Positions 1 through 64,000 of a stretch of DNA of 64,000 nucleotides are shown here, one piece after another; positions within the stretch are counted from its first letter, which is position 1, and each line of letters begins with the position of its first letter. Origin of the DNA: Escherichia coli. GTDB lineage: Bacteria; Pseudomonadota; Gammaproteobacteria; Enterobacterales; Enterobacteriaceae. The notes beneath the pieces are model-generated. The model saw nothing but the letters and a program-made list of their open reading frames with translations, did no database searches and was not told the DNA's origin. A program made the translations under genes and the position numbers. The stretch is from NCBI RefSeq assembly GCF_024502345.1, contig NZ_JALDNN010000001.1; one strand, given 5' to 3'.

Positions 1-1063
1 AGCAACGCCGTTTGCCCTTCAAGCTGAAGTGCCATGCGACTTAAGACATGACGCATAAGGGGCTGTTGGATCAATGGATTACCAAAAACATGGCGTTGAT
101 GTGCATGATAAATCGCCAGCGAAAATGCACGGCGCATCATGGCATGGCTACCCAGGGCGCAATCAAAACGCGTCATCCCCCCCATTTTCAGGATCAGACG
201 AATTCCTTCCCCTTCCTGCCCCAATAACCAGCCAATGGCATCCTGAAACTCCACTTCACAACTGGCGTTAGAGCGATTACCCAGCTTATCTTTCAGCCGC
301 TCGAGGCGAATCGCGTTGCGTTGCCCGTCAGGCAAAAAGCGCGGCACAAAAAAGCAGGACAGACCGCCCGCGGTCTGCGCCAGCACCAGATGCGCATCGC
401 TTTGCGGCACCGAGAAAAACCATTTATGCCCCACCAGCCGATAAGAGCCATCTTCCAAACGCTCTGCACGGGTGGTGTTGCTCATGACATCGGAACCGCC
501 CTGCTTTTCCGTCATTCCCATGCCAATCAACAAACCGCGTTTTTGCCCACCTGGCAATAAGTGAGAATCGTAGCGATCGCTCAGCAGCGGCGTGGTCCAG
601 TCCTGAAACGGCGTGGGTAACATCTGTAACAACAATGGCGTGGCGGCAAAGGTCATCGTTATTGGACATAACGACCCAGCCTCAACCTGCGCATGTAACA
701 TAAAACGCGCCGCGCGCGCCACAAATGCGCCGGAGCGAGCGTCTTCTTCCCAGGCAAGATTGTGCACCCGATTGGTACATAGCGCCTGCATCAGCAGGTG
801 CCAGGCGGGGTGAAAACGCACATCGTCCAGACGGCGTCCTTGCGCATCGTAGCGCAATAATTCAGGCGGATTCACATTCGCCAGCCGCCCCAGTTCAAGG
901 GATTCAGCCGTTCCTAACTGCTGACCAATACTGGCTAGAAAATCGCTATCCCAGCCAGCACCTTCACGCGTTAACGCTTCGCAGAGCGCGCCATCAGACA
1001 GGTATAAGTTGCTGTTATTTAATGGTATAGGTTGATTAAAAACGGTGTGAGTTTGCCAGTGCA
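1..1063 (-). CDS. aidB: AidB, isovaleryl-CoA dehydrogenase-like adaptive response protein (5' part only; runs off left edge)
   Basis: Minus-strand translation from a GTG at 1061-1063 reads VHWQTHTVFNQPIPLNNSNLYLSDGALCEALTREGAGW, matching the AidB N-terminus as I recall it; no stop before the window edge. Confidence 0.8.
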
Positions 1064-1147
1064 CTGTGTCTCCCTCCATCAATGGCAGTCACCATTAGTA
1101 TGGTCACTGCCACGGATTCCTGACAGAAAGAGATTGCTAAAACATTC

Positions 1148-2311
1148 TTAGCCAGCAATGTAATGCGGAACAAAACGCGAAGTGTCTTTAGTGATCAGCG
1201 TGTTATCTTCGCGGATACCCATACCGCACGCTTCATCATCGACAATCCAGCTACCAATCAGCGTATAACTATCGCCAAATCGCGGTAGCGGTTGAAACGC
1301 CTGGTAGATCATCGGTTCATCGGCGTAATCACCATCAGCGTGGTCAACAACGTTATTCTTGCCGTCAAAAATGGTGACGTTGCCGCCTTCGCGCGAATAG
1401 ATTGGTTTACGCACATAGCTTTCGCCAGCGGCAATCTGCGGTTTCTCGCCATCGAACCAGGACGCAAGAAGATTAGGATGACCAGGAAAGAAGCGCCAAA
1501 GCAGCGGCATTAACCCTTTGTTGCTCAAAATACTTTTCCATAACGGTTCCACCCATTGCTCGCGACGCTTGCGCAGCAGCGGACCGTTATCGTCACGCAT
1601 CATCCACTCCAGCGGATACAGCTTAAATGCACGCTGGATGACATTATCATCAAGATCGGTCAGTACGCCGCCGACGCCCAAACCGAGATCTTCAATGTAG
1701 ATAAACCGCGACTCCTGCCCTGCCTGCTGGGCGCAGTCCTGCAAGTACAGCACGGTACTCCTGTCTTCATCGGTGTCCTGACAGCAGCAAAAATAAAACG
1801 GTTCCCGACTGTAAAGCTCGCTAAAGCGTGAAATCAGGCGTTCCTGAATAGCATTGTACTGATCGGCATCACGCGGAATAATGCCGCTGCGCCGGGCATC
1901 CTCCAGCCACAGCCACTGGAAATAAGCCGACTCGTACAATGAAGTTGGCGTATCGGCGTTGTACTCCAGCAGCTTCACCGGCGCATTGCCACACCAGGCA
2001 AAATCCATCCGTCCATACAGCGAAGGATCGCGGGCGCGCCAGCTTTCAGCGATCACATCCCAGTACAACGGCGGGATCGCCAGTTGCGTCAGGATCTCTT
2101 CATCTTTTACCGCGCGATCCACCACCTCAAGGCACATCTGATGCAGTTCCGCAGTCGGTTTTTCGATCTGCTCTTCAATCTGGCGCAGAGTAAAGCGGTA
2201 AGCCCGACTCTCATCCCAATAGATTTCATTGTCGATGATATGAAAGTCGAAACCGTTGTCAGCAGCGATCTGGTCCAGATCCCGTCGCACAGGAACGTTG
2301 TGTCTCAGCAT
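1148..2311 (-). CDS. yjfC: Glutathionylspermidine synthase-like ATP-grasp protein
   Basis: ORF 1148..2326; start set at the internal Met (MLRHNVPVRRDLDQ...) giving 387 aa; synteny next to yjfM. Confidence 0.8.
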   Translation of the reverse strand: MLRHNVPVRRDLDQIAADNGFDFHIIDNEIYWDESRAYRFTLRQIEEQIEKPTAELHQMCLEVVDRAVKDEEILTQLAIPPLYWDVIAESWRARDPSLYGRMDFAWCGNAPVKLLEYNADTPTSLYESAYFQWLWLEDARRSGIIPRDADQYNAIQERLISRFSELYSREPFYFCCCQDTDEDRSTVLYLQDCAQQAGQESRFIYIEDLGLGVGGVLTDLDDNVIQRAFKLYPLEWMMRDDNGPLLRKRREQWVEPLWKSILSNKGLMPLLWRFFPGHPNLLASWFDGEKPQIAAGESYVRKPIYSREGGNVTIFDGKNNVVDHADGDYADEPMIYQAFQPLPRFGDSYTLIGSWIVDDEACGMGIREDNTLITKDTSRFVPHYIAG

Positions 2312-2313
2312 GA

Positions 2314-2952
2314 TTAGCCTCCCCAATGCCCACGGGCGCTGGAAGAACGACCATAGCCGCCGCGAGAAACGGTTGACGCTTTTTTGGTGGTAAAGCCGCC
2401 TGAAGAGTAAGACTCTTTTTTGCCAGAACCGGAGCGCCAGGAGTAATCACCGGAAGTGTTGCGCCAGACGGGGCGGGAAGCAAATGAGGATCCGCCGCTG
2501 TTATAGACGAACGGCTCATCGCGATCTTTACGAATAACCCGGCTTAACAAAAATCCAGAAACGACCGGGATCCAACTCTGTTCAACATTGTCGTAGTAGC
2601 AATTTTCGTACTTAGACTGACAGTTCTGCTGAGTCATATTCTTCGGAACATCGGCATAAAATGCCGCTTTGGCGTTGTTCCAGCCACGCGCGCAAATGTC
2701 GGCATTATTACCGTCATCAATACAATCCTGCACTGTCGAATAAAACGTTCCGTCGCCGTCGTTATCGACATCGCCACTATCGCCACAACCTTTCAATACA
2801 AAAAAAGCGGCACCGCCCATTAGCGCCAACGTTAAGTATTTTTGTGCGTAGCGATTGCGACGCGGTTCAAAAGGATTATTCGGTCTACCAATGCGACTGA
2901 TCGCCCCGTGACCAATTTTACTGTTATTTCTTGATTTGCGTTTTCTGGCCAT
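2314..2952 (-). CDS. yjfM: Conserved protein YjfM (Gly/Ser-rich C-terminus)
   Basis: 212-aa ORF; position in the yjfI-yjfC cluster. Confidence 0.75.
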   Translation of the reverse strand: MARKRKSRNNSKIGHGAISRIGRPNNPFEPRRNRYAQKYLTLALMGGAAFFVLKGCGDSGDVDNDGDGTFYSTVQDCIDDGNNADICARGWNNAKAAFYADVPKNMTQQNCQSKYENCYYDNVEQSWIPVVSGFLLSRVIRKDRDEPFVYNSGGSSFASRPVWRNTSGDYSWRSGSGKKESYSSGGFTTKKASTVSRGGYGRSSSARGHWGG

Positions 2953-2961
2953 GATCGTCCA

Positions 2962-3360
2962 TTACCATGTCATACAGGCTGCGTTAAAAATACCGCCAGC
3001 CAGTGCGGCGGTTCCCATAAACATTCCTGCAGCGGTATTGTGATTAATAATTTTTTCGCTTAATGCGGGCATATAAAGTCTGACACCAGCAAAAACGAGT
3101 AACTGAATCACCAGTGCAATCCCGCCCCAGGCGAAATAGTCTGGAATACTCACCGCATTGATTGCCGCACTGGATAAGGGGATCACGTAACCCAACAATG
3201 TACCGCTGAATGCCAGTGACGCCGCGGTATTATTGTTTTTGATTAATTGCCATTCGTTGTGCGGTGTAATTTTGGAGTAGATAAACAGAAAAATAATCAC
3301 CATAGCCACGCCAATAAAAAAATAGGCACTAAAGGCAAGAAGTGAATCCAGTATATGCAT
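2962..3360 (-). CDS. yjfL: Small inner-membrane protein YjfL
   Basis: ORF 2962..3441; start at MHILDSLLAFSAYFFIG gives 132 aa; hydrophobic. Confidence 0.75.
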   Translation of the reverse strand: MHILDSLLAFSAYFFIGVAMVIIFLFIYSKITPHNEWQLIKNNNTAASLAFSGTLLGYVIPLSSAAINAVSIPDYFAWGGIALVIQLLVFAGVRLYMPALSEKIINHNTAAGMFMGTAALAGGIFNAACMTW

Positions 3361-3377
3361 TGTAAACGTCCTTGTAA

Positions 3378-4037
3378 TTAACCAATAATATGAAGTGATG
3401 TCAGCGGGATATCGACACCCAACGCGCGCGAAAATAACCACTCTGGCTCGCCGAGATCGTTAAAAGATTCCTCACCATTTAATAGCAAATATTCGTAAGT
3501 ATCTTCAGTCACTTGCCGTTGGTAGCCCATGGTAAAATTATGGAGCTCCCATTTAGCATGATTTTGATTTTCTACTTTTTCCAGCATGTAGACGGGTTCG
3601 ATATTTCCCGGTTCTTCGCTGTTAAAAAATCGCTGCCAGCGTTTTTCCTGCCAGTTTAAGGTCATTGCCCCCATCGTTTTGGCGTTGATCGCCTCGCGCC
3701 AGTGACTCTCTTTACTGATACCGTAGCTCTCTTCATAGACAAAGAGCTTGATATCATCAATGTCATCAATATCTTCGCCGCCGGTGGTATTGATTTGCAG
3801 AAACTCATCGCCTGAAGTGTAGTAGCGGAAAATCTGACTACCGCCGCCCAGATCGATGTGGCTGACAGCGGCTACCGTAAATTCCTCACCCGGCAGCGCA
3901 ATCAGCAATTCATCTTCCAGCAAACGAAACGCTAACGTGTCGAGCGTAAAGCCACTATTGAGATGAAGTCCCAGCGGACCGCGAGCGATAGCAGGCTTAT
4001 TATCCTTGCCAAACAGACGCTGGAAAAAACCAGACAT
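3378..4037 (-). CDS. yjfK: Conserved protein YjfK
   Basis: 219-aa ORF, synteny. Confidence 0.75.
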   Translation of the reverse strand: MSGFFQRLFGKDNKPAIARGPLGLHLNSGFTLDTLAFRLLEDELLIALPGEEFTVAAVSHIDLGGGSQIFRYYTSGDEFLQINTTGGEDIDDIDDIKLFVYEESYGISKESHWREAINAKTMGAMTLNWQEKRWQRFFNSEEPGNIEPVYMLEKVENQNHAKWELHNFTMGYQRQVTEDTYEYLLLNGEESFNDLGEPEWLFSRALGVDIPLTSLHIIG

Positions 4038-4086
4038 ATTTTATCCTTAAAATAGTTACCAGCCTTGCAGTGAGGCTGGCAAAAAA

Positions 4087-4785
4087 TTACTCGCCCTGTT
4101 GGCGTTGCAGTCTTGCTAATACATCCTGGGCGCTACTTTTATTGCTACCGCCAATTCCGGCTTCCGCCAGCTTTTCGTCAAGGTCGCGACCGTCTGCGAC
4201 TTTCTCCAACCGTGCGGCAGCATCCAGGCGAGCCTGACGTTCGGCCTGACGCGTTTGCAGGCGTTTTAAGGATTCTGCCGCTGTCGAAACGCTGGAAGAT
4301 GCGCCAACGGTAGAGGTTGTTACAGCCTGTTGTGCACGCTGCATGGCTTCAGTGGCTTTAACGACTTCCATTTGCTGCTCAAACTGAGCGATACGCTGCG
4401 CTGTCGCTGTAACTGCTTTTTCCACGCCATCACGGGAGACTTCCAGATTCGACAACACTTGCTCTTCAGCGGTAATGAGATTCTCAAGGCGCGCGATTTC
4501 TTCAGCAACTTCGTTAATCAACGACGGATTAACGTTCTTGCTTAACGCTTCCAGCGCACGGGCTTCCAGACTGGCTTTGCGCTCACGTAAATCTTTCAGC
4601 TTATCGTGACTTAATTTCACCCGCGCCAGCAGATCAACGCGAGATTTTCCGGCTTTATCGAGTTCAGCTTTAGCGTCACGAATATGCTGTTCCAGCATGC
4701 GCACACCCTGGGTTTCTTCAATGGACTCTTCCGCCTGGGAGATAAACGATTTCCCCAGCGTAAATAAACTTTTTAAAATTCCCAT
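4087..4785 (-). CDS. yjfJ: PspA/IM30-family coiled-coil protein
   Basis: 232-aa ORF, coiled-coil-rich sequence, synteny. Confidence 0.8.
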   Translation of the reverse strand: MGILKSLFTLGKSFISQAEESIEETQGVRMLEQHIRDAKAELDKAGKSRVDLLARVKLSHDKLKDLRERKASLEARALEALSKNVNPSLINEVAEEIARLENLITAEEQVLSNLEVSRDGVEKAVTATAQRIAQFEQQMEVVKATEAMQRAQQAVTTSTVGASSSVSTAAESLKRLQTRQAERQARLDAAARLEKVADGRDLDEKLAEAGIGGSNKSSAQDVLARLQRQQGE

Positions 4786-4803
4786 AAATACCCGTCCTTG
4801 TAA

Positions 4804-5205
4804 TTAGTGTGAATATTCTTCTGTAATTTCAGCCAGATCCAATGCGTTATCTACCAGCGAGGTTATCTCAAGCAGGATATCTTCAAGAGAAGATTTAAGC
4901 GATAACGCCCCGAAAACAATGTAATACTCTTCCTGTTGCACGCTGGAGATTCCTACCGATGACAACGGCATCATCTTCTGATTTCTTAATAAGAAGGTAT
5001 TAAATTCATCTGGATTTCTGATACTACTTACCGGACAAATAAAGGTTTCGATAATCATTTGGCGGGAAGTAAAAAGAATATTGATTTGCAAATCGCCATA
5101 ATCATTCATTTTAATAATTAATGCGTTCTCGCTATTTGTTACATCAATATTTTGTTCAGGTACAGTTTGCAGCGCCGTCGCCAGCGCCAACGGATTCCAT
5201 GTCAT
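4804..5205 (-). CDS. yjfI: Conserved protein YjfI
   Basis: 133-aa ORF, synteny. Confidence 0.75.
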   Translation of the reverse strand: MTWNPLALATALQTVPEQNIDVTNSENALIIKMNDYGDLQINILFTSRQMIIETFICPVSSIRNPDEFNTFLLRNQKMMPLSSVGISSVQQEEYYIVFGALSLKSSLEDILLEITSLVDNALDLAEITEEYSH

Positions 5206-5331
5206 ATATTATTCCATATAGATTAAGTTTAAATATTAATAAAATGAATATTTGCAATACGTAATTATCTTACCAGCTATAGACAAAAAAAAACCATCCA
5301 AATCTGGATGGCTTTTCATAATTCAGAGGAA

Positions 5332-6063
5332 CTAGCTGCGCTGACGAACCGCTTCAAATAAGCAAATTCCGGTTGCAACCGAAACGTTCAGAGAAGAAAC
5401 ACTTCCTGCCATTGGGATGCTGATCAACTCATCGCAATGTTCACGGGTCAGGCGACGCATACCTTCACCTTCCGCGCCCATCACCAGCGCCAGGCGTCCG
5501 GTCATTTTGCTCTGATAGAGTGTATGATCCGCCTCACCTGCCGTACCGACGATCCAGATATTCTCTTCCTGCAACATACGCATGGTGCGCGCAAGGTTAG
5601 TCACCCGAATCAGTGGAACGCTTTCTGCCGCGCCGCAGGCTACTTTTTTCGCCGTGGCGTTGAGCTGTGCGGAGCGATCTTTCGGCACAATCACCGCGTG
5701 AACGCCAGCAGCGTCCGCGCTACGCAGGCACGCGCCGAGGTTGTGCGGATCGGTTACACCGTCGAGGATCAGCAGGAACGGTTGATCGAGCGAAGCGATC
5801 AGATCCGGCAGATCGTTTTCCTGATACTGACGTCCTGGCTTCACGCGGGCGATAATGCCCTGATGCACGGCACCGTCGCTTTTCTCGTCGAGATATTGGC
5901 GGTTTGCCAACTGGATAACCACGCCCTGAGACTCAAGGGCGTGAATCAGCGGTAACAGACGTTTATCTTCACGGCCTTTTAAAATAAAGACTTCCTGAAA
6001 ACGTTCAGGGGCGCGCTCCAGCAGGGCCTGCACTGCGTGGATGCCGTAAATCATTTCGCTCAT
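5332..6063 (-). CDS. rlmB: 23S rRNA (guanosine-2'-O-)-methyltransferase RlmB
   Basis: 243-aa ORF, SpoU/TrmH-type sequence, immediately downstream of rnr. Confidence 0.9.
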
Positions 6064-6087
6064 TAATGTACTCGTTGTTTACGTTTT

Positions 6088-6188
6088 GCCTGATGCACTA
6101 CGTTTATCCGGCCTACATGATCCCTGCAATATATTGAATTTGCGTGATTATGTAGGCCGGATAAGGCGTTCACGCCGCATCCGGCATG
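6088..6188. repeat. REP/BIME palindromic elements
   Basis: Inverted copies of the gcctgatgc...ttatccggcctaca REP consensus between rlmB and rnr. Confidence 0.7.
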
Positions 6189-6243
6189 AACAAAGCGCAT
6201 TTTGTCAGCAATCTAACCCTCTTCTGTTTGAAGAGGGTAATGA

Positions 6244-8685
6244 TCACTCTGCCACTTTTTTCTTCGCCGCACGCTTCGCTTTGGTCGCTGCGGCTATTTT
6301 CTGCGTTTTCGCCGATGGCTTTTTCGCTTTTCTCGCGTCTTTCTTCGCTGCTTTCGGCTTCGTTTTTTTCTCACCGCGGAAGGCGCTGTCTGGCTCAAAG
6401 TTTACCTTTTTACCGACCTGACGACGCTTGCCGCTTTTTTTGCCTGCATCGCCTTTTTTCGCTTTCTCGCGCGCCGTTTTACCGACGTTGCGCGGTGCGC
6501 GTTCGCTGGAGATCAGGCTAAAGTCGATTTTGCGCTCGTCCATATTAACCGCTTCGACGCGAACTTCCACGCGATCGCCCAGACGATAAGTCTGGCCGCT
6601 GGATTCACCCATCAGCCGTTGCCCTACCTGGTCAAAGCGATAGTAGTCATTGTCCAGCGAAGAGACATGGACCAGACCATCAATGAATAAGTCGTCCAGA
6701 CGGACAAAGAATCCAAAGCCAGTGACGCTGGAAATTACGCCTTTAAAGACGTTACCTACCTGGTCGAGCATGAAGTCACACTTCAGCCAGTCAGCCACAT
6801 CGCGCGTTGCTTCGTCGGCACGACGTTCCGCCATCGAACAGTGCTGACCCAGTTGCAGCATTTCTTCCATCGAATAATGGTAGCCGCCGGTTTCAGTGGT
6901 GTTGCCCTGATGCCCCTGCTCTTTCGCCAGCAGATATTTAATGGCGCGGTGCAGCGTCAGGTCTGGATAACGACGAATCGGCGAAGTAAAGTGCGCATAG
7001 GACTGCAATGCCAGGCCAAAGTGACCACGGTTTTCTGGATCGTAAATCGCCTGTTTCATCGAGCGCAGCAGCATGGTTTGCAGCATTTCTGCATCAGGAC
7101 GATCGGCAACCGACTCCAGCAGCTCCGCGTAGTCACGCGGTTCCGGCTTGTTACCGCCCGGCAGTTCCAGCCCCAGCTCCGCCAGTACTGAACGGAAAGA
7201 GGTAATCGCTTCGGTGCTCGGCTTGTCGTGAATACGGAACAATGCTGGTTCTTTGGCTTTCTCAACGAAACGCGCCGCCGAGATATTCGCCAGAATCATG
7301 CACTCTTCAATTAACTTGTGTGCGTCGTTACGCTGAGTCTGTTCGATACGCTCAATACGGCGTTCAGCGTTGAAAATAAACTTCGCTTCTTCGCTCTCAA
7401 ATGAGATCCCGCCACGTTCTTCACGGGCTTTATCCAGCACTTTATAGAGGTTATGCAACTCTTCGAGATGCTTAACCAGCGGAGCGTACTGCTCGCGCAG
7501 ATCCTGATCGCCCTGCAGAATATGCCAGACTTTGGTGTAGGTCAGACGCGCGTGAGAGCTCATCACCGCTTCGTAGAATTTGTAGCCCGTCAGGCGGCCT
7601 TTCGACGAAACCGTCATCTCGCACACCATACACAGGCGGTCTACCTGCGGATTGAGCGAGCACAGACCGTTAGAGAGCACTTCCGGCAGCATCGGGATAA
7701 CCTGCGAAGGGAAGTACACCGACGTACCACGATTACGCGCTTCTCTATCCAGCGGCGTTGGCGGACGCACATAGTAGCTGACGTCGGCAATCGCGACCCA
7801 TAAACGCCAGCCGCCGCCGCGTTTTTTCTCGCAGTAAACCGCATCGTCAAAGTCACGGGCGTCTTCGCCATCAATGGTGACCAGCGGTAAATCGCGCAAA
7901 TCGACACGGCCCGCTTTTGCTTCTTCCGGCACTTCTTCTTTCAGCCCGGCAACCTGTTGCTCAACAGCCTGCGGCCAGATGTACGGAATTTCATGGGTAC
8001 GCAGAGCGATATCAACCGCCATGCCGGTGCCCATATTGTCGCCCAGCACTTCGACGATTTTACCCACCGCTTTGGTACGGCGAGTCGGGCGTTGGGTCAG
8101 TTCAACAACCACCACAAAGCCCATCCGCGCGCCCATGATCTGATCGGGCGGGATTAAGATATCGAAGCTCAGACGGCTATCGTCAGGAACCACAAAGCCG
8201 ACGCCCGCTTCGGTAAAGTAGCGACCAACAATCTGGCTGGTTTTTGGCACCAGTACGCGGACAATACGCGCTTCACGACGACCTTTACGGTCAGCACCCA
8301 GCGGCTGAGCCAGCACCTGATCGCCATGAATGCAGGTTTTCATCTGCTCGCTGGAGAGATACAAATCATCTTTACGCCCTTCAACCCGCAGAAAGCCGTA
8401 GCCATCACGGTGGCCAATAACGGTACCTTTCACCAGGTCGAGGCGTTCCGGCAGCGCATAGCACTGACGACGAGTGAAGACCAGTTGACCATCGCGCTCC
8501 ATCGCGCGCAGGCGGCGACGCAGGCCTTCAAGCTGCTCTTCGCCTTCAATGTGCAGTTCTACCGCCAGCTCATCACGGCTGGCCGGTTTTTCACGTTTGG
8601 TTAAATGTTCGAGGATAAATTCCCGACTAGGGATGGGATTCGCGTATTTTTCAGCTTCGCGTTCCTGGAAAGGATCTTGTGACAT
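6244..8685 (-). CDS. rnr: Ribonuclease R
   Basis: ORF 6244..8727; start set at [23 protein letters not shown] (813 aa); S1 domain and Lys-rich C-terminal tail. Confidence 0.9.
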
Positions 8686-8723
8686 CTCGGTTCCTCCGTT
8701 GTCATCTCTGATGAAGATTTTCG

Positions 8724-9149
8724 TCACTCCACCAGCAATAATTTATAAAGCGGTTGATTCTCTTCAACCAAATCGGCAAGCGTGTAGTTATCCAGTTCCG
8801 TAAGAAAACTTTGCACGGCCTTAGAAAGCGCCTGTTTCAACCGACAGGCAGGTGTAATGTGGCAAAACTCACTGCTGCAATTCACCAGCGATAAGGGCTC
8901 CAGCTCGCGCACCACATCACCAATACGTATCGCACTCGCCGGTTTACCCAGGCGAATGCCGCCATTTTTTCCACGAACAGCAGTCACGTAGCCGGCACGA
9001 CTAAGTTGATTGATTATTTTGACCATATGATTACGGGAGACGCCGTAGACGTCAGTCACTTCAGAAATACTGGTCATCCGCCCTTCTGGCAATGACGCCA
9101 TGTAGATCAGCGCACGTAATCCGTAATCAGTGAAACTCGTTAACTGCAC
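8724..9149 (-). CDS. nsrR: Nitric-oxide-sensing transcriptional repressor NsrR (Rrf2 family)
   Basis: 141-aa ORF beginning [18 protein letters not shown]; stop overlaps the rnr upstream region. Confidence 0.9.
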
Positions 9150-9353
9150 ATCAACCTCAAAAGGGAAATCGGGAAAAAATACATTTATATTGATGATAAA
9201 CCAGCCACAAGCTGTGTCGCTAATTTATTTCAGTTCGGGGAAGGAAAAAAGCGAGGATTTAACACTGTGTCGGATAGCGTAATGGCTTAACCGACACAGC
9301 AATGTATCACACTGTTAGCCCGGCAGGCAAAATATCTGCCAGGCGTACCAGAA

Positions 9354-10655
<1,302 letters not shown>

Positions 10656-10755
10656 TCAAAATCACCGTTTGCTTAAAAATGGATTCTACCATCGCTTTTT
10701 CAGAGTTACAGCACTTTTTGCACTCAAAAATGACCTCGATCAGTCTGTTTTTTGT

Positions 10756-10953
10756 TCAGCCAATCGTTTTCCTCAACATGTAGTAGACCACAACGCCCGC
10801 AACCACAAGTCCACCGCCAAAACGACGTAAAATATTATCGGGCAAATTGGTCATCGCAGAGATCATCTTCTTCCATGCCTTCGGGTAAAGCATCGGCCCT
10901 AAACCTTCCAGTACCAAAACCAGGGCAAGCGCCAGCCAGATTGTCGAATTCAT
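10756..10953 (-). CDS. yjeT: Small membrane protein YjeT
   Basis: 65-aa hydrophobic ORF between purA and hflC. Confidence 0.75.
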   Translation of the reverse strand: MNSTIWLALALVLVLEGLGPMLYPKAWKKMISAMTNLPDNILRRFGGGLVVAGVVVYYMLRKTIG

Positions 10954-11034
10954 TCATTATCCTTATAGAAAAAGAAAACCACCGACATCCCTGAGGATGC
11001 GGTGGCTTTATTGACCTGTACCGCAGTCGTTATA

Positions 11035-12039
11035 TTAACGCGTTGCGGAAGTCGGCGTCTTCATATAGCGGAAGAAATCGCTATCCGGGCTCATGACCAT
11101 CACGTCCTGATTGCCAGAGAAGCTGTTCTCATAAGCACGCAGGCTACGGATGAATGCGTAGAAGTCCGGATCTTTACTGAATGCATCAGCAAACAGTTTG
11201 GCTGCTTCGGCATCGCCTTCACCACGCATGATACGGCCCTGACGCTCAGCTTCTGCCAGCGTTCTGGTCACTTCATAGTCGGCAGTCGCGCGCAGTTTTT
11301 CCGCTTCTTCCTGACCTTGTGAACGGTGACGACGCGCTACCGCTTCACGCTCGGCGCGCATACGGTTGTAGATCGCTTCAGACACTTCGGTCGGCAGGTT
11401 GATCTGCTTGATACGCACATCGACAACTTCAATACCCAGCGCCGCCATACTGTTCGGGTTGATGACCGGAACTTTGCCCTTCGTCTCAGCCGTTACGCGC
11501 TCTGCCGCTTCGGCAATGGCGTTATCTGCCGCCGGGGTAGTAACTTCATCTTCTGTACCCGCAGAACCGGAGTTCAGCGCGTCACGTACTTCGAGGGTCA
11601 GACGACCACGGGAATCAGTGACGATATCTTTCACGTCCAGGCGACCAATTTCAGAACGCAGACGGTCAGAGAACTTACGTTTCAACAGCACTTCCGCTTG
11701 CGAAATGTCGCCACCACCCGTTGCCAGGTAGTAACGGCTGAAATCGCTGATGCGCCATTTGATGTAAGAGTCGACGATCAGGTCTTTCTTCTCTTTGGTC
11801 ACAAAGCGGTCGGCCTGGTTGTCCATGGTCTGAATACGTGCGTCGAGCATTTTCACCGTTTCAATGAACGGTATCTTGAAATGCAGACCCGGCTCATAAA
11901 CCAGAGGTTTGTTGTCATCGTCACGCAGTACCTTACCAAAACGCAGCGTAATACCGCGCTCACCTTCTTTGACGACAAAGACAGACATGTAAAGCACTAC
12001 CAGCACGATGATGATAATCGCGATAACTGACTTACGCAT
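11035..12039 (-). CDS. hflC: FtsH protease modulator HflC
   Basis: 334-aa ORF, SPFH/band-7 type sequence, operon with hflK. Confidence 0.9.
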   Translation of the reverse strand: MRKSVIAIIIIVLVVLYMSVFVVKEGERGITLRFGKVLRDDDNKPLVYEPGLHFKIPFIETVKMLDARIQTMDNQADRFVTKEKKDLIVDSYIKWRISDFSRYYLATGGGDISQAEVLLKRKFSDRLRSEIGRLDVKDIVTDSRGRLTLEVRDALNSGSAGTEDEVTTPAADNAIAEAAERVTAETKGKVPVINPNSMAALGIEVVDVRIKQINLPTEVSEAIYNRMRAEREAVARRHRSQGQEEAEKLRATADYEVTRTLAEAERQGRIMRGEGDAEAAKLFADAFSKDPDFYAFIRSLRAYENSFSGNQDVMVMSPDSDFFRYMKTPTSATR

Positions 12040-12041
12040 CG

Positions 12042-13301
12042 TTATTCCCCCTGACGCTGGTAGTCGTTACGCTGCGCGTTGGCGCGGCGTTGGTCCATAA
12101 TATCGCCCTGACTGGTGGACGACGTGTTGCTTGCTCCACTGGTTGTGGAGGAAGAGGCTGGCGGCAGACGCAGCAGATTGCTGGCACCGTTATCGCTCTT
12201 CGCTGCAGGGGCGTTACCACCTTTCAGCATCTGGTCTAACGGCAGAACCATCAGGTTGCCACCTTTATCGTTAACCAGCACTTTGCGGGTGTTGCCCAAC
12301 ACTTTTTCCATCGTCTCGATATACAGACGCTCGCGAGTAATTTCCGGCGCGGCTTTATATTCCGGCAGAAGTTTAGCAAAGCGCGCCACTTCACCCTGGG
12401 CTTCCAGGATGGTCTGGGCCTTGTACGCACGCGCCTCTTCGAGGATACGTTGCGCCTGACCGTTCGCACGCGGCTGAACTTCGTTGGTATACGCTTCTGC
12501 TTCACGAATGTATTGCTGTTCGTTTTCACGCGCGGCAATCGCATCGTCAAACGCCGCTTTTACTTCTTCCGGTGGACGAGCAGCCTGGAAGTTGACGTCC
12601 AGCAGCGTGATACCCATGTCATACGGACGAATCGTCTCTTCCAGTTCGCGCTGAGTATCGCTACGAATCACGGTACGACCTTCCGTCAGAATGCGGTCCA
12701 TGGTGTATTTACCGATAACTCCACGCAGGGCGCTGTCGGTAGCCTGACGCAGGCTGTCATCCGGGCTGGTCACGCTATACAGATATTTTTCCGGATTGGT
12801 GACGCGGTACTGCACGTTCATCTCAACGCGCACTACGTTCTCGTCCGACGTCAGCATCACACCAGAAGCGGCCAGTTCACGCACGGCTTCCACGTTCACC
12901 GGTTTGACTTCGTCGATAAACGTCGGTTTCCAGTTCAGACCTGGCTCAACCAGATGGCTGAATTTACCAAAGCGTGTTACCACGCCGCGTTCGGCTTCTT
13001 TAATGGTATAGAAACCACTGGCCGCCCAGATAATGACAATCGCTGCCGCTGCGATGGTAACGACACGACCGCCAAGCTGCGGGCGCGGGCCTTGCGATGA
13101 ACTGCCACCGCCAGATCCGGTGCCTTTACCGCCGCCCAGACCACCGAGCTTTTTGCTCAGTTTGCGGAAGATATCATCTAAATCAGGTGGCCCTTGATCG
13201 CGACCGCCTTTGTTTCCATTTCCCTCAGAGTTGCCGCCAGGTTTGCTGCTTCCCCACGGGTCGCGGTCTTGTCCGTTATTACCGGGCTGATTCCACGCCA
13301 T
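12042..13301 (-). CDS. hflK: FtsH protease modulator HflK
   Basis: 419-aa ORF with Gly-rich N-terminus; ends 3 nt before hflC start. Confidence 0.9.
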   Translation of the reverse strand: MAWNQPGNNGQDRDPWGSSKPGGNSEGNGNKGGRDQGPPDLDDIFRKLSKKLGGLGGGKGTGSGGGSSSQGPRPQLGGRVVTIAAAAIVIIWAASGFYTIKEAERGVVTRFGKFSHLVEPGLNWKPTFIDEVKPVNVEAVRELAASGVMLTSDENVVRVEMNVQYRVTNPEKYLYSVTSPDDSLRQATDSALRGVIGKYTMDRILTEGRTVIRSDTQRELEETIRPYDMGITLLDVNFQAARPPEEVKAAFDDAIAARENEQQYIREAEAYTNEVQPRANGQAQRILEEARAYKAQTILEAQGEVARFAKLLPEYKAAPEITRERLYIETMEKVLGNTRKVLVNDKGGNLMVLPLDQMLKGGNAPAAKSDNGASNLLRLPPASSSTTSGASNTSSTSQGDIMDQRRANAQRNDYQRQGE

Positions 13302-13386
13302 GTTTGTGCTCCATATTTGTTATGCGGTGATCCCTGTTGTCTTTCGACGCCAGAGGATATGACTCCACGCTTCAGACGCTACGCCG

Positions 13387-14667
13387 TTAGATCAGGTAAT
13401 CGATCAACGCCGGTTCTTGTTTACAGAGGCGACGCCAGTCAACGATCGGCATACGAACTTGCAGACTTACGCTGCCGTCCTCCTCCATCCACTCTTTTTC
13501 TATTGCCTGAAGCTGATAAAAACGACTTCTCAGACGCCCTTCCTGCGGTGGCAGACGCAATGTATGCTGCGCCACCTCGCCGGAAAGCCGCTCCGTCAAA
13601 GCCTGAAAAAGCTGTGGTATCCCCGCTCCGGTCTGTGCGGAAAGCCAGACACGGATCGGTTTGTTCTCTTCGTCCCGATCAATACGCGGTTCGAAATCTT
13701 CCAGCATATCGATCTTGTTCATCACCAGCAGGGTTGGGATCTCGTGAGCGTCGATCTCTTCAAGAACCGTATTCACCGCTTCGATGTTTTCTTGTACACG
13801 CACATCCGCCGCATCAATGACGTGCAGCAGTAATGTGGCTTGCCGCGTCTCTTGTAACGTGGCTTTAAATGCTGCCACCAGATCGTGCGGCAGGTGGCGA
13901 ATAAACCCTACGGTATCTGCAAGTACGGTTTCACCGACATCTGCAACGTCAATACGCCGCAACGTCGGGTCGAGGGTGGCAAACAACTGGTCTGCCGCGT
14001 AGACCCGCGCTTCGGTGATGCGATTGAAAAGGGTAGATTTACCGGCGTTGGTATATCCCACCAGCGAAACAGTAGGAACGTCGGCTTTGATACGCGATTG
14101 CCGCCCCTGCTCACGCTGCTTTTCAACTCTTTCCAGGCGCGACTGTATCTGCACGATGCGATTACGCAACAAACGACGGTCGGTTTCGAGCTGGGTTTCA
14201 CCCGGACCACGCAAACCAATCCCGCCTTTCTGTCTTTCAAGGTGGGTCCAGCCACGCACCAGGCGCGTAGCCAGATGGCGCAGCTGCGCCAGCTCAACCT
14301 GCAACTTACCCTCATGGGTACGCGCACGTTGGGCGAAAATATCTAAAATAAGGCCGGTGCGGTCGATAACACGACACTCGCACAAACGCTCCAGGTTACG
14401 CTCTTGCGCCGGGCTCAGGGCATGGTCAAAAAGAACGACCGAAGCACCCGTCGCTTTGACAGCTTCCGCAATTTCAACTGCTTTACCTTCACCTACAAAA
14501 TACTTTGGGTGCGGCGCTTTACGGCTACCGGTAATCACCTGCAATGCTTCGACACCGGCGGAAGAGACCAGAGATTCAAACTCCTGGAGGTCTTCCATAT
14601 CTTTGTCTTGCGTAAAATAGATGTGTACCAGTACCGCCTGCTCACCAGCATCATAACGGTCAAACAA
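13387..14667 (-). CDS. hflX: GTPase HflX
   Basis: 426-aa ORF containing a G-domain P-loop (GYTNAGKST). Confidence 0.9.
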
Positions 14668-14743
14668 GCGTATAACCCTCTAAATAGATCAGCGGGGAAC
14701 GCAGGATCGCTAGCTCCCCGTGTAAAAAAAACAGCCCGAAACC

Positions 14744-15064
<321 letters not shown>

Positions 15065-15137
15065 TTATATGCTTATTTGTACTTTGAACCTTTCGATTCT
15101 GAAAAAATTGCGCACGATACGTCTCAATTGTACACAT

Positions 15138-16088
15138 TCAGCCTGCGATAGCACCAACAACCTGTAATACTTCGTCACGCGCCTGTTCTGGTTTTTCACT
15201 ATCAAGCCAGTGAACCCCTTCCCAACCACGCAGCCAGGTTATCTGCCGCTTCGCCAACTGTCTCGTGGCGCAAACACCTCGATAAACCATTTCATCGTAT
15301 GAGATTTCGCCTTCAAGGTAAGACCACATCTGGCGATAACCCACGCAACGAATGGAAGGCAAGTCCGTATGCAAATCTCCTCGGGCAAAAAGCGCCCGGA
15401 CTTCTGCTTCAAAACCTGAAGCCAACATCTGATGAAAACGCTGCTCAATGCGTTGATGGAGCAGTTCACGGCTCGCCGGGGCGATGGCGAACTGATGCAC
15501 CTGATACGGTAGAGCGTCTCCTGACGTTTGCGTCAGTTCCGTTAAAGTTTTACCCGAAATGAAAAAAACTTCCAGTGCCCGGGAAAGCCTTTGTGGATCA
15601 TTTGGATGAATCCTTGCTGCCGCAACCGGATCGATCTCCTGAAGTTGACGATGCAATGACTCCCAACCTTGCTCTGCCGCCTGTTGCTCAATTCTGGCCC
15701 GTACTTCCGGGTCTGCCGACGGTAGCGGCGACAACCCTTCCAGCAATGCCTTGAAATACAACATCGTACCGCCCACTAACAGTGGGATCCGCCCCGCCGC
15801 GGTGATATCGGCCATTTCCGCCAGCGCATCGCGGCGAAAATCAGCAGCCGAGTAAGCCTGCGACGGATCGCGAATATCCAGCAATCGGTGCGGCGCGGCG
15901 AGTAACTCTTCAGCGTTCGGCTTCGCCGTCCCGATATCCATCCCTTTGTAAATAAGGGCAGAATCAACGCTTATCAACTCTACTGGTAAAATTTTACGCA
16001 GCTCAATGGCTAACGCCGTTTTACCGGAGGCCGTCGGCCCCATCAAAAAAATCGCCTTAGGCAGGCTCGCCTTACTGATATCACTCAT
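15138..16088 (-). CDS. miaA: tRNA dimethylallyltransferase MiaA
   Basis: 316-aa ORF with P-loop (GPTASGKT). Confidence 0.9.
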
Positions 16089-17928
16089 CTTTCAGGGCTT
16101 TTATCGCCGGATGTAAATCAACAGATTGTAACAGACCACCCGGCGGCGTTTTCACAAGTTGCGGACATAACCGTTCCACGTCCGCCAGCAGGGTTATGGC
16201 CTGTGCCATTGACCACTGCGCATGTTCGCTCATCAGATTTCGTGCAATCCACTGCGCAATATTGCCAGGTTCGAATACGGACTGCTTCGCCAGGTAGCCT
16301 ATCAGTTCAGGAATCAAGATTTGTAAATTTTGTTGGCGTAAGGGTAAAGGCACGGCCCTGATGGTCACATGCTGTGCATCTGACTGGAAATCAATACCCA
16401 ATTCCGCCAGGGCAGACTGCGCTTTTTCTAATGCCGATTTTTCTTCGCCAGAAACTTTTAGCCGCAACGGAATCAGCAGCGGCTGGGCGCAAACGGGCGC
16501 TTCACCCGGCGTCAGTTGTACCTGACGCAGCCAACGTTCTGCCACTGGCAAGGCTAAAAGTGAAATGTTGCCGTCGCGCTCCAGCAACGCACAGTCGGAA
16601 TGGACGATAGTCAGTACCCGACCAAAACTCTGACTGTTCGCCGCAAGTGCAGGTTCCTGCGGTTCCGGCGCTTTTGGTTTTTGCATCGGCGCGGGCGTTT
16701 GCAAAAGCTGGCGATACACTTCACCTTGCTGTTTCTGGTAGCCTGGCTGCGCATTCGGCCAGGGGGCAGCCGGACGACTGCCTGAGGCGGGCGCAGGAGA
16801 GTAGCGCGGAGCTACCGGCTCACGAGCTGCCGGTTCTGCAAAGTGATTGCGCCCCGCCGCCACGCGGTTTTCCGGAATGGGACGCGGTGCAGGTTGGGGT
16901 TCATCGTCCAGCGGTAGCGGCGTTTCCAGTTGCTGTTGTAGCACGCTCAGCACGCCCTGATAGATAAAATCATGCACCAGACGCGACTGATGGAAACGCA
17001 CTTCGTGTTTGGCGGGGTGTACGTTGACGTCCACCTGATGCGGGTCGATCTCCAGATACAACACAAATGCAGGTTGTTGATCGGCCCCCAGTTTGTCTTC
17101 GCAGGCCTGGCGGATCGCGTGATTGATCAGGCGATCGCGCATCATGCGACCGTTCACGTAGCAATACTGAATTTCTGCCAGTGCGGGCGTGGTGTGATTT
17201 GGATCGGCCACCCAGCCGCGCAGGGTGAGATCGCCGTGTTGCCATTCAATCGCCAGCGCTTGTTCGAGAAAAGCGGTGCCACAAATCGCGCCTAAGCGCC
17301 GTTCTTTTTGCCCGCCTTCCGGCACTGCGCGGTACTGACGCACAATTTTACCGTTATGCGACAGGTTGATCGTGACGTCGAAACGCGCCAGCGCAATGCG
17401 GCGGATGATTTCATCGATATGGTTAAATTCGGTTTTCTCGGTGCGCAGGAATCTGCGCCGCGCCGGGGTGTTGTAGAACAGATCCAGCACCTCCAGCGTC
17501 GTTCCCACCGGATGCGCCGCCGGTTTAACCGTCACGTCCATATCGCGTCCTTCGGCATAGGCCTGCCAGGCTTCCTGCTGTTCTGCGGTGCGTGAAGTGA
17601 GCGTCAGGCGGGAAACCGAACTGATACTCGCCAGCGCCTCACCGCGAAAGCCCAGGCTGATAATGGCTTCGAGATCGTCCAGAGAGGCGATTTTACTGGT
17701 GGCATGACGAGCCAGCGCCAGCGCCAGCTCATCTTTTTTGATACCGCAGCCGTTATCACGAATGCGGATAAGTTTCGCCCCACCGCGTTCGATATCAATA
17801 TCGATACGCGTCGCACCTGCATCGAGGCTGTTTTCCACCAGTTCTTTGACTACCGACGCAGGTCGCTCGACCACCTCACCTGCGGCAATCTGGTTCGCCA
17901 GTTGTGGCGGTAAGACCTGAATTGGCAT
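16081..17928 (-). CDS. mutL: DNA mismatch repair protein MutL
   Basis: ORF 16081..17931; start at [23 protein letters not shown] (615 aa); 3' end overlaps miaA start by 8 nt. Confidence 0.9.
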
Positions 17929-17937
17929 CAATCGTCC

Positions 17938-19272
17938 TTAGTTTGGCAGCGTGCGATCTGGCGTTGTCACCGTACTGGCCGTTTGTGCCGTTGCCCCCTG
18001 CGGCGCAGATTGCATCGGATGCGCAAGGAAATAATTGCGCAGGCCTTTGTAAATGGCTTCTGCCAGCTGTTGTTGGTAATCGTCGCTCGCCAGCAAACGT
18101 TCTTCACTGTTATTGCTGATAAAACCGGTTTCGACCAGTACTGACGGGATATCCGGCGAACGCAGAACGCCTAGACTAGCGTGTTCTGGCCGACGTTTAT
18201 GAATTTCGCCAATGCGTTGCAACTGACTGATCATACTGGTCGCTACATCATACCCTACCCGCTGGGAATGACCGAACTGTAAATCCAGCACCGCCTGGCT
18301 TAAATAGGGGTCAGACTGACTGTTCGCCAGCACATCACCCGCCCCACCCAGCAGCTCCGACTGTTTCTCGTGCTGCTCCAGCCAGCTGGCCATTTCGCTG
18401 TTGGCGCGACGGTTAGAGAGCACCCATACGGAAGCGCCAGTCGCACTGCGGTTCGGTGCGGCATCAGCGTGAATCGACACGAGGAAATTGGCGTTTTGCT
18501 TACGTGCCACATCACTGCGCCCCATCACCGAGATAAAGTAATCCCCGTCACGGGTTAAAACGCCCTTAAACATCGGATCGTCATTGAGCAAAGTACGCAA
18601 TTTACGCGCGATGGCGATGGTGACATTTTTCTCCCGCGTACCACCGGGGCCGATAGCGCCAGGGTCCTGACCGCCGTGTCCGGCATCAATAGCGATGATA
18701 ATTTTATCGCCAGTGTTAGCCGTCGCGCGCGCTGCCGGACGCGTTACCGTATTACTGCTGATAACACCCGTAGTGCGGTTACTTTCCGTTTTAAACGGAT
18801 TGCGCGCCGGTTCGCTGACGCGCGGTGCGACAACCGCAGGCGTTTCAACGCGTTTCGCAACCACGGGCGGCGGGGGAGGAGGTGGCGGCGCATCGGCGTT
18901 AATCGTAAAGACGACAGTGTAATTGCTGCCATTCTGCCGCTTCACCGCTTCGGTTTTACCGTTTTCGGTAAGATCGACCACCAGCCGTAGCGTTTGTGCA
19001 TCTTTAGGCGTTCCAGAGCGAATCGCCTTCACCAGATTATTGCCGCTGAACAACAACGGCAGTCCCTGAATCACGCCCGTTTGTTTGATATCGAGCGCCA
19101 CGGTGCGTTTGCTTTGATGGCTAAACGCATAATCAGGATCGCCAATAAAACTCAACGTTATCCGCGCCTGTTGATTACCGTTAGAAACCTGAATATCAGA
19201 GAGCGTCGCGGCACCCACCGGCGTGCACAGCAGCAGCGTCGCTACCAACCAATTTCTGATGCGATACATCAT
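17938..19272 (-). CDS. amiB: N-acetylmuramoyl-L-alanine amidase AmiB
   Basis: ORF 17938..19287; start at [15 protein letters not shown] (signal peptide). Confidence 0.85.
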
Positions 19273-19290
19273 CCCGCCACCTTTCAAAGG

Positions 19291-21269
<1,979 letters not shown>

Positions 21270-21271
<2 letters not shown>

Positions 21272-22409
21272 GTCAGAGCCCCTCGATCTCAATCAGTTAG
21301 CGCAAAAAATTAAACAGTGGGGGCTGGAACTGGGCTTTCAGCAGGTAGGTATTACCGATACCGATCTCAGCGAGTCCGAGCCCAAACTGCAAGCATGGCT
21401 GGACAAACAATACCACGGCGAAATGGACTGGATGGCACGTCACGGTATGCTGCGCGCTCGCCCTCATGAGTTATTGCCCGGTACGCTGCGCGTGATCAGC
21501 GTGCGGATGAATTACCTTCCTGCTAACGCCGCATTTGCCAGCACGCTGAAAAACCCCAAACTCGGCTATGTTAGCCGTTATGCGCTGGGCCGTGACTATC
21601 ACAAACTTCTGCGCAACCGACTCAAAAAGCTGGGCGAGATGATTCAGCAACATTGTGTTTCGCTGAATTTTAGACCGTTTGTCGATTCTGCGCCTATTCT
21701 CGAGCGCCCGTTAGCTGAAAAAGCTGGGCTCGGCTGGACAGGTAAGCACTCACTTATCCTCAATCGCGAGGCCGGTTCGTTCTTCTTTTTAGGCGAATTG
21801 CTGGTCGATATTCCGCTGCCCGTGGCTCAACCAGTCGAGGAAGGATGCGGCAAATGCGTGGCCTGTATGACGATTTGCCCGACCGGTGCCATCGTCGAGC
21901 CATATACCGTCGATGCTCGCCGCTGTATCTCTTATCTCACCATCGAACTGGAAGGGGCGATCCCGGAAGAGTTGCGACCGTTAATGGGAAACCGTATTTA
22001 CGGTTGCGATGACTGCCAGCTTATCTGCCCGTGGAATCGCTATTCACAACTCACTACAGAAGACGATTTCAGCCCGCGTAAGCCGCTACACGCACCGGAA
22101 CTCATTGAGTTATTCGCCTGGAGCGAAGAGAAGTTTTTAAAAGTCACGGAAGGTTCGGCGATTCGCCGTATAGGTCACCTGCGCTGGCTGCGTAATATCG
22201 CCGTGGCATTAGGCAATGCGCCCTGGGATGAAACGATTCTGGCGGCGCTGGAGAGTCGCAAAGGTGAGCACCCACTTCTTGATGAGCACATAGCGTGGGC
22301 GATGGCGCAGCAAATCGAGAGGCGAAATGCGTGCATAGTCGAAGTGCAATTGCCGAAAAAACAGCGTCTGGTTCGGGTAATTGAAAAAGGGTTACCGCGT
22401 GACGCCTGA
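21270..22409 (+). CDS. queG: Epoxyqueuosine reductase QueG
   Basis: ORF 21162..22409; start at MSEPLDLNQLAQKIKQWG (379 aa); Cys-rich 4Fe-4S motifs (CGKCVACMTICP, CDDCQLICP). Confidence 0.85.
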
Positions 22410-22678
22410 TTCATCCACAGCTTGTGAATAAAAATAAAAACGCATTGCAATTCAAGACGAATAAAATCGTCAAGTGATCGACTCGACAAAACGAAATCTT
22501 AATTTTTAACTTATCTATCAATAGGTTAAAAAAATACTATTCACCGTGCGAAGTTTCTTTGAAATTAAGATTACAGCCTGAGGCTGTGGATAACTCTGTT
22601 TACAAGAGTTTGTCAGAGACAACAAAAACCAGCAATAACGCATCGCGTCGCTGTGGATATTTTATTGAGAGAAGAATT

Positions 22679-22754
<76 letters not shown>

Positions 22755-22789
22755 TTGGGTGGTCTGTGCCTTACAGCACTTTCAAATTT

Positions 22790-22865
<76 letters not shown>

Positions 22866-22901
22866 TTGGGTGGTCTGTGCTTTGCAGCACTTTTCAAATT
22901 T

Positions 22902-22977
<76 letters not shown>

Positions 22978-23187
22978 GTACTACTTAATTTTGCTTTCGT
23001 AATTTTCGCATTTCTGCGTCGTTACGGGAGGCGCATTATACGAGAAATCTTTCCCTCTGCAACCCCCCTAAAAAATTTTTTTTGAGTTTTTATCTCAAGT
23101 GCTGAAATTATCGGCAAGACGTTCAATTTAGCGTCAAAATCACGCCGCCGCAAGTGGATTCCGGCGCTTACGTGACCAGCAAAAATT

Positions 23188-23733
23188 TTACAGCTTGATA
23201 AAATGCTCGCGGTAGTAAGCCAGCTCCGCCACCGATTCACGGATATCATCCATCGCCTGATGCGTCCCCTGCTTGGTAAAACCATCCAGAATTTCCGGCT
23301 TCCAGCGGCGCGCCAGCTCTTTCAGGGTGCTGACATCGAGATAACGGTAGTGGAAGTAGGCTTCCAGCTCCGGCATGTATTTAAACAGGAAGCGACGATC
23401 CTGGCCGATGCTGTTACCGCAAATCGGCGATTTTCCCGCAGGCACCCACTGTTTTAAGAATTCGAGCGTTGCCAGTTCAGCTTCACGATCGCCCATCGTG
23501 CTCGCTTTCACGCGCTCTACCAGCCCGCTGGCGGTATGGGTGCGCACGTTCCAGTCATCCATCAGCGCCAGCTGTTCATCAGACTGGTGTACTGCAATGG
23601 TCGGCCCTTCTGCCAGAATATTCAGGTTGGCATCGGTCACCAGCGTGGCAATCTCAATAATGCGATCGCGCTCGGGATCCAGACCGGTCATCTCAAGATC
23701 GATCCAAATCAGGTTGTTTTCATTGGCACTCAT
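23188..23733 (-). CDS. orn: Oligoribonuclease
   Basis: ORF 23188..23877; start at [23 protein letters not shown] (181 aa); DEDDh exonuclease motifs. Confidence 0.9.
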
Positions 23734-23827
23734 GCTATTTTCCACCCATTCACAGTGACTATATTGATCCACAATTGCGTGTATCATAGATGTTTTGCCC
23801 ATCAGGGGCGACCAGGAGTCTGTACGA

Positions 23828-24880
23828 TTGAGTAAAAATAAACTCTCCAAAGGCCAGCAGCGCCGCGTGAACGCCAATCACCAGCGTCGTCTTAAAACGT
23901 CTAAGGAGAAGCCCGACTACGACGACAATCTGTTTGGCGAGCCTGATGAAGGTATCGTCATCAGCCGCTTTGGTATGCACGCTGATGTGGAATCCGCCGA
24001 TGGCGACGTTCACCGCTGCAATATTCGCCGTACCATCCGTTCGCTGGTGACCGGCGACCGCGTAGTCTGGCGTCCGGGTAAACCGGCGGCGGAAGGCGTA
24101 AATGTCAAAGGGATCGTGGAAGCGGTGCATGAGCGCACCTCGGTGTTGACGCGTCCGGATTTCTACGACGGCGTGAAACCTATTGCCGCCAACATCGACC
24201 AGATTGTCATTGTCTCCGCCATTTTGCCGGAGCTGTCGCTCAATATTATCGACCGTTACCTGGTGGCCTGCGAAACCTTGCAGATTGAGCCGATTATTGT
24301 GCTCAATAAGATAGACCTGCTGGACGACGAAGGCATGGCGTTCGTCAACGAGCAGATGGATATCTACCGCAATATCGGTTATCGCGTATTGATGGTTTCC
24401 AGCCATACTCAGGATGGGCTAAAACCGCTGGAAGAGGCGTTGACCGGGCGCATCAGCATTTTTGCCGGGCAGTCTGGCGTTGGTAAATCCAGCCTGCTGA
24501 ACGCGTTGCTGGGGCTGCAAAAAGAGATCCTGACCAACGATGTCTCTGACAACTCGGGTCTCGGTCAACACACCACGACCGCCGCACGCCTGTATCACTT
24601 CCCGCACGGCGGTGATGTGATTGATTCCCCTGGTGTGCGTGAGTTCGGCCTCTGGCACCTGGAGCCGGAACAAATCACTCAGGGCTTTGTCGAATTCCAT
24701 GACTATTTAGGTCTGTGTAAATATCGCGATTGCAAACACGATACCGATCCGGGCTGCGCTATCCGGGAAGCGGTTGAGGAAGGGAAAATCGCGGAAACCC
24801 GTTTCGAAAACTATCACCGTATTCTGGAAAGCATGGCGCAGGTAAAAACGCGTAAAAACTTTTCTGATACGGATGACTGA
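23828..24880 (+). CDS. rsgA: Ribosome small-subunit-dependent GTPase RsgA
   Basis: ORF 23795..24880; canonical 350-aa product begins at the TTG at 23828 ([12 protein letters not shown]...); contains [12 protein letters not shown]. Confidence 0.8.
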
Positions 24881-24976
24881 CAATTAAGCTAACCGTCGTT
24901 AGAATCGTCCCCTTTTTTTCAGGATCCGGCATGCAGGCCGGATCAGGAACGACAAAACAATGGCCTGGAGGCTACC

Positions 24977-25945
24977 TTGTTAAATTCATTTAAACTTTCG
25001 CTACAGTACATTCTGCCGAAACTATGGCTTACTCGGCTGGCGGGTTGGGGCGCAAGCAAGCGGGCAGGATGGCTGACAAAACTGGTTATCGATCTGTTCG
25101 TTAAATACTACAAGGTCGACATGAAAGAGGCGCAAAAGCCGGACACCGCCAGCTACCGCACCTTTAACGAATTCTTTGTCCGTCCGCTGCGTGACGAAGT
25201 ACGCCCAATCGATACCGATCCGAATGTCCTGGTTATGCCTGCCGATGGCGTTATCAGCCAGTTGGGTAAAATCGAAGAAGATAAAATCCTGCAAGCCAAA
25301 GGCCACAACTACAGCCTCGAAGCCCTGCTGGCAGGCAACTATCTGATGGCGGACCTGTTCCGCAACGGTACGTTTGTGACCACTTACCTCTCCCCGCGTG
25401 ACTACCACCGCGTACACATGCCGTGCAACGGTATTCTGCGTGAAATGATCTACGTGCCGGGCGATCTCTTCTCCGTTAACCATCTCACGGCTCAGAACGT
25501 GCCGAATCTGTTTGCCCGTAACGAACGCGTGATCTGCCTGTTCGATACCGAATTTGGCCCAATGGCGCAGATTCTGGTCGGGGCGACGATTGTAGGCAGC
25601 ATTGAGACTGTCTGGGCGGGCACCATTACGCCGCCGCGCGAAGGCATCATCAAGCGCTGGACCTGGCCTGCCGGGGAAAACGACGGTTCTGTGGCACTGC
25701 TGAAAGGCCAGGAAATGGGTCGCTTTAAACTCGGTTCCACCGTTATCAACCTGTTTGCACCAGGTAAAGTGAATCTGGTTGAGCAACTGGAAAGCCTGTC
25801 TGTCACGAAAATTGGCCAGCCGCTGGCAGTATCTACCGAAACCTTTGTTACGCCAGACGCTGAACCCGCCCCGCCTCCTGCTGAAGAGATCGAAGCAGAA
25901 CACGACGCCAGCCCATTGGTTGACGATAAAAAAGACCAGGTCTAA
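24977..25945 (+). CDS. psd: Phosphatidylserine decarboxylase proenzyme
   Basis: 322-aa ORF containing the LGST self-cleavage motif ([11 protein letters not shown]). Confidence 0.9.
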
Positions 25946-25966
25946 TCCATCAAAGGAAACGCTGAC

Positions 25967-28900
25967 GTGCGCCTGATTATCACTTTTCTGATGGCCTGGT
26001 GCCTCAGTTGGGGGGCGTACGCCGCGACGGCCCCCGATAGCAAACAAATCTCACAAGAACTGGAGCAGGCAAAAGCGGCGAAACCCGCACAGCCGGAAGT
26101 CGTAGAGGCGCTCCAGTCTGCCTTAAATGCGCTTGAGGAACGAAAAGGTTCCCTTGAGCGCATCAAGCAATATCAAGAAGTTATTGATAATTATCCGAAA
26201 CTCTCCGCGACTCTTCGCGCGCAGTTAAACAACATGCGTGACGAGCCGCGCAGCGTGTCGCCGGGGATGTCTACCGACGCGCTGAATCAGGAAATTCTCC
26301 AGGTCAGCAGTCAGTTGCTGGATAAAAGCCGTCAGGCCCAGCAAGAGCAGGAGCGCGCCCGCGAGATTGCCGATTCGCTGAATCAACTGCCGCAACAGCA
26401 AACCGACGCCCGCCGTCAGTTAAACGAGATCGAGCGCCGCCTGGGAACGCTTACCGGCAATACTCCGCTCAATCAGGCACAAAATTTCGCGTTGCAGTCT
26501 GACTCTGCACGTCTTAAGGCGCTCGTTGATGAACTGGAGCTGGCGCAGCTGTCTGCCAATAACCGCCAGGAATTAGCGCGCTTGCGCTCTGAGCTGGCTG
26601 AAAAAGAGAGCCAGCAACTGGATGCGTATTTGCAGGCCTTACGTAATCAATTAAACAGCCAACGTCAGCTTGAGGCGGAGCGGGCGCTGGAAAGTACCGA
26701 ATTGCTGGCAGAAAACAGTGCCGATTTGCCGAAAGACATCGTCGCGCAATTCAAAATTAACCGCGAACTGTCGGCGGCTTTGAATCAACAGGCGCAGCGG
26801 ATGGATCTCGTTGCCTCGCAACAGCGTCAGGCTGCCAGCCAGACGTTACAGGTCCGGCAGGCGTTGAATACGCTGCGTGAACAGTCGCAATGGCTGGGAT
26901 CGTCCAACCTGCTCGGTGAAGCGTTGCGGGCGCAGGTGGCACGGCTGCCGGAAATGCCGAAACCACAACAGCTTGATACCGAAATGGCGCAGTTGCGTGT
27001 GCAACGGTTACGTTATGAGGATCTGCTTAATAAACAGCCGCTGCTACGGCAAATTCATCAGGCCGACGGTCAGCCGCTGACTGCCGAGCAAAACCGTATT
27101 CTCGAAGCACAGCTACGCACTCAGCGTGAGTTGCTGAACTCATTGTTGCAGGGTGGCGACACGCTACTACTGGAACTGACCAAGCTGAAAGTCTCCAACG
27201 GGCAACTGGAGGATGCGCTGAAAGAGGTGAACGAAGCGACGCACCGCTATCTGTTCTGGACCTCTGACGTGCGCCCGATGACCATCGCCTGGCCGCTGGA
27301 AATCGCCCAGGATCTGCGTCGTCTCATTTCGCTGGACACCTTCAGTCAGTTGGGCAAAGCCAGTGTGATGATGCTGACCAGCAAAGAGACGATTTTGCCG
27401 CTGTTTGGCGCGTTGATTCTGGTCGGTTGCAGTATTTACTCGCGCCGCTATTTTACCCGTTTTCTCGAACGTTCGGCGGCGAAAGTCGGCAAAGTGACTC
27501 AGGATCACTTCTGGCTGACGTTGCGCACTCTTTTCTGGTCGATTCTCGTCGCGTCACCGCTGCCGGTGCTGTGGATGACGCTGGGTTACGGCTTGCGCGA
27601 GGCGTGGCCTTATCCGCTGGCGGTCGCGATTGGCGATGGCGTAACAGCCACCGTGCCGCTGCTGTGGGTAGTGATGATTTGCGCTACTTTTGCCCGCCCG
27701 AACGGCTTGTTTATCGCTCATTTTGGCTGGCCGCGCGAACGTGTTTCTCGTGGGATGCGCTACTACCTGATGAGCATCGGGCTTATTGTGCCACTGATTA
27801 TGGCGCTGATGATGTTCGATAACCTCGACGACCGCGAATTTTCCGGTTCGCTGGGACGGCTTTGCTTTATCCTCATTTGCGGTGCGCTGGCGGTGGTCAC
27901 CCTCAGCCTGAAAAAGGCCGGGATACCGCTGTATCTCAACAAAGAGGGCAGCGGCGACAACATTACCAACCATATGCTGTGGAACATGATGATTGGCGCG
28001 CCACTGGTTGCCATTCTGGCGTCGGCGGTGGGTTATCTGGCAACGGCGCAGGCACTGTTAGCGAGGCTTGAAACCTCGGTTGCCATCTGGTTCCTGCTAC
28101 TGGTGGTTTATCACGTTATCCGCCGCTGGATGCTGATCCAGCGCCGCAGGCTGGCGTTTGACCGGGCGAAGCATCGCCGGGCAGAGATGTTAGCGCAACG
28201 CGCGCGTGGCGAAGAGGAAGCGCATCATCACAGTAGCCCGGAAGGGGCAATTGAAGTCGATGAAAGCGAAGTCGATCTCGATGCCATTAGTGCGCAATCC
28301 TTGCGGCTGGTGCGCTCAATTTTGATGTTGATCGCCCTGCTTTCGGTCATTGTGCTGTGGTCAGAAATCCATTCCGCTTTCGGCTTCCTCGAAAATATTT
28401 CGCTGTGGGATGTCACCTCCACGGTACAGGGCGTAGAAAGTCTGGAGCCAATTACCCTCGGTGCGGTGCTGATTGCCATTCTGGTGTTTATCATCACCAC
28501 GCAACTGGTGCGCAACCTGCCCGCGCTGCTGGAACTGGCGATTTTGCAGCACCTGGATTTAACGCCGGGTACGGGTTACGCCATCACCACCATCACCAAA
28601 TATCTGCTGATGCTGATTGGCGGGCTGGTCGGCTTCTCAATGATTGGTATTGAGTGGTCGAAATTGCAGTGGCTGGTTGCCGCGCTCGGTGTTGGTCTCG
28701 GTTTTGGTTTGCAGGAAATTTTCGCCAACTTTATCTCTGGCCTGATCATCCTGTTCGAAAAACCGATTCGCATTGGCGATACGGTAACGATCCGCGATCT
28801 TACTGGTAGCGTGACAAAAATTAACACCCGCGCCACCACCATCAGCGACTGGGACCGTAAAGAGATAATCGTGCCGAACAAGGCGTTTATTACCGAGCAG

Positions 28901-29290
28901 TTTATCAACTGGTCGCTCTCTGACTCGGTCACGCGCGTGGTATTGACGATTCCGGCCCCTGCCGATGCCAACAGTGAAGAAGTGACGGAAATCCTGCTCA
29001 CCGCAGCGCGTCGCTGCTCGCTGGTGATCGACAACCCGGCACCGGAAGTCTTCCTGGTGGATCTGCAACAGGGGATTCAGATTTTCGAGCTGCGTATTTA
29101 CGCCGCTGAGATGGGTCACCGTATGCCGCTACGCCATGAGATCCACCAGCTGATTCTGGCTGGCTTCCATGCCCACGGTATCGATATGCCATTCCCGCCC
29201 TTCCAGATGCGTCTGGAAAGCCTCAACGGTAAACAAACGGGGAGAACGCTGACGTCTGCGGGCAAAGGTCGTCAAGCGGGAAGTTTGTAA
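25967..29290 (+). CDS. mscM: Miniconductance mechanosensitive channel MscM
   Basis: 1107-aa ORF; N-terminal coiled-coil region, multi-TM region and MscS-like C-terminal domain. Confidence 0.9.
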   Translation: MRLIITFLMAWCLSWGAYAATAPDSKQISQELEQAKAAKPAQPEVVEALQSALNALEERKGSLERIKQYQEVIDNYPKLSATLRAQLNNMRDEPRSVSPGMSTDALNQEILQVSSQLLDKSRQAQQEQERAREIADSLNQLPQQQTDARRQLNEIERRLGTLTGNTPLNQAQNFALQSDSARLKALVDELELAQLSANNRQELARLRSELAEKESQQLDAYLQALRNQLNSQRQLEAERALESTELLAENSADLPKDIVAQFKINRELSAALNQQAQRMDLVASQQRQAASQTLQVRQALNTLREQSQWLGSSNLLGEALRAQVARLPEMPKPQQLDTEMAQLRVQRLRYEDLLNKQPLLRQIHQADGQPLTAEQNRILEAQLRTQRELLNSLLQGGDTLLLELTKLKVSNGQLEDALKEVNEATHRYLFWTSDVRPMTIAWPLEIAQDLRRLISLDTFSQLGKASVMMLTSKETILPLFGALILVGCSIYSRRYFTRFLERSAAKVGKVTQDHFWLTLRTLFWSILVASPLPVLWMTLGYGLREAWPYPLAVAIGDGVTATVPLLWVVMICATFARPNGLFIAHFGWPRERVSRGMRYYLMSIGLIVPLIMALMMFDNLDDREFSGSLGRLCFILICGALAVVTLSLKKAGIPLYLNKEGSGDNITNHMLWNMMIGAPLVAILASAVGYLATAQALLARLETSVAIWFLLLVVYHVIRRWMLIQRRRLAFDRAKHRRAEMLAQRARGEEEAHHHSSPEGAIEVDESEVDLDAISAQSLRLVRSILMLIALLSVIVLWSEIHSAFGFLENISLWDVTSTVQGVESLEPITLGAVLIAILVFIITTQLVRNLPALLELAILQHLDLTPGTGYAITTITKYLLMLIGGLVGFSMIGIEWSKLQWLVAALGVGLGFGLQEIFANFISGLIILFEKPIRIGDTVTIRDLTGSVTKINTRATTISDWDRKEIIVPNKAFITEQFINWSLSDSVTRVVLTIPAPADANSEEVTEILLTAARRCSLVIDNPAPEVFLVDLQQGIQIFELRIYAAEMGHRMPLRHEIHQLILAGFHAHGIDMPFPPFQMRLESLNGKQTGRTLTSAGKGRQAGSL

Positions 29291-29440
29291 TGCATGAAGC
29301 TGCCAAATGATGTCAACGTGGCTCATTTAGCAGCTTAACATCATCTTCAGTTATCACCGGCCCTGGAGAGTATCATCCATACGCATTACTTCCTGACAAC
29401 TCATCGCCGGAGAGACGATGAGTTGCAGGATTTCATATGA

Positions 29441-30943
29441 TCAGTCGAGAGCTAACTCAGGTTTATTCGCCATGCGACTGCAATAGTTCTGGTAAATCGC
29501 CATCGCTAACAGCGAGAAGAAGACAGGGCCGCCAATCATCCACAATGTGCTGTCCCAGTCTCCGGCTTCAACCACAGGCTGAATAATGGTGAAGACGTTC
29601 GCAAATGTCACCACCAGAACGACAACCACCGTCGCAATCATTGCCGACATACGCGTATTGAAAATCACAAACGGTCTGTCGAGATCCTGACGTGCTTTAA
29701 AGAATGGGAAAGCCAGCGCGAGGAACAGGTAAGGAAGCGTCATAGACACGTTCGCCATCAGCGTCAGCTTGTTAAAGAACGCCGATGCGGTACCGCCACC
29801 AAACGAAACCAGCAGGATGAAGACAGTAACCAACCCGCACTGCATCCACATGGCGATAGACGGCATCCCCATCGCATTCAGGCGCGTCATCGGTTCCGGC
29901 CACAACGCTTTCGGCGTTCCCTGGATGATGGCTTTCAGCGGTGAATAGCAAAGCGTAAAGAACGCACCGGTATAAGCGAGGAACATCGAAAGTCCGGTAA
30001 TACGCGCAAACCATACGCCCAGCGACAATGACGCTTCAGGAGACAAATGCAGTGCGTTACCCAGCGTCACCCCGAGGCTCTTCATCAGCACATAGGTAAT
30101 ATTGCCGAGGTTAACGGAACCATTACTTAATACCTGCTGCCAGTTTGTGCTGACGCCCCATAAAAATATTGCCAGCGAATAACCGATTGAAATAACAATA
30201 GCGGCAAAAACAATACCTTTGGCAAAGTTCTTTTCTGGATTTTCCGTTTTATCGACCAGACCACCAACCGCTTCAATTCCGCCATAGGCAAAAATAGCAA
30301 ATACCACAAACGATAGCATTGCCAGACCGGACTGATAACCCGGGTTCGGTGATGCAAGGAAATTAATATCCTGCGCGAAATGCCCACCATTTAATAACAA
30401 AATAGTAATGCTTACTAACAGCAATACTAAATTCAGACACATTACTGCAATACCGCCCACCGCAGTAATGCGGGCAATTTTATTAATCCCCTTTGAAGCA
30501 ACGACGGTGACCAGAATCATCCATGCCACTGCCAGCAGACCAACCACCTGCGTAGGCTCCAGTCCGGCAATACGCCAGTGCTGGGTCATGTCGCTACCAT
30601 AGAGGAATGTTGAGAACGGTACCCAAACTTTCGCGGAGGTGCTCACCATCCAGATGATATAAGAGGAAAACCACATAAACGTACCAATGAAGGCAAAACG
30701 TGGTCCGACACTATTATTCATCCAGGAATAGATACCGCCTTCTTCTTTGCGATAAGCAGCTCCCATTTCAGCCATCATTAAGGCGAATGGAATAAAGAAT
30801 AACAATGCAGAAAATATATAAAAGGGAATCGCACTATAACCCATTAAGTAATAAGCCGATGGGCTATTGGCAAATCCAAATACGGAAGTAAAGATCATCA
30901 ATATGAGTCCTATCAGACTCATCTTTTTTATCGTGTGAGGCAT
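29441..30943 (-). CDS. yjeM: APC-superfamily inner-membrane transporter YjeM
   Basis: ORF 29441..30985; start placed at MPHTIKKMSLIGLILMIF (500 aa); polytopic. Confidence 0.8.
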   Translation of the reverse strand: MPHTIKKMSLIGLILMIFTSVFGFANSPSAYYLMGYSAIPFYIFSALLFFIPFALMMAEMGAAYRKEEGGIYSWMNNSVGPRFAFIGTFMWFSSYIIWMVSTSAKVWVPFSTFLYGSDMTQHWRIAGLEPTQVVGLLAVAWMILVTVVASKGINKIARITAVGGIAVMCLNLVLLLVSITILLLNGGHFAQDINFLASPNPGYQSGLAMLSFVVFAIFAYGGIEAVGGLVDKTENPEKNFAKGIVFAAIVISIGYSLAIFLWGVSTNWQQVLSNGSVNLGNITYVLMKSLGVTLGNALHLSPEASLSLGVWFARITGLSMFLAYTGAFFTLCYSPLKAIIQGTPKALWPEPMTRLNAMGMPSIAMWMQCGLVTVFILLVSFGGGTASAFFNKLTLMANVSMTLPYLFLALAFPFFKARQDLDRPFVIFNTRMSAMIATVVVVLVVTFANVFTIIQPVVEAGDWDSTLWMIGGPVFFSLLAMAIYQNYCSRMANKPELALD

Positions 30944-31161
30944 GAAACCATCCTTCATTTCAGCGCGTGTATAAAACGCGCCCACTGAACTGCACTGCCC
31001 AACATTGAGCGGGCAGCGTAAAAACCAATACAGAATTGATACCTGGATGATATCAAATATCCAGTCTTAAATTGTGGCCTTTAGCGGAAAAATGAAAACA
31101 TATGCTACAGAATGGCGCTTATCACGCCATTCTTCGCTGTTAATTCAGTAATTTTTCAGAA

Positions 31162-32139
31162 TTATGCCCGGTCAACGCTAAAGGCGATGACTTCAGCCAG
31201 TGTCTCCGCACCCAGCGCCAACATAACCAGACGATCAACGCCTAATGCCACGCCGGAACAGTCAGGCATACCGACTTTCAAGGCTTCAATCAGATTCTGG
31301 TCAATGGGGTGCTGCGGCAAACCGCGCGCCGCGCGCTTACGGTTATCTTGTTCAAAGCGTTGTTGCTGCTCACGGGCATCCGTCAATTCATGGAAACCAT
31401 TCGCCAGCTCAATACCTTTATAATAAACCTCAAAGCGTTCAGCGACCCGATGATCTTCGGTACTGATTTGCGCCAGTGATGCCTGGCTGGCTGGAAAGTG
31501 GTACACAAAGGTCGGTTTTTCTTTACCAATATTTGGCTCTACGCCAAAGGTAAACAGCAATTGTAGCAACGTGTCGCGGTCTTCTTCGGTATCTGCAACG
31601 TTGCTCAAATCCAGTTTCGCTGCCACTTCCCGCAGTTGCGTTTTGTCGGCAGAGAGCGGGTCAATTTCCAGATAACGCAAGAAAGCTTGTTGATAAGAAA
31701 GGCTTTCTGCTGCCGGGCAGTCCAGCACCTGTTGTAAGAGATCGTCCACCTCGTTCATCAACCGGTACATATCATAGTGCGGTCGATACCACTCCAGCAT
31801 AGTGAACTCAGGGTTGTGATAACGCCCCATCTCTTCATTACGGAAGCTGCGGCACAGCTGGAATACCGGCCCACAACCGGCAACCAGCAGGCGTTTCATA
31901 TGGTATTCCGGGCTGGTCATTAACCAGAGATTCATCCCCTGCGAATGCCCGGGGCCAACGAAACGTGTCTCAAACGGGACCAAATGAATATCGGTTACCG
32001 TCGCCTGGCTCATACAAGGCGTCTCCACCTCCAGCACTCCACGATCGGCAAAGAAACGACGGATCTCCGCCATAATCGCCGCGCGTTTTAATAAGTTAGG
32101 AATGGATGCGCTCGGCTGCCAGGATGCCGTTTCGCTCAT
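31162..32139 (-). CDS. epmA: EF-P-lysine lysyltransferase EpmA
   Basis: ORF 31162..32184; start at [30 protein letters not shown] (325 aa); class II aaRS-like. Confidence 0.9.
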
Positions 32140-32463
32140 AGTTAAATCTCCAGTTTTTGACAAGGGCACGAAGTCTACTCGCAACGCGACGGCGAGACAA
32201 ATTTTACGCAGGAATCAAACAACGGTGGGCAGTGACTAAAAAAAGCACGATCTGATGGTTTAGTAATTAAATTAATCATCTTCAGTGATAATTTAGCCCT
32301 CTTGCGCACTAAAAAAATCGATCTCGTCAAATTTCAGACTTATCCATCAGACTATACTGTTGTACCTATAAAGGAGCAGTGGAATAGCGTTCGCAGACCG
32401 TAACTTTCAGGCACTTACCCTGAAGTACGGGGCTGTGGGATAAAAACAATCTGGAGGAATGTC

Positions 32464-34264
32464 GTGCAAACCTTTCAAGCCGATCTTGCCATTGTAGGCG
32501 CCGGTGGCGCGGGATTACGTGCTGCAATTGCTGCCGCGCAGGCAAATCCAAATGCAAAAATCGCACTAATCTCAAAAGTATACCCGATGCGTAGCCATAC
32601 CGTTGCTGCAGAAGGGGGCTCCGCCGCTGTCGCGCAGGATCATGACAGCTTCGAATATCACTTTCACGATACAGTAGCGGGTGGCGACTGGTTGTGTGAG
32701 CAGGATGTCGTGGATTATTTCGTCCACCACTGCCCAACCGAAATGACCCAACTGGAACTGTGGGGATGCCCATGGAGCCGTCGCCCGGATGGTAGCGTCA
32801 ACGTACGTCGCTTCGGCGGCATGAAAATCGAGCGTACCTGGTTCGCCGCCGATAAGACCGGCTTCCATATGCTGCACACGCTGTTCCAGACCTCTCTGCA
32901 ATTCCCGCAGATCCAGCGTTTTGACGAACATTTCGTGCTGGATATTCTGGTTGATGATGGTCATGTTCGCGGCCTGGTAGCAATGAACATGATGGAAGGC
33001 ACGCTGGTGCAGATCCGTGCTAACGCGGTCGTTATGGCTACTGGCGGTGCGGGTCGCGTTTATCGTTATAACACTAACGGCGGCATCGTTACCGGTGACG
33101 GTATGGGTATGGCGCTAAGCCACGGCGTTCCGCTGCGTGACATGGAATTCGTTCAGTATCACCCAACCGGTCTGCCAGGTTCCGGTATCCTGATGACCGA
33201 AGGCTGCCGCGGTGAAGGTGGTATTCTGGTCAACAAAAATGGCTACCGTTATCTGCAAGATTACGGCATGGGCCCGGAAACTCCGCTGGGCGAGCCGAAA
33301 AACAAATATATGGAACTGGGTCCACGCGACAAAGTTTCTCAGGCCTTCTGGCACGAATGGCGTAAAGGCAACACCATCTCCACGCCGCGTGGCGATGTGG
33401 TTTATCTCGACTTGCGTCACCTCGGCGAGAAAAAACTGCATGAACGTCTGCCGTTCATCTGCGAACTGGCGAAAGCGTACGTTGGCGTCGATCCGGTTAA
33501 AGAACCGATTCCGGTACGTCCGACCGCACACTACACCATGGGCGGTATCGAAACCGATCAGAACTGTGAAACCCGCATTAAAGGTCTGTTCGCCGTGGGT
33601 GAATGTTCCTCTGTTGGTCTGCACGGTGCAAACCGTCTGGGCTCCAACTCCCTGGCGGAACTGGTGGTCTTCGGCCGTCTGGCCGGTGAACAAGCGACAG
33701 AGCGTGCAGCAACTGCCGGTAATGGCAACGAAGCGGCAATTGAAGCGCAGGCAGCTGGCGTTGAACAACGTCTGAAAGATCTGGTTAACCAGGATGGTGG
33801 CGAAAACTGGGCGAAGATCCGCGACGAAATGGGCCTGGCAATGGAAGAAGGCTGCGGTATCTACCGTACGCCGGAACTGATGCAGAAAACCATCGACAAG
33901 CTGGCTGAGCTGCAGGAACGCTTCAAGCGCGTGCGCATCACCGACACTTCCAGCGTGTTCAACACCGACCTGCTCTACACCATTGAACTGGGCCACGGTC
34001 TGAACGTTGCTGAATGTATGGCGCACTCCGCAATGGCACGTAAAGAGTCCCGCGGCGCGCACCAGCGTCTGGACGAAGGTTGCACCGAGCGTGACGACGT
34101 CAACTTCCTCAAACACACCCTCGCCTTCCGCGATGCTGATGGCACGACTCGCCTGGAGTACAGCGACGTGAAGATTACTACGCTGCCGCCAGCTAAACGC
34201 GTTTACGGTGGCGAAGCGGATGCAGCCGATAAGGCGGAAGCAGCCAATAAGAAGGAGAAGGCGA

Positions 34265-34272
<8 letters not shown>
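32464..34272 (+). CDS. frdA: Fumarate reductase flavoprotein subunit
   Basis: GTG start; 602 aa beginning [20 protein letters not shown] (FAD-binding fold). Confidence 0.95.
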
Positions 34273-35405
<1,133 letters not shown>

Positions 35406-35415
35406 GGAGCCTGAG

Positions 35416-36971
<1,556 letters not shown>

Positions 36972-37059
36972 AATTTCATCGGGTCCGAATTTTCGGACCT
37001 TTTCTCCGCTTTTCCTTGCTGTCATCTACACTTAGAAAAAAACCAGTAAGGAAACATTT

Positions 37060-37593
37060 ATGCGCCTGCTCCCTCTCGTTGCCGCAGCGACAGCTGCATT
37101 TCTGGTCGTTGCCTGCAGTTCTCCTACGCCGCCGCGTGGCGTGACCGTAGTGAATAATTTCGACGCTAAACGCTATCTCGGTACCTGGTATGAGATTGCC
37201 CGTTTTGATCACCGCTTTGAACGTGGACTGGAAAAAGTCACCGCAACATACAGCCTGCGTGATGACGGCGGCCTGAATGTCATTAATAAAGGCTATAACC
37301 CTGACAGAGGAATGTGGCAGCAGAGTGAAGGGAAAGCGTACTTTACCGGCGTACCAACTCGCGCTGCGCTGAAAGTGTCATTCTTTGGTCCTTTCTATGG
37401 CGGTTATAACGTCATTGCACTTGATCGGGAATACCGCCATGCGCTGGTTTGCGGCCCGGACCGCGACTACCTGTGGATACTCTCCCGCACGCCAACCATT
37501 TCTGACGAAGTGAAACAGGAGATGCTGGCAGTCGCGACCCGGGAAGGGTTTGATGTCAGTAAGTTTATTTGGGTACAGCAGCCCGGTAGTTAG
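37060..37593 (+). CDS. blc: Outer-membrane lipocalin Blc
   Basis: 177-aa ORF with lipobox (VVACSS). Confidence 0.9.
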
Positions 37594-37907
37594 TGAGTGC
37601 TGAGTTTCAGACCAATAATCCCCAATACGATTAACGCCAGACTCGCCAGGCGCATCGGGTTAGCGGACTCACCGAGCAGTACAATGCCGGTGATGGCCGC
37701 GCCGACTGCGCCAATACCCGTCCACACGGCATAAGCCGTCCCTACTGGTAACGATTTCATCGCCCAGGCAAGTAGCGCCATACTGACAATCATCGCCGTC
37801 ACAGTAATAACACTCGGCGTCAAACGACTAAAGCCGTGGGTATATTTCAGGCCAACGGCCCATACCACTTCCAGCAGACCAGCAATAACTAAGATAATCC
37901 AGGACAT
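37590..37907 (-). CDS. gdx: Guanidinium exporter Gdx (SugE, SMR family)
   Basis: ORF 37590..38057; canonical 105-aa product starts at [26 protein letters not shown]. Confidence 0.9.
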
Positions 37908-37929
37908 ATCAGGCTCCGGAGAATTGGGG

Positions 37930-37985
37930 CCGTCCCCGGTGAAAAGACGCGTTTGCAGGTCGTCCTGCAAAGCTGATGGTTGAAC
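37930..37985 (-). ncRNA. Guanidine-II (mini-ykkC) riboswitch in the gdx leader
   Basis: Minus strand carries two short GC stems with ACGR tetraloops: UUGCAGG-ACGA-CCUGCAA (37963-37980) and GGGG-ACGG-CCCC (37936-37947), just upstream of gdx. Confidence 0.7.
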
Positions 37986-38082
37986 GGATATTTTGCCAGG
38001 TGGCAGGGGAATTTCAACTATTACCTTTGTGACTATCGCAGAGAAAACAAACGGCACGACACAGCTGTCGTACCGTTATTGC

Positions 38083-38229
38083 TTATTGCTGCGCTTTCGT
38101 TGCTGCACCAGAAATCGCGTTACCGCCATCAGAAATGTCTTCACCAACGCCACGCGTGGTGTTGCAGGCAGTTAATACTGTTGAAAGCACCAGAACAGAA
38201 AAGATCGCTGCAATTGTCTTCTTCACCAT
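38083..38229 (-). CDS. ecnB: Entericidin B lipoprotein
   Basis: Manual minus-strand translation gives [48 protein letters not shown] (48 aa) then TAA. Confidence 0.85.
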
Positions 38230-38275
38230 AACGTCTTCCTTTTAGGTAATGTTATTTATGTTTGCCTATAGCAAA

Positions 38276-38464
38276 TTAATAATAGACAACATCGCCAAAA
38301 ATGACGGAAATCTGATGATTTTTCGGAAGAGAAGAAAAATAGCTGGCAGCGCGAGAGATGGAGTTGCCGAGATGTTTGATGTCTTCGCCGAAACCGCGAG
38401 CGGTGTTACAGCCCGTGAGCAGCGTGCTGGCAAGCAAAACAAGAACGATAAGGCGTTTCATCAT
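38276..38464 (-). CDS. ecnA: Entericidin A lipoprotein, apparently C-terminally extended (62-aa ORF; canonical end would be at 38342)
   Basis: ORF begins MMKRLIVLVLLASTLLTGCNTARGFGEDIKHLGNSISRAAS and continues with a TAT codon where I expect a stop. Confidence 0.7.
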   Translation of the reverse strand: MMKRLIVLVLLASTLLTGCNTARGFGEDIKHLGNSISRAASYFSSLPKNHQISVIFGDVVYY

Positions 38465-38515
38465 CTCTGACCTGAATAAGTGATGGTGCAGCCTGCAGGC
38501 CGCACCATAACCGCA

Positions 38516-39082
38516 TTACTTCACGCGAGAGACGTATTCACCAGAGCGGGTATCCACTTTGATGACTTCGCCGATTTGTACGAACAGCGGAACTTTAACC
38601 ACAGCGCCAGTAGACAGGGTAGCCGGTTTGCCGCCAGTACCTGCGGTATCACCTTTCAGGCCCGGATCGGTATCAACGATTTCCAGTTCAACGAAGTTCG
38701 GCGGAGTAACGGAGATCGGCTGACCATTCCACAGAGTTACGATACACTCTGCCTGATCCAGCAGCCATTTAGCGTTATCGCCAATTGCTTTTGCATCAGC
38801 AGACAGCTGCTCGAAAGTTTCGTTGTTCATGAAGTGCCAGAACTCACCGTCGTTGTACAGGTAAGTCAGGTTCATATCGACAACATCAGCGCCTTCAGCG
38901 GAATCAGTAGATTTGAAGGTTTTTTCTACGCGAGTACCGGTCAGCAGACGACGCAGTTTAACGCGAGCAAATGCCTGGCCTTTACCCGGTTTTACGAATT
39001 CACTCGCTTCAACCGCGTAAGGTTCGCCGTCTAACATGATTTTAAGACCAGCACGAAAATCGTTGCTATAGTACGTTGCCAT
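38516..39082 (-). CDS. efp: Translation elongation factor P
   Basis: 188-aa ORF beginning [42 protein letters not shown] (Lys34 modification loop). Confidence 0.95.
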
Positions 39083-39123
39083 AAGGCCCTCTGAAATTTG
39101 TTAATTGGTAGCTAAGCCACAAA

Positions 39124-40152
39124 ATGGCGCATATTGTAACCCTAAATACCCCATCCAGAGAAGATTGGTTAACGCAACTTGCCGATGTTGTGACCGATCC
39201 TGATGAACTTCTGCGTCTTTTGAATATAGACGCGGACGAAAAACTGTTGGCCGGACGCAACGCCAAAAAGCTGTTTGCCCTGCGTGTGCCCCGCTCATTT
39301 ATCGATCGCATGGAGAAAGGCAATCCGGACGATCCGCTTTTGCGTCAGGTACTTACCTCGCAAGATGAGTTTGCCATCGCGCCCGGATTCTCCACCGACC
39401 CGCTGGAAGAACAGCACAGCGTAGTGCCTGGTTTGTTGCATAAATACCACAACCGGGCGCTTTTGCTGGTCAAAGGCGGCTGCGCGGTAAATTGCCGTTA
39501 TTGCTTCCGTCGCCACTTCCCTTATGCCGAAAATCAGGGCAACAAGCGTAACTGGCAAACTGCACTTGAGTATGTTGCTGCGCATCCGGAACTGGACGAG
39601 ATGATTTTCTCCGGCGGCGATCCGCTGATGGCGAAAGATCACGAGCTGGACTGGTTGCTCACACAACTGGAAGCCATCCCGCATATCAAACGTCTGCGGA
39701 TTCACAGCCGTCTGCCGATTGTGCTCCCGGCACGCATCACAGATGCGCTGGTTGAACGCTTTTCACATTCTACGCTGCAAATCTTGCTGGTGAATCACAT
39801 CAACCATGCCAATGAGGTAGATGAAACATTCCGGCAGGCGATGGCTAAGTTGCGCCGTGTCGGTGTCACCCTGCTTAACCAGAGCGTTCTGTTACGTGGT
39901 GTGAACGATAACGCACAAACGCTGGCAAACCTGAGTAATGCGTTGTTCGATGCCGGCGTGATGCCGTATTACCTGCATGTGCTCGATAAAGTACAGGGCG
40001 CGGCGCATTTTATGGTGAGTGATGACGAAGCACGGCAGATTATGCGTGAGTTGCTGACACTGGTGTCGGGATATCTGGTGCCGAAACTGGCGCGAGAAAT
40101 TGGCGGCGAACCCAGCAAAACGCCGCTGGATCTCCAGCTACGCCAGCAGTAA
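39124..40152 (+). CDS. epmB: EF-P beta-lysylation protein EpmB (lysine 2,3-aminomutase-like radical SAM)
   Basis: 342-aa ORF with radical-SAM CxxxCxxC (CAVNCRYCFR); divergent from efp. Confidence 0.9.
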   Translation: MAHIVTLNTPSREDWLTQLADVVTDPDELLRLLNIDADEKLLAGRNAKKLFALRVPRSFIDRMEKGNPDDPLLRQVLTSQDEFAIAPGFSTDPLEEQHSVVPGLLHKYHNRALLLVKGGCAVNCRYCFRRHFPYAENQGNKRNWQTALEYVAAHPELDEMIFSGGDPLMAKDHELDWLLTQLEAIPHIKRLRIHSRLPIVLPARITDALVERFSHSTLQILLVNHINHANEVDETFRQAMAKLRRVGVTLLNQSVLLRGVNDNAQTLANLSNALFDAGVMPYYLHVLDKVQGAAHFMVSDDEARQIMRELLTLVSGYLVPKLAREIGGEPSKTPLDLQLRQQ

Positions 40153-40184
40153 CTGATTAAACAGGGAAGTCAAACATTAAAATT

Positions 40185-40293
<109 letters not shown>

Positions 40294-40546
40294 TACGCAA
40301 GTACAGCAACCTGTCATTAAACTGGGAAATTTAATCTTTGCCCGTTGCATAACCTTTAATTATTCATATACATTGCTGTTGTTACTCTTTATATAGCTAA
40401 CACCAATAATTAACCTTTCTTTTCTGTTTATATAGAGTGAGCACGGCTACTTATGTTATTTTAACAACTATTATTACCAAGCCCATTCATCTGGCTTATA
40501 AATTAAAATTAATTATTTAATTGAGAAATGGTTAGGGAGAACCTAC

Positions 40547-41416
40547 ATGGCCATAAGCATCAAGGGTGTTAATACCGGTGTTATTCGCAAGAGTAATAAT
40601 TTCATTGCACTGGCGCTGAAAATTAAGGAACCTCGCAATAAAGAATCGTTGTTCTTTATGTCTGTCATGGAACTGCGCGACCTGCTGATTGCGCTGGAAA
40701 GTCGTCTGCATCAAAAGCATAAACTGGATGCTGCTGCACGCCTTCAGTATGAGCAAGCTCGCGATAAAGTCATTAAGAAAATGGCAGAAAATATCCCAGA
40801 AATTCTGGTTGATGAGCTTAAAAATGCCGATATTAATCGTCGGGTTAACACGCTGGAACTTACCGATAATCAAGGCGAAAATCTTACCTTCGTATTAACG
40901 CTACATGACGGTAGCAAATGTGAGTTAGTCGTCAATGAGTTGCAGATTGAAATGCTGGCGCGAGCAATCATTCATGCAATTAATAATGCAGAAATGCGCG
41001 AACTGGCATTACGTATTACCTCACTGTTAGATTTCCTGCCGTTATACGACGTTGACTGCCAGGAAAATGGCAATCTGGAATATGACACCTATTCCCAACC
41101 GGAATGGAAACATAACTTGTTCGACCATTATCTGGCGGTGCTTTACCGCTTTAAAGATGAAAGTGGCAAAGAACAATTTAGCGGCGCAGTGGTGAAAACG
41201 CGTGAAGCAACGCCGGGTAAAGAAATAGAGGCGATCACTCGCCGAATGCTTGATTTCAGCCCACGACTGAAAAAACTCGCGGGTGTGCCATGTCAGGTCT
41301 ATGTTCGCACCGTAGCGGCGAATAACGCCCAACCGCTAACCCAGGATCAATGCTTACGCGCGCTGCATCACTTACGTGTTCAATCCACCAGCAAAACTGC
41401 ACCACAGGCGAAATAA
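40547..41416 (+). CDS. yjeJ: Conserved protein YjeJ
   Basis: 289-aa ORF; AT-rich upstream region; synteny. Confidence 0.75.
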   Translation: MAISIKGVNTGVIRKSNNFIALALKIKEPRNKESLFFMSVMELRDLLIALESRLHQKHKLDAAARLQYEQARDKVIKKMAENIPEILVDELKNADINRRVNTLELTDNQGENLTFVLTLHDGSKCELVVNELQIEMLARAIIHAINNAEMRELALRITSLLDFLPLYDVDCQENGNLEYDTYSQPEWKHNLFDHYLAVLYRFKDESGKEQFSGAVVKTREATPGKEIEAITRRMLDFSPRLKKLAGVPCQVYVRTVAANNAQPLTQDQCLRALHHLRVQSTSKTAPQAK

Positions 41417-41485
41417 TCTCATCTTTGCTAATGCGAGGCTGGAGCCATCCAGCCTGAAATGACTGATAACGTGATCGTTGGTCAT

Positions 41486-41580
<95 letters not shown>

Positions 41581-41608
41581 TGGCAATTATACGTTTGTCA
41601 CCATCACA

Positions 41609-41962
41609 TCAGTTCGGACACTTATATACCTGGCCGATAATCTGGCTATCCGTCGGGACAAAACTGGACAACATTCCCTGCGACGGGCTACTGATGCCAT
41701 AAATCACGTTACCGCCCATTGCAGCCGCCTGGTTGCGCAGATCGTTTGCTGCGCCGCGCATAGAACCACCTTCTTCTCCGTGTTGCCCGGAAAGCCAGTT
41801 GCTTTGCTTACCTGTCGCAGTACCAATCAGCTGGCACTCTGCGCCTGGCTGCTCGTCCACAATGCGTACACTCTGACCGGCAGCACTCAATTCGTTGCTG
41901 GAGCTACAACCCGCCATCAGTAGCGCGGCACCGACAATCCCTGCTAAGTATTTTACGTGCAT
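41609..41962 (-). CDS. yjeI: Lipoprotein YjeI
   Basis: ORF 41609..41995; start at MHVKYLAGIVGAALLMAGCSS (lipobox), 117 aa. Confidence 0.8.
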   Translation of the reverse strand: MHVKYLAGIVGAALLMAGCSSSNELSAAGQSVRIVDEQPGAECQLIGTATGKQSNWLSGQHGEEGGSMRGAANDLRNQAAAMGGNVIYGISSPSQGMLSSFVPTDSQIIGQVYKCPN

Positions 41963-42042
41963 GTTATTCCCCATAATCAATGAGCTGGACGCCACTCGCG
42001 TCGTCCGTGTCTGAATCTTATACTAGAAAGATGACCAAAAGA

Positions 42043-42078
42043 AAAACCCCCAGACATTTCTGCCCGGGGGTTTGTTTA
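42043..42078 (-). terminator. groESL rho-independent terminator (bidirectional hairpin)
   Basis: Minus strand reads cccccgggcagaaatgtctggggg followed by ttttt just after the groEL stop. Confidence 0.75.
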
Positions 42079-42099
42079 TTTCTGCGAGGTGCAGGGCAA

Positions 42100-43758
<1,659 letters not shown>

Positions 43759-43789
43759 TTAAATTCGTATGTTCAGTGTCGTGCGAGGA

Positions 43790-44134
<345 letters not shown>

Positions 44135-44159
44135 TTACGTGGTTTCCCGGCTGGTGACT

Positions 44160-44195
44160 AGAGAAATGGGGATGAGGATTCGCCCCTTCAAGGGG
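44160..44195 (-). promoter_or_regulatory. Sigma-32 heat-shock promoter of groESL
   Basis: Minus strand carries CCCTTGAA (-35, 44187-44194) and CCCCATTT (-10, 44164-44171), matching the sigma-32 consensus upstream of groES. Confidence 0.65.
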
Positions 44196-44358
44196 GAAAA
44201 AGAAAAAAAATTCTGATCAGCACAAAATCGGGTGAAAACCCTGATTCACCTCACATTTCATCGCAATTTCTTCATCGCCGTCATAAGCGAATCTGATTGT
44301 GCTACCATCGAAAATCTACGCAGTTGCCCAAAATTTGGGCGCAATCGGATATCAACCC

Positions 44359-45615
44359 ATGAGTGGACTCAAACAAGAACTGGGGCTGGCCCAGGGCATT
44401 GGCCTGCTATCGACGTCATTATTAGGCACCGGCGTGTTTGCCGTTCCTGCGTTAGCTGCACAGGTAGCAGGCAATAACAGCCTGTGGGCGTGGCCCGTTT
44501 TGATTATCTTAGTGTTCCCGATTGCGATTGTGTTTGCGATTCTGGGTCGCCACTATCCCAGCGCAGGCGGTGTCGCGCACTTCGTCGGTATGGCGTTTGG
44601 TTCGCGGCTTGAGCGAGTCACCGGCTGGTTGTTTTTATCGGTCATTCCCGTGGGTTTGCCTGCCGCGCTACAAATTGCCGCCGGGTTCGGCCAGGCAATG
44701 TTTGGCTGGCATAGCTGGCAACTGTTGTTGGCAGAACTCGGTACGCTGGCGTTGGTGTGGTATATCGGTACTCGCGGTGCCAGTTCCAGTGCAAATCTAC
44801 AAACCGTTATTGCCGGACTTATCGTCGCACTGATTGTCGCTATCTGGTGGGCGGGCGATATCAAACCTGCGAGTATCCCCTTCCCCGCGCCAATAAATAT
44901 CGAACTTACCGGGTTATTTGCTGCGTTATCAGTGATGTTCTGGTGTTTTGTCGGTCTTGAAGCATTTGCCCATCTTGCCTCGGAATTTAAAAATCCAGAA
45001 CGTGATTTTCCTCGTGCTTTGATGATTGGTCTGCTGCTGGCAGGATTAGTCTACTGGGGCTGTACGGTAGTCGTCTTACACTTCGACGCCTATGGTGAAC
45101 AAATGGCGGCGGCAGCATCGCTTCCAAAAATTGTAGTGCAACTGTTCGGAGTAGGAGCGTTATGGATTGCCTGCGTGATTGGCTATCTGGCCTGCTTTGC
45201 CAGTCTCAACATTTATATACAGAGCTTCGCCCGTCTGGTCTGGTCGCAGGCGCAACATAATCCTGACCACTACCTCGCACGCCTCTCTTCTCGCCATATC
45301 CCGAATAATGCCCTCAATGCGGTGCTCGGCTGCTGCGTGGTGAGCACGCTGGTGATTCATGCTTTAGAGATCAATCTGGACGCTCTTATTATTTATGCCA
45401 ATGGCATCTTTATTATGATTTATCTGTTATGCATGCTGGCAGGCTGTAAATTATTGCAAGGACGTTATCGACTACTGGCGGTCGTTGGCGGGCTGTTATG
45501 CGTTCTGTTACTGGCAATGGTCGGCTGGAAAAGTCTCTATGCGCTGCTCATGCTGGCGGGGTTATGGCTGTTTTTGCCAAAACGAAAAACGCCGGAAAAT
45601 GGCATAACCACATAA
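44359..45615 (+). CDS. yjeH: APC-family amino-acid exporter YjeH
   Basis: ORF 44299..45615; start at MSGLKQELGLAQGIGLLSTSLLG (418 aa); polytopic. Confidence 0.85.
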   Translation: MSGLKQELGLAQGIGLLSTSLLGTGVFAVPALAAQVAGNNSLWAWPVLIILVFPIAIVFAILGRHYPSAGGVAHFVGMAFGSRLERVTGWLFLSVIPVGLPAALQIAAGFGQAMFGWHSWQLLLAELGTLALVWYIGTRGASSSANLQTVIAGLIVALIVAIWWAGDIKPASIPFPAPINIELTGLFAALSVMFWCFVGLEAFAHLASEFKNPERDFPRALMIGLLLAGLVYWGCTVVVLHFDAYGEQMAAAASLPKIVVQLFGVGALWIACVIGYLACFASLNIYIQSFARLVWSQAQHNPDHYLARLSSRHIPNNALNAVLGCCVVSTLVIHALEINLDALIIYANGIFIMIYLLCMLAGCKLLQGRYRLLAVVGGLLCVLLLAMVGWKSLYALLMLAGLWLFLPKRKTPENGITT

Positions 45616-45630
45616 TCCGGCGTTTCGACA

Positions 45631-46107
45631 TTAATCCTGGCGATCGTCTTTATGATCAAGGCGGTCGCGGTCATCATCCTTTCGCTGGTACTCACCATCA
45701 AAAGTATTACCGCCACCGGTCCCGGCGCTAAAACCGCCGCCTGGCATACGAGAAAAGCGCAAATGCGGCATCAACTTCACTGTCAGATGCTTTTGCACCG
45801 GCGGCAATAAAAGCAGAAGACCGAGGAAGTCGGTGAAAAAGCCCGGTAATAAAAGCAGCAAACCGGCAATGATCAGCGAAACACTTTTAATCATCTCCGC
45901 CGCTGGGTTTTCACCCGCCGCCATTTTTTGCTGCATCAGCACGAAATTCTTAAAGCCCTGGTTACGTACCAGTGACATACCGATAACTGACGTGAATATA
46001 ACCAGCACGAGGGTCAGCAATACCCCCAATACATGGGCAACCTGAATAAAGATTGAAATCTCAATATAGACATAAAGGAAAATGGCAATAAAAGGTAACC
46101 AGCGCAA
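45631..46107 (-). CDS. fxsA: Inner-membrane protein FxsA
   Basis: 158-aa ORF, synteny upstream of aspA. Confidence 0.85.
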   Translation of the reverse strand: MRWLPFIAIFLYVYIEISIFIQVAHVLGVLLTLVLVIFTSVIGMSLVRNQGFKNFVLMQQKMAAGENPAAEMIKSVSLIIAGLLLLLPGFFTDFLGLLLLLPPVQKHLTVKLMPHLRFSRMPGGGFSAGTGGGNTFDGEYQRKDDDRDRLDHKDDRQD

Positions 46108-46443
46108 AGGTTTCTCCTGTAATAGCAGCCGGTAAAACCCGGCTACCTGAATGGGTTGCGAATCGCGTTCAGCTTATATTGTGGTCATTAGCAAAATTTC
46201 AAGATGTTTGCGCAACTATTTTTGGTAGTAATCCCAAAGCGGTGATCTATTTCACAAATTAATAATTAAGGGGTAAAAACCGACACTTAAAGTGATCCAG
46301 ATTACGGTAGAAATCCTCAAGCAGCATATGATCTCGGGTATTCGGTCGATGCAGGGGATAATCGTCGGTCGAAAAACATTCGAAACCACATATATTCTGT
46401 GTGTTTAAAGCAAATCATTGGCAGCTTGAAAAAGAAGGTTCAC

Positions 46444-47880
46444 ATGTCAAACAACATTCGTATCGAAGAAGATCTGTTGGGTACCAGGGAAGTTCCAGCT
46501 GATGCCTACTATGGTGTTCACACTCTGAGAGCGATTGAAAACTTCTATATCAGCAACAACAAAATCAGTGATATTCCTGAATTTGTTCGCGGTATGGTAA
46601 TGGTTAAAAAAGCCGCAGCTATGGCAAACAAAGAGCTGCAAACCATTCCTAAAAGTGTAGCGAATGCCATCATTGCCGCATGTGATGAAGTCCTGAACAA
46701 CGGAAAATGCATGGATCAGTTCCCGGTAGACGTCTACCAGGGCGGCGCAGGTACTTCCGTAAACATGAACACCAACGAAGTGCTGGCCAATATCGGTCTG
46801 GAACTGATGGGTCACCAGAAAGGTGAATATCAGTACCTGAACCCGAACGACCATGTTAACAAATGTCAGTCCACTAACGACGCCTACCCGACCGGTTTCC
46901 GTATCGCAGTTTACTCTTCCCTGATTAAGCTGGTAGATGCGATTAACCAACTGCGTGAAGGCTTTGAACGTAAAGCTGTCGAATTCCAGGACATCCTGAA
47001 AATGGGGCGTACCCAGCTGCAGGACGCAGTACCGATGACCCTCGGTCAGGAATTCCGCGCTTTCAGCATCCTGCTGAAAGAAGAAGTGAAAAACATCCAA
47101 CGTACCGCTGAACTGCTGCTGGAAGTTAACCTTGGCGCAACAGCAATCGGTACTGGTCTGAACACGCCGAAAGAGTACTCTCCGCTGGCAGTGAAAAAAC
47201 TGGCTGAAGTTACTGGCTTCCCATGCGTACCGGCTGAAGACCTGATCGAAGCGACCTCTGACTGCGGCGCTTATGTTATGGTTCACGGCGCGCTGAAACG
47301 CCTGGCTGTGAAGATGTCCAAAATCTGTAACGACCTGCGCTTGCTCTCTTCTGGTCCACGTGCCGGCCTGAACGAGATCAACCTGCCGGAACTGCAGGCG
47401 GGCTCTTCCATCATGCCAGCTAAAGTAAACCCGGTTGTTCCGGAAGTGGTTAACCAGGTATGCTTCAAAGTCATCGGTAACGACACCACTGTTACCATGG
47501 CAGCAGAAGCAGGTCAACTGCAGTTGAACGTTATGGAGCCGGTCATTGGCCAGGCTATGTTCGAATCCGTTCACATTCTGACCAACGCTTGCTACAACCT
47601 GCTGGAAAAATGCATTAACGGCATCACTGCTAACAAAGAAGTGTGCGAAGGTTACGTTTACAACTCTATCGGTATCGTTACTTACCTGAACCCGTTCATC
47701 GGTCACCACAACGGTGACATCGTGGGTAAAATCTGTGCCGAAACCGGTAAGAGTGTACGTGAAGTCGTTCTGGAACGCGGTCTGTTGACTGAAGCGGAAC
47801 TTGACGATATTTTCTCCGTACAGAATCTGATGCACCCGGCTTACAAAGCAAAACGCTATACTGATGAAAGCGAACAGTAA
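46444..47880 (+). CDS. aspA: Aspartate ammonia-lyase
   Basis: ORF 46399..47880; start at [24 protein letters not shown] (478 aa); fumarase/aspartase GSSxMPxKxN motif. Confidence 0.95.
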
Positions 47881-47906
47881 TCGTACAGGGTAGTACAAAT
47901 AAAAAA

Positions 47907-47933
47907 GGCACGTCAGATGACGTGCCTTTTTTC
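47907..47933 (+). terminator. aspA rho-independent terminator
   Basis: Hairpin ggcacgtcagatgacgtgcc followed by ttttttc. Confidence 0.75.
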
Positions 47934-47997
47934 TTGTGAGCAGTAACTTAAAAATAACAATCTAATATCAACTTGTTAAAAAACAAGGAAGGCTAAT

Positions 47998-49299
47998 ATG
48001 CTAGTTGTAGAACTCATCATAGTTTTGCTGGCGATCTTCTTGGGCGCCAGATTGGGGGGAATAGGTATTGGTTTTGCAGGCGGATTGGGGGTGCTGGTTC
48101 TTGCCGCTATTGGCGTTAAACCCGGTAACATCCCGTTCGATGTCATTTCCATTATCATGGCGGTTATCGCCGCTATTTCTGCCATGCAGGTTGCTGGCGG
48201 TCTGGACTATCTGGTTCATCAGACAGAAAAGCTGCTGCGCCGTAACCCGAAATACATCACGATCCTCGCACCGATCGTGACCTATTTCCTGACTATCTTT
48301 GCTGGTACTGGCAACATCTCTCTGGCGACACTGCCAGTTATCGCTGAAGTTGCGAAGGAACAAGGCGTTAAACCTTGCCGTCCGCTGTCTACTGCAGTGG
48401 TATCCGCGCAGATTGCGATCACCGCATCGCCAATCTCAGCGGCAGTGGTTTACATGTCTTCCGTGATGGAAGGTCATGGCATCAGCTACCTCCATCTGCT
48501 CTCCGTGGTCATCCCGTCCACCCTGCTGGCGGTTCTGGTGATGTCCTTCCTGGTCACTATGCTGTTCAACTCCAAACTCTCTGACGATCCGATTTATCGC
48601 AAGCGTCTGGAAGAGGGCCTGGTTGAACTGCGCGGTGAAAAGCAGATTGAAATCAAATCCGGTGCAAAAACGTCCGTCTGGCTGTTCCTGCTGGGCGTAG
48701 TTGGCGTGGTTATCTATGCAATCATCAACAGCCCAAGCATGGGTCTGGTTGAAAAACCGCTGATGAACACCACCAACGCAATCCTGATCATCATGCTCAG
48801 CGTTGCAACTCTGACCACTGTTATCTGTAAAGTTGATACCGACAACATCCTCAACTCCAGCACCTTCAAAGCAGGTATGAGCGCCTGTATTTGTATCCTG
48901 GGTGTTGCGTGGCTGGGCGATACTTTCGTTTCCAACAACATCGACTGGATCAAAGATACCGCTGGTGAAGTGATTCAGGGTCATCCGTGGCTGCTGGCCG
49001 TCATCTTCTTCTTTGCTTCTGCTCTGCTGTACTCTCAGGCTGCAACCGCAAAAGCACTGATGCCGATGGCTCTGGCACTGAACGTTTCTCCGCTGACCGC
49101 TGTTGCTTCTTTCGCTGCGGTGTCTGGTCTGTTCATTCTGCCGACCTACCCGACGCTGGTTGCTGCGGTACAGATGGATGACACGGGTACTACCCGTATC
49201 GGTAAATTCGTCTTCAACCATCCGTTCTTCATCCCGGGTACTCTGGGTGTTGCCCTGGCCGTTTGCTTCGGCTTCGTGCTGGGTAGCTTCATGCTGTAA
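47998..49299 (+). CDS. dcuA: Anaerobic C4-dicarboxylate transporter DcuA
   Basis: 433-aa polytopic ORF downstream of aspA. Confidence 0.95.
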   Translation: MLVVELIIVLLAIFLGARLGGIGIGFAGGLGVLVLAAIGVKPGNIPFDVISIIMAVIAAISAMQVAGGLDYLVHQTEKLLRRNPKYITILAPIVTYFLTIFAGTGNISLATLPVIAEVAKEQGVKPCRPLSTAVVSAQIAITASPISAAVVYMSSVMEGHGISYLHLLSVVIPSTLLAVLVMSFLVTMLFNSKLSDDPIYRKRLEEGLVELRGEKQIEIKSGAKTSVWLFLLGVVGVVIYAIINSPSMGLVEKPLMNTTNAILIIMLSVATLTTVICKVDTDNILNSSTFKAGMSACICILGVAWLGDTFVSNNIDWIKDTAGEVIQGHPWLLAVIFFFASALLYSQAATAKALMPMALALNVSPLTAVASFAAVSGLFILPTYPTLVAAVQMDDTGTTRIGKFVFNHPFFIPGTLGVALAVCFGFVLGSFML

Positions 49300-49308
49300 T
49301 GACCAATC

Positions 49309-49335
49309 GCGGGGCGTTCACGCCCCGCTTTCTTT
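49309..49335 (+). terminator. dcuA rho-independent terminator
   Basis: Hairpin gcggggcgttcacgccccgc followed by tttcttt. Confidence 0.75.
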
Positions 49336-49414
49336 CCCGCCGACTAACATCCTTCCCCCGTCCGTTGTATAGTGACCTCTCTCTTGCGGTTCCATCTGTT
49401 CTTGCGAGGTGTTT

Positions 49415-49753
49415 ATGCTTGATGAAAAAAGTTCGAATACCGCGTCTGTCGTGGTGCTATGTACCGCACCGGATGAAGCGACAGCCCAGGATTTAGCCGC
49501 CAAAGTGCTGGCGGAAAAACTGGCGGCCTGCGCGACCTTGATCCCCGGCGCTACCTCTCTCTATTACTGGGAAGGTAAGCTGGAGCAAGAATACGAAGTG
49601 CAGATGATTTTAAAAACTACCGTATCTCACCAGCAGGCACTGCTGGAATGCCTGAAGTCTCATCATCCATATCAAACCCCGGAACTTCTGGTTTTACCTG
49701 TTACACACGGAGACACAGATTACCTCTCATGGCTCAACGCATCTTTACGCTGA
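49415..49753 (+). CDS. cutA: Divalent-cation tolerance protein CutA
   Basis: ORF 49409..49753; start at [21 protein letters not shown] (112 aa). Confidence 0.9.
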
Positions 49754-51426
49754 TCCTGCTACTTTGCAGCACTTCCGTTTTTGCCGGATTATTCGACGCG
49801 CCGGGACGTTCACAATTTGTCCCCGCGGATCAAGCCTTTGCTTTTGATTTTCAGCAAAACCAACATGACCTGAATCTGACCTGGCAGATCAAAGACGGTT
49901 ACTACCTCTACCGTAAACAGATCCGCATTACGCCGGAACACGCGAAAATTGCCGACGTGCAGCTGCCGCAAGGCGTCTGGCATGAAGATGAGTTTTACGG
50001 CAAAAGCGAGATTTACCGCGATCGGCTGACGCTTCCCGTAACCATCAACCAGGCGAGTGCGGGAGCGACGTTAACTGTCACCTACCAGGGCTGTGCTGAT
50101 GCCGGTTTCTGTTATCCGCCAGAAACCAAAACCGTTCCGTTAAGCGAAGTGGTCGCCAACAACGCAGCGCCACAGCCTGTGTCTGTTCCGCAGCAAGAGC
50201 AGCCCACCGCGCAATTGCCCTTTTCCGCGCTCTGGGCGTTGTTGATCGGTATTGGTATCGCCTTTACGCCATGCGTGCTGCCAATGTACCCACTGATTTC
50301 TGGCATCGTGCTGGGCGGTAAACAGCGGCTCTCCACTGCCAGAGCATTGTTGCTGACCTTTATTTATGTGCAGGGGATGGCGCTGACCTACACGGCGCTG
50401 GGTCTGGTGGTTGCCGCCGCAGGGTTACAGTTCCAGGCGGCGCTACAGCACCCATACGTGCTCATTGGCCTCGCTATCGTCTTTACCTTGCTGGCGATGT
50501 CAATGTTTGGCTTGTTTACTCTACAACTCCCCTCCTCGCTGCAAACGCGCCTCACGCTGATGAGCAATCGCCAACAGGGCAGCTCACCCGGCGGAGTGTT
50601 TATTATGGGGGCGATTGCCGGACTGATCTGTTCACCATGCACCACCGCACCGCTTAGCGCGATTCTGCTGTATATCGCCCAAAGCGGGAACATGTGGCTG
50701 GGCGGCGGCACGCTTTATCTCTATGCGTTGGGCATGGGCCTGCCGCTGATGCTAATTACCGTCTTTGGTAACCGCTTGCTGCCGAAAAGCGGCCCGTGGA
50801 TGGAACAAGTCAAAACCGCGTTTGGTTTTGTGATCCTCGCACTGCCGGTCTTCCTGCTGGAGCGAGTGATTGGTGATATATGGGGATTACGCTTGTGGTC
50901 GGCGCTGGGTGTCGCATTCTTTGGCTGGGCCTTTATCACCAGCCTACAGGCCAAACGCGGCTGGATGCGCGTGATGCAAATAATCCTGCTGGCAGCGGCA
51001 TTGGTTAGCGTGCGCCCACTTCAGGATTGGGCATTTGGTGCGACGCATACCGCGCAAACTCAGACGCATCTCAACTTTACACAAATCAAAACGGTAGATG
51101 AGTTAAATCAGGCGCTCGTTGAAGCCAAAGGCAAATCGGTGATGTTAGATCTTTATGCCGACTGGTGCGTCGCCTGTAAAGAGTTTGAGAAATACACCTT
51201 CAGCGACCCGCAGGTGCAAAAAGCGTTAGCAGACACGGTCTTACTTCAGGCCAACGTCACGGCCAACGACGCACAAGATGTGGCGCTGTTAAAGCATCTT
51301 AATGTCCTTGGCCTACCGACAATTCTCTTTTTTGACGGACAAGGCCAGGAGCATCCACAAGCACGCGTCACGGGCTTTATGGATGCTGAAACCTTCAGCG
51401 CACATTTGCGCGATCGCCAACCGTGA
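49729..51426 (+). CDS. dsbD: Thiol:disulfide interchange protein DsbD
   Basis: ORF 49648..51426; start at [19 protein letters not shown] (565 aa); C-terminal thioredoxin CVAC motif; overlaps cutA 3' end. Confidence 0.9.
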
Positions 51427-51462
51427 ACGACACTTGCAGTGGGAAAGACGGAGGAAAATAGC

Positions 51463-52038
51463 GTGCAACGTGAAGATGTACTGGGAGAAGCCCTGAAATT
51501 ATTAGAATTACAAGGGATTGCCAACACCACGCTGGAGATGGTTGCTGAACGTGTGGATTATCCACTGGACGAGCTGCGCCGCTTCTGGCCAGACAAAGAG
51601 GCAATCCTCTACGATGCGCTGCGTTATCTTAGCCAACAGATAGATGTCTGGCGTCGTCAGCTGATGCTGGACGAAACGCAAACCGCCGAACAAAAGCTGC
51701 TGGCACGTTATCAGGCGTTATCGGAGTGCGTTAAAAACAACCGCTATCCGGGCTGTCTATTTATCGCTGCCTGTACGTTTTATCCCGATCCTGGCCACCC
51801 TATTCATCAACTGGCCGATCAGCAAAAAAGCGCGGCCTACGATTTCACCCACGAACTGTTAACCACGCTGGAAGTTGACGATCCGGCGATGGTAGCAAAG
51901 CAGATGGAACTGGTGCTGGAAGGATGCCTGAGCCGGATGCTGGTGAATCGTAGCCAGGCGGATGTCGACACTGCACATCGGCTGGCGGAAGATATCCTGC
52001 GCTTCGCCCGCTGCCGCCAGGGTGGCGCATTGACCTGA
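51463..52038 (+). CDS. yjdC: TetR-family transcriptional regulator YjdC
   Basis: ORF 51439..52038; canonical 191-aa product from the GTG at 51463 ([30 protein letters not shown]). Confidence 0.8.
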
Positions 52039-52144
52039 CAGAAACACAGAAAAGAAGCGATTTGCCGCAATCTTAAGCAGTTGAATCGCTTTTACTGAAA
52101 TTAGGTTGACGAGATGTGCAGATTACGGTTTAATGCGCCCCGTT

Positions 52145-52220
52145 GCCCGGATAGCTCAGTCGGTAGAGCAGGGGATTGAAAATCCCCGTGTCCTTGGTTC
52201 GATTCCGAGTCCGGGCACCA
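52145..52220 (+). tRNA. pheU: tRNA-Phe (GAA)
   Basis: GCCCGGATAGCTCAGTCGGTAGAGCAGGGGATTGAAAATCCCCGTGTCCTTGGTTCGATTCCGAGTCCGGGCACCA, 76 nt with GAA anticodon. Confidence 0.95.
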
Positions 52221-53071
52221 ATATTCATAAGGCCTCGCTGCAAAGCGGGGCTTTTTCCTTTTCTGGCTACGGTAGATTTCTGGTCGTTGCGGCACGTTAT
52301 TTGTTTGCTGGATTTCTCGCCATTTTCGCAGTTGTTCGTTACTTTTAGACACCTCAACATCCTTTGATGTACCTTTTCCTAACCTCACAGCTACGGTCTT
52401 TCTACGGTCCTCTACGATTCCTTTCTCTCAGAGCATTCATAATAAAGTAGAAAATACGGGGAAAACGGGGGAATTATCATTTCGCCCTAATCCGCAGGTC
52501 TTAACGTGATTTTGTCGCGGGGAATAAGGTGGGGAAATCCCCAATAGCAAGCGGGGAAATCTGGCAGCATACCCCCTCCACCATTCACATGGGGATCTTC
52601 ACCAGTCCGTCCACCTACAACAAGCTCTTCTTGCCCTTTCACTTCTTACCGTTTTCAGAATCCCCCGTTCTCCACGCCATCATAAAATGATTTATCCGTA
52701 AGCTTAACGTAATGGACTGTTGAACCTGAGTGTCCGCTGTGAGCGAAAAGCGGAACTTCTCACATAGGTAATGAAGCGTTTCCTAACGTCAGGGTGTACT
52801 AATCAACGAAGAGCAGGTCAGAGGACTCGAACCGCTTTCCTCTTCCATCTACGTAGAATTCCAAGAATTTATGTGCTTTCCAGTTACAATTTAGCCATGC
52901 TAAGTTAGAAAAAGCATTGAGTACCTTAGGATTGTATCGATGATACTCTAAGGATCTTGGAGGCTTGTGAGGCGTAAGGTTCAAAGCCAATAGTTTATTA
53001 ATAGTCACACAAGTGGCTCTATTTTTCGCCTACAAACCTATATTTTTCATACAAATAAAAGAAGTGTATTT

Positions 53072-54490
53072 ATGAATACTCAGCAAATTAAGGTTGGCAG
53101 TGTACCTGAAATTATTGAGCTATTACCAAACTCTAGCGAGCAGGCTGATTCTCATCCTTTCATCCTATCGGCAAACAGTGCATGGGGTGAACAGGGAGCA
53201 GAAATATCAATAGAGAGATTACGCCAAAATATCGAGCCTTGGCTAACAGCTCTCTTCCAATCCGAACATTTAAATTTATTGATAGGTGCGGGTTTAAGCA
53301 CGTCTATTCAAATATCGGCTACAGATTCACCTCCAGCTGGAATGGGTTGGATCAGCGATCTAGCCGTATGTAAAAGTGAAATAGATGCATTTTCTACTCT
53401 GGCTGCCAAAGCTGCAGGTCGCGATAACGGAAATATAGAAGATCAAATTAGAGCTATTAATGAACTTATTAAAGGGCTTGAAATTCTGACAGTGTTGAAT
53501 ACCCCTCAACCTGAAAATCCTCCAGCTCCTCATGCTGCTTATAGAAATCTAAAAACGGATTTAGAAATACTCAAGGGAGAGCTTTCTCGCTGCCTAGGTG
53601 AGTTTTCAAGATCTGTGAGTGCCGGAGAATACTTGATTAAAACTGCTGAACCAAAGCGTAAAGAGGAAACTTTCAACTATCTAGTTAGTTTCTTGATGAG
53701 CTTTGCAAGTAGGACCGCTACTCGCGATAGGTTGCATATTTTTACAACAAACTATGATCGCATTATTGAAGTAGGTGCTGAGCTTGCTGGTTTGAGACTT
53801 ATAGATCGCTTTGTAGGAAGTATCGCTCCAGTGTTTCGATCTTCAAGATTGGAGGTTGATTATCACTATAATCCTCCAGGAATTCGTGGCGAACCAAGAT
53901 ATTTAGAAGGCGTAGCGCGTTTTACTAAGCTTCATGGATCCCTTGATTGGCATGAACAAAATAGCGCGATTAGGCGCTTTGGTTTACCTTTTGGAGCACG
54001 TTCTGTTGAACCTTTTTTAGAAGCTGAAGGCCATCAAAGCAACAGCTTTGAACAACTTATGATTTACCCTAACTCAGTAAAAGATAGAGAAACTGCCGAG
54101 TACCCTTATGTTGAGCTATTTCGAGATCTAGCCGCAGCAACTAGCCGCCCAAATAGCACATTAGTCACCTATGGCTATAGCTTTGGTGATGAGCATATCA
54201 ACAGGGTAATTGAAGACATGCTTACAGTGCCTTCGACTCATGTAGTCATAATTGCCTTCGGAGATCCGCTTGGAAGAATCATAAATTTCATTAATAAGAG
54301 TGGAAGAAAAGCACAGATCACCCTATTAATGGGAGACCATTTAGGAGACCTCAAGACTTTAGTTGATAACTATTTACCTAAACCAGCTATTGATAAAGCA
54401 TCAATAAAAATGACTGAATTGCTTAAGCAAAGAGGATTTATCCAGCCCAAAGAATTAGGTAATTCAACTGGCTCCGAGGTATCACAATGA
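53072..54490 (+). CDS. SIR2-like NAD-binding protein (candidate NADase effector of a SIR2-HerA defence pair)
   Basis: 472-aa ORF with Rossmann GAGxS (LLIGAGLSTS), a sirtuin TQNID-like motif (FTTNYDRIIE) and a catalytic-His motif (FTKLHGSLDWHE); AT-rich. Confidence 0.7.
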   Translation: MNTQQIKVGSVPEIIELLPNSSEQADSHPFILSANSAWGEQGAEISIERLRQNIEPWLTALFQSEHLNLLIGAGLSTSIQISATDSPPAGMGWISDLAVCKSEIDAFSTLAAKAAGRDNGNIEDQIRAINELIKGLEILTVLNTPQPENPPAPHAAYRNLKTDLEILKGELSRCLGEFSRSVSAGEYLIKTAEPKRKEETFNYLVSFLMSFASRTATRDRLHIFTTNYDRIIEVGAELAGLRLIDRFVGSIAPVFRSSRLEVDYHYNPPGIRGEPRYLEGVARFTKLHGSLDWHEQNSAIRRFGLPFGARSVEPFLEAEGHQSNSFEQLMIYPNSVKDRETAEYPYVELFRDLAAATSRPNSTLVTYGYSFGDEHINRVIEDMLTVPSTHVVIIAFGDPLGRIINFINKSGRKAQITLLMGDHLGDLKTLVDNYLPKPAIDKASIKMTELLKQRGFIQPKELGNSTGSEVSQ

Positions 54491-56520
54491 GTTACTTACC
54501 AATAGAAAGATTAGAACAATTAAGAATTGGATCTGTTGGATTTGTATCACCTAATGAAATTAGAGTTTCTTTAGAGATTGACTCCCCTGATTCAGTGTCA
54601 CTTCAAGGCGGTTCCCCCCGCAATTTTCCTCGAATAAATAGTTATGTACTGATCAGTAGCGATGATGGATTTCTCGTCGGACAGGTTGAATGGATTGCCG
54701 TAGAACACTCTCCATACCCCAAAAGAAGAGGCTTACAAGATTTTGGCTTGATAGATCTTCCTTTTCCACTTAAAAAGCTCAGTATCAATCCCGTTGGTAC
54801 TTTGAGAGTCGATAGAAAAAACGAAGATTACAAGTTCACAAGAGGAACAGATGCTTTTCCCTCGGTTGGTGACTCCGTGCTCCTGCCTACTGACCGGCAA
54901 TTAAAATCAATAATAGAATCAGGTGACAATAGAAGAGTAAAAATAGGGGACAGCCCCCTAGCTAACAATGCGGAAATAAAAGTGGACCCTGATAGGCTTT
55001 TTGGACGACATTTAGCTGTTTTGGGCAATACAGGTAGTGGTAAATCATGCTCGGTTGCGGGGTTAATTCAATGGTCTTTAGATGCTGTTTTACAACAGGG
55101 ACAGATTCCAAATGCTCGGTTCATAATACTTGATCCAAATGGAGAATACAGTAGGGCATTCGGCCCAGAATCAAAATACAAGGGTAAGCTATTACGTGTA
55201 GAAGCTAACACTGGTGCTGAAGAGATAGATCTTAAAGTTCCGTCATGGTTATGGAATAGCTCTGAGTGGGGTGCTTTCACTCAAGCGAGTTCAAAAGTTC
55301 AACTTCCTTTACTACGCCGAGCTTTGAGGGCGATGAGAAATGATGTTTTATCAGAAGATGATGTGACAATCCAAGCGAAACACTTCTGCGGTATCCTACT
55401 CGTATCCATACGACAATTATCAAGCCAAGGCCAGATATATGTGAATGGCGGCCATGCCAAAGGTTTCGTTGATAGTTTAACGTCTTGGAATAATAGCCTG
55501 TCCACATTAAACGACAAAATCGATAACAAACCTTTCGATAATCTAATAAACACGATGAATGTGTATCTTTCCTCTCGTATAGGAATAAAATGGCCTGAAA
55601 AACCTGAAGTTTCAGATACTGATCAGTTGATTAATGAATTAAAAAATGCATATGAAACGCTTGGAGGTGATGAACAAGGACTTCTTCCAAAAAGTGAAGA
55701 TTCGCCTATTCGTTTTAAAGGGGATGATTTTGTCGCATACCTAGAAGCTCTAGCTCAAGAGACAGGCACAGAGCAATTCGTTGAATTCCTTTTGACTCGT
55801 ATTCGAACAATGCTAGGTGACACCCGTATAAGTGCAGTAACAAATGATTCGGAACAGCCTATCAGTTTAACTAATTGGTTAGACACTTTTCTCGGTAGAG
55901 ATGGACAAGGTTCCATAACTGTTATCGATTTATCGCTAGTCCCTAATGAAATAATACATTTGGTAACTGCTGTAATTTCCAGAGTAACTTTTGAAGCATT
56001 ACAACGTTATCGAAGACTTAAGGGGAAACCACTACCAACAGTTATGGTTGCAGAAGAAGCGCATACATTTATTAAACGCTACAAAGAAGATAGTGAGGGT
56101 CAGTCAGTCTCTGACGTATGCTGCAAAGTGTTTGAAAAGATCGCACGTGAAGGCAGGAAATTTGGGTTAGGTCTTGTAGTTTCTTCCCAACGACCCTCAG
56201 AGCTATCTCCGACTGTGTTATCTCAATGTAATACTTTTTTGTTGCACAGGATTAGTAATGATAGAGATCAAGAGCAAGTCCATAGACTTGTTCCCGATAA
56301 CATGAGGGGGTTGTTGAGGGAGTTGCCATCGCTACCATCTCGGCATGCCATTCTACTAGGATGGGCTTCTGAACTTCCGGTTTTAGTTAGAATGAAAGAG
56401 CTTACTGAAAAACAAAGACCACAATCTGACGATCCCGATTTTTGGGATGTGTGGTCTAACACTACAGAAGAGCCTCGCGAAGTTAATTGGCAACCAATAG
56501 CTGATGATTGGCAAAGTTAA
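54487..56520 (+). CDS. HerA/FtsK-like P-loop ATPase (candidate partner of the SIR2-like protein)
   Basis: 677-aa ORF; Walker A LAVLGNTGSGKS, Walker B VMVAEEAHTF, downstream VVSSQRPSEL motif; ATG overlaps the upstream stop (ATGA), consistent with translational coupling. Confidence 0.75.
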   Translation: MSYLPIERLEQLRIGSVGFVSPNEIRVSLEIDSPDSVSLQGGSPRNFPRINSYVLISSDDGFLVGQVEWIAVEHSPYPKRRGLQDFGLIDLPFPLKKLSINPVGTLRVDRKNEDYKFTRGTDAFPSVGDSVLLPTDRQLKSIIESGDNRRVKIGDSPLANNAEIKVDPDRLFGRHLAVLGNTGSGKSCSVAGLIQWSLDAVLQQGQIPNARFIILDPNGEYSRAFGPESKYKGKLLRVEANTGAEEIDLKVPSWLWNSSEWGAFTQASSKVQLPLLRRALRAMRNDVLSEDDVTIQAKHFCGILLVSIRQLSSQGQIYVNGGHAKGFVDSLTSWNNSLSTLNDKIDNKPFDNLINTMNVYLSSRIGIKWPEKPEVSDTDQLINELKNAYETLGGDEQGLLPKSEDSPIRFKGDDFVAYLEALAQETGTEQFVEFLLTRIRTMLGDTRISAVTNDSEQPISLTNWLDTFLGRDGQGSITVIDLSLVPNEIIHLVTAVISRVTFEALQRYRRLKGKPLPTVMVAEEAHTFIKRYKEDSEGQSVSDVCCKVFEKIAREGRKFGLGLVVSSQRPSELSPTVLSQCNTFLLHRISNDRDQEQVHRLVPDNMRGLLRELPSLPSRHAILLGWASELPVLVRMKELTEKQRPQSDDPDFWDVWSNTTEEPREVNWQPIADDWQS

Positions 56521-56941
56521 TTAACTTAACTAATTTTTAGTAGTGTTATAAGTAGTGGCTTATATCTGACATGACAGTTTAGGTTAGTAGTTTCAATCTA
56601 ACAGTAAGTGTCCACGGTGACGTTTTCATACTCAAATCTCCTGAAATGTGGGAGATTTGAGTATGGTTGTCCCTTATGAGCGAGGAGCGGAAGTTCTGCT
56701 TTAAGTGTATCAAACCCTCCAGCAAAGATGTTCTTGAATGTAATGCCATAATTTCCCTAACATTCCAGCACAAATCAATTAACTCTCAGTCCATAGTGTA
56801 TTTTACTTAAATTAAAATCAAATACTCTAGGAATTAAAATAACAAGATCACTTGCGATTATGCTATTTTAAATTAATATTTTTGTTTTTACTGGGGAACC
56901 TTCAAAACACGGAGCCAGATTTCTTCGTAGCTACCCTGTTG

Positions 56942-57766
56942 CTAGGGTTTCAAGTATTCCCCTAAAGGAAAGAAATTTTTTGACAACTTTTGGGATTCAG
57001 CAATTTTAACCAAATAAATATAGAATCCCAACAGAGCACTGTTCTCGCTTTCCCCCCTCGAATAGTGAACATGCCCAGGCACCTTCCGGATGAGGAAACC
57101 ATTATTTTTTACCAAATAATACCCTCTATCTAAAATTGTAATTACATCAGGCATATCATCTAAATCGATATTATTTCCAGTCATGTAATTAAACAGCGAA
57201 TCTCGTAAGGTACTTTCCTCTGGACCTTGGAAGGCTAGTAGTAAGAATGGTGTTTTTCTCAAGGTTGCACACATCCCTGAGATTTCCTCTACTAATTGCA
57301 CTGTATTTTGGGGAATATTTTCTTTCATAAAATAACCATCGTCAATACCGATTGGATTGATTCTTACCAAACCTTTTGACCTAACGCAAGCATCTAAGGT
57401 TGTCTTAAGGTTTGAAGCTCCTTCGGTCATTGAGCCAGTGTTTAATGAAGATTTACATTCAATTAACGCTAAAGCTGAATCGACAGGGACCATACACTGA
57501 TCTTTATCATAACTAAGTTTTAAAGAATGTTTCGAGTATATGATAATATCCATCTGACTTGAGAGATTATCCTTAGAGTCAAAAACCTGTCCTGATGTAA
57601 TATCTAAATTACTAGGGAGATTTGCTTTTAAAAATTCCCTTATTACAATTTCTCTAGCACTTCCTTTGCTACTCCCGTTCGTCGTTATGGATGACAAATT
57701 AAATGCTGAAACCAAAGATGCCGTATGGTTTTTTAAGTGTTTCTGGATTAATTTCATAAAGCTCAT
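56942..57766 (-). CDS. Hypothetical protein, possible PD-(D/E)xK-type nuclease
   Basis: 274-aa AT-rich ORF convergent with the SIR2/HerA operon; contains D...ExK-like residues (QMDIIIY ... ALIECK); start codon uncertain. Confidence 0.4.
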   Translation of the reverse strand: MSFMKLIQKHLKNHTASLVSAFNLSSITTNGSSKGSAREIVIREFLKANLPSNLDITSGQVFDSKDNLSSQMDIIIYSKHSLKLSYDKDQCMVPVDSALALIECKSSLNTGSMTEGASNLKTTLDACVRSKGLVRINPIGIDDGYFMKENIPQNTVQLVEEISGMCATLRKTPFLLLAFQGPEESTLRDSLFNYMTGNNIDLDDMPDVITILDRGYYLVKNNGFLIRKVPGHVHYSRGESENSALLGFYIYLVKIAESQKLSKNFFPLGEYLKP

Positions 57767-58194
57767 TCCATTTTAATTTATCTACATCGCTTAAAGGCAA
57801 ATGATGCCACCGGCTACCAATTAAAAATTATCTCAACCTGAGAGATTTTTCCAGACTCCAAACGAAAATAAAAAACTACTCGTCACGTCCCTCCTGGCAC
57901 ATAGCCGACACCAAAACCAGCAACATATGGACAACGGTCCCTGCCCTGATGGCAGGTAATTGTATCAGACTTAAACACATATTATTTCTGTGAACTCCCC
58001 CCAACGGCAGTCCTTTCCTCTGAAGACCAGAACCAGACCGTAAAGCCTGCTCTTTCTGCATTTCCCGTATTAATTCATACCATGTGGCACCAGCATTCCC
58101 TTCGCCACACCAGAAAATCAATTCCCCAATAAAAAAGTGCCGTGCCGGGGATGGGTCAACCCTGACGTTCTTTACACCAGTCACAGGAGGTTAT

Positions 58195-59379
58195 ATGTCC
58201 ACCCCCAAACGCTTCCGTTTTACTAATCAGCTCATTAAATCCCTGCCCCCTAACACATCCGATGCACGCAGTACCGATGCCGAATACAGCGACACCGAGA
58301 TTTCCGGCCTCAAGTGTCTGGTCAGCAGAAGAGAAGGTCGTAAAAAGTTTTTGCTACGCTACCTTTATCATGGACGAAAACGCGCCATCGCCATTGGTCA
58401 CTGGCCTGAAGTGGACGTCAATCTTGCTCGTCAGATTGCCATAGAACACAAACGTTCCCTTGCCACCGGCACTGACCCTAAGCAGGAGCGTGAAAACAAG
58501 AGAATGGAGCTGACGTTCGATGAACTCTTTAATCAGCATTATCTGCCATGGGCAAAATCCGCTAAACGCAGTTGGGGAAAGGATGTTCAGCGCTACCGCG
58601 ATCATATCCGTCCCGCCATTGGTCAGAGGCTGCTGAGCGATATCACACCAGCGAGCATTCTGCGCCTTCAGCAGACGTTAAGTACTTCCCTGTCAGCAGC
58701 TACCTGTAACCGTGTCATCGTACTCATTAAAGCCGTCTTTACATGGGCCGGAAGGCAAAGCATGACCTCTGTCCATCCGGCAAGGGTGGTACAGCTTCTC
58801 AGGGAGAACAACGCCCGACAGCGCTATTTCACCGAGGACGAAATTCGTCGTATTTTTCTCTCCGCCGATAACGATACCAGCCCCGTCGCGGCCCGCTATG
58901 TCAAACTGTTGTTACTGACCGGCCTTCGTCGTGATGAGCTGCGTCTGGCTAAGTGGGAGCATGTTGACCCGGTTAAACGCACCCTGTGGCTCCCGGAAAC
59001 CAAGAATGGCTATGGGCGGATTGTTCACCTTAACTCACTGGCGATGGACGTAATCAGAACGCTGCCAACGCAGCGGGGAAATCCGTGGTTGTTTATCGGT
59101 AAAAAACAAGGAATGCCGCTGAATAACCCCGTTAAAGCCTTTCAGCGTATCGTTCGTCGGGCGGGAATTTTCGACCAGGAAGTGTGTATTCATACCTGCC
59201 GCCATTCGGTTGCCGCCCTCATCGTGTCCTACGGCGGAACACTGTATGACGTTCAGGCTCAACTGGGGCACCGCAGCAGTCAGTCTTCACAACGTTATGC
59301 GCATCTTCACCCTCAGCGCTTACAAAACACCAGTCAGTTACTGGCGGAAAGGATAACGGCTCAGCTACCGTCCTTGTGA
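58195..59379 (+). CDS. Tyrosine recombinase / phage-type (P4-like) integrase
   Basis: ATG at 58195 preceded by AGGAGG; 394 aa; C-terminal catalytic R..HxxR..Y signature (HTCRHSVAALIVSYGG ... LGHRSSQSSQRYAHL). Confidence 0.85.
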   Translation: MSTPKRFRFTNQLIKSLPPNTSDARSTDAEYSDTEISGLKCLVSRREGRKKFLLRYLYHGRKRAIAIGHWPEVDVNLARQIAIEHKRSLATGTDPKQERENKRMELTFDELFNQHYLPWAKSAKRSWGKDVQRYRDHIRPAIGQRLLSDITPASILRLQQTLSTSLSAATCNRVIVLIKAVFTWAGRQSMTSVHPARVVQLLRENNARQRYFTEDEIRRIFLSADNDTSPVAARYVKLLLLTGLRRDELRLAKWEHVDPVKRTLWLPETKNGYGRIVHLNSLAMDVIRTLPTQRGNPWLFIGKKQGMPLNNPVKAFQRIVRRAGIFDQEVCIHTCRHSVAALIVSYGGTLYDVQAQLGHRSSQSSQRYAHLHPQRLQNTSQLLAERITAQLPSL

Positions 59380-59389
59380 TAACAGAAAA

Positions 59390-59418
59390 GCAGAGGCAAG
59401 TGCCCCTGCTTTTTTTTT
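59390..59418 (+). terminator. Rho-independent terminator between convergent genes
   Basis: Hairpin gcagaggcaagtgcccctgc followed by a run of nine T. Confidence 0.6.
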
Positions 59419-59434
59419 ACTGTTCAGCCATCAG

Positions 59435-59791
59435 TCAGAACGGGATGGCCCCATATTCTTCATCCGGCACCCGGTTATCATCAAATCTGTTATAGAGTTC
59501 ACGAGCACACTCGCGCGCGTCTTTAATAGACATACGAGGGAACCTGCCGAGGGGTTCATAATAGCAGGCCCCTTCAAGCGTATAACGAGCCAGGAATTTA
59601 ATCTCACCGTTGGCAATGACGGCCCGGAGCGCAGGCTCGCTGCCATCGAAGATTTCACGAGAAATGCCGTGATAAAGGCACTCCGCCAGTGTGTTAACCA
59701 GAGCGTAATCATTGAATGAGGTTTTTTCTTCATTTTCGCTGCTGATAGCGTGAGGAAAACCGTCATAGTACTGGTCTGATTCAAAAATCAT
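59435..59791 (-). CDS. Hypothetical protein
   Basis: 118-aa ORF downstream of the replication-like gene; no recognisable motif. Confidence 0.35.
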   Translation of the reverse strand: MIFESDQYYDGFPHAISSENEEKTSFNDYALVNTLAECLYHGISREIFDGSEPALRAVIANGEIKFLARYTLEGACYYEPLGRFPRMSIKDARECARELYNRFDDNRVPDEEYGAIPF

Positions 59792-59840
59792 ACATCACCT
59801 TCTATTGGTTGTTATTCAGTCAAAATGGTTTTATTCAGGG

Positions 59841-61769
59841 TTAAAATTCGGTCATCACATTGCATTTCAGAAACGCTTTTTTGACCTGGTAGTAAGACTG
59901 CGCCATCGTCTTCAGCGCTCTTTTTTTATAGTGTCCGGCACTTTCGCCAAGCAGATAACCGGAACGCTCTAACGGTCTGGCCACATCAACGGTCTTAAGT
60001 CCCTTTTCAGAACAGAGCTTTTCAAACACCGATTCATAAATCAGGAAGTCGCCGGTTTTGTAATGGACGAATCCCCACATATCTCCCGGGCATCGGGCAT
60101 GTTCGTCACGCAGGGTGATAAAGTGCCTGCTGCTTTTTGTCACCAGCGTCAGCTGAAGCTCCTCCAGCATGTTACGCACCGGGTTATACTGATTCTGGTT
60201 ATCATCCAGCCAGCGTCGTGCAGCGGACATAACGGATTCAGCCACCGCATCGCTTTCGAAAGGTAAAAGGCCATATTTCAGCGCCTTCTCTCCTGCCAGC
60301 CATACCAGCGCAAATCTTTTCAGTCCGCGCCGCTGAACGCGGGTAATATCACGCCCCTCATCCCTCAGGGCCTCTTCCAGTGCGTTACAGCAATCATCTG
60401 TCTGTTCCTGGAGCCAGGATGAAAACTCTGCGTAGGTGCGAAGACCGCCAGCCGTATTTTTCCCGGATAACAGTTTGCCGATAAATGCAGGCCCGGCATG
60501 ACCATAAGCCTCTGCCAGCCCCGTCTTCAGTGCATCTGCACGGGCACGTGTTTCTGATACCGGTTCATCCGGTTTTTGAGCATCCTCAGGCAACAGTTCC
60601 ATACTGATGGCCCTGTGCTCCTGCCCTCCCTGTAACACGGCTTTCTGTTCAGCCAGCTTTTCGGAGATTGACATCTCACCGGTGGAGAGAATAAACATGC
60701 GCCATTTAAACGGCTCATCTGCCGTCAGGCCACGGTTCAGGCGCTCTTTTGCCGTACCTGACGTAATGTTGTAAAGCAGTGAGGAAAGTTGCTTATGATT
60801 ACTCGCACCCAGTTCATCGACGCAGGCGACCAGACCGGAATAGTCAGCGAGAAGGCGCTCCATCGCGTTAGGCGTGGTATTCCAGCGAATAATATTTACA
60901 TTCCCCCCACTACCCGGCTCGCTGCCATCACCATGGACCGATGCAGCCAGCATCAGGAGAAGCGTTTTACCGGTGGTGGATACGCCGTGAAAATGAAACA
61001 TGCCCACATCCATACCGGCAGGAACCAGAAGCATCGAAGCAAAGGACGCACTCAGTGCAAAGGTCTGCGCCCAGCCATGGACATTTTCCCGGATGAGGTT
61101 AATCCACTCCTCCAGGGCCCCACCTTTGTGCAGTCCGGGACGCACGCGGAATCCCGGCAGTAGATAATCAAACCCGGTCAGAGAGGTCACAACGGGCTCA
61201 TGACCATGTAAAAAGGCCATATCCTCCGAAACGAATCCCATCGCATCTGCCATCAGATAGACAGGCAGCGGTAAACTCCGGCAGCGCTGAAGAAAACGGT
61301 CAAAAAGGGCAAACTGCTGTGGAGAGGAGCCAACACAAAATCCACGATCTGCCAGTTTGCCTACTACCTGAGCACCGCTCTGAACAATATCCTCAAAGCG
61401 TACCAGGGCCTTAACATACTTACCCAGCCCGTTACCGGTCATCAGGCTGATCCCAAGACCGGACTCCTTATCTTTTCCACAAAACAGGGCGACAGGCACA
61501 ACTGGCGTGGTGCAAACCTGCACAGGTTTCTGTCCACCGATGTAGAAAAGGCCATTAGCCGTATTCACATAATGCCGTGGCAGCCCATCACCAATACCGA
61601 GTGAAGCGATATCATCTTCACCGACCTCAGTGTTTTCAGCACGCCTGATAATTGCTTCCGACATTTTGTTGAAATTTTTATCGCGGTCAGCAAAAGCGCG
61701 AATACGCTTAATCCCGGAAACCTTAGGAACATTAGTTGTCACTTTTTTATTCATGTGTATTACCATCAA
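59841..61769 (-). CDS. P-loop NTPase, putative primase/helicase-like replication protein of an integrative element
   Basis: 642-aa ORF with Walker A (HGVSTTGKTLL) and a DE box (VACVDELG); immediately downstream of an integrase; start codon uncertain. Confidence 0.5.
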   Translation of the reverse strand: MMVIHMNKKVTTNVPKVSGIKRIRAFADRDKNFNKMSEAIIRRAENTEVGEDDIASLGIGDGLPRHYVNTANGLFYIGGQKPVQVCTTPVVPVALFCGKDKESGLGISLMTGNGLGKYVKALVRFEDIVQSGAQVVGKLADRGFCVGSSPQQFALFDRFLQRCRSLPLPVYLMADAMGFVSEDMAFLHGHEPVVTSLTGFDYLLPGFRVRPGLHKGGALEEWINLIRENVHGWAQTFALSASFASMLLVPAGMDVGMFHFHGVSTTGKTLLLMLAASVHGDGSEPGSGGNVNIIRWNTTPNAMERLLADYSGLVACVDELGASNHKQLSSLLYNITSGTAKERLNRGLTADEPFKWRMFILSTGEMSISEKLAEQKAVLQGGQEHRAISMELLPEDAQKPDEPVSETRARADALKTGLAEAYGHAGPAFIGKLLSGKNTAGGLRTYAEFSSWLQEQTDDCCNALEEALRDEGRDITRVQRRGLKRFALVWLAGEKALKYGLLPFESDAVAESVMSAARRWLDDNQNQYNPVRNMLEELQLTLVTKSSRHFITLRDEHARCPGDMWGFVHYKTGDFLIYESVFEKLCSEKGLKTVDVARPLERSGYLLGESAGHYKKRALKTMAQSYYQVKKAFLKCNVMTEF

Positions 61770-61838
61770 ATTACGCCACCGTCAGAAAACGGGTGCATCA
61801 GAACCATAGTTAAAAACCATACCGTTGAGTGAAGGTTG

Positions 61839-63251
61839 TTACCCCATCGCCCGGTTAACGACTTCGTGGTAACGCGCCGGGGAAGCGTGCAAGTAAAGCT
61901 CCGTTACTTTGATAGTGCTGTGACCCAATAAGTCTTTGACGGTGTGAATGTCGGCCCCGCTCTCAATGAGCTTTGTCGCAAAGGTATGACGCATCTCATG
62001 GATGGTGAACGGTGGAATACCCGCAGCCTCACAAAGTCGTTTTTGCAGGCGACGCGGCTCAGCAACCGGATTGTCGGTTCCCTTGCCCGGAAATACCCAG
62101 CCTTCATCACCCAGATGCTGACGCTGTTCTGTCAGAAGAACGAAAGCCTTATCACATACCGGTACACGGCGTAGTTTGCCGTTTTTGGTATGGCGAAGGG
62201 TGATAACCTTGCGGCTCCAGTCCACATCTTCAAGACGAAGGTGACGGGTTTCCCCCAGACGCAGCCCCGTCAGGGCAAGGAACATGAGAAGAGCAAGGGC
62301 TTCATGATCGGGTTTACCATTACGCCAGCGCTCACAGACGTCCATCCAGCGCTGAAGCTGGGAGTCATCCATGGCACGGCGATCTGACGTCACTTCAGGC
62401 AGCGCTTTGATATAAAGCGCCGGAGAGCGGCTGATGTATCCCATGCGTATAGCCCAGGTAAACACCGCTTTAATGAGCGCCAGATGGCGGTTGCGGGTGG
62501 CAGGCTTGAGATCGAGATTATGCAGATAGCTCAGAATATCTGCCTCCGTCATACCTGCCAGCTTTTTGTCACCGAGAAGAGGGCGCAGGTATTTACGGAT
62601 CTTAGAAAGGTCGGTGTTAGCTGAACGCTTAACGCCCGTGCTGAGTACGCTTTTCTCATACTCATCCACAAGCTCATTAAACGTCATTTTACTGTGAGTA
62701 AGAAAACGCTCACCGTAAGCCTCAACGGCGGTCTTGAGCTCCTGAATTATTTTAAAGGCATGCTCCCTTGCATCTTTAATTGAAATTTCCGGGTAGCCTC
62801 CTACGGCAACGTAGATATTCTTTCCGCGAATACTTTTGCGGACAATAAATTTAATGCGACCTGATGGATAGAATATTGCCTTAAGTCCGGTTAACTTCTT
62901 ATCGCTGGTCTCGATTGTTTGTGCAGCTTGTACTGCACGGATTTTATATTCATCAAAAAGGGCTTTAGTAAAAACACCTCCAGTATTTTTAGGTGCAACC
63001 CCTGGATATTCTACAACATCAGATACTCCAGAGTCGGAATACCCCTGAGCTTCCACATCTACATTGAAGGAATTTTTATGAGCAGCTGTGATGCTCTTTT
63101 CATCCAGCACTTGCGTTATTTTATTTAAAGGGTAATTAACTTTCATAATATGTACATGGTCCTCTGAAAATTCAGATGATAATGAGTAATTTAATATGTC
63201 GGCCAACAATGGGATAAGCTTATTTATTCGTGGCATCACTTTCAAGCCCAT
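61839..63251 (-). CDS. Tyrosine recombinase / integrase (second copy, distinct sequence)
   Basis: 470-aa ORF; catalytic signature RLGETRHL ... HEMRHTFATKLIESG ... LGHSTIKVTELYLH. Confidence 0.8.
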   Translation of the reverse strand: MGLKVMPRINKLIPLLADILNYSLSSEFSEDHVHIMKVNYPLNKITQVLDEKSITAAHKNSFNVDVEAQGYSDSGVSDVVEYPGVAPKNTGGVFTKALFDEYKIRAVQAAQTIETSDKKLTGLKAIFYPSGRIKFIVRKSIRGKNIYVAVGGYPEISIKDAREHAFKIIQELKTAVEAYGERFLTHSKMTFNELVDEYEKSVLSTGVKRSANTDLSKIRKYLRPLLGDKKLAGMTEADILSYLHNLDLKPATRNRHLALIKAVFTWAIRMGYISRSPALYIKALPEVTSDRRAMDDSQLQRWMDVCERWRNGKPDHEALALLMFLALTGLRLGETRHLRLEDVDWSRKVITLRHTKNGKLRRVPVCDKAFVLLTEQRQHLGDEGWVFPGKGTDNPVAEPRRLQKRLCEAAGIPPFTIHEMRHTFATKLIESGADIHTVKDLLGHSTIKVTELYLHASPARYHEVVNRAMG

Positions 63252-63479
63252 GAAAAATCAGCTCTTACATGCCCATTGACATTTAATACTCAAGTCAGAA
63301 AGACCATGATGATTCATCAGGAGTACTCCTGCTCAGGGAAAAGGGAAAATAGCGTTAAACCCTATAAAAAAATTGTGTTCCGGATGCATCGCCCAAAGTA
63401 AGTCAACTTTTGAGGCCCTGAAGGGCTTTGTTGAATAAATCAGATTTCGGGTAAGTCTCCCCCGTAGCGGGTTGTGTTT

Positions 63480-63884
63480 TCAGGCAATACGCACGCTTTC
63501 AGGCATACCTGCTTTCGTCATTTTGTTCAGCGCTCGTACCAGGGCCATAGCCTCCGCAACCTGACCATCGTAGTCACGCAGCGTCAGTGAACCCCCGAAC
63601 AGCTGTTTTACCCGGTACATCGCCGTTTCCGCTATCGAGCGACGGTTGTAATCTGTTGTCCATTTCCACCGCGCATTACGCTGATTAGCCACTGCACGGT
63701 TACGGTCTGCATATTCACCGGGCCAGTAACCCGCACCTTTTCGGGGAGGGATAAGCGCGCTGATTTTCTTACGCCGCAGTTCATCGTGACAGAGCCGGGT
63801 GTCGTAAGCGCCGTCTGCCGATGCTGCCCTGATTTTTCTGTGAGTCTGCCGGATAAGACCCGGGAAGGCTTCTGAGTCCGTCAC
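63480..63884 (-). mobile_element. IS5-family DDE transposase, C-terminal fragment (truncated or frameshifted)
   Basis: 134-aa ORF with DGAYDT and RSIAETAMYRVKQLFG (IS5-type D..E region); reading frame breaks upstream. Confidence 0.55.
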
Positions 63885-64000
63885 ATTGTTCAGCGACAGG
63901 TCAGCGCAGATGATTTCATGTGTTTTACTGTCAACGGCGAGATGCAGCTTACGCCAGATACGGCGGCGTTCCTGGCCATGCTTTTTGACTTTCCACTCGC

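What the first reader, a model, noticed from the sequence alone, without database searches (positions are those of the whole stretch)
37930..37985. Two ACGR-tetraloop hairpins upstream of gdx match a guanidine-II riboswitch
The gdx leader on the minus strand contains two short GC-rich stem-loops with ACGA and ACGG loops, about 15 nt apart. This is the architecture of the mini-ykkC (guanidine-II) riboswitch, known to control SMR-family guanidinium exporters. It is a good positive control that the window's non-coding RNA elements can be read from sequence.
Basis: partly seen in the sequence, partly recalled or inferred. Interest (0 to 1): 0.3.

Follow-up and report, generated by a model that had tools for sequence, protein, structure and literature searches.

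The report
Known E. coli gdx guanidine-II riboswitch
The two small hairpins upstream of gdx are the well-studied E. coli guanidine-II (mini-ykkC) riboswitch, which raises production of a guanidinium export pump when guanidine accumulates, so the finding is correct but ordinary.

Summary
On the minus strand, P1 (37971..37952, 8 bp, ACGA loop) and P2 (37937..37926, 4 G-C pairs, ACGG loop) are separated by 14 nt. They lie 8 nt upstream of the GGAG Shine-Dalgarno (SD) sequence of gdx/sugE. Rfam's Guanidine-II model scores 49.3 bits against a gathering score of 32. No pair of such hairpins appeared in 300 shuffles of the window. Of 80 gdx loci chosen by protein similarity alone, 52 carry the same element, with strong compensatory variation in P1.

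The window is the E. coli chromosome (ampC-blc-gdx-ecnB-ecnA-efp). This exact RNA has been crystallised (P1, PDB 5NDI), studied by NMR and single-molecule FRET, and mapped in vivo. It is already known.

The unsettled part is the expression platform. My comparative tests favour an OFF state in which P2 unzips and its 3' strand pairs with the SD, over the linker "anti-SD" drawn in E. coli papers. This evidence is suggestive only, and one fair covariation test was not significant. A common natural linker allele, a P2-loop mutant and a P2-deletion strain offer ready-made tests.

The parts
37990..38017 (-). Promoter-like site: -35 TTGAAA (38017..38012), 16-nt spacer with TG, -10 CAAAAT (37995..37990)
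   Evidence: Consensus scan. It is a single hit and 0.8 are expected by chance, so it is weak on its own. It lies 7-8 nt upstream of the TSS inferred from published mapping. An A/T-rich -10-like hexamer sits at a similar distance before P1 in other Enterobacterales.
37972..37982 (-). 5' tail of the gdx mRNA (CAACCAUCAGC), with the transcription start at about 37982
   Evidence: Inferred by mapping. The Term-seq 3' end at NC_000913.3:4376876 is the U of the AUG, and it is described as 76 nt downstream of the sugE TSS (PMC7815308). AUCA(G) at 37977..37973 can pair with (C)UGAU at 37912..37908.
37952..37971 (-). P1 hairpin: 8-bp stem UUUGCAGG/CCUGCAAA with loop ACGA (37963..37960)
   Evidence: The sequence is identical to the crystallised 'E. 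coli P1_8bp' RNA, PDB 5NDI (PMC5486947). Six of 8 pairs show compensatory changes in 20 Enterobacterales; 96.9% of cells are paired and 0/500 shuffles reach this.
37949..37973 (-). Extended P1: two further pairs, G37973-C37949 and C37972-G37950, across bulged C37951
   Evidence: Each pair is formed in 19 of 20 sequences with compensatory changes (GC 12 / AU 5 / GU 2; CG 16 / UA 2 / GU 1).
37938..37951 (-). Linker CGCGUCUUUUCACC (14 nt). G37948 is polymorphic (C in K-12).
   Evidence: 1,120 complete E. coli genomes match the window's 96-nt leader exactly and 3,070 match the K-12 leader. GUCUUU can pair with GGGGAC of P2. In K-12, CUCU can pair with the SD GGAG.
37926..37937 (-). P2 hairpin: GGGG/CCCC stem with loop ACGG (37933..37930)
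   Evidence: It is invariant in Enterobacterales, so covariation is uninformative there. Pair positions 4-6 vary compatibly in the wider set. A lab-selected strain with a 20-nt deletion covering P2 shows a log2 fold change of 6.08 in gdx RNA (n = 1; PMC13064478).
37908..37925 (-). 3' tail AAUUCUCCGGAGCCUGAU, with the Shine-Dalgarno GGAG at 37917..37914
   Evidence: GGAGCC is predicted to pair with GGCCCC of P2 (5 pairs and one A.C mismatch).
37590..37907 (-). gdx (sugE) coding sequence, 105 aa: guanidinium exporter of the SMR family
   Evidence: NC_000913.3 annotates it as 'guanidinium exporter'. Codon 2 is UCC in 14 of 15 Enterobacterales with Ser-2.
37906..37906 (-). Dominant in-vivo RNA 3' end (Term-seq), Rho-associated
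   Evidence: PMC7815308 supplementary files give 4376876 (+), Rho score 3.69, flagged 'riboswitch'. gdx starts at 4376875 in NC_000913.3.
38050..38077 (-). Terminator-like hairpin of the upstream gene ecnB. It separates ecnB from the gdx promoter.
   Evidence: 12-bp stem followed by UGUUUUCUCU. The ecnB ORF is 38229..38083.

Best explanation
[quoted passage not shown] It is a translational ON switch for a guanidinium/H+ antiporter.

Shown, here or in print: the leader of about 75 nt carries two hairpins capped by ACGA and ACGG. Each loop binds one guanidinium ion, and ligand binding promotes a loop-loop 'kissing' complex through the loops' C and G residues.

Inferred for this leader: without ligand, the P1+P2 arrangement is not the most stable fold. 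P2 unzips. Its 5' strand pairs with the linker (GUCUUU:GGGGAC). Its loop and 3' strand pair with the ribosome-binding site (GGC.CC:GG.GCC). A short helix between the 5' tail and the 3' tail (AUCA:UGAU) closes the structure. The SD is therefore hidden.

Guanidinium stabilises the P1-P2 kissing complex, which holds P2 closed and releases the SD. Translation of gdx follows and the exporter lowers cellular guanidinium.

When the mRNA is not translated, Rho terminates or the RNA is processed. This leaves the 76-77-nt leader RNA seen in vivo and adds a transcript-level layer of control.
For: Identity of the element:
- Rfam RF01068 scores 49.3 bits against a gathering score of 32, full length.
- 0 of 300 shuffles give a hairpin pair.
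- P1 shows compensatory variation in 8 of 10 pairs including the extension.
- 52 of 80 protein-selected gdx loci carry the element.
- The leader is present in 5,421 of 5,426 complete E. coli genomes.
- P1 is identical to the RNA in PDB 5NDI.
- NMR on the K-12 aptamer gave a Kd of about 133 uM (PMC9300104).

Downstream gene: SugE equivalog and Gdx-Clo homologue.

ON-switch direction:
- A 20-nt deletion covering P2 goes with a log2 fold change of 6.08 in gdx RNA, and guanidinium improves a Gdx-dependent phenotype (PMC13064478).
- In my model the SD opening cost falls in the bound-state mimic in 11 of 12 choices of transcript ends, and in the deletion mutant in 12 of 12.

OFF state through P2:
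- The SD's main predicted partner is the P2 3' strand in E. coli (0.64, against 0.01 for the linker) and on average over 50 loci (0.38 against 0.12).
- In a permutation test only the P2 loop plus 3' strand is matched to its own SD region (z -5.2, 0/2000). Within Enterobacterales z is -2.5 (35/5000). The linker and 5' tail show no signal.
- The Ser-2 codon UCC is the second most conserved synonymous site of 72.
- The in-vivo 77-nt species folds to this structure at -24.8 kcal/mol, z -2.3.

Rho layer: Term-seq 3' end at the AUG, Rho score 3.7, and reporter fusions more than 2-fold higher in rhoR66S (PMC7815308).
Against: The identity of the element is not in doubt. The doubts concern the expression platform.

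- A fair test of loop position 4 (R) against the base after the SD was not significant (p = 0.10 in Enterobacterales, p = 0.14 over all loci).
- P2 and the GGGAC:GUCCU pairing are invariant in Enterobacterales, so they give no covariation evidence.
- The permutation test does not correct for relatedness among loci.
- Modelled energy differences are small (0.7-3 kcal/mol). In one truncated model, forcing P1+P2 did not free the SD, because a local hairpin UCCGG:CUGGA formed.
- In P. aeruginosa, deep mutagenesis placed the platform in a 5'-tail:3'-tail helix with P1 and P2 intact in both states (PMC10351892). E. coli has a similar AUCAG:CUGAU option.
- NMR and SAXS on the E. coli aptamer saw mainly intermolecular P1-P1 contacts rather than an intramolecular P1-P2 kiss (PMC9300104).
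- The ZX-1 RNA-seq had n = 1, and that strain carries other mutations.
Confidence: 0.97

Rival explanations
1. Same riboswitch, but the OFF state is the one drawn in the E. coli literature. P1 and P2 stay folded in both states, and a linker 'anti-SD' (CUCU in K-12) pairs with the SD GGAG. Ligand-driven kissing pulls the linker away.
For: This model is drawn in PMC9300104 and PMC9094411, following PMC5558903. With P1+P2 forced, the K-12 allele does form CUCU:GGAG in the model. A linker partner is predicted in about 8 of 50 loci, for example L017, L040, L052 and L081.
Against: The window's allele (G37948, exact leader match in 1,120 genomes) breaks the closing pair of that helix, yet it is common. 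The linker shows no locus-specific match to the SD region (z +0.9 over all loci, +0.2 in Enterobacterales). The ZX-1 deletion leaves the linker intact but de-represses gdx. In P. aeruginosa, no covariation was found for linker:SD pairing (PMC10351892).
Confidence: 0.2
2. Same riboswitch, but the platform is a P0b-like helix between the 5' tail (AUCAG, 37977..37973) and the 3' tail (CUGAU, 37912..37908), as established for P. aeruginosa. Kissing of P1 and P2 pulls the two tails apart.
For: PMC10351892 shows this architecture works in P. aeruginosa. AUCAG:CUGAU is a perfect 5-bp complement and appears in the predicted folds. The dominant in-vivo 3' end lies 2 nt after CUGAU, as expected if that helix protects the RNA end.
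Against: The 5' tail shows no specific complementarity across Enterobacterales (z +1.85). The helix is lost in Citrobacter werkmanii (ACCAG/CUCAU). Deleting P2 should bring the tails closer and keep repression, which is opposite to the ZX-1 phenotype. The helix adds only about 0.7 kcal/mol in the model.
Confidence: 0.2
3. The main regulated step is transcription. The leader acts chiefly by premature termination (Rho-dependent, or intrinsic at P1 plus the U-run), not by translation initiation.
For: Term-seq 3' end in the leader, Rho score 3.7, a Rho termination region inside gdx, and lacZ fusions more than 2-fold higher in rhoR66S (PMC7815308). P1 followed by CGCGUCUUUU was flagged as terminator-like.
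Against: The 3' end is at the AUG (37906), not after the P1 U-run (about 37942), and the U-run begins 6 nt after the stem. Rho action inside an ORF is the usual consequence of blocked translation, as PMC7815308 itself discusses. The class is described as exclusively translational (PMC10351892). This is best seen as a downstream layer and not a rival mechanism.
Confidence: 0.1
4. The two hairpins are a chance resemblance with no regulatory role.
For: Single ACGR hairpins are common by chance: 6 observed against 3.9 expected.
Against: 0 of 300 shuffles give a pair. The covariance-model E-value is 9.5e-07. P1 shows compensatory variation. The element is present at 52 of 80 gdx loci. There is direct structural and biophysical literature on this RNA.
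Confidence: 0.005

Closest known systems
Guanidine-II riboswitch (mini-ykkC, Rfam RF01068), E. coli sugE/gdx representative
   Same: It is the same element. Two ACGR-capped hairpins with a 14-nt linker lie just upstream of the gdx RBS. P1 is identical to the RNA of PDB 5NDI. The 47-nt Rfam hit has the same boundaries as the native part of the 47-49-nt constructs used for NMR and smFRET.
   Different: The window carries G instead of C at linker position 37948, relative to the K-12 sequence used in published work. That base lies in the stretch drawn as the anti-SD in those papers.
Pseudomonas aeruginosa guanidine-II riboswitch (deep mutational scan, PMC10351892)
   Same: Same aptamer class, the same kind of gene (SugE-like exporter), and a translational ON switch. 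E. coli also has a possible 5'-tail:3'-tail helix (AUCAG:CUGAU).
   Different: In P. aeruginosa the platform is the P0b helix, with P1 and P2 intact in both states. In E. coli and most gdx loci analysed here, the SD region matches the 3' half of P2 instead. Expression platforms are not conserved across the class.
Gloeobacter violaceus guanidine-II riboswitch (PMC5486947)
   Same: The authors proposed a stem-loop overlapping P2 and the RBS that is mutually exclusive with the folded aptamer. That is the same logic as the OFF state favoured here.
   Different: The sequence, stem lengths and spacing differ. The proposal was made for G. violaceus and has not been tested on E. coli.
Guanidine-I (ykkC), -III and -IV riboswitches
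   Same: Same ligand and overlapping gene sets (Gdx/SugE exporters, guanidine carboxylases).
   Different: They have unrelated folds. Classes I and IV act on transcription. None was detected in the window or within 700 nt of the 40 loci scanned with Rfam.

Membership tests
Guanidine-II riboswitch (RF01068) | Covariance-model score at or above the curated gathering score, over the full model | tested here: met
   49.3 bits against 32; model positions 1-48 of 48; E 9.5e-07 for the window and 1.4e-08 for the region.
Guanidine-II riboswitch (RF01068) | Two hairpins, each capped by an ACGR tetraloop closed by G-C pairs | tested here: met
   P1 is GG-ACGA-CC and P2 is GGGG-ACGG-CCCC. A pair like this never arose in 300 shuffles.
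Guanidine-II riboswitch (RF01068) | Linker of variable sequence, 7-40 nt (range given in PMC7544219) | tested here: met
   14 nt here. The range over 50 homologous loci is 8-42 nt.
Guanidine-II riboswitch (RF01068) | Stems supported by compensatory base changes in homologues | tested here: met
   In P1, 8 of 10 pairs (including the 2-bp extension) have changes on both sides, 96.5% of cells are paired, and 0/500 shuffles reach this. P2's core is invariant and so uninformative. Its outer pairs vary compatibly in the wider set.
Guanidine-II riboswitch (RF01068) | Located just upstream of the RBS of a guanidine-related gene (Gdx/SugE exporter or guanidine carboxylase) | tested here: met
   P2 ends 8 nt before the SD and 18 nt before the AUG of gdx. 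gdx matches the SugE equivalog NF008512 at 193.5 bits against 126 and is closest to Gdx-Clo among solved structures.
Guanidine-II riboswitch (RF01068) | Selective binding of guanidinium in each loop, with loop-loop dimerisation | not testable with these tools
   From the literature only: PDB 5NDI of the identical P1 with guanidine (PMC5486947), a Kd of about 133 uM for the K-12 aptamer (PMC9300104), and an intrastrand kissing state seen by smFRET (PMC9094411).
Guanidine-II riboswitch (RF01068) | Guanidine-dependent increase of downstream gene expression (ON switch) | not testable with these tools
   The support for E. coli is indirect: a P2 deletion with raised gdx RNA, and guanidinium enhancing a Gdx-dependent phenotype (PMC13064478). 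The primary validation paper (Sherlock et al. 2017) could not be read. Thermodynamic modelling agrees in direction.
Gdx subtype of SMR transporters | Sequence membership in the SugE/Gdx group and not the Qac/EmrE group | tested here: met
   The SugE equivalog passes its cut-off, and all Qac and EmrE models fall far below theirs. PDB Gdx-Clo scores E 1.5e-32 against about 2e-10 for EmrE.

The most novel reading that the evidence does not exclude
In E. coli, and in most gdx-associated guanidine-II riboswitches, the expression platform may be P2 itself and not the linker 'anti-SD' shown in E. coli papers. Without ligand, P2 unzips. Its 5' strand pairs with the linker, and its loop plus 3' strand pair with the SD (and possibly the AUG and codon 2). 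Ligand-driven kissing works by holding P2 shut. The two common E. coli linker alleles (G or C at 37948) would then tune the switch in opposite directions under the two models. The concept was proposed for G. violaceus in 2017, so only its generality and its application to E. coli would be new.
Probability: 0.45. Interest if true: 0.25.

Novelty: already known. Interest (0 to 1): 0.1.

Why it matters
As a positive control it works: a reader without tools correctly recognised a 47-nt riboswitch from raw sequence, and the standard covariance model confirms it.

Biologically the element is textbook. What remains open is how the aptamer is coupled to the ribosome-binding site in E. coli, because all structural work used aptamer-only constructs lacking the SD.

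The natural variants seen here could settle that cheaply. They are two common linker alleles, a P2-loop G-to-U strain and a 29-nt P2-deletion clinical isolate. The question also bears on Gdx-mediated tolerance to guanidinium, to some quaternary ammonium compounds and, as recently reported, to caesium.

Tried and rejected
- My strict hairpin scan (at least 3 bp around ACGR) missed two true elements, L008 and L036, which Rfam found. The hairpin scan therefore undercounts.
- My first bound-state model, with P1+P2 forced on RNAs ending at +12, did not free the E. coli SD, because a local hairpin UCCGG:CUGGA formed. With several transcript ends and the linker blocked, the direction was as expected but the effects were small. 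I treat the energetics as qualitative only.
- The test of whether the base after the SD tracks loop position 4 of P2 was not significant. I do not claim covariation for the P2:SD pairing.
- Linker:SD and 5'-tail:3'-tail complementarity gave no locus-specific signal. Both remain possible in E. coli itself.
- P1 plus the U-run as an intrinsic terminator was rejected, because the mapped 3' end is 36 nt further downstream.
- I could not read Sherlock et al. 2017 (PMC5340285) or Slipski et al. 2020 (PMC7648145), because neither is held.
- None of the five RefSeq records inspected annotates a riboswitch feature here, so annotation could not be used as evidence.

Full report
**1. What is in the sequence**

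Read on the minus strand, the stretch between ecnB and gdx contains the following:
- an ecnB terminator-like hairpin (38077..38050);
- a promoter-like site, TTGAAA-16-CAAAAT (38017..37990);
- P1, UUUGCAGG-ACGA-CCUGCAAA (37971..37952);
- a 14-nt linker, CGCGUCUUUUCACC (37951..37938);
- P2, GGGG-ACGG-CCCC (37937..37926);
- the tail AAUUCUCCGGAGCCUGAU, with the SD GGAG at 37917..37914;
- the gdx start codon at 37907.

The stated range 37930-37985 clips 4 nt of P2 and overshoots on the 5' side.

**2. More than chance**

Rfam's Guanidine-II model (RF01068) matches 37971..37925 over its full length, at 49.3 bits against a gathering score of 32. It is the only hit in a permissive scan of the region on both strands.

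Single ACGR-capped hairpins are not rare: 6 in the window against 3.9 expected. A pair of them 5-40 nt apart occurred in 0 of 300 dinucleotide-preserving shuffles.

**3. Where the window comes from**

The 751-nt region is present in 5,425 of 5,426 complete E. coli genomes, annotated ampC-blc-sugE-ecnB-ecnA-efp-epmB. The downstream protein passes the NCBIfam SugE equivalog (193.5 bits against 126). Among solved structures it is far closer to the guanidinium exporter Gdx-Clo (E 1.5e-32) than to EmrE (about 2e-10). NC_000913.3 names it 'guanidinium exporter'.

**4. Independent comparative support**

I fetched 80 gdx loci from one-genome-per-species collections using the protein only.
- A neutral hairpin scan found two ACGR hairpins upstream of 50 of them.
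- The other 28 have no Rfam riboswitch within 700 nt.

In an alignment of 20 enterobacterial leaders, 6 of the 8 P1 pairs carry compensatory changes. 96.9% of cells are paired, 0 of 500 shuffles reach this, and slid controls collapse to 36-57%.

P1 also extends by two pairs across a one-base bulge (37973-37972 with 37950-37949). Each of these pairs is formed in 19 of 20 sequences, with GC/AU/GU and CG/UA alternation.

P2's four G-C pairs are invariant in this clade and so say nothing either way. In the wider set, its outer pairs vary compatibly.

**5. What is already published on this exact RNA**

- The crystallised 'E. coli P1_8bp' RNA (PDB 5NDI) is letter for letter the window's P1 (PMC5486947).
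- The 47-49-nt E. coli aptamer was studied by NMR and SAXS, with a Kd of about 133 uM (PMC9300104), and by smFRET and simulation (PMC9094411).
- In vivo, Term-seq found a dominant 3' end at NC_000913.3:4376876, with Rho score 3.7 and Rho-dependent read-through in reporters and northern blots (PMC7815308).
- gdx starts at 4376875, so that 3' end is window 37906, the U of the AUG. The stated 76-nt distance puts the TSS at about 37982, which is 7-8 nt after the CAAAAT hexamer.
- A caesium-resistant lab strain with a 20-nt deletion covering P2 shows a log2 fold change of 6.08 in gdx RNA (n = 1; PMC13064478).

The element is therefore already known.

**6. How it works, and what is still inferred**

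Ligand binding and loop-loop kissing are established for the class. The coupling to the ribosome-binding site in E. coli is not, because all in-vitro constructs stop before the SD. Three OFF-state pairings are on the table:
- (a) a linker anti-SD, as drawn in the E. coli papers following the P. aeruginosa model (PMC5558903);
- (b) a 5'-tail:3'-tail helix, shown by deep mutagenesis to be the real platform in P. aeruginosa, where no covariation supported linker:SD pairing (PMC10351892);
- (c) a structure overlapping P2 and the RBS that excludes P2, proposed for G. violaceus (PMC5486947).

My tests gave these results:
- In partition-function predictions for 50 loci, the SD's main partner is the P2 3' strand (mean 0.38, E. 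coli 0.64). The linker scores lower (mean 0.12, E. coli 0.01).
- I swapped SD regions among loci. Only the P2 loop plus 3' strand is specifically matched to its own SD region (z -5.2, 0/2000). Within Enterobacterales z is -2.5 (35/5000). The linker and 5' tail show nothing. Relatedness among loci is not corrected for in this test.
- In Bradyrhizobium the match is striking: GACGACCC against GGGUCGUC.
- The modelled SD opening cost falls in a bound-state mimic in 11 of 12 transcript-end choices, and in the published 20-nt deletion in 12 of 12.
- That deletion leaves the linker and the 5' tail intact. Its de-repression therefore fits (c) better than (a) or (b).
- In the model the unzipped P2 5' half also pairs with G-UCC-U of the start region. 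Ser-2 is UCC in 14 of 15 Enterobacterales, the second most conserved synonymous site of 72. Constraints on initiation itself could explain this equally well.
- The in-vivo 77-nt species folds at -24.8 kcal/mol (z -2.3). The fold is a compact structure that combines AUCA:UGAU, extended P1, GUCUUU:GGGGAC and GGC.CC:GG.GCC. The P1+P2 state costs about 1.9-2.7 kcal/mol more.

Several results count against over-reading this:
- The fair covariation test, loop position 4 against the base after an SD located independently of P2, was not significant (p = 0.10 and 0.14).
- The candidate OFF helices are invariant in Enterobacterales.
- The energy differences are small.
- Other lineages clearly use other partners, such as the linker in L040, L052 and L081, and the 3' strand of P1 in Mesorhizobium.

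I therefore commit to (c) as the most likely main contributor in E. coli, at roughly 45%. I put (a) and (b) at about 20% each. They are not mutually exclusive.

**7. Natural variation**

- The window's leader is identical to that of 1,120 genomes, including O157:H7. The K-12 leader is shared by 3,070.
- They differ at 37948 (G against C). C completes the published CUCU:GGAG linker:SD helix. G breaks it but adds a closing G-C pair to the linker:P2 hairpin.
- Strain REF2 has ACUG in the P2 loop, changing the ligand-contacting G.
- The urine isolate strain 167 lacks the linker and P2 through a 29-nt deletion. This resembles the lab-selected ZX-1 deletion.

**8. Verdict**

The element is already known and of low interest as a finding. 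The residual value is a testable refinement of the expression platform, plus a set of natural variants that could decide it.

Noticed in passing
window 37948 (minus strand, linker position 4): G in the window against C in K-12 MG1655. It is the only difference in the 96-nt leader, and it falls in the stretch drawn as the anti-SD in E. coli papers. Exact matches: 1,120 genomes for the window allele and 3,070 for the K-12 allele.
   Followed up: partly
L084 (NZ_CP107230.1, E. coli REF2), aligned to window 37931 and 37921: A natural variant with the P2 loop ACGG changed to ACUG, at the conserved ligand-contacting G, plus AAUUCU changed to AAUUUU. It is predicted to disable P2 binding and kissing.
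   Followed up: no
L083 (NZ_CM132950.1, E. coli strain 167, urine isolate), aligned to window 37950..37922: A 29-nt deletion removes the linker and all of P2, leaving P1 directly next to CUCCGGAG. It resembles the 20-nt deletion that de-represses gdx in the lab strain ZX-1. Six of 5,421 genomes cover less than 80% of the leader.
   Followed up: partly
window 37973-37972 with 37950-37949, bulge at 37951: P1 extends by 2 bp across a one-base bulge, supported by compensatory changes in 20 Enterobacterales. This shortens the truly unpaired linker to 11 nt.
   Followed up: yes
window 37904..37902 (gdx codon 2): Ser-2 is UCC in 14 of 15 Enterobacterales although serine has six codons. It is the second most conserved synonymous site of 72 in the gene. 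This is compatible with pairing to GGGAC of P2 or with constraints on translation initiation.
   Followed up: partly
loci L026, L028, L031-L035, L038, L041-L043, L045, L053-L055, L057, L059-L063, L067, L073-L075, L077, L079, L080: 28 of 80 gdx homologues have no Rfam-recognised riboswitch of any guanidine class within 700 nt. They may be unregulated, internal to operons, or controlled by something not yet described.
   Followed up: no
L050, L051, L056, L064, L066, L069, L071, L076 (Mesorhizobium): The distance from P2 to the start codon is 44-66 nt instead of about 18, with an extra hairpin between P2 and the SD. The SD region looks complementary to the 3' strand of P1 plus the start of the linker (for example CGCUCC:GGAGCG), which suggests a different expression platform.
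   Followed up: no
plasmid collection; L007 (Providencia plasmid p8538-NDM-1): About 681 plasmids, mostly conjugative and from Escherichia, Salmonella and Klebsiella, carry a sugE-lipocalin module about 79% identical to the window's. L007 is one of these plasmids and keeps an intact two-hairpin riboswitch.
   Followed up: partly
RefSeq records NZ_CP015229.1, NZ_CM184145.1, NZ_CM132950.1, NZ_AP018488.1, NC_000913.3: None annotates a riboswitch or regulatory feature at this site. PGAP still names the product 'quaternary ammonium compound efflux SMR transporter SugE', while NC_000913.3 says 'guanidinium exporter'.
   Followed up: no
window 22682-22977 (-) and 52145-52217 (+): There are three identical tRNA genes 111-112 nt apart on the minus strand, and a single tRNA on the plus strand that corresponds to the gene annotated tRNA-Phe in an O157:H7 genome. 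In that genome a frameshifted integrase fragment lies next to tRNA-Phe.
   Followed up: no
L030 (Bradyrhizobium sacchari), start region: With the start codon placed as in its relatives, the reading frame has a stop at codon 3 (AUG GCC UGA), and the protein match begins at residue 5. This could be a frameshift, a pseudogene or an assembly error.
   Followed up: no
window 37590-37593: gdx (minus strand) and blc (plus strand) converge, and their 3' ends overlap by 4 nt.
   Followed up: no

Follow-up and report, generated by a model that had tools for sequence, protein, structure and literature searches.

According to Bishop et al. (1998), as cited in PMC5389655 and PMC7296081, entericidin A (EcnA) serves as the antidote in the ecnAB toxin/antidote locus. 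PMC7296081 notes that the Keio collection contains a viable ecnA knockout and that the antidote role of EcnA has been questioned. The ecnB promoter (ecnB P) is described in PMC5389655 as a σ38-dependent promoter that σ70 uses poorly, that contains OmpR sites, and that is repressed by OmpR; between +1 and +20, the paper locates a −10-like pause motif of the form TGcTATA(A/C)T, with +5 as the tested base. ecnA is annotated as a gene of 126 nt, or 41 aa, in five of the five references used here (06-00048, HS, B C2566, G4/9, and K-12 MG1655). The E. albertii orthologue also has 41 aa and those of Citrobacter, Phytobacter, and Salmonella bongori have 44, a difference from E. coli that lies in the signal peptide. 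The C-terminus of every orthologue aligned, from E. coli through S. bongori, reads SIS[RH]AA[SR] and is directly followed by a stop codon.

The 64,000-nt stretch of Escherichia coli DNA analyzed here (the window) carries an ecnA with a different end. Its ORF begins with ATG and encodes a 62-aa product, MMKRLIVLVLLASTLLTGCNTARGFGEDIKHLGNSISRAASYFSSLPKNHQISVIFGDVVYY, in which residue 41 is followed by a 21-residue tail, YFSSLPKNHQISVIFGDVVYY. The product scores 113.1 bits against the NCBIfam entericidin A model NF007319 (cut-off, 86 bits), with residues 1–41 only aligned to model positions 1–41 of 41, and Pfam PF08085 (entericidin) is listed for the gene calls. These 41 residues are identical to K-12 EcnA (b4410, 126 nt) at both the protein and DNA levels, and they include the lipobox L16-T17-G18-C19, read from the translation and the same as in K-12, at which lipidation is predicted. 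The gene lies between efp and ecnB with all three on the minus strand, which is the position of entericidin A and the order in the five annotated references, and the synteny efp-ecnA-ecnB-sugE/gdx-blc-ampC is that of K-12. The window gene is an ecnA allele by descent, and its predicted product is off the family pattern in both length (62 aa against 41–44 aa) and C-terminus (21 residues past S41). The preliminary description had called this ORF ecnA, which is borne out by the full-length model match and the identity to K-12. It had also reported that the gene runs past its normal stop to give 62 instead of 41 aa and that codon 42 is TAT (plus-strand ATA), and both points agree with the ORF listing, the five references, and the coordinates in Table 1.

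Compared with K-12 ecnA, the gene in the window has lost one A from its stop codon, which extends the mature peptide from 23 to 44 residues, a computed change from about 2.4 to 4.9 kDa. The EcnA proteins of Citrobacter, Phytobacter, and S. bongori share with the window the lipobox, the GFGEDI core, and the SIS[RH]AA[SR] motif, with ecnB about 110 nt downstream. Unlike the window protein, they have no C-terminal extension. This C-terminus is conserved across genera, and the extension in the window is therefore off-pattern.

Table 1. Coordinates of the extended ecnA ORF, its parts, and neighboring features in the window
Feature	Position	Strand	Remarks
Extended ecnA ORF	38276..38464	−	62 codons plus TAA stop; ORF listing and NCBIfam NF007319
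Canonical EcnA part, codons 1–41	38342..38464	−	Signal peptide, lipobox, and 22 mature residues after C19; same DNA as K-12
Former stop codon, now TAT (Tyr42)	38339..38341	−	Plus-strand ATA; one reference A missing beside 38340
Tail codons 43–62	38279..38338	−	ecnA-ecnB intergenic DNA in the references; otherwise normal intergenic sequence
New stop TAA of the extended ORF	38276..38278	−	Sequence and ORF listing
efp (elongation factor P), upstream neighbor	38516..39082	−	Fixes the synteny efp-ecnA-ecnB-sugE
sugE/gdx, downstream neighbor	37590..37907	−	Gene call in L005 mapped to the window; annotated so in the references
ecnB (entericidin B, 48 aa), intact	38083..38229	−	NCBIfam NF007487
Pause motif TGCTATAGG	38265..38273	−	Only fit to the PMC5389655 description; almost no variation among the aligned species
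Inferred −10 hexamer TATTAT of the σ38-dependent ecnB promoter	38279..38284	−	Supplies the two Tyr codons at the end of the extended ORF

Alignments of the window with the five references contain a single gap column at the ecnA stop. Where the references have AGC TAA TTTTT, the window has AGC TAT TTTT; one A of the TAA is deleted and the frame is shifted. The deleted base belongs to the AA dinucleotide, and the neighboring T5 homopolymer has the same length in the window and the references. The preliminary description had proposed a single-base change; the alignments and translations identify a 1-nt deletion (TAA to TA-) and not a substitution. Substitution of TAA by TAT was rejected on the same grounds: in the reference it would yield another, longer tail, YFFFSSEKSSDFRHFWRCCLLLICYRQT, and because the observed tail is in a different frame, a frame shift is needed. 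Templated mutation at a quasi-palindrome was rejected by inspection; an ATTTTTC...GAAAAAT inverted repeat directly follows the stop, but the deletion does not improve the palindrome. The 21 codons of the tail are close to the chance expectation before a stop in an arbitrary frame (64/3, about 21 codons), which makes the length of the tail uninformative. Across the 511-nt ecn region, the window departs from the closest reference at one further site only, 38508, where G has become A.

Probes for the two alleles were compared with a collection of 5426 complete E. coli genomes. The 39-nt deletion-allele probe, centered on the missing base, had no match among them, and a 66-nt probe likewise had no exact match. 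The 40-nt reference-allele control probe matched 5263 of the 5426 genomes, so the negative result with the deletion probe is not a filtering artefact. The preliminary description had named a 62-aa form in reference genes as a result that would refute it; the deletion probe was present in 0 of the 5263 control-matched genomes. The exact 62-aa protein was found on 119 contigs from four sources (NCBI, ENA, JGI/IMG, and Logan) and is listed in 225 index blocks. Among the papers searched, none describes loss of the ecnA stop or a frameshift in this gene in E. coli.

Two of the explanations offered in the preliminary description were a sequencing error and a strain polymorphism. If the missing A were a sequencing or assembly error in the window, the real ecnA would encode 41 aa. 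A single-base indel beside a T5 run, its absence from every control-matched complete genome, and the low coverage of some other carriers, which are metagenome contigs, are all consistent with an error, but the base is lost from the AA dinucleotide with the T5 length kept, and the same deletion occurs in separate assemblies. GCA_050032135.1 (L005) carries it with 100% identity to the window across 6189 bp, GCA_050032195.1 (L025) with one SNP in 7134 bp, GCA_023599245.1 (L009) with four SNPs, and GCA_053255715.1 (L006) with identity over the shared blocks. Long ENA metagenome contigs also have the deletion on a near-identical or identical background. Because these independent near-identical assemblies all carry the deletion, an error in the window is very unlikely and this explanation is almost certainly wrong. 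The evidence supports the strain polymorphism.

Among the 24 longest carrier contigs, 20 are L005-like. This points to one main carrier clone, and the window belongs to a clone in which the allele is fixed. The best identity of a complete genome to the window is 99.1–99.3% over 24-kb stretches, and the allele is missing from the complete-genome collection because the clone has no close relative there. The exact AmpC, YjeJ, and SIR2 proteins of the window are labeled E. coli in NCBI. A search via the exact AmpC allele did not find a near relative without the deletion; the genomes recovered by this route differ by about 1% in DNA. No insertion-sequence interruption was found in the first 52 kb of the window, based on the ORF map and single-piece alignments to E. 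coli. A Shigella origin, considered because of the low best identity to complete genomes, was rejected on this finding and on the E. coli labels of the three proteins.

Other carriers have different surroundings. The 64.8-kb metagenome contig L007 has the same deletion with 59 SNPs relative to the window in 6.2 kb, including positions 45 nt before ecnA and 135 nt past ecnB. Carrier L015 has a 6-bp AGCAAT insertion after ecnB, as in strain G4/9, carrier L012 shares with strain HS a characteristic combination of variants past ecnB, and carrier L016 has the signal-peptide variant T14A. The local haplotypes of carriers L011 and L014 are also unlike the window, and the tail variants P0003, P0023, P0024, and P0025 represent further backgrounds, including a K-12-like intergenic haplotype. 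At least one carrier haplotype is clearly distinct from that of the window, and the number of such haplotypes is probably larger. Some carriers with other haplotypes are short metagenome contigs with low coverage (L011, 0.73; L013, 3.05). The apparent recurrence may reflect recurrent mutation, short-tract recombination, or, in part, errors or chimerism; alternatively, recurrence on several haplotypes could result from selection. The G-to-A change at 38508 is common to the clone (L005, L006, L008, L009, and L010) and is not present in L007 or other carriers. It lies at the foot of a hairpin after efp (38483–38508), where a possible G-U closing pair becomes A-U.

The homology search recovered a scatter of rare ecnA length variants in public assemblies. 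In P0027, which has the NCBI name 'lipoprotein antitoxin entericidin A', a TAA-to-TTA stop-loss gives a 57-aa product, and in P0026/P0039 tails in the other frame give products of 65–66 aa. Like the window allele, these are rare stop-loss or frameshift changes at or near the ecnA stop that lead into the same intergenic DNA; unlike it, they use other frames and have other tails. Some intragenic ecnA frameshifts enter the same frame as the tail of the window. The window allele is the commonest of the C-terminal ecnA variants, with 119 contigs against 1–4. The number of rare length variants indicates that the gene either tolerates such change or accumulates it at low frequency. A second rare class comprises N-terminal fusions of 55–59 aa, in which small indels near the start codon join an upstream out-of-frame ORF to EcnA and the MMKRL N-terminus is partly or wholly replaced (P0021, P0028–P0037, P0044, P0047, and P0050). 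One 57-aa form of this class is on 93 contigs, including a contig of 4.95 Mb.

The effect of the tail on EcnA was predicted from the translated sequence. With the signal peptide and lipobox intact, the signals for secretion, lipidation, and sorting should be unchanged. The tail contains one proline, has the hydrophobic end ISVIFGDVVYY, and is not amphipathic; its helical hydrophobic moment is 0.05–0.37 against 0.5–0.75 for the native part. An EcnA that is weakened, unstable, or unchanged would each be possible, and, given the conserved C-terminus, the tail may do more damage than 'nearly neutral' implies. The viable knockout and the doubted antidote role make tolerance of a damaged EcnA plausible. 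In a rival reading, the gene is decaying, and ecnA is a pseudogene in the making that encodes an unstable or nonfunctional extended protein. The departure from the conserved C-terminus, the dispensability of ecnA reported in PMC7296081, and the deletion in the adjoining blc-ampC region of carrier L006 are in keeping with this idea, but the HMM match is full length and codons 1–41, the start codon, and the upstream region have no further lesions in the window or the clone. A decaying gene is a real but doubtful possibility.

Downstream of the tail, ecnB is intact. Its product matches NF007487 at 121.9 bits (cut-off, 94 bits) over model positions 1–48 of 48 and is identical to that of strain 06-00048. 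Comparison with K-12 shows no difference in the ecnB gene, in its Shine-Dalgarno sequence, or in the DNA between the inferred −10 element and the ATG. The window thus retains the intact ecnB and promoter sequence that mark the ecnAB locus, with the promoter properties taken from PMC5389655. TGCTATAGG is the only motif that fits the pause element in that description, which places the transcription start near 38271–38273 and TATTAT at the −10 position. By this placement, the extended ORF would stop directly after the −10 element and upstream of the start site, and the deletion would be near −68. Because the inferred start is downstream of the new stop, the extension would be missing from mRNA made at ecnB P, with no effect on the core promoter.

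RNA elements around the deletion were also considered. The Rfam scan of the region found no RNA element besides the Guanidine-II (mini-ykkC) riboswitch upstream of sugE/gdx (37925–37971, minus strand), which scores 49.3 bits against a gathering threshold of 32 and is a previously known element found where it would be expected. A terminator or known RNA element hit by the deletion was rejected after a terminator scan, which returned only a weak 5-bp hairpin at 38293–38306 and the ecnB terminator. The pyrimidine tract UCUUCC (38325–38330, minus strand), located just after the old stop, could base-pair with GGAAGA (38235–38240, minus strand), the Shine-Dalgarno sequence of ecnB.

In another reading, the deletion would be adaptive and shift the entericidin balance toward the toxin, a kind of change raised as a possibility in the preliminary description. 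Either the EcnA antidote would be disabled, or ribosomes crossing UCUUCC would unmask ecnB on putative ecnA-ecnB read-through transcripts. The two sequences pair in the minimum-free-energy folds of both alleles and are complementary in register in 82% of cells across seven sequences, compared with 43–57% when the partner is slid. The register is kept in E. albertii, Citrobacter, S. bongori, and Phytobacter. Conservation of the EcnA C-terminus across genera and the same deletion on several haplotypes can be read in the same direction. Against this, the folds have weak z-scores (−1.3 to −1.5) and represent about 1% of the ensemble, RNAalifold did not recover the pairing and returned an unfavorable covariation term, the register is kept without covariation, and shuffled sequences match the observed values. 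The Shine-Dalgarno side is nearly invariant (two of eight columns vary), so real covariation is impossible. Conservation of the tract would be accounted for equally well by a putative UP-like element of the promoter, at about −58 to −47. The allele is also very rare, and the scatter of other random ecnA length variants is just as wide. An adaptive deletion of either type is improbable. The specific proposal that the deletion is a recurrently selected switch that raises EcnB from read-through transcripts, through crossing of the tract or a crippled antidote, is highly improbable; if it were true, stationary-phase lysis would be altered in the carrier lineages.

The window very probably carries a genuine, rare natural allele of ecnA that is tolerated, is neutral to mildly damaging, and is found in one uncommon clone and sporadically elsewhere. 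Loss of one A from the ecnA TAA removes the stop and shifts the frame. Translation would then continue for 21 codons across the ecnA-ecnB intergenic DNA and end at the TAA after the inferred −10 element of ecnB. The predicted product would keep the signal peptide, the lipobox, and the 23-residue mature EcnA and acquire a tail that is unselected and non-amphipathic and ends in a hydrophobic stretch. Such a variant would be tolerated as a neutral or hypomorphic EcnA in one uncommon clone, with a sporadic origin elsewhere. The 62-aa product is not proposed as a new functional form of EcnA. The entericidin locus is already known, and the stop-loss is a strain polymorphism and not a new kind of feature. 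The consequences are mainly for annotation, since gene callers will list a 62-aa 'entericidin' or a pseudogene in the carrier lineage. The stop-loss allele can also mark one uncommon E. coli clone. Should the longer EcnA prove inactive, the carriers would be natural ecnA hypomorphs with an intact ecnB and would be useful for revisiting the antidote role, which is in doubt because the knockout is viable.

Several other features were observed in the window and its relatives. In L006, about 100 bp take the place of about 671 bp that cover the blc and ampC 3′ ends (corresponding to window positions 36689–37359), and the yjeJ/epmB side is rearranged too. Within the window, a tRNA-Phe gene (52145–52220, plus strand) is followed by a genomic island (window positions 52145–64000). 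At least 80% of the island stretch is present in only 2 of the 5426 complete E. coli genomes, at 98% identity. The island encodes an anti-phage SIR2-HerA pair (53072–54490 and 54487–56520), identified by PADLOC with E values of 2.7e-154 for SIR2 and 2e-252 for HerA, a PD-DExK/NucC-like nuclease (56942–57766, minus strand), a DUF927 helicase-like gene (59841–61769, minus strand), and two tyrosine integrases (58084–59379, plus strand, and 61839–63251, minus strand). At the site of this island, K-12 has cadCBA adjoining pheU. Three tandem tRNA-Gly(GCC) genes (22679–22977, minus strand) are ordinary for this region of the E. coli chromosome.

Follow-up and report, generated by a model that had tools for sequence, protein, structure and literature searches.

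The left part of a probable tRNA-Phe integrative island with a predicted SIR2-HerA defence cargo lies beside pheU in an Escherichia coli genome

Several described systems resemble the locus examined here. The GI-pheV and GI-pheU islands (PMC11537424) use tRNA-Phe genes as targets, have an att core that includes the last 23 bp of the tRNA, encode a P4-type integrase with an arm-binding domain, and show mosaic, modular cargo and tandem accretion in which older remnants are retained. In the case of GI-pheV, intP4 is located directly beside the tRNA gene and is the only conserved gene, and the cargo is virulence cargo. The MGIVchHai6 family of Vibrio cholerae (PMC4958241) comprises small islands that lack a relaxase, are inserted at trmE, and are mobilised by IncC elements; in these islands, attL is followed by int and a convergent operon with a DUF927 protein and a small directionality-type gene, and the cargo includes a type I restriction-modification system and other defence genes. 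The SCCmec elements of Staphylococcus, which are inserted at rlmH, encode a helicase with DUF927 and Cch-HTH domains beside the serine recombinases CcrAB. Unrelated defence cassettes interchange at a fixed backbone position in P2/P4-like hotspots (PMC9122126) and in the tRNA-hotspot defence islands of E. coli (PMC10121019). Finally, SIR2-HerA (Nezha) systems consist of overlapping genes for a SIR2 NADase-like protein and a HerA ATPase (PMC11514289, PMC11472057, PMC11559045), and characterised members act via NAD+-depleting abortive infection (PMC11514289, PMC11472057).

The window, which is the whole 64,000-nucleotide stretch that we analysed, had been given a sequence-only reading in which a horizontally acquired island followed the 3' end of a tRNA-Phe gene. 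The results of our alignments made it highly likely that positions 52221-64000, 11.8 kb in all, form the left part of an integrative island that was acquired horizontally, belongs to a tRNA-Phe family, and was inserted site-specifically in pheU. The empty site in K-12, the direct repeat around a complete relative, and the accessory distribution of the sequences (all described below) bore out the earlier claim. The copy in the window was judged from its left part only, as attR and the right two-thirds of the island lie outside the window. The features are listed in Table 1.

Table 1. Features of the pheU region and the left part of the island (window coordinates)
Feature	Coordinates	Strand	Evidence
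tRNA-Phe(GAA), pheU, integration target	52145..52220	+	ARAGORN; Rfam tRNA 68.3 bits; upstream dsbD-dicD synteny as in K-12
attL core, 48 nt of the tRNA 3' part (anticodon loop to CCA)	52173..52220	+	Repeated at attR of complete relative MLI023K1
Non-coding left arm	52221..52760		blastn to relatives; in 202/5426 genomes
Terminator-like hairpin and T-tract from island, in place of native pheU terminator	52229..52264	+	Terminator scan; K-12 hairpin there differs
Variable cargo slot, left arm to int1, 39.9% GC	52483..57933		Alignments to MLI023K1, cS33a, and other genera
SIR2-family NADase-like protein of SIR2-HerA pair (predicted)	53072..54490	+	PADLOC SIR2 PDLC04079, E=2.7e-154, near full length (profile 28-419 of 430)
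HerA ATPase of SIR2-HerA pair (predicted)	54487..56520	+	PADLOC HerA PDLC04098, E=2e-252, full length (4-684 of 686); PDB HerA matches
Recombination-scar scrap, 93 bp, between two cargo cassettes	56611..56703		Matches 5' edge and upstream of truncated integrase genes in other islands
Stand-alone DUF6602 protein, NucC-like PD-(D/E)xK nuclease fold (predicted)	56942..57766	-	Pfam DUF6602 1.3e-20; PADLOC PD_DExK, NucC; PDB NucC E=9e-7
Conserved recombination/replication module, 50.8% GC	57934..62972		In 133/5426 E. coli genomes, all chromosomal; 93-94% nt identity in Enterobacter, Buttiauxella, Kluyvera
int1, P4-type tyrosine integrase, arm-binding N-terminus	58195..59379	+	phrog_1 integrase 1.5e-59; NCBIfam recombinase matches
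118-aa stand-alone arm-type DNA-binding domain protein	59435..59791	-	Relatives annotated 'Arm DNA-binding domain-containing protein'
DUF927/Cch-like helicase (replication-type protein)	59841..61769	-	Pfam DUF927 1.2e-33; Cch HTH_56 5e-4; phrog_8841 primase/helicase
int2, second P4-type tyrosine integrase	61839..63251	-	phrog_1 1.6e-70; catalytic motifs intact
IS903-like (IS5 family) element upstream of int2, cut by window end	63422..64000	-	NCBIfam IS5 transposase

Upstream of the island, positions 3340-52229 of the window were colinear with positions 4362543-4411999 of K-12 MG1655 at 98.7-98.8% identity, in agreement with the earlier view that everything up to the tRNA gene was syntenic core. 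The sole gap in this colinearity was at approximately 29291-29477, where K-12 carries yjeN/yjeO. The genes upstream of the tRNA-Phe(GAA) gene were dsbD and dicD (yjdC), as in K-12, and the tRNA gene was therefore identified as pheU. An open reading frame at 52101-52388 on the minus strand, which overlaps the tRNA gene, was taken as spurious. In the alignment that the sequence-only reading had proposed as a check, identity to K-12 stopped at the CCA end plus one A. Past this breakpoint, K-12 has its own terminator, the yjdQ integrase remnant, and cadC, an arrangement that represents the empty site and includes the cad locus that had been expected beside pheU.

A complete relative of the island, MLI023K1, is 22.6 kb in length, and 48 bp of the tRNA-Phe 3' part (GGGATTGAAAATCCCCGTGTCCTTGGTTCGATTCCGAGTCCGGGCACCA) are directly repeated at its two ends. 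Its attR copy of the repeat is at L004 22841-22889 and is followed by a K-12-like flank and cadC. The crossover is located somewhere within the corresponding 48-nt attL core of the window, and the island would have entered pheU via site-specific recombination within these last 48 nt of the tRNA gene. The tRNA was left intact because the element brings its own tRNA 3' part and its own terminator. When we looked in the window for another copy of the 3' end of the tRNA, a 23-mer with up to three mismatches allowed gave one match and a 57-mer blastn-short search gave only chance matches of 7 to 9 nucleotides. Therefore, attR is outside the window, as had been proposed for the far end of the island, and there is no internal att site.

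We examined 5426 complete E. coli genomes for three parts of the island. The integrase/DUF927 module was present in 133 genomes (68 with at least 80% coverage), the left arm was present in 202, and near-identical SIR2-HerA cargo was present in 2, so that a constant presence of this content beside tRNA-Phe in nearly all E. coli, which would have marked it as core DNA, was not what we found. The flanks in the 35 best-matching records that were used included 17 of the pheU side and 16 of the pheV type, with pheV confirmed in some strains. In addition, the left arm and module were found beside tRNA-Phe in Enterobacter asburiae, Buttiauxella warmboldiae, and Kluyvera georgiana at 91-94% nucleotide identity.

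The base composition of the island was uneven. The GC content was 43.1% in positions 52221-52482, 39.9% in 52483-57933, 50.8% in the module (57934-62972), and 38.8% in 62973-63421, compared to 52.0% in the core chromosome. Hence, the AT-richness that had been described directly after the CCA end applied to the left arm and cargo but not to the integrase/helicase module, which has a core-like composition and would not be flagged as foreign on that basis alone. A module with core-like GC is what might be seen if the region were ancestral E. coli DNA that had been lost in K-12 and most other lineages. However, this idea was refuted by the presence of the sequences in just 2.5-3.7% of the complete genomes, the att repeats that bound the island in a relative, the occupation of two different tRNA-Phe loci, and the 91-94% nucleotide identity in other genera, and we assigned it a negligible probability.

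The comparisons also indicated that the island belongs to a single, coherent family of elements in which the backbone is conserved and a cargo slot varies, rather than being simply a mixture of foreign genes. Starting from the tRNA, the backbone consists of the non-coding left arm, the variable slot, int1, and a convergent operon with int2, the DUF927/Cch-like helicase, and the arm-domain protein; the conserved core of the family is the two P4-type tyrosine integrases, the stand-alone arm-domain protein, and the helicase. Beyond the span of the window, relatives have small conserved genes, JukA/WYL-like genes, DUF262, and a type I restriction-modification system before attR is reached. The only PADLOC matches among the backbone genes of the complete relative were the JukA-like and WYL-like ones, which are outside the window. 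One member, AREA_C483, is a sequence-divergent variant with the same gene order. In the closest relative, cS33a, an IS1 has deleted the right end and the cad locus.

In the left arm, positions 52221-52482 were kept in the related islands compared, and positions 52483-52760 were found in a subset only. Five GGGGAAW motifs are clustered at 52458-52559 (five in about 100 bp versus 0.22 per kb per strand across the window); these motifs may be arm-type or iteron-like sites. An Rfam E-value scan of positions 51900-64000 found the tRNA only and no known RNA in the 850-bp non-coding arm.

The island shares its target genes, att core, integrase type, mosaic cargo, and tandem accretion with GI-pheV and GI-pheU, but it differs from GI-pheV in the placement of its integrase. 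In the window, int1 is in the same orientation as the tRNA gene and starts 5975 bp (5.97 kb) past it, behind the cargo slot; the distance is about 1650 bp in the minimal form of the island. Thus, no intP4 is located immediately beside the tRNA-Phe gene as in GI-pheV, and the tRNA gene and int1 are separated by an arm of 262-540 bp and a slot of 1.1-5.5 kb. The conserved core also differs from that of GI-pheV in that it adds a second integrase, the DUF927/Cch-like helicase, and the stand-alone arm-domain protein, and the cargo is defence cargo instead of virulence cargo.

The start of int1 was set according to the RefSeq annotation of relatives. Its TGLR, TKN, HTCRH, LGH, and RYAH motifs are intact, and both int1 and int2 keep the R (TGLR), K (TKN), HxxR, H (LGH), and Y residues. 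From its position and orientation, int1 is probably the tRNA-Phe integrase; when int1 and int2 were compared to the older integrase remnant beyond attR of MLI023K1 in order to find the Phe-specific type, there was no usable similarity. The two integrases are 31% identical. In the case of int2, the open reading frame reaches 63251, the 435-aa form in relatives would begin at approximately 63146, and the full-length form is annotated in PSJ-22. The 118-aa arm-domain protein is 40% identical to the arm domain of int2 and, by analogy, is a candidate directionality factor.

The DUF927 protein matched the NCBIfam SCCmec Cch1 model with an E value of 2.2e-22 and 79 bits, compared to a cutoff of 700 bits. 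As in SCCmec, this type of helicase is encoded beside recombinases, which suggests replication of an excised circle. However, the recombinases in the island are two tyrosine recombinases at tRNA-Phe, whereas those of SCC are CcrAB at rlmH, and the combination of CcrAB and Cch that defines an SCCmec-type element was not found. In searches of plasmid and phage collections, the DUF927 protein had only relatives with less than 30% amino acid identity, and a plasmid or phage origin for the protein was not visible. The features of a Gamma-Mobile-Trio, GInt, or recombinase-in-trio element were also absent from the island: there are two recombinases, they are not adjacent, and the GmtY match had an E value of 6e-4 and 19 bits versus a cutoff of 340.

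The recombinases, the replication-like protein, and the defence operon of the earlier gene list were confirmed, the latter two as the helicase-like DUF927 protein and the SIR2-HerA pair, but the element that had been called an IS fragment is an IS903-like element that is cut by the end of the window. Its transposase frame is open through base 64000. The element is 94.4% identical to the IS903B of cS33a and has an in-frame 12-nt deletion, and relatives without the IS run continuously across position 63422.

The variable slot is occupied by different genes in the relatives, including a dCTP deaminase, a restriction endonuclease, LeoA with two partner genes, a PDC-M01/PtuA-like system, and a second SIR2-HerA subtype. 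In its commonest form, the slot is 1.1 kb in length and contains a single 195-aa gene. This same 1.1-kb content fills the slot in 23 of the 35 E. coli copies with the best matches, so that the slot varies without being hypervariable. In cS33a, an IS903B replaces the DUF6602 gene. Like P2/P4-like hotspots and tRNA-hotspot defence islands, the family thus has unrelated defence cassettes at a fixed backbone position; it differs from the P2/P4 hotspots in its backbone, which is without phage or satellite structural or hijacking genes, and in the location of the slot between attL and the integrase.

A slot in this location could be produced by a tandem or composite array, in which a defence islet without an integrase (from the tRNA to about 57.9 kb) was integrated separately, in front of an older element consisting of int1, DUF927, and int2. 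Tandem accretion does occur at Phe-tRNA genes: in CRECJHTL34, an island of the family is behind a yee/CbtA-type island, and a 23-bp remnant of the attL core precedes it, between the two. Moreover, an older integrase remnant is kept beyond the attR site in K-12 and MLI023K1, and the 93-bp scrap inside the slot is integrase-associated. About 750 E. coli genomes match this scrap (56611..56703) alone at 89-96% identity, and in CFT073, it overlaps the start of a 603-bp integrase remnant. On the other hand, no att-like repeat is present within 52230-64000, the left arm and module are found together, invariably separated by the slot, in E. coli and in three further genera, and the right edge of the slot is ragged in alignments and does not form a fixed site. 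We therefore considered a tandem array to be quite improbable and retained the reading of a single island with an exchangeable slot.

In the SIR2-HerA cassette of the slot, the start of the HerA gene overlaps the stop of the SIR2 gene (ATGA), and the two genes are adjacent and co-oriented. The Walker A motif of HerA is GNTGSGKS at residue 180. The SIR2 protein matched the PDB SIR2 of solved SIR2-HerA complexes with an E value of 2.5e-21 over residues 195-411 only. Gene overlap, the full-length PADLOC matches, and the matches to solved complexes are in accord with the characterised Nezha systems. In contrast, the scores were far below the NCBIfam equivalog cutoffs (123.6 versus 500 bits for SIR2_antiphage and 229.5 versus 850 bits for HerA_antiphage), which points to a different, distant subtype relative to the curated equivalogs. 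The DUF6602 protein is encoded by a separate cargo gene and is a candidate single-gene defence system or toxin; its homologues formed only 20 clusters and were solitary, in varied contexts.

Two further explanations concern how the island moves. The first is that a helper phage packages the island, which would then be a P4-like or PICI-like phage satellite with the integrase and the primase/helicase-type protein as its integration and replication core. The PHROG matches to integrase and DNA primase/helicase families, the several backbone genes of relatives that fall in PHROG families of unknown function, and the known defence hotspots of P4-like satellites (PMC9122126) are all compatible with this idea. 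In addition, an 85%-identical SIR2-HerA cassette is present in a P2-like prophage hotspot of strain 08_3323, so the cargo is common to the phage world. However, the annotation of the 22.6-kb relative shows no psu, sid, delta, or alpha-type primase gene and no capsid-redirecting or packaging genes, PHROG scans for helper-hijacking and packaging genes returned the integrase, primase/helicase, and unknown-function families only, and the nearest relatives of DUF927 in the phage collection had less than 30% amino acid identity. Thus, a satellite seemed unlikely.

The second explanation is that the island is mobilisable and travels with a conjugative plasmid or ICE, using either an oriT alone or, like the IncC-mobilised islands of the MGIVchHai6 family, a MobI-like factor. 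The local layout is alike (int and a convergent xis-DUF927-regulator operon, PMC4958241), both families carry type I restriction-modification cargo, oriT-only islands without a relaxase are reported to be common in E. coli (bioRxiv 10.64898/2026.01.13.699239), and the spread across genera at 91-94% nucleotide identity fits with mobilisation. Yet the island is integrated at tRNA-Phe and not at trmE, has a second integrase in place of the regulator, and has the arm-domain protein in the xis position. No intergenic AcaCD-box-like motif with two or fewer mismatches was found in the window part or the complete relative; at this threshold, a simple consensus from two published sites matched coding regions only. 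No mobI is annotated, and no relaxase or type IV secretion genes of an ICE or relaxase-bearing IME were found in the window part or the 22.6-kb relative via annotation and HMM scans. We regarded mobilisation of this type as less likely than not.

Our high confidence in a site-specifically inserted tRNA-Phe island covers that core claim only, and each of the following steps was judged to be about evenly balanced. Integration and excision at tRNA-Phe would be catalysed by int1, and the small arm-domain protein may bias their directionality. The Cch-like helicase might replicate the excised circle. Cargo in the slot would be swapped when related islands recombine homologously through their conserved flanks. 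By analogy with characterised members, the SIR2-HerA pair may be an NAD+-depleting abortive-infection system. Transfer between cells would need a helper, either a conjugative element or a phage, because no transfer genes were seen. We tentatively suggest, as a possibility that we hold to be less than even, that the island represents an undescribed family of replicative integrative elements of Enterobacterales. Such a family would have a conserved four-gene core (a pair of paralogous P4-type integrases encoded in convergent units, together with a Cch-like DUF927 helicase and a free-standing integrase arm-domain protein that serves as directionality factor), ferry anti-phage cassettes in an att-proximal slot, and exchange them with P2/P4 hotspots. 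A literature search on DUF927/tRNA-Phe islands, pheU defence hotspots, anti-phage recombinases, and SIR2-HerA, which did not cover most subscription journals, yielded general frameworks and no account of the backbone.

The finding is correct but fairly ordinary and of modest interest, and nothing in it overturns current understanding. It marks the boundary at which the core chromosome ends and a mobile, defence-carrying element starts, and the island explains why the cad locus is not next to pheU in the window. As a vehicle, the backbone is compact (about 22 kb in the complete relative); it is common to several genera and brings different anti-phage systems to the same two tRNA-Phe sites, and SIR2-HerA cassettes are common to this island family and a P2-like prophage hotspot. 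The solitary DUF6602 nuclease in the window and the 195-aa gene in the commonest form of the island are candidate new defence genes, and the paired integrases and free arm-domain protein could inform on how excision is controlled.

The tRNA-Phe gene lay downstream of dsbD and dicD (yjdC), and positions 3340-52229 of the window were colinear with K-12 MG1655 4362543-4411999 at 98.7-98.8% identity; therefore, we identified the gene as pheU. This alignment bore out the proposal, made from the sequence alone, that everything before the tRNA is syntenic core. The sole interruption of colinearity in the core part was at about 29291-29477, where the window had about 190 bp of different sequence in place of a yjeN-yjeO stretch of about 740 bp in K-12. 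When the two junctions were aligned side by side, the match to K-12 reached a single A past the CCA end and stopped there, in agreement with an insertion placed right after the CCA end. Beyond the same point, the K-12 chromosome had a terminator hairpin of its own, then the integrase remnant yjdQ and cadC, and the cad locus was indeed absent beside pheU here. The foreign sequence started after the window's own terminator-like hairpin and T-tract. The insertion was site-specific, into the 3' part of the tRNA gene, and the tRNA and terminator were restored. The tRNA 3' end occurred only once within the 64-kb window, as anticipated in the sequence-only reading, which placed the far end of the island and attR beyond it. 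The features are listed in the table.

Features of the pheU site and the island, in window coordinates
Feature	Position	Strand	Remarks
tRNA-Phe(GAA), pheU	52145-52220	+	ARAGORN, Rfam agreeing
Left arm	from 52221		Non-coding; 52221-52482 common to the compared related islands, to ~52760 only in a subset
Island-side terminator-like hairpin and T-tract	52229-52254 (hairpin)		Terminator scan; differs from K-12 hairpin
Variable slot	52483-57933		Between left arm and int1
SIR2	53072-54490	+	PADLOC full-length, E=2.7e-154
HerA	54487-56520	+	PADLOC full-length, E=2e-252; Walker A GNTGSGKS
DUF6602 protein, 274 aa	56942-57766	-	NucC-like PD-(D/E)xK fold; solitary gene
int1	58195-59379	+	P4-type integrase
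Stand-alone arm-type DNA-binding protein, 118 aa	59435-59791	-
DUF927 + Cch-HTH helicase-like protein	59841-61769	-
int2	61839-63251	-	P4-type integrase
IS903-like element	63422-64000	-	Transposase frame open through last window base

A complete island was found in strain MLI023K1, which carried the same left arm and integrase-helicase module downstream of pheU. There, the island ended 22.6 kb on, where 48 bp of the tRNA 3' part were perfectly repeated (GGGATTGAAAATCCCC...GGGCACCA); a K-12-like flank, an integrase remnant, and cadC came next. Judged by sequence, the 48-bp repeats are a textbook attL/attR pair, which placed the crossover inside window positions 52173-52220. The island part that corresponds to the region beyond the window (MLI023K1 7392-21786) was defence-rich in relatives too; it encoded JukA-like (DUF3944/YaaW), WYL-domain regulator, DUF262, and "5-fold beta-flower" repeat proteins, as well as a type I R-M system and an additional AAA ATPase belonging to it. 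In the closest relative, cS33a (NZ_CM176586.1), an IS1A copy in the region 39918-41420 truncated the island hsdS and was directly followed by ghoS. The island right end, attR, cadCBA, dtpC, the lysyl-tRNA ligase gene, and ghoT were gone from this strain, and the loss of the cad locus is IS-associated.

The backbone of the island was conserved, its cargo slot was replaceable, and its recombinases were intact. The integrases int1 and int2 were P4-type paralogues (31% identical) with intact catalytic residues, and the 118-aa protein was 40% identical to the int2 arm domain. A sequence-divergent variant island kept the same gene order, int2 included, which argues that int2 is functional and not a relic. 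The IS903-like element was 94.4% identical overall to IS903B, from which an in-frame deletion of 12 nt and a divergent patch set it apart; relatives that lacked the element were unbroken across position 63422. The recombinases, replication-like protein (the DUF927/Cch-like gene), and IS predicted from the sequence alone were all present, but the IS was cut by the window end and its description as a fragment was not demonstrated. By the PSJ-22 annotation of the int2 start, the insertion was 276 bp upstream of the gene, and it may separate int2 from its promoter.

The island had also been described as AT-rich from the tRNA onward. This held for the arm and cargo (39.9-43.1% GC, versus 52.0% in the core) but not for the module (50.8%). 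Five plus-strand copies of the motif GGGGAAW were found in about 100 bp of the left arm region (52458-52559), compared to 0.22 per kb per strand over the whole window. AW1.7 and 97.3 kept this cluster, G3/10 kept it partly, and MLI023K1 lacked it; the motifs could represent integrase arm-type sites or iterons.

In the case of the cargo, the defence operon noticed earlier was a SIR2-HerA pair whose genes overlapped at ATGA. Each protein matched proteins from solved SIR2-HerA complexes, and neither reached its NCBIfam equivalog cutoff; therefore, the pair is a distinct subtype. The cassette (about 53030-56572) was 85% identical to one that strain 08_3323 carries in a P2-like prophage; cassettes of this type therefore circulate between the island slot and a prophage hotspot. 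The 08_3323 cassette (NZ_CP074914.1, 9044-12492) occupied the ogr/gpD hotspot, between ogr and the homologue of tail gene D, and the prophage adjoined ihfA. Homologues of the DUF6602 nuclease were rare (only 20 clusters among 5.8 billion proteins, the best 91% identical, others in Pseudomonas, Shewanella, and Motilimonas), and they were solitary in unrelated contexts without a constant neighbour. The nuclease gene may act on its own as a defence or toxin. Between the HerA and nuclease genes was a 93-bp scrap (56611-56703). About 750 E. coli genomes (e.g., CFT073, near 271 kb) matched it at 89-96% identity, in each case with sequence from the 5' edge of a truncated "site-specific integrase" gene and from upstream of that gene; the scrap is probably a recombination scar between cargo cassettes. 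In the cS33a slot, the nuclease gene was missing and IS903B was in its place. The slot content of the window is thus mosaic as well.

Among relatives, the slot flanks were constant and the content differed, the pattern of a replaceable cargo hotspot. The commonest form, in 23 of the 35 best-matching E. coli records, was 1.1 kb with a single 195-aa gene. The product (177 aa in PSJ-22) was phrog_30162, encoded at MLI023K1 985-1572 and also in relatives L008 and L023. PADLOC gave no match for this protein, and its position in a defence slot makes the gene a candidate defence gene. Other slots held an anti-phage dCTP deaminase, a restriction endonuclease alone or with other genes, LeoA with two partner genes, or a nucleoid-associated protein with genes of no assigned function. 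An Enterobacter slot held a PtuA-like PDC-M01 pair and a SIR2-HerA of another subtype, and a Buttiauxella slot held a membrane EAL-domain protein. No att-like repeat was found at the slot edges, and the right edge was ragged; these two results fit slot exchange through homologous recombination of related islands better than they fit separate integrations.

The accessory status of the island was clear from searches of 5426 complete E. coli genomes. The 5-kb module (57934-62972) was found in 133 genomes (coverage of at least 80% in 68), chromosomal in every case, and the non-coding left arm (52222-52760) in 202. The cargo (52483-57933) was near-identical in only two strains, cS33a (recorded origin, Malawi) and fM51a. 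These counts clearly exclude that essentially every E. coli genome has this content, which would have made it core. In other strains, the same element occupied pheV, beside yqgA; among the 35 best-matching records, 17 flanks were pheU-side and 16 were pheV-type. In the other two, the last 23 bp of the tRNA alone preceded the island, and in the one examined, the island was in tandem behind a yee/CbtA-type island.

In a scan of one genome per species, relatives of the DUF927 gene with 95-96% amino-acid identity were found in Enterobacter, Buttiauxella, and Kluyvera. The locus again adjoined a tRNA-Phe gene in Enterobacter asburiae, Buttiauxella warmboldiae, and Kluyvera georgiana, and nucleotide identity in these species was 91-92% for the left arm and 93-94% for the module. 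On these comparisons, the E. coli, Enterobacter, Buttiauxella, and Kluyvera loci are one mobile element family that recently moved between genera. A stand-alone contig of Mixta tenebrionis BIT-26 (NZ_VHQI01000036.1, 1-1643) was 99.7% identical in nucleotide sequence to window positions 60013-61655 of the DUF927 gene, closer than any E. coli record found. This 1643-bp contig could reflect very recent transfer or assembly contamination.

Because int1 points in the same direction as the tRNA, which is usual for P4-type integrases, it is likely the tRNA-Phe integrase. The free arm-domain protein may control directionality, since it holds the position of xis in MGIVchHai6-type islands, in which xis and a DUF927 gene share one operon (PMC4958241). 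By analogy to a proposal for SCC elements, the Cch-like helicase suggests replication of the excised circle. The SIR2-HerA pair would deplete NAD+ upon infection, as characterised systems do (PMC11514289, PMC11472057). Transfer between cells would probably need a helper, because no relaxase, secretion, capsid, or packaging genes were annotated in MLI023K1. The helper could be a conjugative element or a phage; a simple motif search for AcaCD boxes was negative, and the DUF927 protein had no close relatives in plasmid and phage collections.

The overall reading of an acquired island at tRNA-Phe was therefore supported, with corrections to its AT-richness and to the IS fragment. Both pheU and pheV are classic island sites (PMC11537424); however, the integrase adjoins the tRNA in GI-pheV as defined there, and it does not here. 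The island also lacked the defining features of MGIVchHai6-type islands, SCC elements, GMT, GInt, and RIT elements, ICEs, and P4-like satellites or PICIs. We found no published description of its backbone in literature of incomplete coverage, and this supports novelty only weakly. Much of the E. coli defence repertoire is known to be carried by mobile elements at tRNA hotspots (PMC10121019), and P2 prophages and P4 satellites are known to have hotspots in which defence genes are replaceable (PMC9122126). The island belongs to a well-known kind; it exemplifies a compact defence carrier shared across genera, and it is a source of candidate defence genes.

Follow-up and report, generated by a model that had tools for sequence, protein, structure and literature searches.

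A conserved array of G-run sites between tRNA-Phe and a P4-like integrase gene in enterobacterial genomic islands

Repeated sites are a familiar feature of attachment arms. In the attP arm of phage lambda, the arm-type sites of Int are combined with a filament of Xis on the sites X1-X1.5-X2, which occupy ~40 bp between the arm sites and the core, and phages P2 and 186 use direct-repeat arrays for Cox and Apl, respectively. The integron site attI1 contains the accessory direct repeats DR1 and DR2, which are core-like extra integrase sites. In KplE1 (CPS-53), attL contains arm-type sites of IntS and five sites of TorI (RDF) that overlap the intS promoter, all between the tRNA gene and intS (PMC2951348), and both TorI and IntS repress intS (PMC2951348). 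The classical GI-pheV/intP4 islands of Escherichia coli have repeats of 19-23 bp at the tRNA 3' end and an integrase gene directly beside the tRNA (PMC11537424).

Here we describe an array of short G-run sites that lies between a tRNA-Phe gene and the gene of a P4-like tyrosine integrase (IntP) in a 64-kb stretch of Escherichia coli DNA, hereafter called the window. The literature that we searched contains no description of the G-run motif, of the array geometry or of a built-in slot for defence cargo. The best explanation we can offer, judged from sequence, is that the sites form an accessory protein-binding array in an attL/attP-integrase control region, comparable to the TorI sites of KplE1, and we give this reading a roughly even chance of being right.

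G-run sites downstream of tRNA-Phe

Downstream of tRNA-Phe, the window contains ~850 bp without a gene, followed by a SIR2-HerA operon (Table 1). An earlier note on this DNA had reported five closely spaced GGGGAA-type copies in this interval, one of them palindromic. All five are found in place on the plus strand (52458-52558, within 108 bp), and the palindrome of site 4 is confirmed. Across the window, GGGGAA occurs 18 times on the plus strand and 16 times on the minus strand (34 on both strands). Five or more copies within 110 bp were never obtained when the intergenic region was dinucleotide-shuffled 5,000 times, nor in 5,000 shuffles of the 108-bp stretch or 200 of the complete window, which rules out chance or base composition as the source of the cluster. 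The stricter form YGGGGAAW is not enriched across the window (11 found vs 8 expected), so the signal is one of local clustering.

Three elements were absent from the earlier note: a sixth direct copy, an inverted double copy, and a CTACGGT/CTACGAT repeat family nearer the tRNA. With the consensus YGGGGRA, the array consists of six direct sites and the inverted double site, and its span is ~220 bp. In site 4 the outer GGGG/CCCC is retained and the centre is variable (AAAT, GCCT, GACT, GCTC, AGCC). The inverted double site is perfect as ACGGGGRAAACGGGG in four other loci (L007, L036, L039, and L029). At the position equivalent to the C-rich boxes, Edwardsiella has CTCCGGTGCCACTCCGGTCC. By simple arithmetic on the offsets of the GGGGA cores (0, 10, 61, 73, and 95), four of the five fall within 0.5 bp of a 10.5-bp phase. 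The G-runs are thus several short repeats of the same orientation, helically phased, in one arm only, as looked for in an array of the RDF type.

We note that a 12-mer comprising site 5 with its flanks, AGCGGGGAAATC, occurs once more in the window, at 59072-59083, in the coding part of the IntP gene. For any one site, such an identical 12-mer would arise by chance in the window with a probability of ~0.01, and the gene that hosts this copy is 99% conserved.

Table 1 Features of the tRNA-Phe to integrase region (positions in the window unless a locus is named).
Feature	Position	Strand	Remark
tRNA-Phe (GAA), pheU locus, island attL	52145..52220	+	ARAGORN, Rfam; dsbD-dicD flank as at pheU
Block common to attL and attR, anticodon stem (GGGATTGAAAATCCCC...) to CCA end	52172..52220	+	
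Island-borne intrinsic terminator for the rebuilt tRNA gene	52229..52258	+	terminator scan; kept in all lineages
Candidate arm-type pair CTACGGTAG-N4-CTGGTCG	52267..52286	+	invariant in 18 sequences; +49/+60 in five lineages
Candidate arm-type sites CTACGGT/CTACGGT/CTACGAT	52391..52418	+	spacing 11, 10 bp
G-run sites 1+2, double site CGGGGAAAACGGGGGAATT	52457..52475	+	same offset across lineages
G-run site 1, aCGGGGAAAAc	52457-52465	+	
G-run site 2, CGGGGGAATT	52466-52475	+	
G-run site 3, CGGGGAAT	52518-52525	+	51-53 bp past site 2 in five lineages
G-run site 4, 12-bp dyad GGGG-N4-CCCC inside palindrome TGGGGAAATCCCCA	52530-52543	none	always 12 bp past site 3
G-run site 5, CGGGGAAAT	52552..52560	+	22-23 bp past site 4 in five lineages
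C-rich boxes CCCCCTCCACC, TTCACC, GTCCACC	52568..52618	+	invariant CACC/CCAC columns in alignment
G-run site 6, TGGGGAT	52590-52596	+	~+371; kept in E. coli, Enterobacter, Citrobacter lineages
Inverted double G-run site ATCCCCCGTTCTCCACG (reverse complement CGTGGAGAACGGGGGAT)	52660-52676	-	inverted repeat I1 with sites 1-2
Junction palindrome GTCCGCTGTGAGCGAAAAGCGGAA	52732..52755	none	near module end, just before cargo slot
Cargo module 1, SIR2-HerA defence operon	53072..56520	+	Pfam; PADLOC SIR2 2.7e-154, HerA 2e-252
Second, degenerate junction element	56663..56697	none	between cargo modules
Cargo module 2, NucC-like PD-(D/E)xK nuclease (DUF6602)	56942..57766	-	
Conserved region upstream of IntP	57935..58194	+	alignment of 11 loci
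ACACATATTATTTCTGTG box within IntP-upstream region	57975-57993		
Inverted arm-type site GACCGTA	58036-58042		
IntP, P4-like tyrosine integrase with Arm-DNA-bind_3 domain	58195..59379	+	Pfam
Nested block: Arm-DBD protein, DUF927 (Cch-like) helicase, second integrase	59435..63251	-	Pfam
GTCCGCTGTGAGCGANNAGCGGAC element elsewhere	L003 ~9592-9627; L006 ~16710-16744; L005 16345-16359; L010 3462, 5444		
GTCCGCTGTGAGCGANNAGCGGAC element elsewhere	L040 ~7001-7040; L041 ~7001-7038		

Conservation of the module, its geometry and its neighbours

The array is part of a non-coding module of ~600 bp that follows tRNA-Phe (pheU or pheV) in 221 of 5,426 complete E. coli genomes, with 75-95% identity. The module recurs in eight further genera of the Enterobacterales (Erwinia, Shimwellia, Enterobacter, Citrobacter, Buttiauxella, Kluyvera, Pseudocitrobacter, and Morganella), whose copies were retrieved with an invariant 19-mer from the tRNA-proximal part of the module; truncated copies were found at contig ends in Silvania and Mixta. 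The patchy occurrence of the module, its identity range and its presence at either tRNA gene rule out native pheU-cadC intergenic DNA, and indels of 7-8 nt between close relatives rule out coding sequence. No similarity to the module was found in phage and plasmid collections, and a plasmid or phage origin was rejected on this ground.

Conservation within the module is concentrated on the sites. Between +236 and +400, in four to five lineages that are ~63-69% identical overall, 21 of 30 columns in the G-run cores are invariant, compared with 34 of 135 flanking columns (Fisher p = 7e-6). In most E. coli-type lineages the G-runs are found at +238, +247, +299, +311, +333, and +371 after the tRNA end, within 2 nt, and in one lineage (L017) they are displaced by 11 nt by an upstream deletion. 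The start-to-start spacings of 8-9, 51-53, 12, and 22-23 bp are constant across five lineages from four genera, namely E. coli (two lineages), Edwardsiella (IntP 82% identical), Tatumella (70%), and Rosenbergiella (70%), the distant islands having been located through IntP homologues. The spacers between the sites are at the shuffled level (identity 0.44-0.62 vs 0.52-0.56 when shuffled), and for the distant islands compared with E. coli the values are 0.44-0.56 vs 0.49-0.53. The inverted double site lies 136-177 bp past site 3 in the compared lineages. In a Yersinia lineage with a more distant IntP (63%), G-run sites also stand in arrays, with a period of 10-11 bp. Core conservation and fixed spacing over randomised spacers lend good support to the proposal in the earlier note that these are iterated binding sites, and spacing that is conserved within 1 bp points to a DNA-protein complex. 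The same contrast between spacing and spacers makes the choice of mutations obvious.

Tandem duplication was seen in two lineages. In Rosenbergiella (L029, 3170-3400 and 3620-3900) and in Yersinia (L030, 2550-2665 and 3120-3250), blocks of G-runs and C-runs are tandemly duplicated, and each copy closes with an inverted double site, which suggests repeated accretion or exchange events at that point.

A decayed module without an adjacent integrase is present in E. coli O103:H2 12009 (L004, 7970-8520). It follows a partial tRNA-Phe repeat at the junction of a CP4-like island and the EspK/LEE region, and copies of this type are found at 80-90% identity in ~100 genomes. In this remnant, 8 of 36 core positions are mutated, compared with 17 of 148 flanking positions, a contrast from one lineage that is not significant alone. 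In an intact and more divergent island (L007), 2 of 36 core positions and 62 of 148 flanking positions are changed. For this single lineage, the comparison suggests that the constraint on the G-runs may be lost without the integrase.

The genes beyond the module vary. A cargo slot is inserted at about +478 to +600 after the tRNA, and between module and IntP it may contain, in place of the modules of the window, an ABC-three-component system, a dCTP deaminase, GmrSD, or a restriction enzyme with DUF2971 or with ADH/LysR. No cargo occupies the slot in E. coli 0H26, Edwardsiella, and Tatumella, and in a cargo-less island (L007) the non-coding module runs directly into the conserved region upstream of IntP. 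The cargo genes adjoining the array are found in either orientation, and many of them point towards the tRNA. In Yersinia, the G-run arrays are on the integrase side of the GmrSD cargo, apart from the tRNA-proximal arm repeats. On the loci compared, the interval from the tRNA arm to the integrase (52221-58194) is a hotspot for anti-phage cargo. No direct repeats above shuffle level flank the cargo, so an att-like duplication around it was rejected, and an 11-bp inverted repeat at 52785/58159 was dismissed as expected by chance at that length.

Of the encoded proteins, IntP alone is linked to the array throughout, and it is 83-99% identical in every array-bearing locus whose sequence covers the integrase region. 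Identities across islands are 38-98% for the DUF927, Arm-DBD, and second integrase proteins (44-98% for the DUF927 helicase and second integrase). The block that encodes these three proteins starts just after the IntP stop codon, and comparisons that also included L033 show it to be absent from a Yersinia-type island that is otherwise 99.5% identical (L035) and from the Tatumella island (L039), which has a full array. It resembles a small element, integrative and possibly replicative, that has become nested within the island. Since the module is constant together with one integrase while the cargo varies, we take the module to be the integrase-side arm of the attachment region.

Two E. coli strains, cS33a and fM51a, match the non-coding module at 100%. 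In cS33a, IS903B stands in place of the NucC-like gene of the window, and ISEc52 is inside the second integrase. An IS903-type end (GGCTTTGTTGAATAAATCAG...) is present upstream of the second integrase in the window itself (63423-64000).

Attachment arms and candidate binding proteins

In strain AW1.7 the whole island measures 23 kb and closes with a near-perfect tRNA repeat of ~49 bp (one base deleted), and the ~49-bp repeat is found at the far island end in three other strains as well. The identity between attL and attR starts at the anticodon stem of tRNA-Phe (GGGGA at 52171-52175, TCCCC at 52183-52187). From this end of identity, we infer that crossover takes place in the anticodon loop.

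Besides the G-runs, the arms contain a second repeat family, represented in the window by CTACGGT at 52267, 52391, and 52402 and by CTACGAT at 52412. In locus L009, CTACGGT has four copies in the first 360 bp and none in the remainder of 26 kb. The shared motif is (C/T)GGT(A/C), which forms a pair at +49/+60 and two or three copies from +171 to +194, 10-11 bp apart, invariant in all lineages. Inverted copies lie ~150-190 bp upstream of the IntP ATG, one of them invariant at ~150 bp, so that these arm-type candidates stand on both sides of the G-run array. The attR arm opens, in four strains, with an invariant pair ATGGTAG-N4-(C/A)TGGTAG at the start of 140 conserved bp, and no G-runs were found in this 140-bp arm of the four strains. 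The presence of (C/T)GGT(A/C) in both arms and of G-runs in only one indicates two classes of sites, with the G-runs as the second, one-armed class.

More distant homologues of IntP agree with this division. Two of them, 47% (at tRNA-Leu(UAA)) and 59% (in Aeromonas) identical, keep TCCGGTC/ACGGT repeats, and the G-run array, which is present down to 63-70% identity, was not found with either. The array is therefore not essential to the integrase family as a whole. The earlier note had suggested recombinase arm sites as one role of the G-runs. Its link to a recombination module holds, as one integrase co-occurs with the array, but the classical arm-type candidates are the (C/T)GGT(A/C) repeats, and it is these rather than the G-runs that are probably the canonical arm-type sites.

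As a conserved and precisely spaced set of sites in the arm that joins tRNA-Phe to the integrase, the array most likely belongs to the integration/excision machinery of the island. In the model we propose, IntP would recombine at the anticodon loop of tRNA-Phe, using the (C/T)GGT(A/C) arm-type repeats that flank the array and recur in the other island arm, and a second recombination or regulatory protein would bind the G-run array. The likeliest candidate for this second protein is a small RDF-like HTH protein of the island backbone, the alternative being IntP itself. HTH_DeoR-like proteins of 52-79 aa are encoded in the island backbones of E. coli, Yersinia, and Edwardsiella; they do not belong to a recognised RDF family, and we regard them as candidate binders. 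The 79-aa member is WP_000113424.1. Binding may shape the attL/attP nucleoprotein complex and/or repress int, like the five TorI sites in attL of KplE1, and so would affect excision or int expression.

Several aspects of the geometry speak against this model. The array begins ~280 bp from the predicted crossover, beyond the distances of classical attP arms, and it is distal to the arm-type sites, not between arm sites and core as the Xis sites of lambda are. In E. coli islands the cargo slot parts the array from the int promoter by 3-7 kb, and in Yersinia it parts the array from the tRNA-proximal arm sites. As cargo can lie on either side of the array, neither partner need adjoin it, and a position-independent cis site would suit the data equally.

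The G-runs also share their GGGGA core with the anticodon stem of tRNA-Phe, which is the predicted core half-site. With a matrix of the G-run sites, the tRNA half-site ranks 27th of 127,978 positions. However, the shared part is only 5-6 nt long, the dyad spacing is 4 in site 4 and 7 in the tRNA stem, and with the tRNA-Leu homologue no array of the corresponding stem motif is seen (three AGGGA/TCCCT copies by manual count vs ~1.3 expected). Mimicry of the anticodon stem GGGGA/TCCCC by the G-runs is thus a weak lead.

Further likenesses to tRNA-Phe were noticed in the arms. In the tRNA-Leu island arm (L032, 3010-3040), ACGGTAGAGCAGGGATACCAAAAAT closely resembles the segment TCGGTAGAGCAGGGGATTGAAAAT from the D-stem to the anticodon arm of tRNA-Phe, and the arm-type motif CGGTAGA equals tRNA-Phe D-arm sequence. 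These likenesses could be coincidence or a trace of the origin of the arm.

Alternative readings and relation to known systems

The array might instead be purely an operator or enhancer of the integrase gene, bound by a regulator of the island or the host and without a role in the recombination complex. In cargo-less islands it ends 140-280 bp upstream of the IntP ATG, the direct array of the Yersinia lineage is ~190-300 bp upstream of int, and tRNA-linked integrase genes are commonly autoregulated through attL sites (PMC2951348). However, most E. coli islands have 3-7 kb of cargo between the array and the int promoter region and still conserve the array, and no sigma-70-like promoter was found in or beside it. 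We consider this reading unlikely.

Another reading concerns the cargo. The array and the junction palindrome could form a docking or recombination platform for the capture and exchange of defence cassettes, in the manner of an integron. Variable cargo starts 40-150 bp past the inverted double site, and G-run blocks are duplicated in Rosenbergiella and Yersinia, as described above. In addition, an imperfect palindrome of ~24 bp, GTCCGCTGTGAGCGANNAGCGGAC, recurs between cargo modules in constant orientation, and in two islands (L003 and L006) an identity of at least 97% extends from the tRNA to this junction element and drops to random level directly beyond it. On the other hand, the junction coincides with the palindrome and not with G-run sites, the cargo has no flanking direct repeats, the cargo of Yersinia lies on the opposite side of the array, and homologous recombination between conserved flanks accounts for cargo swaps without a dedicated site. 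Unrelated E. coli islands also carry the GTCCGCTGTGAGCGANNAGCGGAC element between genes, in 84 genomes. We give the platform little probability; if it were real, it would be a purpose-built integron-like system for defence genes with a P4-type integrase.

Equally improbable in our view is a signal at the level of RNA or transcription, either a bidirectional insulator with C-rich Rho-loading boxes on either strand, shielding the tRNA gene and the arm, or a structured non-coding RNA. An insulator can be considered because the flanking half of the region is extremely C-rich: from +339 to +468 the C/G ratio rises to as much as 5.0 and so exceeds the window's 99.9th percentile. The minus-strand transcript of the G-run half would be C-rich as well (G/C 1.8), and many cargo genes are aimed at the tRNA. 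Rho loading, however, needs neither spacing exact within 1 bp nor a conserved DNA dyad, and no promoter for such a transcript was found. A structured RNA was rejected, as Rfam matches only the tRNA, folding energies of single sequences are ordinary (z = 0.31 and -1.09), and Alifold finds almost no compensatory changes.

Iteron arrays are the rule in SaPI-type origins, and the sites might accordingly be iterons of a replication origin used after excision by the DUF927 (Cch/SaPI-Rep-like) helicase, since the island encodes such a protein with a weak Cch-type HTH match (Pfam). This reading is highly improbable. It is largely refuted by the Tatumella island, which has a complete array and no DUF927 gene, and by the absence of co-variation: the C-terminal region of DUF927, where the HTH is located, has 0-7% invariant positions among the proteins that accompany an unchanged array, and the DUF927 type (44-98% identity) does not follow the lineage of the non-coding module. 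The DUF927 block is, moreover, an insertion, absent from an otherwise 99.5% identical island. A P2/P4 cos-like site, with which the region presumably shares GCGGGGAAA, was set aside, as the island is without P4-like genes.

The role of regulator sites for the adjacent SIR2-HerA operon, also put forward in the earlier note, would fit the position of the array, which shares the strand of SIR2 and precedes its start codon by 510-615 bp, but this role is contradicted and hardly credible, as the same array stands beside ABC-three-component, restriction enzyme, dCTP deaminase, and GmrSD genes in either orientation, beside no cargo at all, or on the other side of the cargo in Yersinia, and cargo-specific sequence starts only past ~+600.

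Under the reading that we prefer, that of an accessory array in the attachment and integrase control region, this island family would place anti-phage systems in a slot inside its own control region. Knowing the functional sequences of the region would help in predicting the remaining ability of such islands to excise and spread. Such knowledge would also show which integrase acts and would supply a sequence signature by which the slot could be recognised in other genomes. Should a specific protein bind the array, the region would be among the few tRNA-island attachment regions with a defined architecture outside lambda, P2/P4, and KplE1.

Compared with the classical GI-pheV islands, the present family likewise combines a P4-type tyrosine integrase, integration at tRNA-Phe, and modular cargo, but its repeat is ~49 bp long and begins at the anticodon stem, and it has a structured leader of ~600 bp. 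As in attI1, there are extra copies of a short motif that resembles a core half-site (GGGGA, the tRNA-Phe anticodon stem). Unlike attI1, the likeness covers 5-6 nt only, the dyad spacing is 4 rather than 7, and the tRNA-Leu homologue is without an equivalent array; IntP has a separate arm-binding domain, and IntI is without one. With lambda, P2, and 186 the locus shares helically phased direct repeats in one arm and a second motif class, putatively that of the integrase N-domain, in both arms. Unlike the Xis sites of lambda, the array extends over ~220 bp, one of its sites is a dyad, its terminal pair is inverted, and its G-rich motif is unrelated.

Compared with KplE1, the interval, which measures 620-760 bp without cargo, is 3-4 times longer, the array lies distal to the arm sites and is closed by an inverted double copy, and a slot for defence cargo is built into the interval. 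As in KplE1, a non-coding interval leads from a tRNA gene to an integrase gene on the same strand and contains two classes of short repeats, one of them in about five copies, and the integrase has an N-terminal arm-binding domain.

What the first reader, a model, noticed from the sequence alone, without database searches (positions are those of the whole stretch)
53072..56520. Translationally coupled SIR2-like plus HerA-like operon: candidate NAD-depleting anti-phage system
Two AT-rich genes sit in a tRNA-associated island, with the second ATG overlapping the first stop (ATGA at 54487-54490). The first product carries sirtuin-type NAD-binding and catalytic motifs (GAGLS, TTNYD, LHGS). The second carries HerA/FtsK-type Walker A (GNTGSGKS), Walker B (AEEAH) and an SQRP motif. 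This pairing matches the SIR2-HerA defence class, in which a HerA ATPase scaffolds a SIR2 NADase that depletes NAD+ on infection. I cannot tell from sequence alone whether this copy belongs to an already characterised clade or a divergent one.
Basis: partly seen in the sequence, partly recalled or inferred. Interest (0 to 1): 0.85.

Follow-up and report, generated by a model that had tools for sequence, protein, structure and literature searches.

The report
SIR2–HerA anti-phage operon, divergent clade
This is an intact two-gene SIR2–HerA ("Nezha") anti-phage defence operon sitting in a variable cargo slot next to an E. coli tRNA-Phe gene. It is a known kind of NAD+-destroying immune system, but from a widespread branch only about 20% identical to the versions studied in the laboratory.

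Summary

- **Family hits.** ORF A (53072-54490, 472 aa) and ORF B (54487-56520, 677 aa) hit PADLOC SIR2 and HerA sub-family profiles over their full length (512 and 838 bits).
- **Fold.** Their AlphaFold models find the subunits of solved SIR2–HerA complexes first.
- **Active sites.** SIR2 N227/H288 align with the mutationally validated catalytic Asn/His of the E. coli and S. aureus enzymes. The Walker A Lys (K186) and Walker B Glu (E524) of HerA are invariant.
- **Selection.** dN/dS is 0.05-0.12 for both genes.
- **Mobility.** The pair moves as a two-gene cassette between a tRNA-Phe island slot, a P2-like prophage hotspot, SXT-type ICEs, conjugative plasmids and a type I R-M operon.

This copy belongs to a large clade that is already known from bioinformatics. 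It is far from every structurally characterised system (17-24% identity, below the NCBIfam equivalog cut-offs), and I found no experiments on it.

The likely mechanism is a HerA hexamer that scaffolds and activates a SIR2 NADase, giving NAD+ depletion and abortive infection.

The verdict is a new member of a known kind, of modest interest.

The parts
53072..54490 (+). SIR2-family NADase effector gene (472 aa). Rossmann motif G72-A-G74-L-S76; catalytic N227 and D229 in TTNYD; catalytic H288 in LHGS. It has no sirtuin Zn-ribbon (only 2 Cys). The N-terminal 45 residues and the C-terminal tail are the variable parts.
   Evidence: ORF, motifs. (PADLOC SIR2 PDLC04079, 512 bits, residues 43-460). (Pfam SIR2_2). 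(alignment to EcSir2 8j4u_A and SaSir2 8yhx_G over the catalytic motifs). (N227, H288, G72 and G74 invariant in 54 homologues; D229 at least 90% conserved). (model pLDDT 79.6; top 39 PDB fold hits are SIR2 subunits of SIR2-HerA complexes). (dN/dS 0.07-0.12; Cys count). (regional conservation).
54487..56520 (+). HerA-family (FtsK/HerA ASCE) hexameric ATPase/translocase gene (677 aa).
- N-terminal beta-barrel, about residues 12-135.
- RecA-like core, about residues 150-265 and 471-640, with Walker A G180-NTGSGK186-S, Walker B E523-E524 and the motif S567-Q-R569-P.
- Poorly conserved helical-bundle insert, about residues 266-470.
- C-terminal arm.
   Evidence: (PADLOC HerA PDLC04098, 838 bits, residues 5-676). 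(Pfam DUF87). (PDB: PsHerA 8wiv, 175 bits). (G180, T182, G183, G185, K186, E524, R557, K558, Q568, R569 and P570 invariant in 49 homologues). (model pLDDT 84.9; best fold hits are defence HerAs). (dN/dS 0.05-0.10). (the insert has 25% identity against 50-60% in the core). Domain names follow PsHerA in PMC11472057.
54487..54490 (+). ATGA start/stop overlap between SIR2 and HerA, with GAGG 8-11 nt upstream. This is a probable translational coupling site.
   Evidence: sequence. The overlap or a gap of at most 2 nt is conserved in other copies.
52841..53071 (+). Conserved upstream flank that travels with the cassette. It is a frameshifted relic of the 3' end of a small tyrosine-recombinase gene (about 52860-52971), followed by the probable promoter and RBS region (conserved TATATT at about 53039-53044, AAGAAG before the ATG). 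The promoter has not been mapped.
   Evidence: homology with the P2, C. koseri and ICE copies starts at 52889, 52822 and 53038. (alignments). (tblastn to the intact recombinase of V. parahaemolyticus pVPS43, E 1e-4 in the window and 2e-11 in the ICE copy, spread over two reading frames). One search found no consensus sigma-70 site on the + strand upstream of SIR2 (52200-53071).
52145..52220 (+). tRNA-Phe(GAA) (pheU position, after dsbD-dicD/yjdC). It is the integration site and left border of the island.
   Evidence: No second copy of the tRNA 3' end occurs in the window, so the right end of the island lies beyond 64000.
58195..59379 (+). Tyrosine integrase of the pheU-integrated element. It forms the right border of the variable cargo slot (52221-58194) that holds the operon.
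   Evidence: Xer/integrase profiles. (phrog_1 integrase, 204 bits). (RefSeq annotation of the identical gene). (the same or a very similar int/DUF927 module follows different cargo in two other strains, and a truncated remnant in a third).

Best explanation
This is a functional two-gene SIR2-HerA (Nezha / Gao SIR2+HerA) anti-phage operon. It is carried as exchangeable cargo in the slot between tRNA-Phe and the integrase of a small integrative element in an E. coli chromosome.

Shown here:
- The two proteins are a SIR2-family enzyme with an intact catalytic Asn/His pair and a HerA-family ATPase with intact Walker A/B and arginine motifs.
- The genes are co-oriented, overlap by 4 nt and are under strong purifying selection.
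- They always move together between defence hotspots of different mobile elements.

Inferred from the characterised E. coli NCTC 11129, Paenibacillus, S. aureus and V. cholerae systems:
- HerA forms a hexameric ring whose N-terminal beta-barrel face docks a SIR2 12-mer (or 14-mer).
- Docking relieves SIR2 auto-inhibition.
- On infection the complex hydrolyses NAD+ to ADP-ribose and nicotinamide and the infected cell stops growing, which is abortive infection.
- HerA ATPase/helicase activity and an ATP-inhibited nuclease activity of the complex may contribute.

The phage trigger is unknown for the whole family. In this clade the fastest-evolving parts are the HerA helical insert (266-470) and the first 45 residues of SIR2. 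These are my candidates for the sensing or anti-defence-exposed surfaces, and this step is speculative.
For: **Family and active sites**
- PADLOC full-length hits of 512 and 838 bits. Pfam SIR2_2 and DUF87.
- PDB sequence hits go only to SIR2-HerA or defence HerA chains.
- Fold searches place solved SIR2-HerA subunits first for both models.
- N227/H288 align with EcSir2 N168/H227 and SaSir2 N226/H287. These residues are required for NADase activity or defence (PMC11514289 section 12; PMC11559045).
- N227, H288, K186 and E524 are invariant across 54 and 49 homologues.
- There is no Zn-ribbon cysteine set, so this is not a canonical deacetylase sirtuin.
- dN/dS is 0.05-0.12.

**Context**
- The same pair occurs in a P2-like prophage next to ogr and after traN in SXT-type ICEs of E. 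coli and V. cholerae.
- It lies next to an integrase in Acinetobacter and inside a type I R-M operon beside BrxC/PglY in Thermanaerovibrio.
- It is found on more than 200 plasmids.
- In other E. coli strains the pheU slot holds an anti-phage dCTP deaminase or a restriction endonuclease.

**Mechanism literature:** PMC11472057, PMC11514289, PMC11559045.
Against: - No experiment exists for this clade in the literature I could search.
- Identity to every solved system is only 17-24% over the full length.
- Both proteins fall far below the NCBIfam anti-phage equivalog cut-offs: 124 against 500, 230 against 850 and 199 against 800 bits.
- Stoichiometry, activation mode and phage range could therefore differ.
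- No promoter was identified, so expression in this strain is unproven.
- The relative weight of NAD+ depletion versus nuclease or helicase activity is unsettled even for the characterised systems.
Confidence: 0.88

Rival explanations
1. It is the same complex and a defence system, but the decisive effector activity is on DNA. HerA acts as a translocase or helicase that feeds phage DNA to a nuclease activity of the SIR2-HerA complex, and NAD+ hydrolysis is secondary or regulatory.
For: PsSIR2-HerA and EcSIR2-HerA show helicase activity and an ATP-inhibited nuclease activity in vitro (PMC11472057). The HerA translocase motifs are fully conserved here. HerA's archaeal relatives work with the NurA nuclease, and the HerA-NurA complex appears among the fold hits.
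Against: Point mutations of the SIR2 NADase site alone abolish defence in the V. cholerae and other systems (PMC11559045). Phages escape by rebuilding NAD+ (PMC11559045; bioRxiv 10.1101/2024.02.11.579819). The NADase residues are invariant in this clade. No separate nuclease domain was detected in either protein.
Confidence: 0.08
2. It is a three-gene system: SIR2-HerA works together with the convergent downstream PD-(D/E)xK / DUF6602 nuclease gene (56942-57766, minus strand).
For: The nuclease gene lies 421 nt downstream, has the same low GC content and carries a NucC/Cas-associated PD-DExK-like N-terminal domain. In other contexts a small convergent gene also follows HerA.
Against: The downstream genes in the ICE, C. 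koseri and Acinetobacter copies are unrelated to it. The P2-prophage copy has none. The two E. coli genomes with the identical island have IS903B in its place. The two homologues whose neighbourhoods were examined (Pseudomonas, Shewanella) have no SIR2 or HerA gene nearby. A DUF6602 single-gene system, Damona, is reported as self-sufficient (bioRxiv 10.1101/2024.07.02.601686).
Confidence: 0.03
3. It is not a defence system. It could be a housekeeping or mobile-element function, such as HerA-driven DNA processing for the island with a regulatory sirtuin, or an inactive relic.
For: No experiment exists on this clade. RefSeq names the proteins only 'SIR2 family protein' and 'ATP-binding protein'. 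PHROGs lists both families as 'unknown function'.
Against: Both ORFs are intact, catalytic residues are invariant and dN/dS is about 0.1. The cassette occurs in elements with unrelated life-styles (prophage, ICE, plasmid, R-M operon), always in known cargo or defence slots. There is no Zn-ribbon as in deacetylase sirtuins. The closest characterised relatives are all defence systems.
Confidence: 0.02

Closest known systems
EcSir2-HerA / E. coli 'Nezha' (E. coli NCTC 11129; PDB 8j4u, 8su9, 8sub, 8suw, 8uae)
   Same: It has the same two-gene SIR2-then-HerA architecture and is the best fold match for the SIR2 model (Foldseek E 8e-14, TM 0.5-0.6). The catalytic Asn/His align (N168/H227 with N227/H288). 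The HerA Walker A/B and SQRP motifs are shared.
   Different: Identity is only 19-22% (SIR2) and 19-21% (HerA) over the full length. phmmer aligns only SIR2 residues 195-411 (79 bits). The proteins here are longer: 472 against 415 aa and 677 against 610 aa. They have a variable N-terminal 45-residue segment in SIR2 and a larger helical insert in HerA.
PsSIR2-HerA (Paenibacillus sp. 453MF; PDB 8w9l, 8wiv, 8wld)
   Same: It gives the best sequence and fold match for HerA (175 bits; Foldseek E 2e-34) and has a similar HerA length (696 aa). The predicted secondary structure here fits its four-domain plan of beta-barrel, RecA core, alpha-bundle insert and C-terminal arm (PMC11472057). SIR2 N163/D165/H212 correspond to N227/D229/H288.
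   Different: HerA identity is 23-24% and SIR2 identity 17-18%. PsSIR2 is 381 aa. Whether this clade makes a 12-mer or a 14-mer SIR2 ring is unknown.
SaSir2-HerA (Staphylococcus aureus; PDB 8yhx, 8yho)
   Same: The catalytic N226/H287 lie at almost identical positions to N227/H288 (PMC11514289). The model of allosteric activation of SIR2 by HerA binding is the one I transfer to this locus.
   Different: SIR2 identity is 16-18% and HerA identity 21%. SaHerA is 562 aa and lacks much of the insert and arm.
V. cholerae classical-biotype Nezha (strain A103, tonB-trmA island)
   Same: It is a native-host demonstration that a SIR2-HerA pair blocks lytic phages by NAD+ depletion, and that phages counter it by NAD+ regeneration (PMC11559045).
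   Different: Its SIR2 uses EcSir2 numbering (N168/H227), so it appears to be of the EcSir2 type rather than this clade. V. cholerae does carry this clade too, at 88% aa identity, but on an SXT-type ICE. I found no experiments on that copy.
DUF4297-HerA (PDB 8xau-8xay, 8ziq-8zit, 9c1m)
   Same: Its HerA partner is about as similar to this HerA as the SIR2-associated HerAs are (154-166 bits; Foldseek E 4e-33).
   Different: Its effector is a DUF4297 nuclease, not SIR2. The effector gene here is unambiguously SIR2.
Archaeal HerA-NurA DNA-end resection machine (PDB 4d2i, 9x1l-9x1p)
   Same: It shares the HerA fold and the hexameric translocase motifs.
   Different: The similarity is much weaker (81-85 bits). 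There is no NurA gene here, and the mobile, low-GC defence-hotspot context is different.

Membership tests
SIR2-HerA / Nezha / Gao_Her_SIR defence system (broad class) | A SIR2-family protein with the NAD-binding Rossmann motif and the catalytic Asn and His | tested here: met
   PADLOC SIR2 profile at 512 bits and Pfam SIR2_2. N227/H288 align with validated EcSir2 N168/H227 and SaSir2 N226/H287. G72, G74, N227 and H288 are invariant in 54 homologues.
SIR2-HerA / Nezha / Gao_Her_SIR defence system (broad class) | A HerA-family (FtsK/HerA ASCE) ATPase with an N-terminal beta-barrel, Walker A, Walker B and conserved Arg motifs | tested here: met
   PADLOC HerA profile at 838 bits over residues 5-676 and Pfam DUF87. 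K186, E524 and R569 are invariant. The model has a beta-rich N-terminus followed by a RecA core, and its top fold hits are defence HerAs.
SIR2-HerA / Nezha / Gao_Her_SIR defence system (broad class) | The two genes are adjacent, co-directional and inherited as a unit | tested here: met
   There is a 4-nt overlap. The pair is conserved in all eight other genomic contexts examined, while the flanking genes differ.
SIR2-HerA / Nezha / Gao_Her_SIR defence system (broad class) | The SIR2 subunit fold is of the SIR2-HerA type rather than ThsA, DSR or a canonical sirtuin | tested here: met
   Foldseek ranks 1-39 are all SIR2 chains of Ec, Sa or Ps SIR2-HerA entries. ThsA is rank 40 (E 2.5e-3) and a canonical sirtuin has E 0.2. 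TM-scores are only 0.4-0.6, so this is a distant member.
SIR2-HerA / Nezha / Gao_Her_SIR defence system (broad class) | Assembly into a SIR2(12 or 14):HerA(6) supramolecular complex with HerA-stimulated NADase activity | not testable with these tools
   The structure tool predicts monomers only. This needs co-purification and cryo-EM, or a multimer prediction.
SIR2-HerA / Nezha / Gao_Her_SIR defence system (broad class) | Protects against phage with NAD+ depletion, dependent on the SIR2 and HerA active sites | not testable with these tools
   This is an experimental question. Only indirect support is available: defence-hotspot locations and purifying selection.
NCBIfam equivalogs NF042942 (SIR2_antiphage), NF042943 and NF042944 (HerA_antiphage) | Whole-protein score above the curated cut-off | tested here: not met
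   Scores are 123.6 against 500, 198.8 against 800 and 229.5 against 850 bits. The proteins lie outside these narrow curated families, which fits the generic RefSeq names 'SIR2 family protein' and 'ATP-binding protein'.
PADLOC sub-families PDLC04079 (SIR2) and PDLC04098 (HerA) | Full-length, top-scoring match to the sub-family profile | tested here: met
   The SIR2 match is 512 bits over profile positions 28-419 of 430. The HerA match is 838 bits over positions 4-684 of 686. The next-best sub-families score 151 and 343 bits.
Canonical sirtuin protein deacetylases (Sir2/CobB) | A Zn-binding Cys4 module, with closest similarity to CobB-type sirtuins | tested here: not met
   The protein has only two cysteines, C100 and C174. 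Canonical sirtuin structures rank far below in the fold search (2h2i, E 0.22).
HerA-NurA DNA repair module | A NurA nuclease gene adjacent to herA, and a high score to the repair HerA equivalogs | tested here: not met
   There is no NurA gene, because the partner is SIR2. NF040819 scores 121 against 970 and NF040937 scores 105 against 800.

The most novel reading that the evidence does not exclude
This clade shares only about 20% identity with every solved SIR2-HerA. It has its own rapidly diverging modules, the first 45 residues of SIR2 and the roughly 200-residue HerA helical insert. It may therefore sense a different phage cue, or assemble and activate differently from the Ec, Ps and Sa systems, for example with a different SIR2 ring stoichiometry or a trigger read by the HerA insert. 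Because it is spread on P2-like prophages, SXT-type ICEs and IncHI2/IncF plasmids, it could be a clinically widespread and still uncharacterised Nezha subtype.
Probability: 0.25. Interest if true: 0.45.

Novelty: new member of a known kind. Interest (0 to 1): 0.25.

Why it matters
It adds nothing categorically new, because SIR2-HerA is an established NAD+-depleting abortive-infection system. Three points may be useful to a specialist.

1. **An untested branch.** This is a clean, intact native E. coli example of a large branch of the family that the structural and genetic work has not touched. That work covers E. coli NCTC 11129, Paenibacillus, S. aureus and V. cholerae A103. A Neisseria subflava system has also been tested, but I could not determine its clade. 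A natural first experiment is to check whether activation by assembly and the phage range are the same in this branch.

2. **Cassette mobility.** The locus shows the same two genes, with a relic of a small recombinase gene still attached upstream, in a tRNA-Phe island slot, the P2 ogr-side hotspot, the SXT-type ICE slot after traN, large resistance plasmids and a type I R-M operon.

3. **A defence hotspot.** The pheU slot between the tRNA and the integrase of a small int/primase element is a defence-cargo hotspot in E. coli. Different strains carry SIR2-HerA plus a Damona-like nuclease, a dCTP deaminase, or a restriction endonuclease there.

Tried and rejected
1. **Conserved structured RNA leader upstream of SIR2.** The roughly 180 nt upstream are conserved even in copies with dS of about 1. 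A hairpin (CCTTAGG...CTAAGG) seemed to keep pairing through wobble changes. I rejected this. The stretch is a frameshifted relic of the 3' end of a small tyrosine-recombinase gene that is intact in V. parahaemolyticus pVPS43. Rfam finds nothing there, and the RNAalifold covariation term is only -1.3 kcal/mol.

2. **Third gene as a system component.** Rejected. The downstream genes in three other contexts are unrelated to it, the P2 copy has none, and IS903B takes its place in the two E. coli genomes that carry the same island.

3. **Right end of the island (attR).** No second copy of the last 14-30 nt of tRNA-Phe occurs in the window. The island runs past position 64000.

4. **Promoter.** The consensus scan found no sigma-70-like site on the + strand upstream of SIR2 (52200-53071), and the number of sites in the region is no higher than in shuffled sequence. 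I note only a conserved TATATT about 28 nt before the ATG.

5. **Literature on this clade.** Searching five RefSeq accessions of this clade found no paper. Keyword searches found only the Ec, Ps, Sa, V. cholerae A103 and Neisseria subflava systems. I could not determine which clade the Neisseria system belongs to.

6. **NCBIfam.** Hits are far below the curated cut-offs.

7. **Isolated phage genomes.** There is no close copy in the 50,697-record phage collection, only two distant hits. The cassette is nevertheless present in P2-like prophages in E. coli chromosomes and matches PHROGs families of unknown function.

Full report
**1. Observation**

The ORF list gives two co-directional ORFs exactly as described: 53072..54490 (472 aa) and 54487..56520 (677 aa). 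One search confirms ATGA at 54487-54490, with a GAGG motif 8-11 nt upstream of the second ATG. All six motifs are in frame:
- SIR2: GAGLS at aa 72, TTNYD at aa 225, LHGS at aa 287.
- HerA: GNTGSGKS at aa 180, AEEAH at aa 522, SQRP at aa 567.

Both genes have 40.7% GC, against 52.0% for the backbone. ARAGORN finds tRNA-Phe(GAA) at 52145-52220. The backbone (groL ... aspA-dcuA-cutA-dsbD-dicD) is 99.2% identical to E. coli chromosomes, so this is the pheU position of an E. coli genome.

**2. What the proteins are**

*Profile searches.*
- PADLOC gives full-length, sub-family-level hits. SIR2 PDLC04079 scores 512 bits (E 2.7e-154) and HerA PDLC04098 scores 838 bits (E 2e-252). The next-best sub-families score 151 and 343 bits.
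- Pfam gives SIR2_2 (3e-7) and DUF87, the HerA central domain (3e-18).
- NCBIfam's curated anti-phage equivalogs are hit but far below their cut-offs: 124 against 500, 230 against 850 and 199 against 800 bits. This explains the generic RefSeq names 'SIR2 family protein' and 'ATP-binding protein'.

*Sequence against the PDB.*
- The SIR2 protein matches only the three solved SIR2-HerA SIR2 subunits: EcSir2 8j4u at 79 bits, SaSir2 8yhx at 59 bits and PsSIR2 8w9l at 38 bits. The match covers only the C-terminal catalytic half.
- HerA matches PsHerA best (8wiv, 175 bits). Next come the DUF4297-associated HerAs, EcHerA, SaHerA and, more weakly, the HerA-NurA repair-type HerAs (9x1l; archaeal 4d2i).

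*Catalytic residues.* Counting along the printed alignments gives these correspondences:
- Window N227 (TTNYD) corresponds to EcSir2 N168 and SaSir2 N226.
- Window H288 (LHGS) corresponds to EcSir2 H227 and SaSir2 H287.

These are the residues described as catalytic, and mutated, in PMC11514289 and PMC11559045. PsSIR2 N163/D165/H212 (PMC11472057) correspond to N227/D229/H288.

*Conservation and selection.*
- In an alignment of 54 clade members with 55-93% identity, G72, G74, N227 and H288 are invariant and D229 is at least 90% conserved.
- In 49 HerA homologues with 27-90% identity, G180, T182, G183, G185, K186, E524, R557, K558, Q568, R569 and P570 are invariant.
- The SIR2 protein has only two cysteines, so it lacks the Zn-ribbon of deacetylase sirtuins.
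- dN/dS against the P2-prophage, ICE, V. cholerae and C. koseri copies is 0.05-0.12 for both genes.

*Predicted folds.*
- The SIR2 model has pLDDT 79.6 and pTM 0.80. Ranks 1-39 of its Foldseek search of the PDB are all SIR2 chains of the E. coli, S. aureus and Paenibacillus SIR2-HerA entries, with TM 0.4-0.6 and 16-22% identity. ThsA comes only at rank 40 and a canonical sirtuin scores E 0.2.
- The HerA model has pLDDT 84.9 and pTM 0.79. It shows a beta-rich N-terminus (about 12-135), a RecA-like core split by a long helical insert (about 266-470) and a C-terminal arm. This is the plan described for PsHerA. Its best fold hits are PsHerA, the DUF4297-HerA HerAs, SaHerA and EcHerA at 19-24% identity, ahead of archaeal HerA-NurA.

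**3. Context and mobility**

*Frequency in E. coli.* Only 2 of 5,426 complete E. coli genomes carry the same island at 99.9% identity. In both, IS903B replaces window 56915-57794. About 17 others carry the two genes at 82-85% nucleotide identity elsewhere.

*Other contexts of the same pair.*
- A P2-like prophage, next to ogr and a gpD remnant.
- After traN in an SXT/R391-type ICE in E. coli.
- V. cholerae has the ICE version at 88% aa identity.
- C. koseri has a chromosomal copy at 94% nucleotide identity, listed in 764 blocks of the assembly collection.
- Acinetobacter pittii has it next to an integrase.
- Thermanaerovibrio velox has it inside a type I R-M operon (hsdM-SIR2-HerA-hsdS-Fic-hsdR) beside BrxC/PglY.
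- 204 plasmid records (IncHI2, IncF and others) encode a HerA with at least 80% coverage and 60-90% aa identity; the listed examples are annotated with an adjacent SIR2 gene.
- PHROGs has matching families of 'unknown function': phrog_9581 at 504 bits and phrog_7035 at 666 bits.

*The conserved unit.* The homology blocks start 34-250 nt upstream of the SIR2 ATG and end 0-82 nt after the HerA stop. The gene downstream differs in every context. The unit is therefore the two genes.

*The pheU slot.* The slot at 52221-58194 between the tRNA and the integrase is variable. Downstream of it lie the integrase (58195-59379), an Arm-binding fragment, a DUF927 primase/helicase and a second integrase (61839-63251). 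Other strains carry different cargo in the slot:
- an anti-phage dCTP deaminase;
- a restriction endonuclease with an ADH and a LysR regulator;
- a DUF3825 gene pair.

Rousset et al. (PMC9122126) list SIR2+HerA among the known defence systems found in the P4-satellite hotspot and describe a similar defence hotspot in P2-like phages.

**4. Mechanism**

*Shown here:* intact active sites, operon structure, purifying selection and defence-hotspot mobility.

*Inferred by homology* (PMC11472057, PMC11514289, PMC11559045):
- A HerA hexamer docks a SIR2 12- or 14-mer.
- SIR2 alone is auto-inhibited, and binding to HerA opens the NAD+ pocket.
- Infection leads to NAD+ hydrolysis to ADPR and nicotinamide, followed by growth arrest.
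- ATPase, helicase and ATP-inhibited nuclease activities exist in vitro.
- Phages can counter the system by NAD+ reconstitution.

The trigger is unknown for the family. In this clade the least conserved parts are SIR2 residues 1-45 (27% mean identity) and the HerA insert 266-470 (25%), against 60-85% in the catalytic cores. I propose these, speculatively, as the surfaces under phage-driven diversification.

**5. Comparison and novelty**

It works like SIR2-HerA/Nezha and passes every sequence-, fold- and context-level membership feature that I could test. Complex formation and phenotype cannot be tested here.

It fails the narrow NCBIfam equivalogs and is only 17-24% identical to all solved systems. 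It is therefore a distant branch. That branch is large: 7,023 SIR2 relatives at E <= 1e-5 among the candidates scored, and 553 HerA 50%-identity cluster representatives at E <= 1e-30. PADLOC and PHROGs already have profiles for it.

I found no experimental study of this branch. The clade of the tested Neisseria subflava system is undetermined.

The verdict is a new member of a known kind.

**6. Leads closed**

- The conserved upstream stretch is a relic of a small tyrosine-recombinase gene, not an RNA element.
- The downstream DUF6602 nuclease is an independent neighbour with the domain signature of the single-gene system Damona.

Noticed in passing
window 56942-57766 (- strand): This is a 274-aa gene with 37% GC, convergent with HerA. 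It carries Pfam DUF6602 (1.3e-20), and its N-terminus resembles Cas-associated PD-DExK and NucC/CBASS small endonucleases. That is the same signature reported for 'Damona', a single-gene anti-phage system from Vibrio integron cassettes (bioRxiv 10.1101/2024.07.02.601686). The family is rare, with 20 clusters found. In the two homologue neighbourhoods examined (Pseudomonas, Shewanella) there is no SIR2 or HerA gene nearby. The two E. coli genomes that share this island have IS903B in its place. It is probably a second, independent defence gene in the same slot.
   Followed up: partly
window 52221-58194, compared with L012, L013 and L014: The stretch between tRNA-Phe (pheU) and the integrase of a small int / Arm-binding fragment / DUF927 primase-helicase / second-integrase element is a variable cargo slot. 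Other E. coli strains carry an anti-phage dCTP deaminase, a restriction endonuclease with ADH and LysR, or a DUF3825 pair there. The first roughly 530 nt after the tRNA are shared at 89-95% identity by the four such strains listed.
   Followed up: partly
window 52860-52971 (+); intact homologue at L019 1896-2492: This is a frameshifted relic of the C-terminal end (catalytic H...Y region) of a roughly 198-aa tyrosine recombinase, and it travels with the SIR2-HerA cassette. In V. parahaemolyticus plasmid pVPS43 the recombinase is intact and sits between type I R-M genes (hsdS, hsdM) and SIR2. In Thermanaerovibrio the SIR2-HerA pair is embedded in a type I R-M operon. The cassette may have originated inside a recombinase-associated type I R-M locus.
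   Followed up: partly
window 59435-63251 (- strand) and 63480-63884 (- strand): The remainder of the integrative element comprises an Arm-DNA-binding-domain fragment (118 aa), a DUF927 / phage primase-helicase-like protein (642 aa, phrog_8841), a second tyrosine integrase (470 aa), and a 134-aa ORF (63480-63884) that I did not check against any family. The element's right end lies outside the window.
   Followed up: no
window 22679-22977 (- strand): There are three tandem tRNA-Gly(GCC) genes spaced 111-112 nt apart, which is ordinary E. coli backbone.
   Followed up: no
L017 (E. coli pECO-cbb3, IncFIB) and L018 (E. kobei IncHI2A plasmid): A roughly 62%-identical version of the same SIR2-HerA clade (SIR2 WP_000085085.1) is common on large conjugative resistance plasmids of Klebsiella, Citrobacter, Escherichia, Enterobacter and Salmonella. 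In the plasmids examined it is flanked by IS26/IS5708 or lies next to a small recombinase gene.
   Followed up: no

Follow-up and report, generated by a model that had tools for sequence, protein, structure and literature searches.

A Perfect Palindrome Next to a SIR2–HerA Operon of Escherichia coli as the Probable Orphaned Leader Hairpin of a Small Tyrosine Recombinase Gene

Introduction

What is the perfect palindrome located between the convergent genes encoding HerA and a nuclease in an Escherichia coli genomic island? The initial annotation of this locus offered a recombination site, a protein-binding site or a structured RNA element. In work on E. coli and P2/P4 defence hotspots, the way in which cargo moves is either stated to be unclear, with integrase-only islands moving by unknown means (PMC10121019), or left open (PMC9122126). 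If cassettes were moved site-specifically by a recombinase under tight control, the question of cargo movement could be tested directly.

Results

Genomic Context and Geometry of the Palindrome

The window (the whole analysed stretch of 64,000 nucleotides) is the dsbD-dicD(yjdC)-pheU region of E. coli. The features of the locus and the related sites found elsewhere are listed in Table 1. Among complete E. coli genomes, cS33a and fM51a alone have the same island; in cS33a, IS903B is found in place of the DUF6602 nuclease gene. The two P4-type integrases flanking the DUF927 protein (58084–63251) suggest tandem or nested integrative elements at pheU. A tRNA-derived att repeat of the pheU island was considered and rejected, as the window contains no second copy of the 3′ end of the tRNA. 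Elsewhere in the window, a guanidine-II (mini-ykkC) riboswitch (37925–37971, minus strand, 49.3 bits) and three identical tandem tRNA-Gly(GCC) genes of the glyVXY cluster (22679–22977, minus strand) can be noted.

Table 1. Features of the palindrome locus and related sites in other genomes (positions in the window unless another locus is named; the slash marks the stump junction).
Feature	Position	Strand	Description
tRNA-Phe (pheU)	52145–52220	+	integration point of the island carrying the palindrome
Full 24-bp site TTCCGCTT-TTCGCTCA-CAGCGGAC	52732–52755	-	left-hand direct repeat, followed by a diverged, decayed leader
SIR2	53072–54490	+	defence operon with HerA; cargo between two site copies
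HerA	54487–56520	+	defence operon with SIR2 (operon 53072–56520)
Recombinase ORF stump, ATG AAA ACG TCA CCG TGG A...	56611–56629	-	reads MKTSPW
3′ arm GGAGATTTGAGTATG	56627–56641	-	SD GGAG 56641–56638, 8-nt spacer, ATG 56629–56627
9-nt loop CACATTTCA (int sense)	56642–56650	-	CACATTGCA in most E. coli copies
5′ arm CATACTCAAATCTCC (int mRNA sense)	56651–56665	-	anti-Shine–Dalgarno CUCC and CAU complementary to the start codon
Near-complete 24-bp site TTCCGCTC-CTCGCTCA-TAAGGGAC	56669–56692	-	opens the int leader; right-hand direct repeat
DUF6602 / NucC-like PD-DExK nuclease gene	56942–57766	-	cargo upstream of the leader in the int sense
P4-type integrase	58084–59379	+	island gene
DUF927/Cch-HTH protein	59841–61769	-	between the two P4-type integrases
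P4-type integrase	61839–63251	-	island gene
24-bp sites, L001 (Nissle 1917)	293–316, 335–358, 1349–1372, 4561–4584		
24-bp sites, L004	3843–3866, 5017–5040, 5059–5082		
24-bp site, L094	7592–7615		
24-bp site, L185	2149–2172		
Stump junction, window			...CCGTGGA/C
Stump junction, Klebsiella virulence-plasmid type			...CCGTGGAA/T
Stump junction, P2-like Yersinia and E. coli phages			...CCGTGGAA/GGAC; between the cargo gene after gpG and gpFI
Stump junction, IMG/VR contig			...CCGTGGA/G; stump joined directly to the unit right-end site
Stump ends	56611 (window); about 7074 (L007); about 3574 (L185, L186); about 800 (L095)		beside GTGGAA

The palindrome consists of the arms catactcaaatctcc (56627–56641) and ggagatttgagtatg (56651–56665), each 15 nt long and 100% complementary, with a 9-nt loop between them. 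It begins 107 nt past the HerA stop codon (56520); the nuclease gene, on the other side, has its 3′ end 277 nt away. Thus, the perfect 15/9/15 inverted repeat described in the initial annotation is exact in the sequence, and its placement between the convergent genes, next to the right-hand direct repeat, is correct. This direct repeat, TGAGCGARRAGCGGAASTTCT, starts 11 nt to the right of the hairpin (56677–56697) and has a second copy at 52740–52760. The palindrome is the only perfect inverted repeat of at least 15 bp with arms no more than 30 nt apart in the window. When the window was shuffled 20 times, the longest perfect stem reached 9–13 bp, against the 15 bp observed. A different palindrome, TTCCGCGAATACTTTTGCGGAC (62822–62843), with GCGGAC-type ends, is located inside a P4-type integrase gene; its spacer is unrelated and differs in length, and it is probably due to chance.

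The folding energy calculation proposed in the initial annotation gave −22.5 kcal/mol (z = −8.3) for the 45-nt core of the minus-strand RNA and −24.4 kcal/mol (z = −7.4) for that of the plus-strand RNA; none of 200 shuffled cores folded as well. The view that this is not a typical terminator was borne out. The stem is not directly followed by a U-run, as an intrinsic (Rho-independent) terminator would be: a T-run is absent after the palindrome on both strands, the tails read AAAACG on the minus strand and GTTGTCCC on the plus strand, and the stem base is A/U-rich. A terminator scan of the region 56400–57000 found nothing. In a search against Rfam 15, no family reached the gathering threshold, with only a chance-level match to STnc460 (E = 0.76) upstream of the hairpin.

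Homologues of the SIR2–HerA operon with 85% identity sit in P2-like prophage hotspots. Since their match to the window stops at 56572, before the hairpin, the latter lies outside the SIR2–HerA cassette and is not a feature of the HerA/nuclease junction as such.

Homology to the Leader of a Recombinase Gene

A search with the HerA–nuclease spacer of the window as a query indicated that the minus strand of the block 56611–56703 has 92–93% identity to the leader and the first six codons of a gene annotated as a 200-aa ‘site-specific integrase’. This block was matched in 748 E. coli records, which correspond to 744 of the 5426 complete genomes (14%), and all the matches listed are under or beside an annotated ‘site-specific integrase’. 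In the genomes of strains Nissle 1917 and SC407, the match covers approximately 70 nt upstream of the integrase ORF and its first 19 nt, and the annotated 200-aa integrase begins at the ATG that closes the 3′ arm of the palindrome. In the int sense, the minus strand of the window reads CATACTCAAATCTCC-CACATTTCA-GGAGATTTGAGTATG-AAAACGTCACCGTGGA, so one arm of the hairpin contains both a Shine–Dalgarno (SD) sequence and a start codon (GGAG-N8-ATG). In other genomes, whose search was suggested earlier with cassette junctions in mind, the palindrome recurs widely at the starts of integrase genes and also in int-less stumps (see below). Overall, the initial annotation stood in its description, position and rejection of a typical terminator, and it had missed the SD/ATG arm and the integrase stump.

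The homology to intact int genes ends at 56611, after codon 6, and no functional gene follows the hairpin at this locus. No significant match to the int body was found in the window, the best tblastn match being 25 aa long (E = 0.09). Because the ORF breaks at 56611 and the window is devoid of a significant int body, the hairpin is, judging by sequence, the orphaned leader of an apparently deleted integrase gene. The best explanation of the relic is that it marks a former cassette boundary between the SIR2–HerA operon and the nuclease gene. It is probably devoid of present function here. The hairpin itself is classed as a fossil of the ribosome-binding-site (RBS)-sequestering leaders, like those of insertion sequence (IS) transposases.

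The 25-aa tblastn stretch is located at 52860–52934 (plus strand); it contains YLRI and is followed by TAAGGTT, as found after int stops. It belongs to a faint stop-ridden C-terminal recombinase-like remnant (52860–52990, plus strand) between the left site and SIR2. A split integrase similar to that of SSV1 was considered and rejected, as the remnant is too decayed to pair with the stump, which is 94% identical.

The Small Tyrosine Recombinase

The recombinase has a length of 200 aa, and its only Pfam match is the phage-integrase catalytic domain. The scores against the NCBIfam Xer (XerC/XerD), integron and invertase models are far below the cut-offs. More than 8000 homologues were retrieved (7999 of the 8000 candidates scored pass E ≤ 1e-5), and at least 597 stretches of species-representative genomes encode a relative (597 of the 600 matches listed). 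The level of protein identity across Gamma- and Betaproteobacteria is 59–98%. No relative was found in the PDB by sequence, and the AlphaFold model (mean pLDDT 48.6) is too poor for a fold search. No description of the recombinase, its leader or its sites was found in the literature searched, and absence there is no proof of novelty.

Counted from the ATG, a compact conserved ‘int unit’ spans about −65 to about +648, and the DNA on either side of it is unrelated between loci; the ends of the unit are GTCCGCTYYTCGCTCA... and ...CTGTGCCAGAAGCGGAC. Two interpretations of this unit were rejected. For a transposon with terminal inverted repeats, the apparent ‘TIRs’ proved to belong to palindromic sites, whose arms they are, and target duplications were not observed. 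For phase-variable inversion, no int segment opposite to its flanks was found among 933 E. coli records. In most loci and lineages, a G+C-rich stem-loop without a T-run can be noted approximately 10–30 nt past the int stop, before the right-end site (for example, AGGGCTGCAACAGCAGCCCT in the reverse complement of the SC407 locus, L003rc).

Conservation of the Leader Pairing

The leaders of 80 species-level loci, of which 79 are distinct, were compared; their recombinases are 59–98% identical. In nearly all of these divergent leaders, a CUCC–GGAG hairpin recurs, often with the AUG covered, and the flanking arm sequences differ, as in the pairs TCAGACTCC/GGAGTCTGA, CGATCTCC/GGAGATTG, TCAGGCTCCC/GGGAGCCTGA and CAGATTCCTTT/AAAGGAGTCTG. 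A second helix of CAUG with the start codon is present in several lineages. The median predicted pairing probability of the SD is 0.985 in the leaders, whereas it is 0.57 in the controls, for which 92 other GGAG-bearing gene starts of these loci were taken. The SD pairing exceeds 0.9 in 53% of the leaders and in 10% of the controls (p = 3.5e-7). In 36 of 75 leaders, GGAG is preceded by CTCC at a distance of 3–16 nt, compared with 8.5% after shuffling.

The outward stem positions show several types of Watson–Crick pairs each, so that the pairing is conserved via compensatory changes. In an aligned subfamily of 14 sequences, 94.4% of the cells are paired, and both sides have changed in four of the nine pairs; within pairs 7/38 to 11/34, every one-sided change gives G·U or U·G. 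When the structures of this subfamily were slid by 1–3 columns as a control, 22–53% of the cells were paired. A stricter count of internal wobbles gave 11 G·U against 3 A·C, favouring the int-sense strand. A symmetric count that allows loop-proximal pairs, and hence over-extended stems, gave 84 G·U against 86 A·C and is uninformative, as is the whole-leader folding energy, which is lower for the sense than for the antisense strand in 31 of the 79 leaders. Part of the Burkholderiales clade has a small alternative hairpin instead of the anti-SD, and the SD is then only partly covered (pairing about 0.25). Because wide variation of the arms goes together with a highly conserved recombinase, these comparisons argue for an RNA-level constraint on the leader pairing, tied to the translation start, and not for a protein-recognition sequence.

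Palindromic Sites and Cassettes

The direct repeat next to the hairpin belongs to a family of sites with the 24-bp 8-8-8 palindrome GTCCGCTC-N8-GAGCGGAC, located between genes, with TGTGCCAG or CTCGCTCA, in either orientation, as the spacer. The arms of these sites and those of the hairpin have nothing in common. In the Nissle 1917 region, every gene, int included, is bracketed by 24-bp sites. Strain 3-72 is devoid of a 2169-bp segment of the Nissle region, consisting of a 1.1-kb cargo gene, the leader and int; its empty site is the palindrome GTCCGCT-CTGTGCCAGAT-GCGGAC, and at both junctions of the occupied locus CTGTGCCAGRWGCGGAC is found as a direct repeat of 17 bp. In other genomes, the same upstream DNA and int are kept at 99.4%, and the divergence starts exactly at the right end of the int unit. 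Other pheU islands diverge from the window exactly at 52755–52759. The left repeat was also considered as an ‘empty site’ of fused unit ends, and this was rejected, as it aligns better as a full site with a diverged leader (66% ungapped identity).

The rearrangement junctions are at the 24-bp palindromes and at about +20 of int, and never in the loop at 56642–56650. As a recombination site, the direct repeat beside the hairpin is a better candidate than the hairpin itself, and it is more likely that this copy of the 24-bp palindrome is the recombination site.

Sites with exact arms were detected in 83 viral contigs of IMG/VR, about 70 of which have spacers of the TGTGCCAG family. With relaxed criteria, 102 sites were found in 0.89 Mb, against none after shuffling; most of them have no int in cis. 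Recurrent doublets can also be noted, in which a CTCGCTCW-spacer site is followed 18 nt later by a TGTGCCAR-spacer site; they occur in L001 (for example, 293–316 and 335–358), L091, L098, L114, L130 and L179. The putative cassettes are found in genomic islands of E. coli, in hotspots of lambdoid and P2-like prophages and on plasmids of Klebsiella, Pantoea and E. coli, and many of them carry anti-phage genes.

Copies Lacking the Recombinase Gene

Int-less stumps, which consist of the site, the leader, the hairpin and approximately 20 nt of int, have almost identical end points in unrelated contexts (Table 1). A search in PLSDB gave 733 records, of which 565 are from Klebsiella; nearly all the sampled matches cover positions 29–101 of the query. 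The stump is present in about 500 Klebsiella plasmids. The GTGGAA motif beside the stump ends resembles the site arm GCGGAA and is an imperfect inverse of the left arm of the leader. Possibly, the recombinase uses GTGGAA as a pseudo-arm and deletes its own gene, which may result in stable ‘locked’ cargo. The segment from −66 to +20 may also be a discrete attI-like module.

Discussion

The reading we consider probable is that the palindrome is the leader hairpin of the recombinase gene, serving as a translation lock, and that the copy in the window is an orphan relic. Of the options offered initially, the structured RNA element fits this reading. The homology, the position of SD and ATG, the conserved and covarying pairing and the apparent gene loss are read from the sequences; we infer the formation of the hairpin in vivo, a resulting block of initiation and the inertness of the relic. 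On the messenger, the Shine–Dalgarno GGAG, the spacer and the AUG make up the 3′ arm, and the 5′ arm is their exact complement. Because of this complementarity, the folded leader (predicted at −22.5 kcal/mol) would hide the whole translation-initiation region and occlude the 30S binding site. In intact copies, recombinase synthesis would be very low and off by default, and int would be insulated from transcripts reading in out of the upstream cargo gene, as in several insertion sequences. In the window, the recombinase gene would have been lost after codon 6, with the break at 56611 beside GTGGA, a GCGGAA-like motif. An internal promoter like that of IS10 was considered: a consensus scan of the minus strand of 56400–57000 found no sigma-70-like promoter in or just upstream of the hairpin, and the best match by eye in this region was about 7/12.

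Several observations count against a translation lock: no promoter was found in the scan above, the sense strand does not fold with a lower whole-leader energy than the antisense strand, the symmetric wobble count is balanced, and the SD is only partly covered in part of the Burkholderiales clade. The perfect palindrome and the shared end of the stumps count against it as well and speak for a DNA-level element, either a binding site of the recombinase or a host factor or the stem of an attI/attC-like module extending from about −66 to +20, in which case the ‘stumps’ may be complete sites and not truncated genes. A perfect inverted repeat whose spacer is asymmetric, adjoining the gene of a tyrosine recombinase, does resemble a binding site. 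The int-less copies of the window, the Klebsiella plasmids, the P2-like phages and the IMG/VR contig, i.e., at least four contexts, end at +19 to +21 with different flanks, hinting at such a module, and the leader left arm TTCCGC has an imperfect inverted counterpart in GTGGAA at +14 to +19. In one degenerate copy (L090, 5001–5203), the loop is inverted, with TGCAATGTG for CACATTGCA in the int sense, and the orientation of arms and flanks is unchanged; perfect inverted repeats allow small flips of the loop such as this one, and the loop has the usual orientation in all 11 exact copies from viral contigs of IMG/VR. However, the arms are always anchored on the SD and the start codon, and their sequence is free while the recombinases are 60–98% identical. 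The G·U pattern fits RNA of one strand, the spacer has 9 nt, the arms are unrelated to the 8-8-8 sites to which the junctions map, and no junction lies in the loop. Since an attI-like module is conceivable, we regard the DNA-level element as unlikely and nevertheless leave it a noticeable share of the probability.

A factor-independent terminator or 3′-end stabiliser for the SIR2–HerA transcript (plus strand) or the nuclease transcript (minus strand) would suit a strong stem on both strands between convergent genes, all the more so as no other terminator-like site is present in 56400–57000. We rejected a terminator because of the missing T-run and the lack of a match in the terminator scan. 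The A/U-rich stem base, the end of the homology at 56572, which leaves the element out of the SIR2–HerA cassette elsewhere, and the more than 740 genomes that carry the sequence at the 5′ end of a gene and not at the 3′ end also make this whole reading highly improbable. As for a chance palindrome or an assembly artefact, short palindromes do occur and nothing further speaks for it; stems in the shuffled sequences never exceeded 13 bp, and the same 39-mer recurs in hundreds of genomes and plasmids as well as in 11 viral contigs, so this possibility is practically negligible.

The family of 24-bp sites has the appearance of a cassette system on which the small recombinase acts, and the cassette system around the hairpin may be undescribed. 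A broader proposal, which we put forward tentatively and with somewhat less than even confidence, is that the hairpin gates a recombinase running an undescribed integron-like but mechanistically simpler cassette system on 24-bp palindromes bracketing single genes, the int-less stumps being dead-end products that lock the cargo. If true, such a system would explain the swapping of defence cargo at such hotspots. By itself, the hairpin would be a translational lock of a familiar type, here only as a fossil; its value is that of a marker of a very widespread small recombinase and its short palindromic sites, at which neighbouring genes, SIR2–HerA and other defence genes included, are gained, lost and exchanged.

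Comparison with Known Systems

Fold-back inhibition acts on the transposase mRNAs of IS10 and IS50, and similar RBS-sequestering terminal hairpins occur in other insertion sequences. In IS10/IS50-type elements, the gene’s own promoter lies inside the repeat, and native transcripts escape. The likeness lies in a leader stem-loop that pairs the SD and the start codon with an upstream complement, so that transcripts from outside would not be translated and the enzyme level would be very low. In contrast, no internal promoter was found here, the enzyme is a tyrosine recombinase, and the perfect 15-bp stem reaches exactly to the AUG. With the 200-aa tyrosine DNA invertases FimB and FimE, the recombinase shares its size and the catalytic domain as the only recognisable one; however, it scores 25.5 bits with the NCBIfam invertase model, whose cut-off is 222, and no inversion of the int segment was found in 933 E. 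coli records.

The loxP and FRT sites (13-8-13) also have perfect inverted arms and an asymmetric spacer and are located beside a recombinase gene. Unlike them, and unlike dif-like core sites, the palindrome has a 9-nt spacer outside the range of 6–8 bp, its 15-nt arms co-vary with the SD and are not conserved with the recombinase, and the junctions are elsewhere than in the spacer. Nor does it have the features of attC: its perfect stem lacks both extrahelical bases and GTTRRRY, and the recombinase is below the integron and Xer cut-offs.

Integrons (IntI, attI, attC) and the pdif modules of Acinetobacter (XerC/XerD) are similar in having single genes bracketed by palindromes, swaps at these sites and a tyrosine recombinase nearby, although the hairpin under study is not one of the bracketing sites. 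The sites here are of the 8-8-8 type and not folded attC of 57–141 nt or 11-6-11 dif, the 200-aa recombinase consists of the catalytic domain only and is far below the Xer and integron cut-offs, and int itself is bracketed. The surrounding cassette organisation thus resembles that of integrons and pdif modules and differs from it in the recombinase and in the site architecture.
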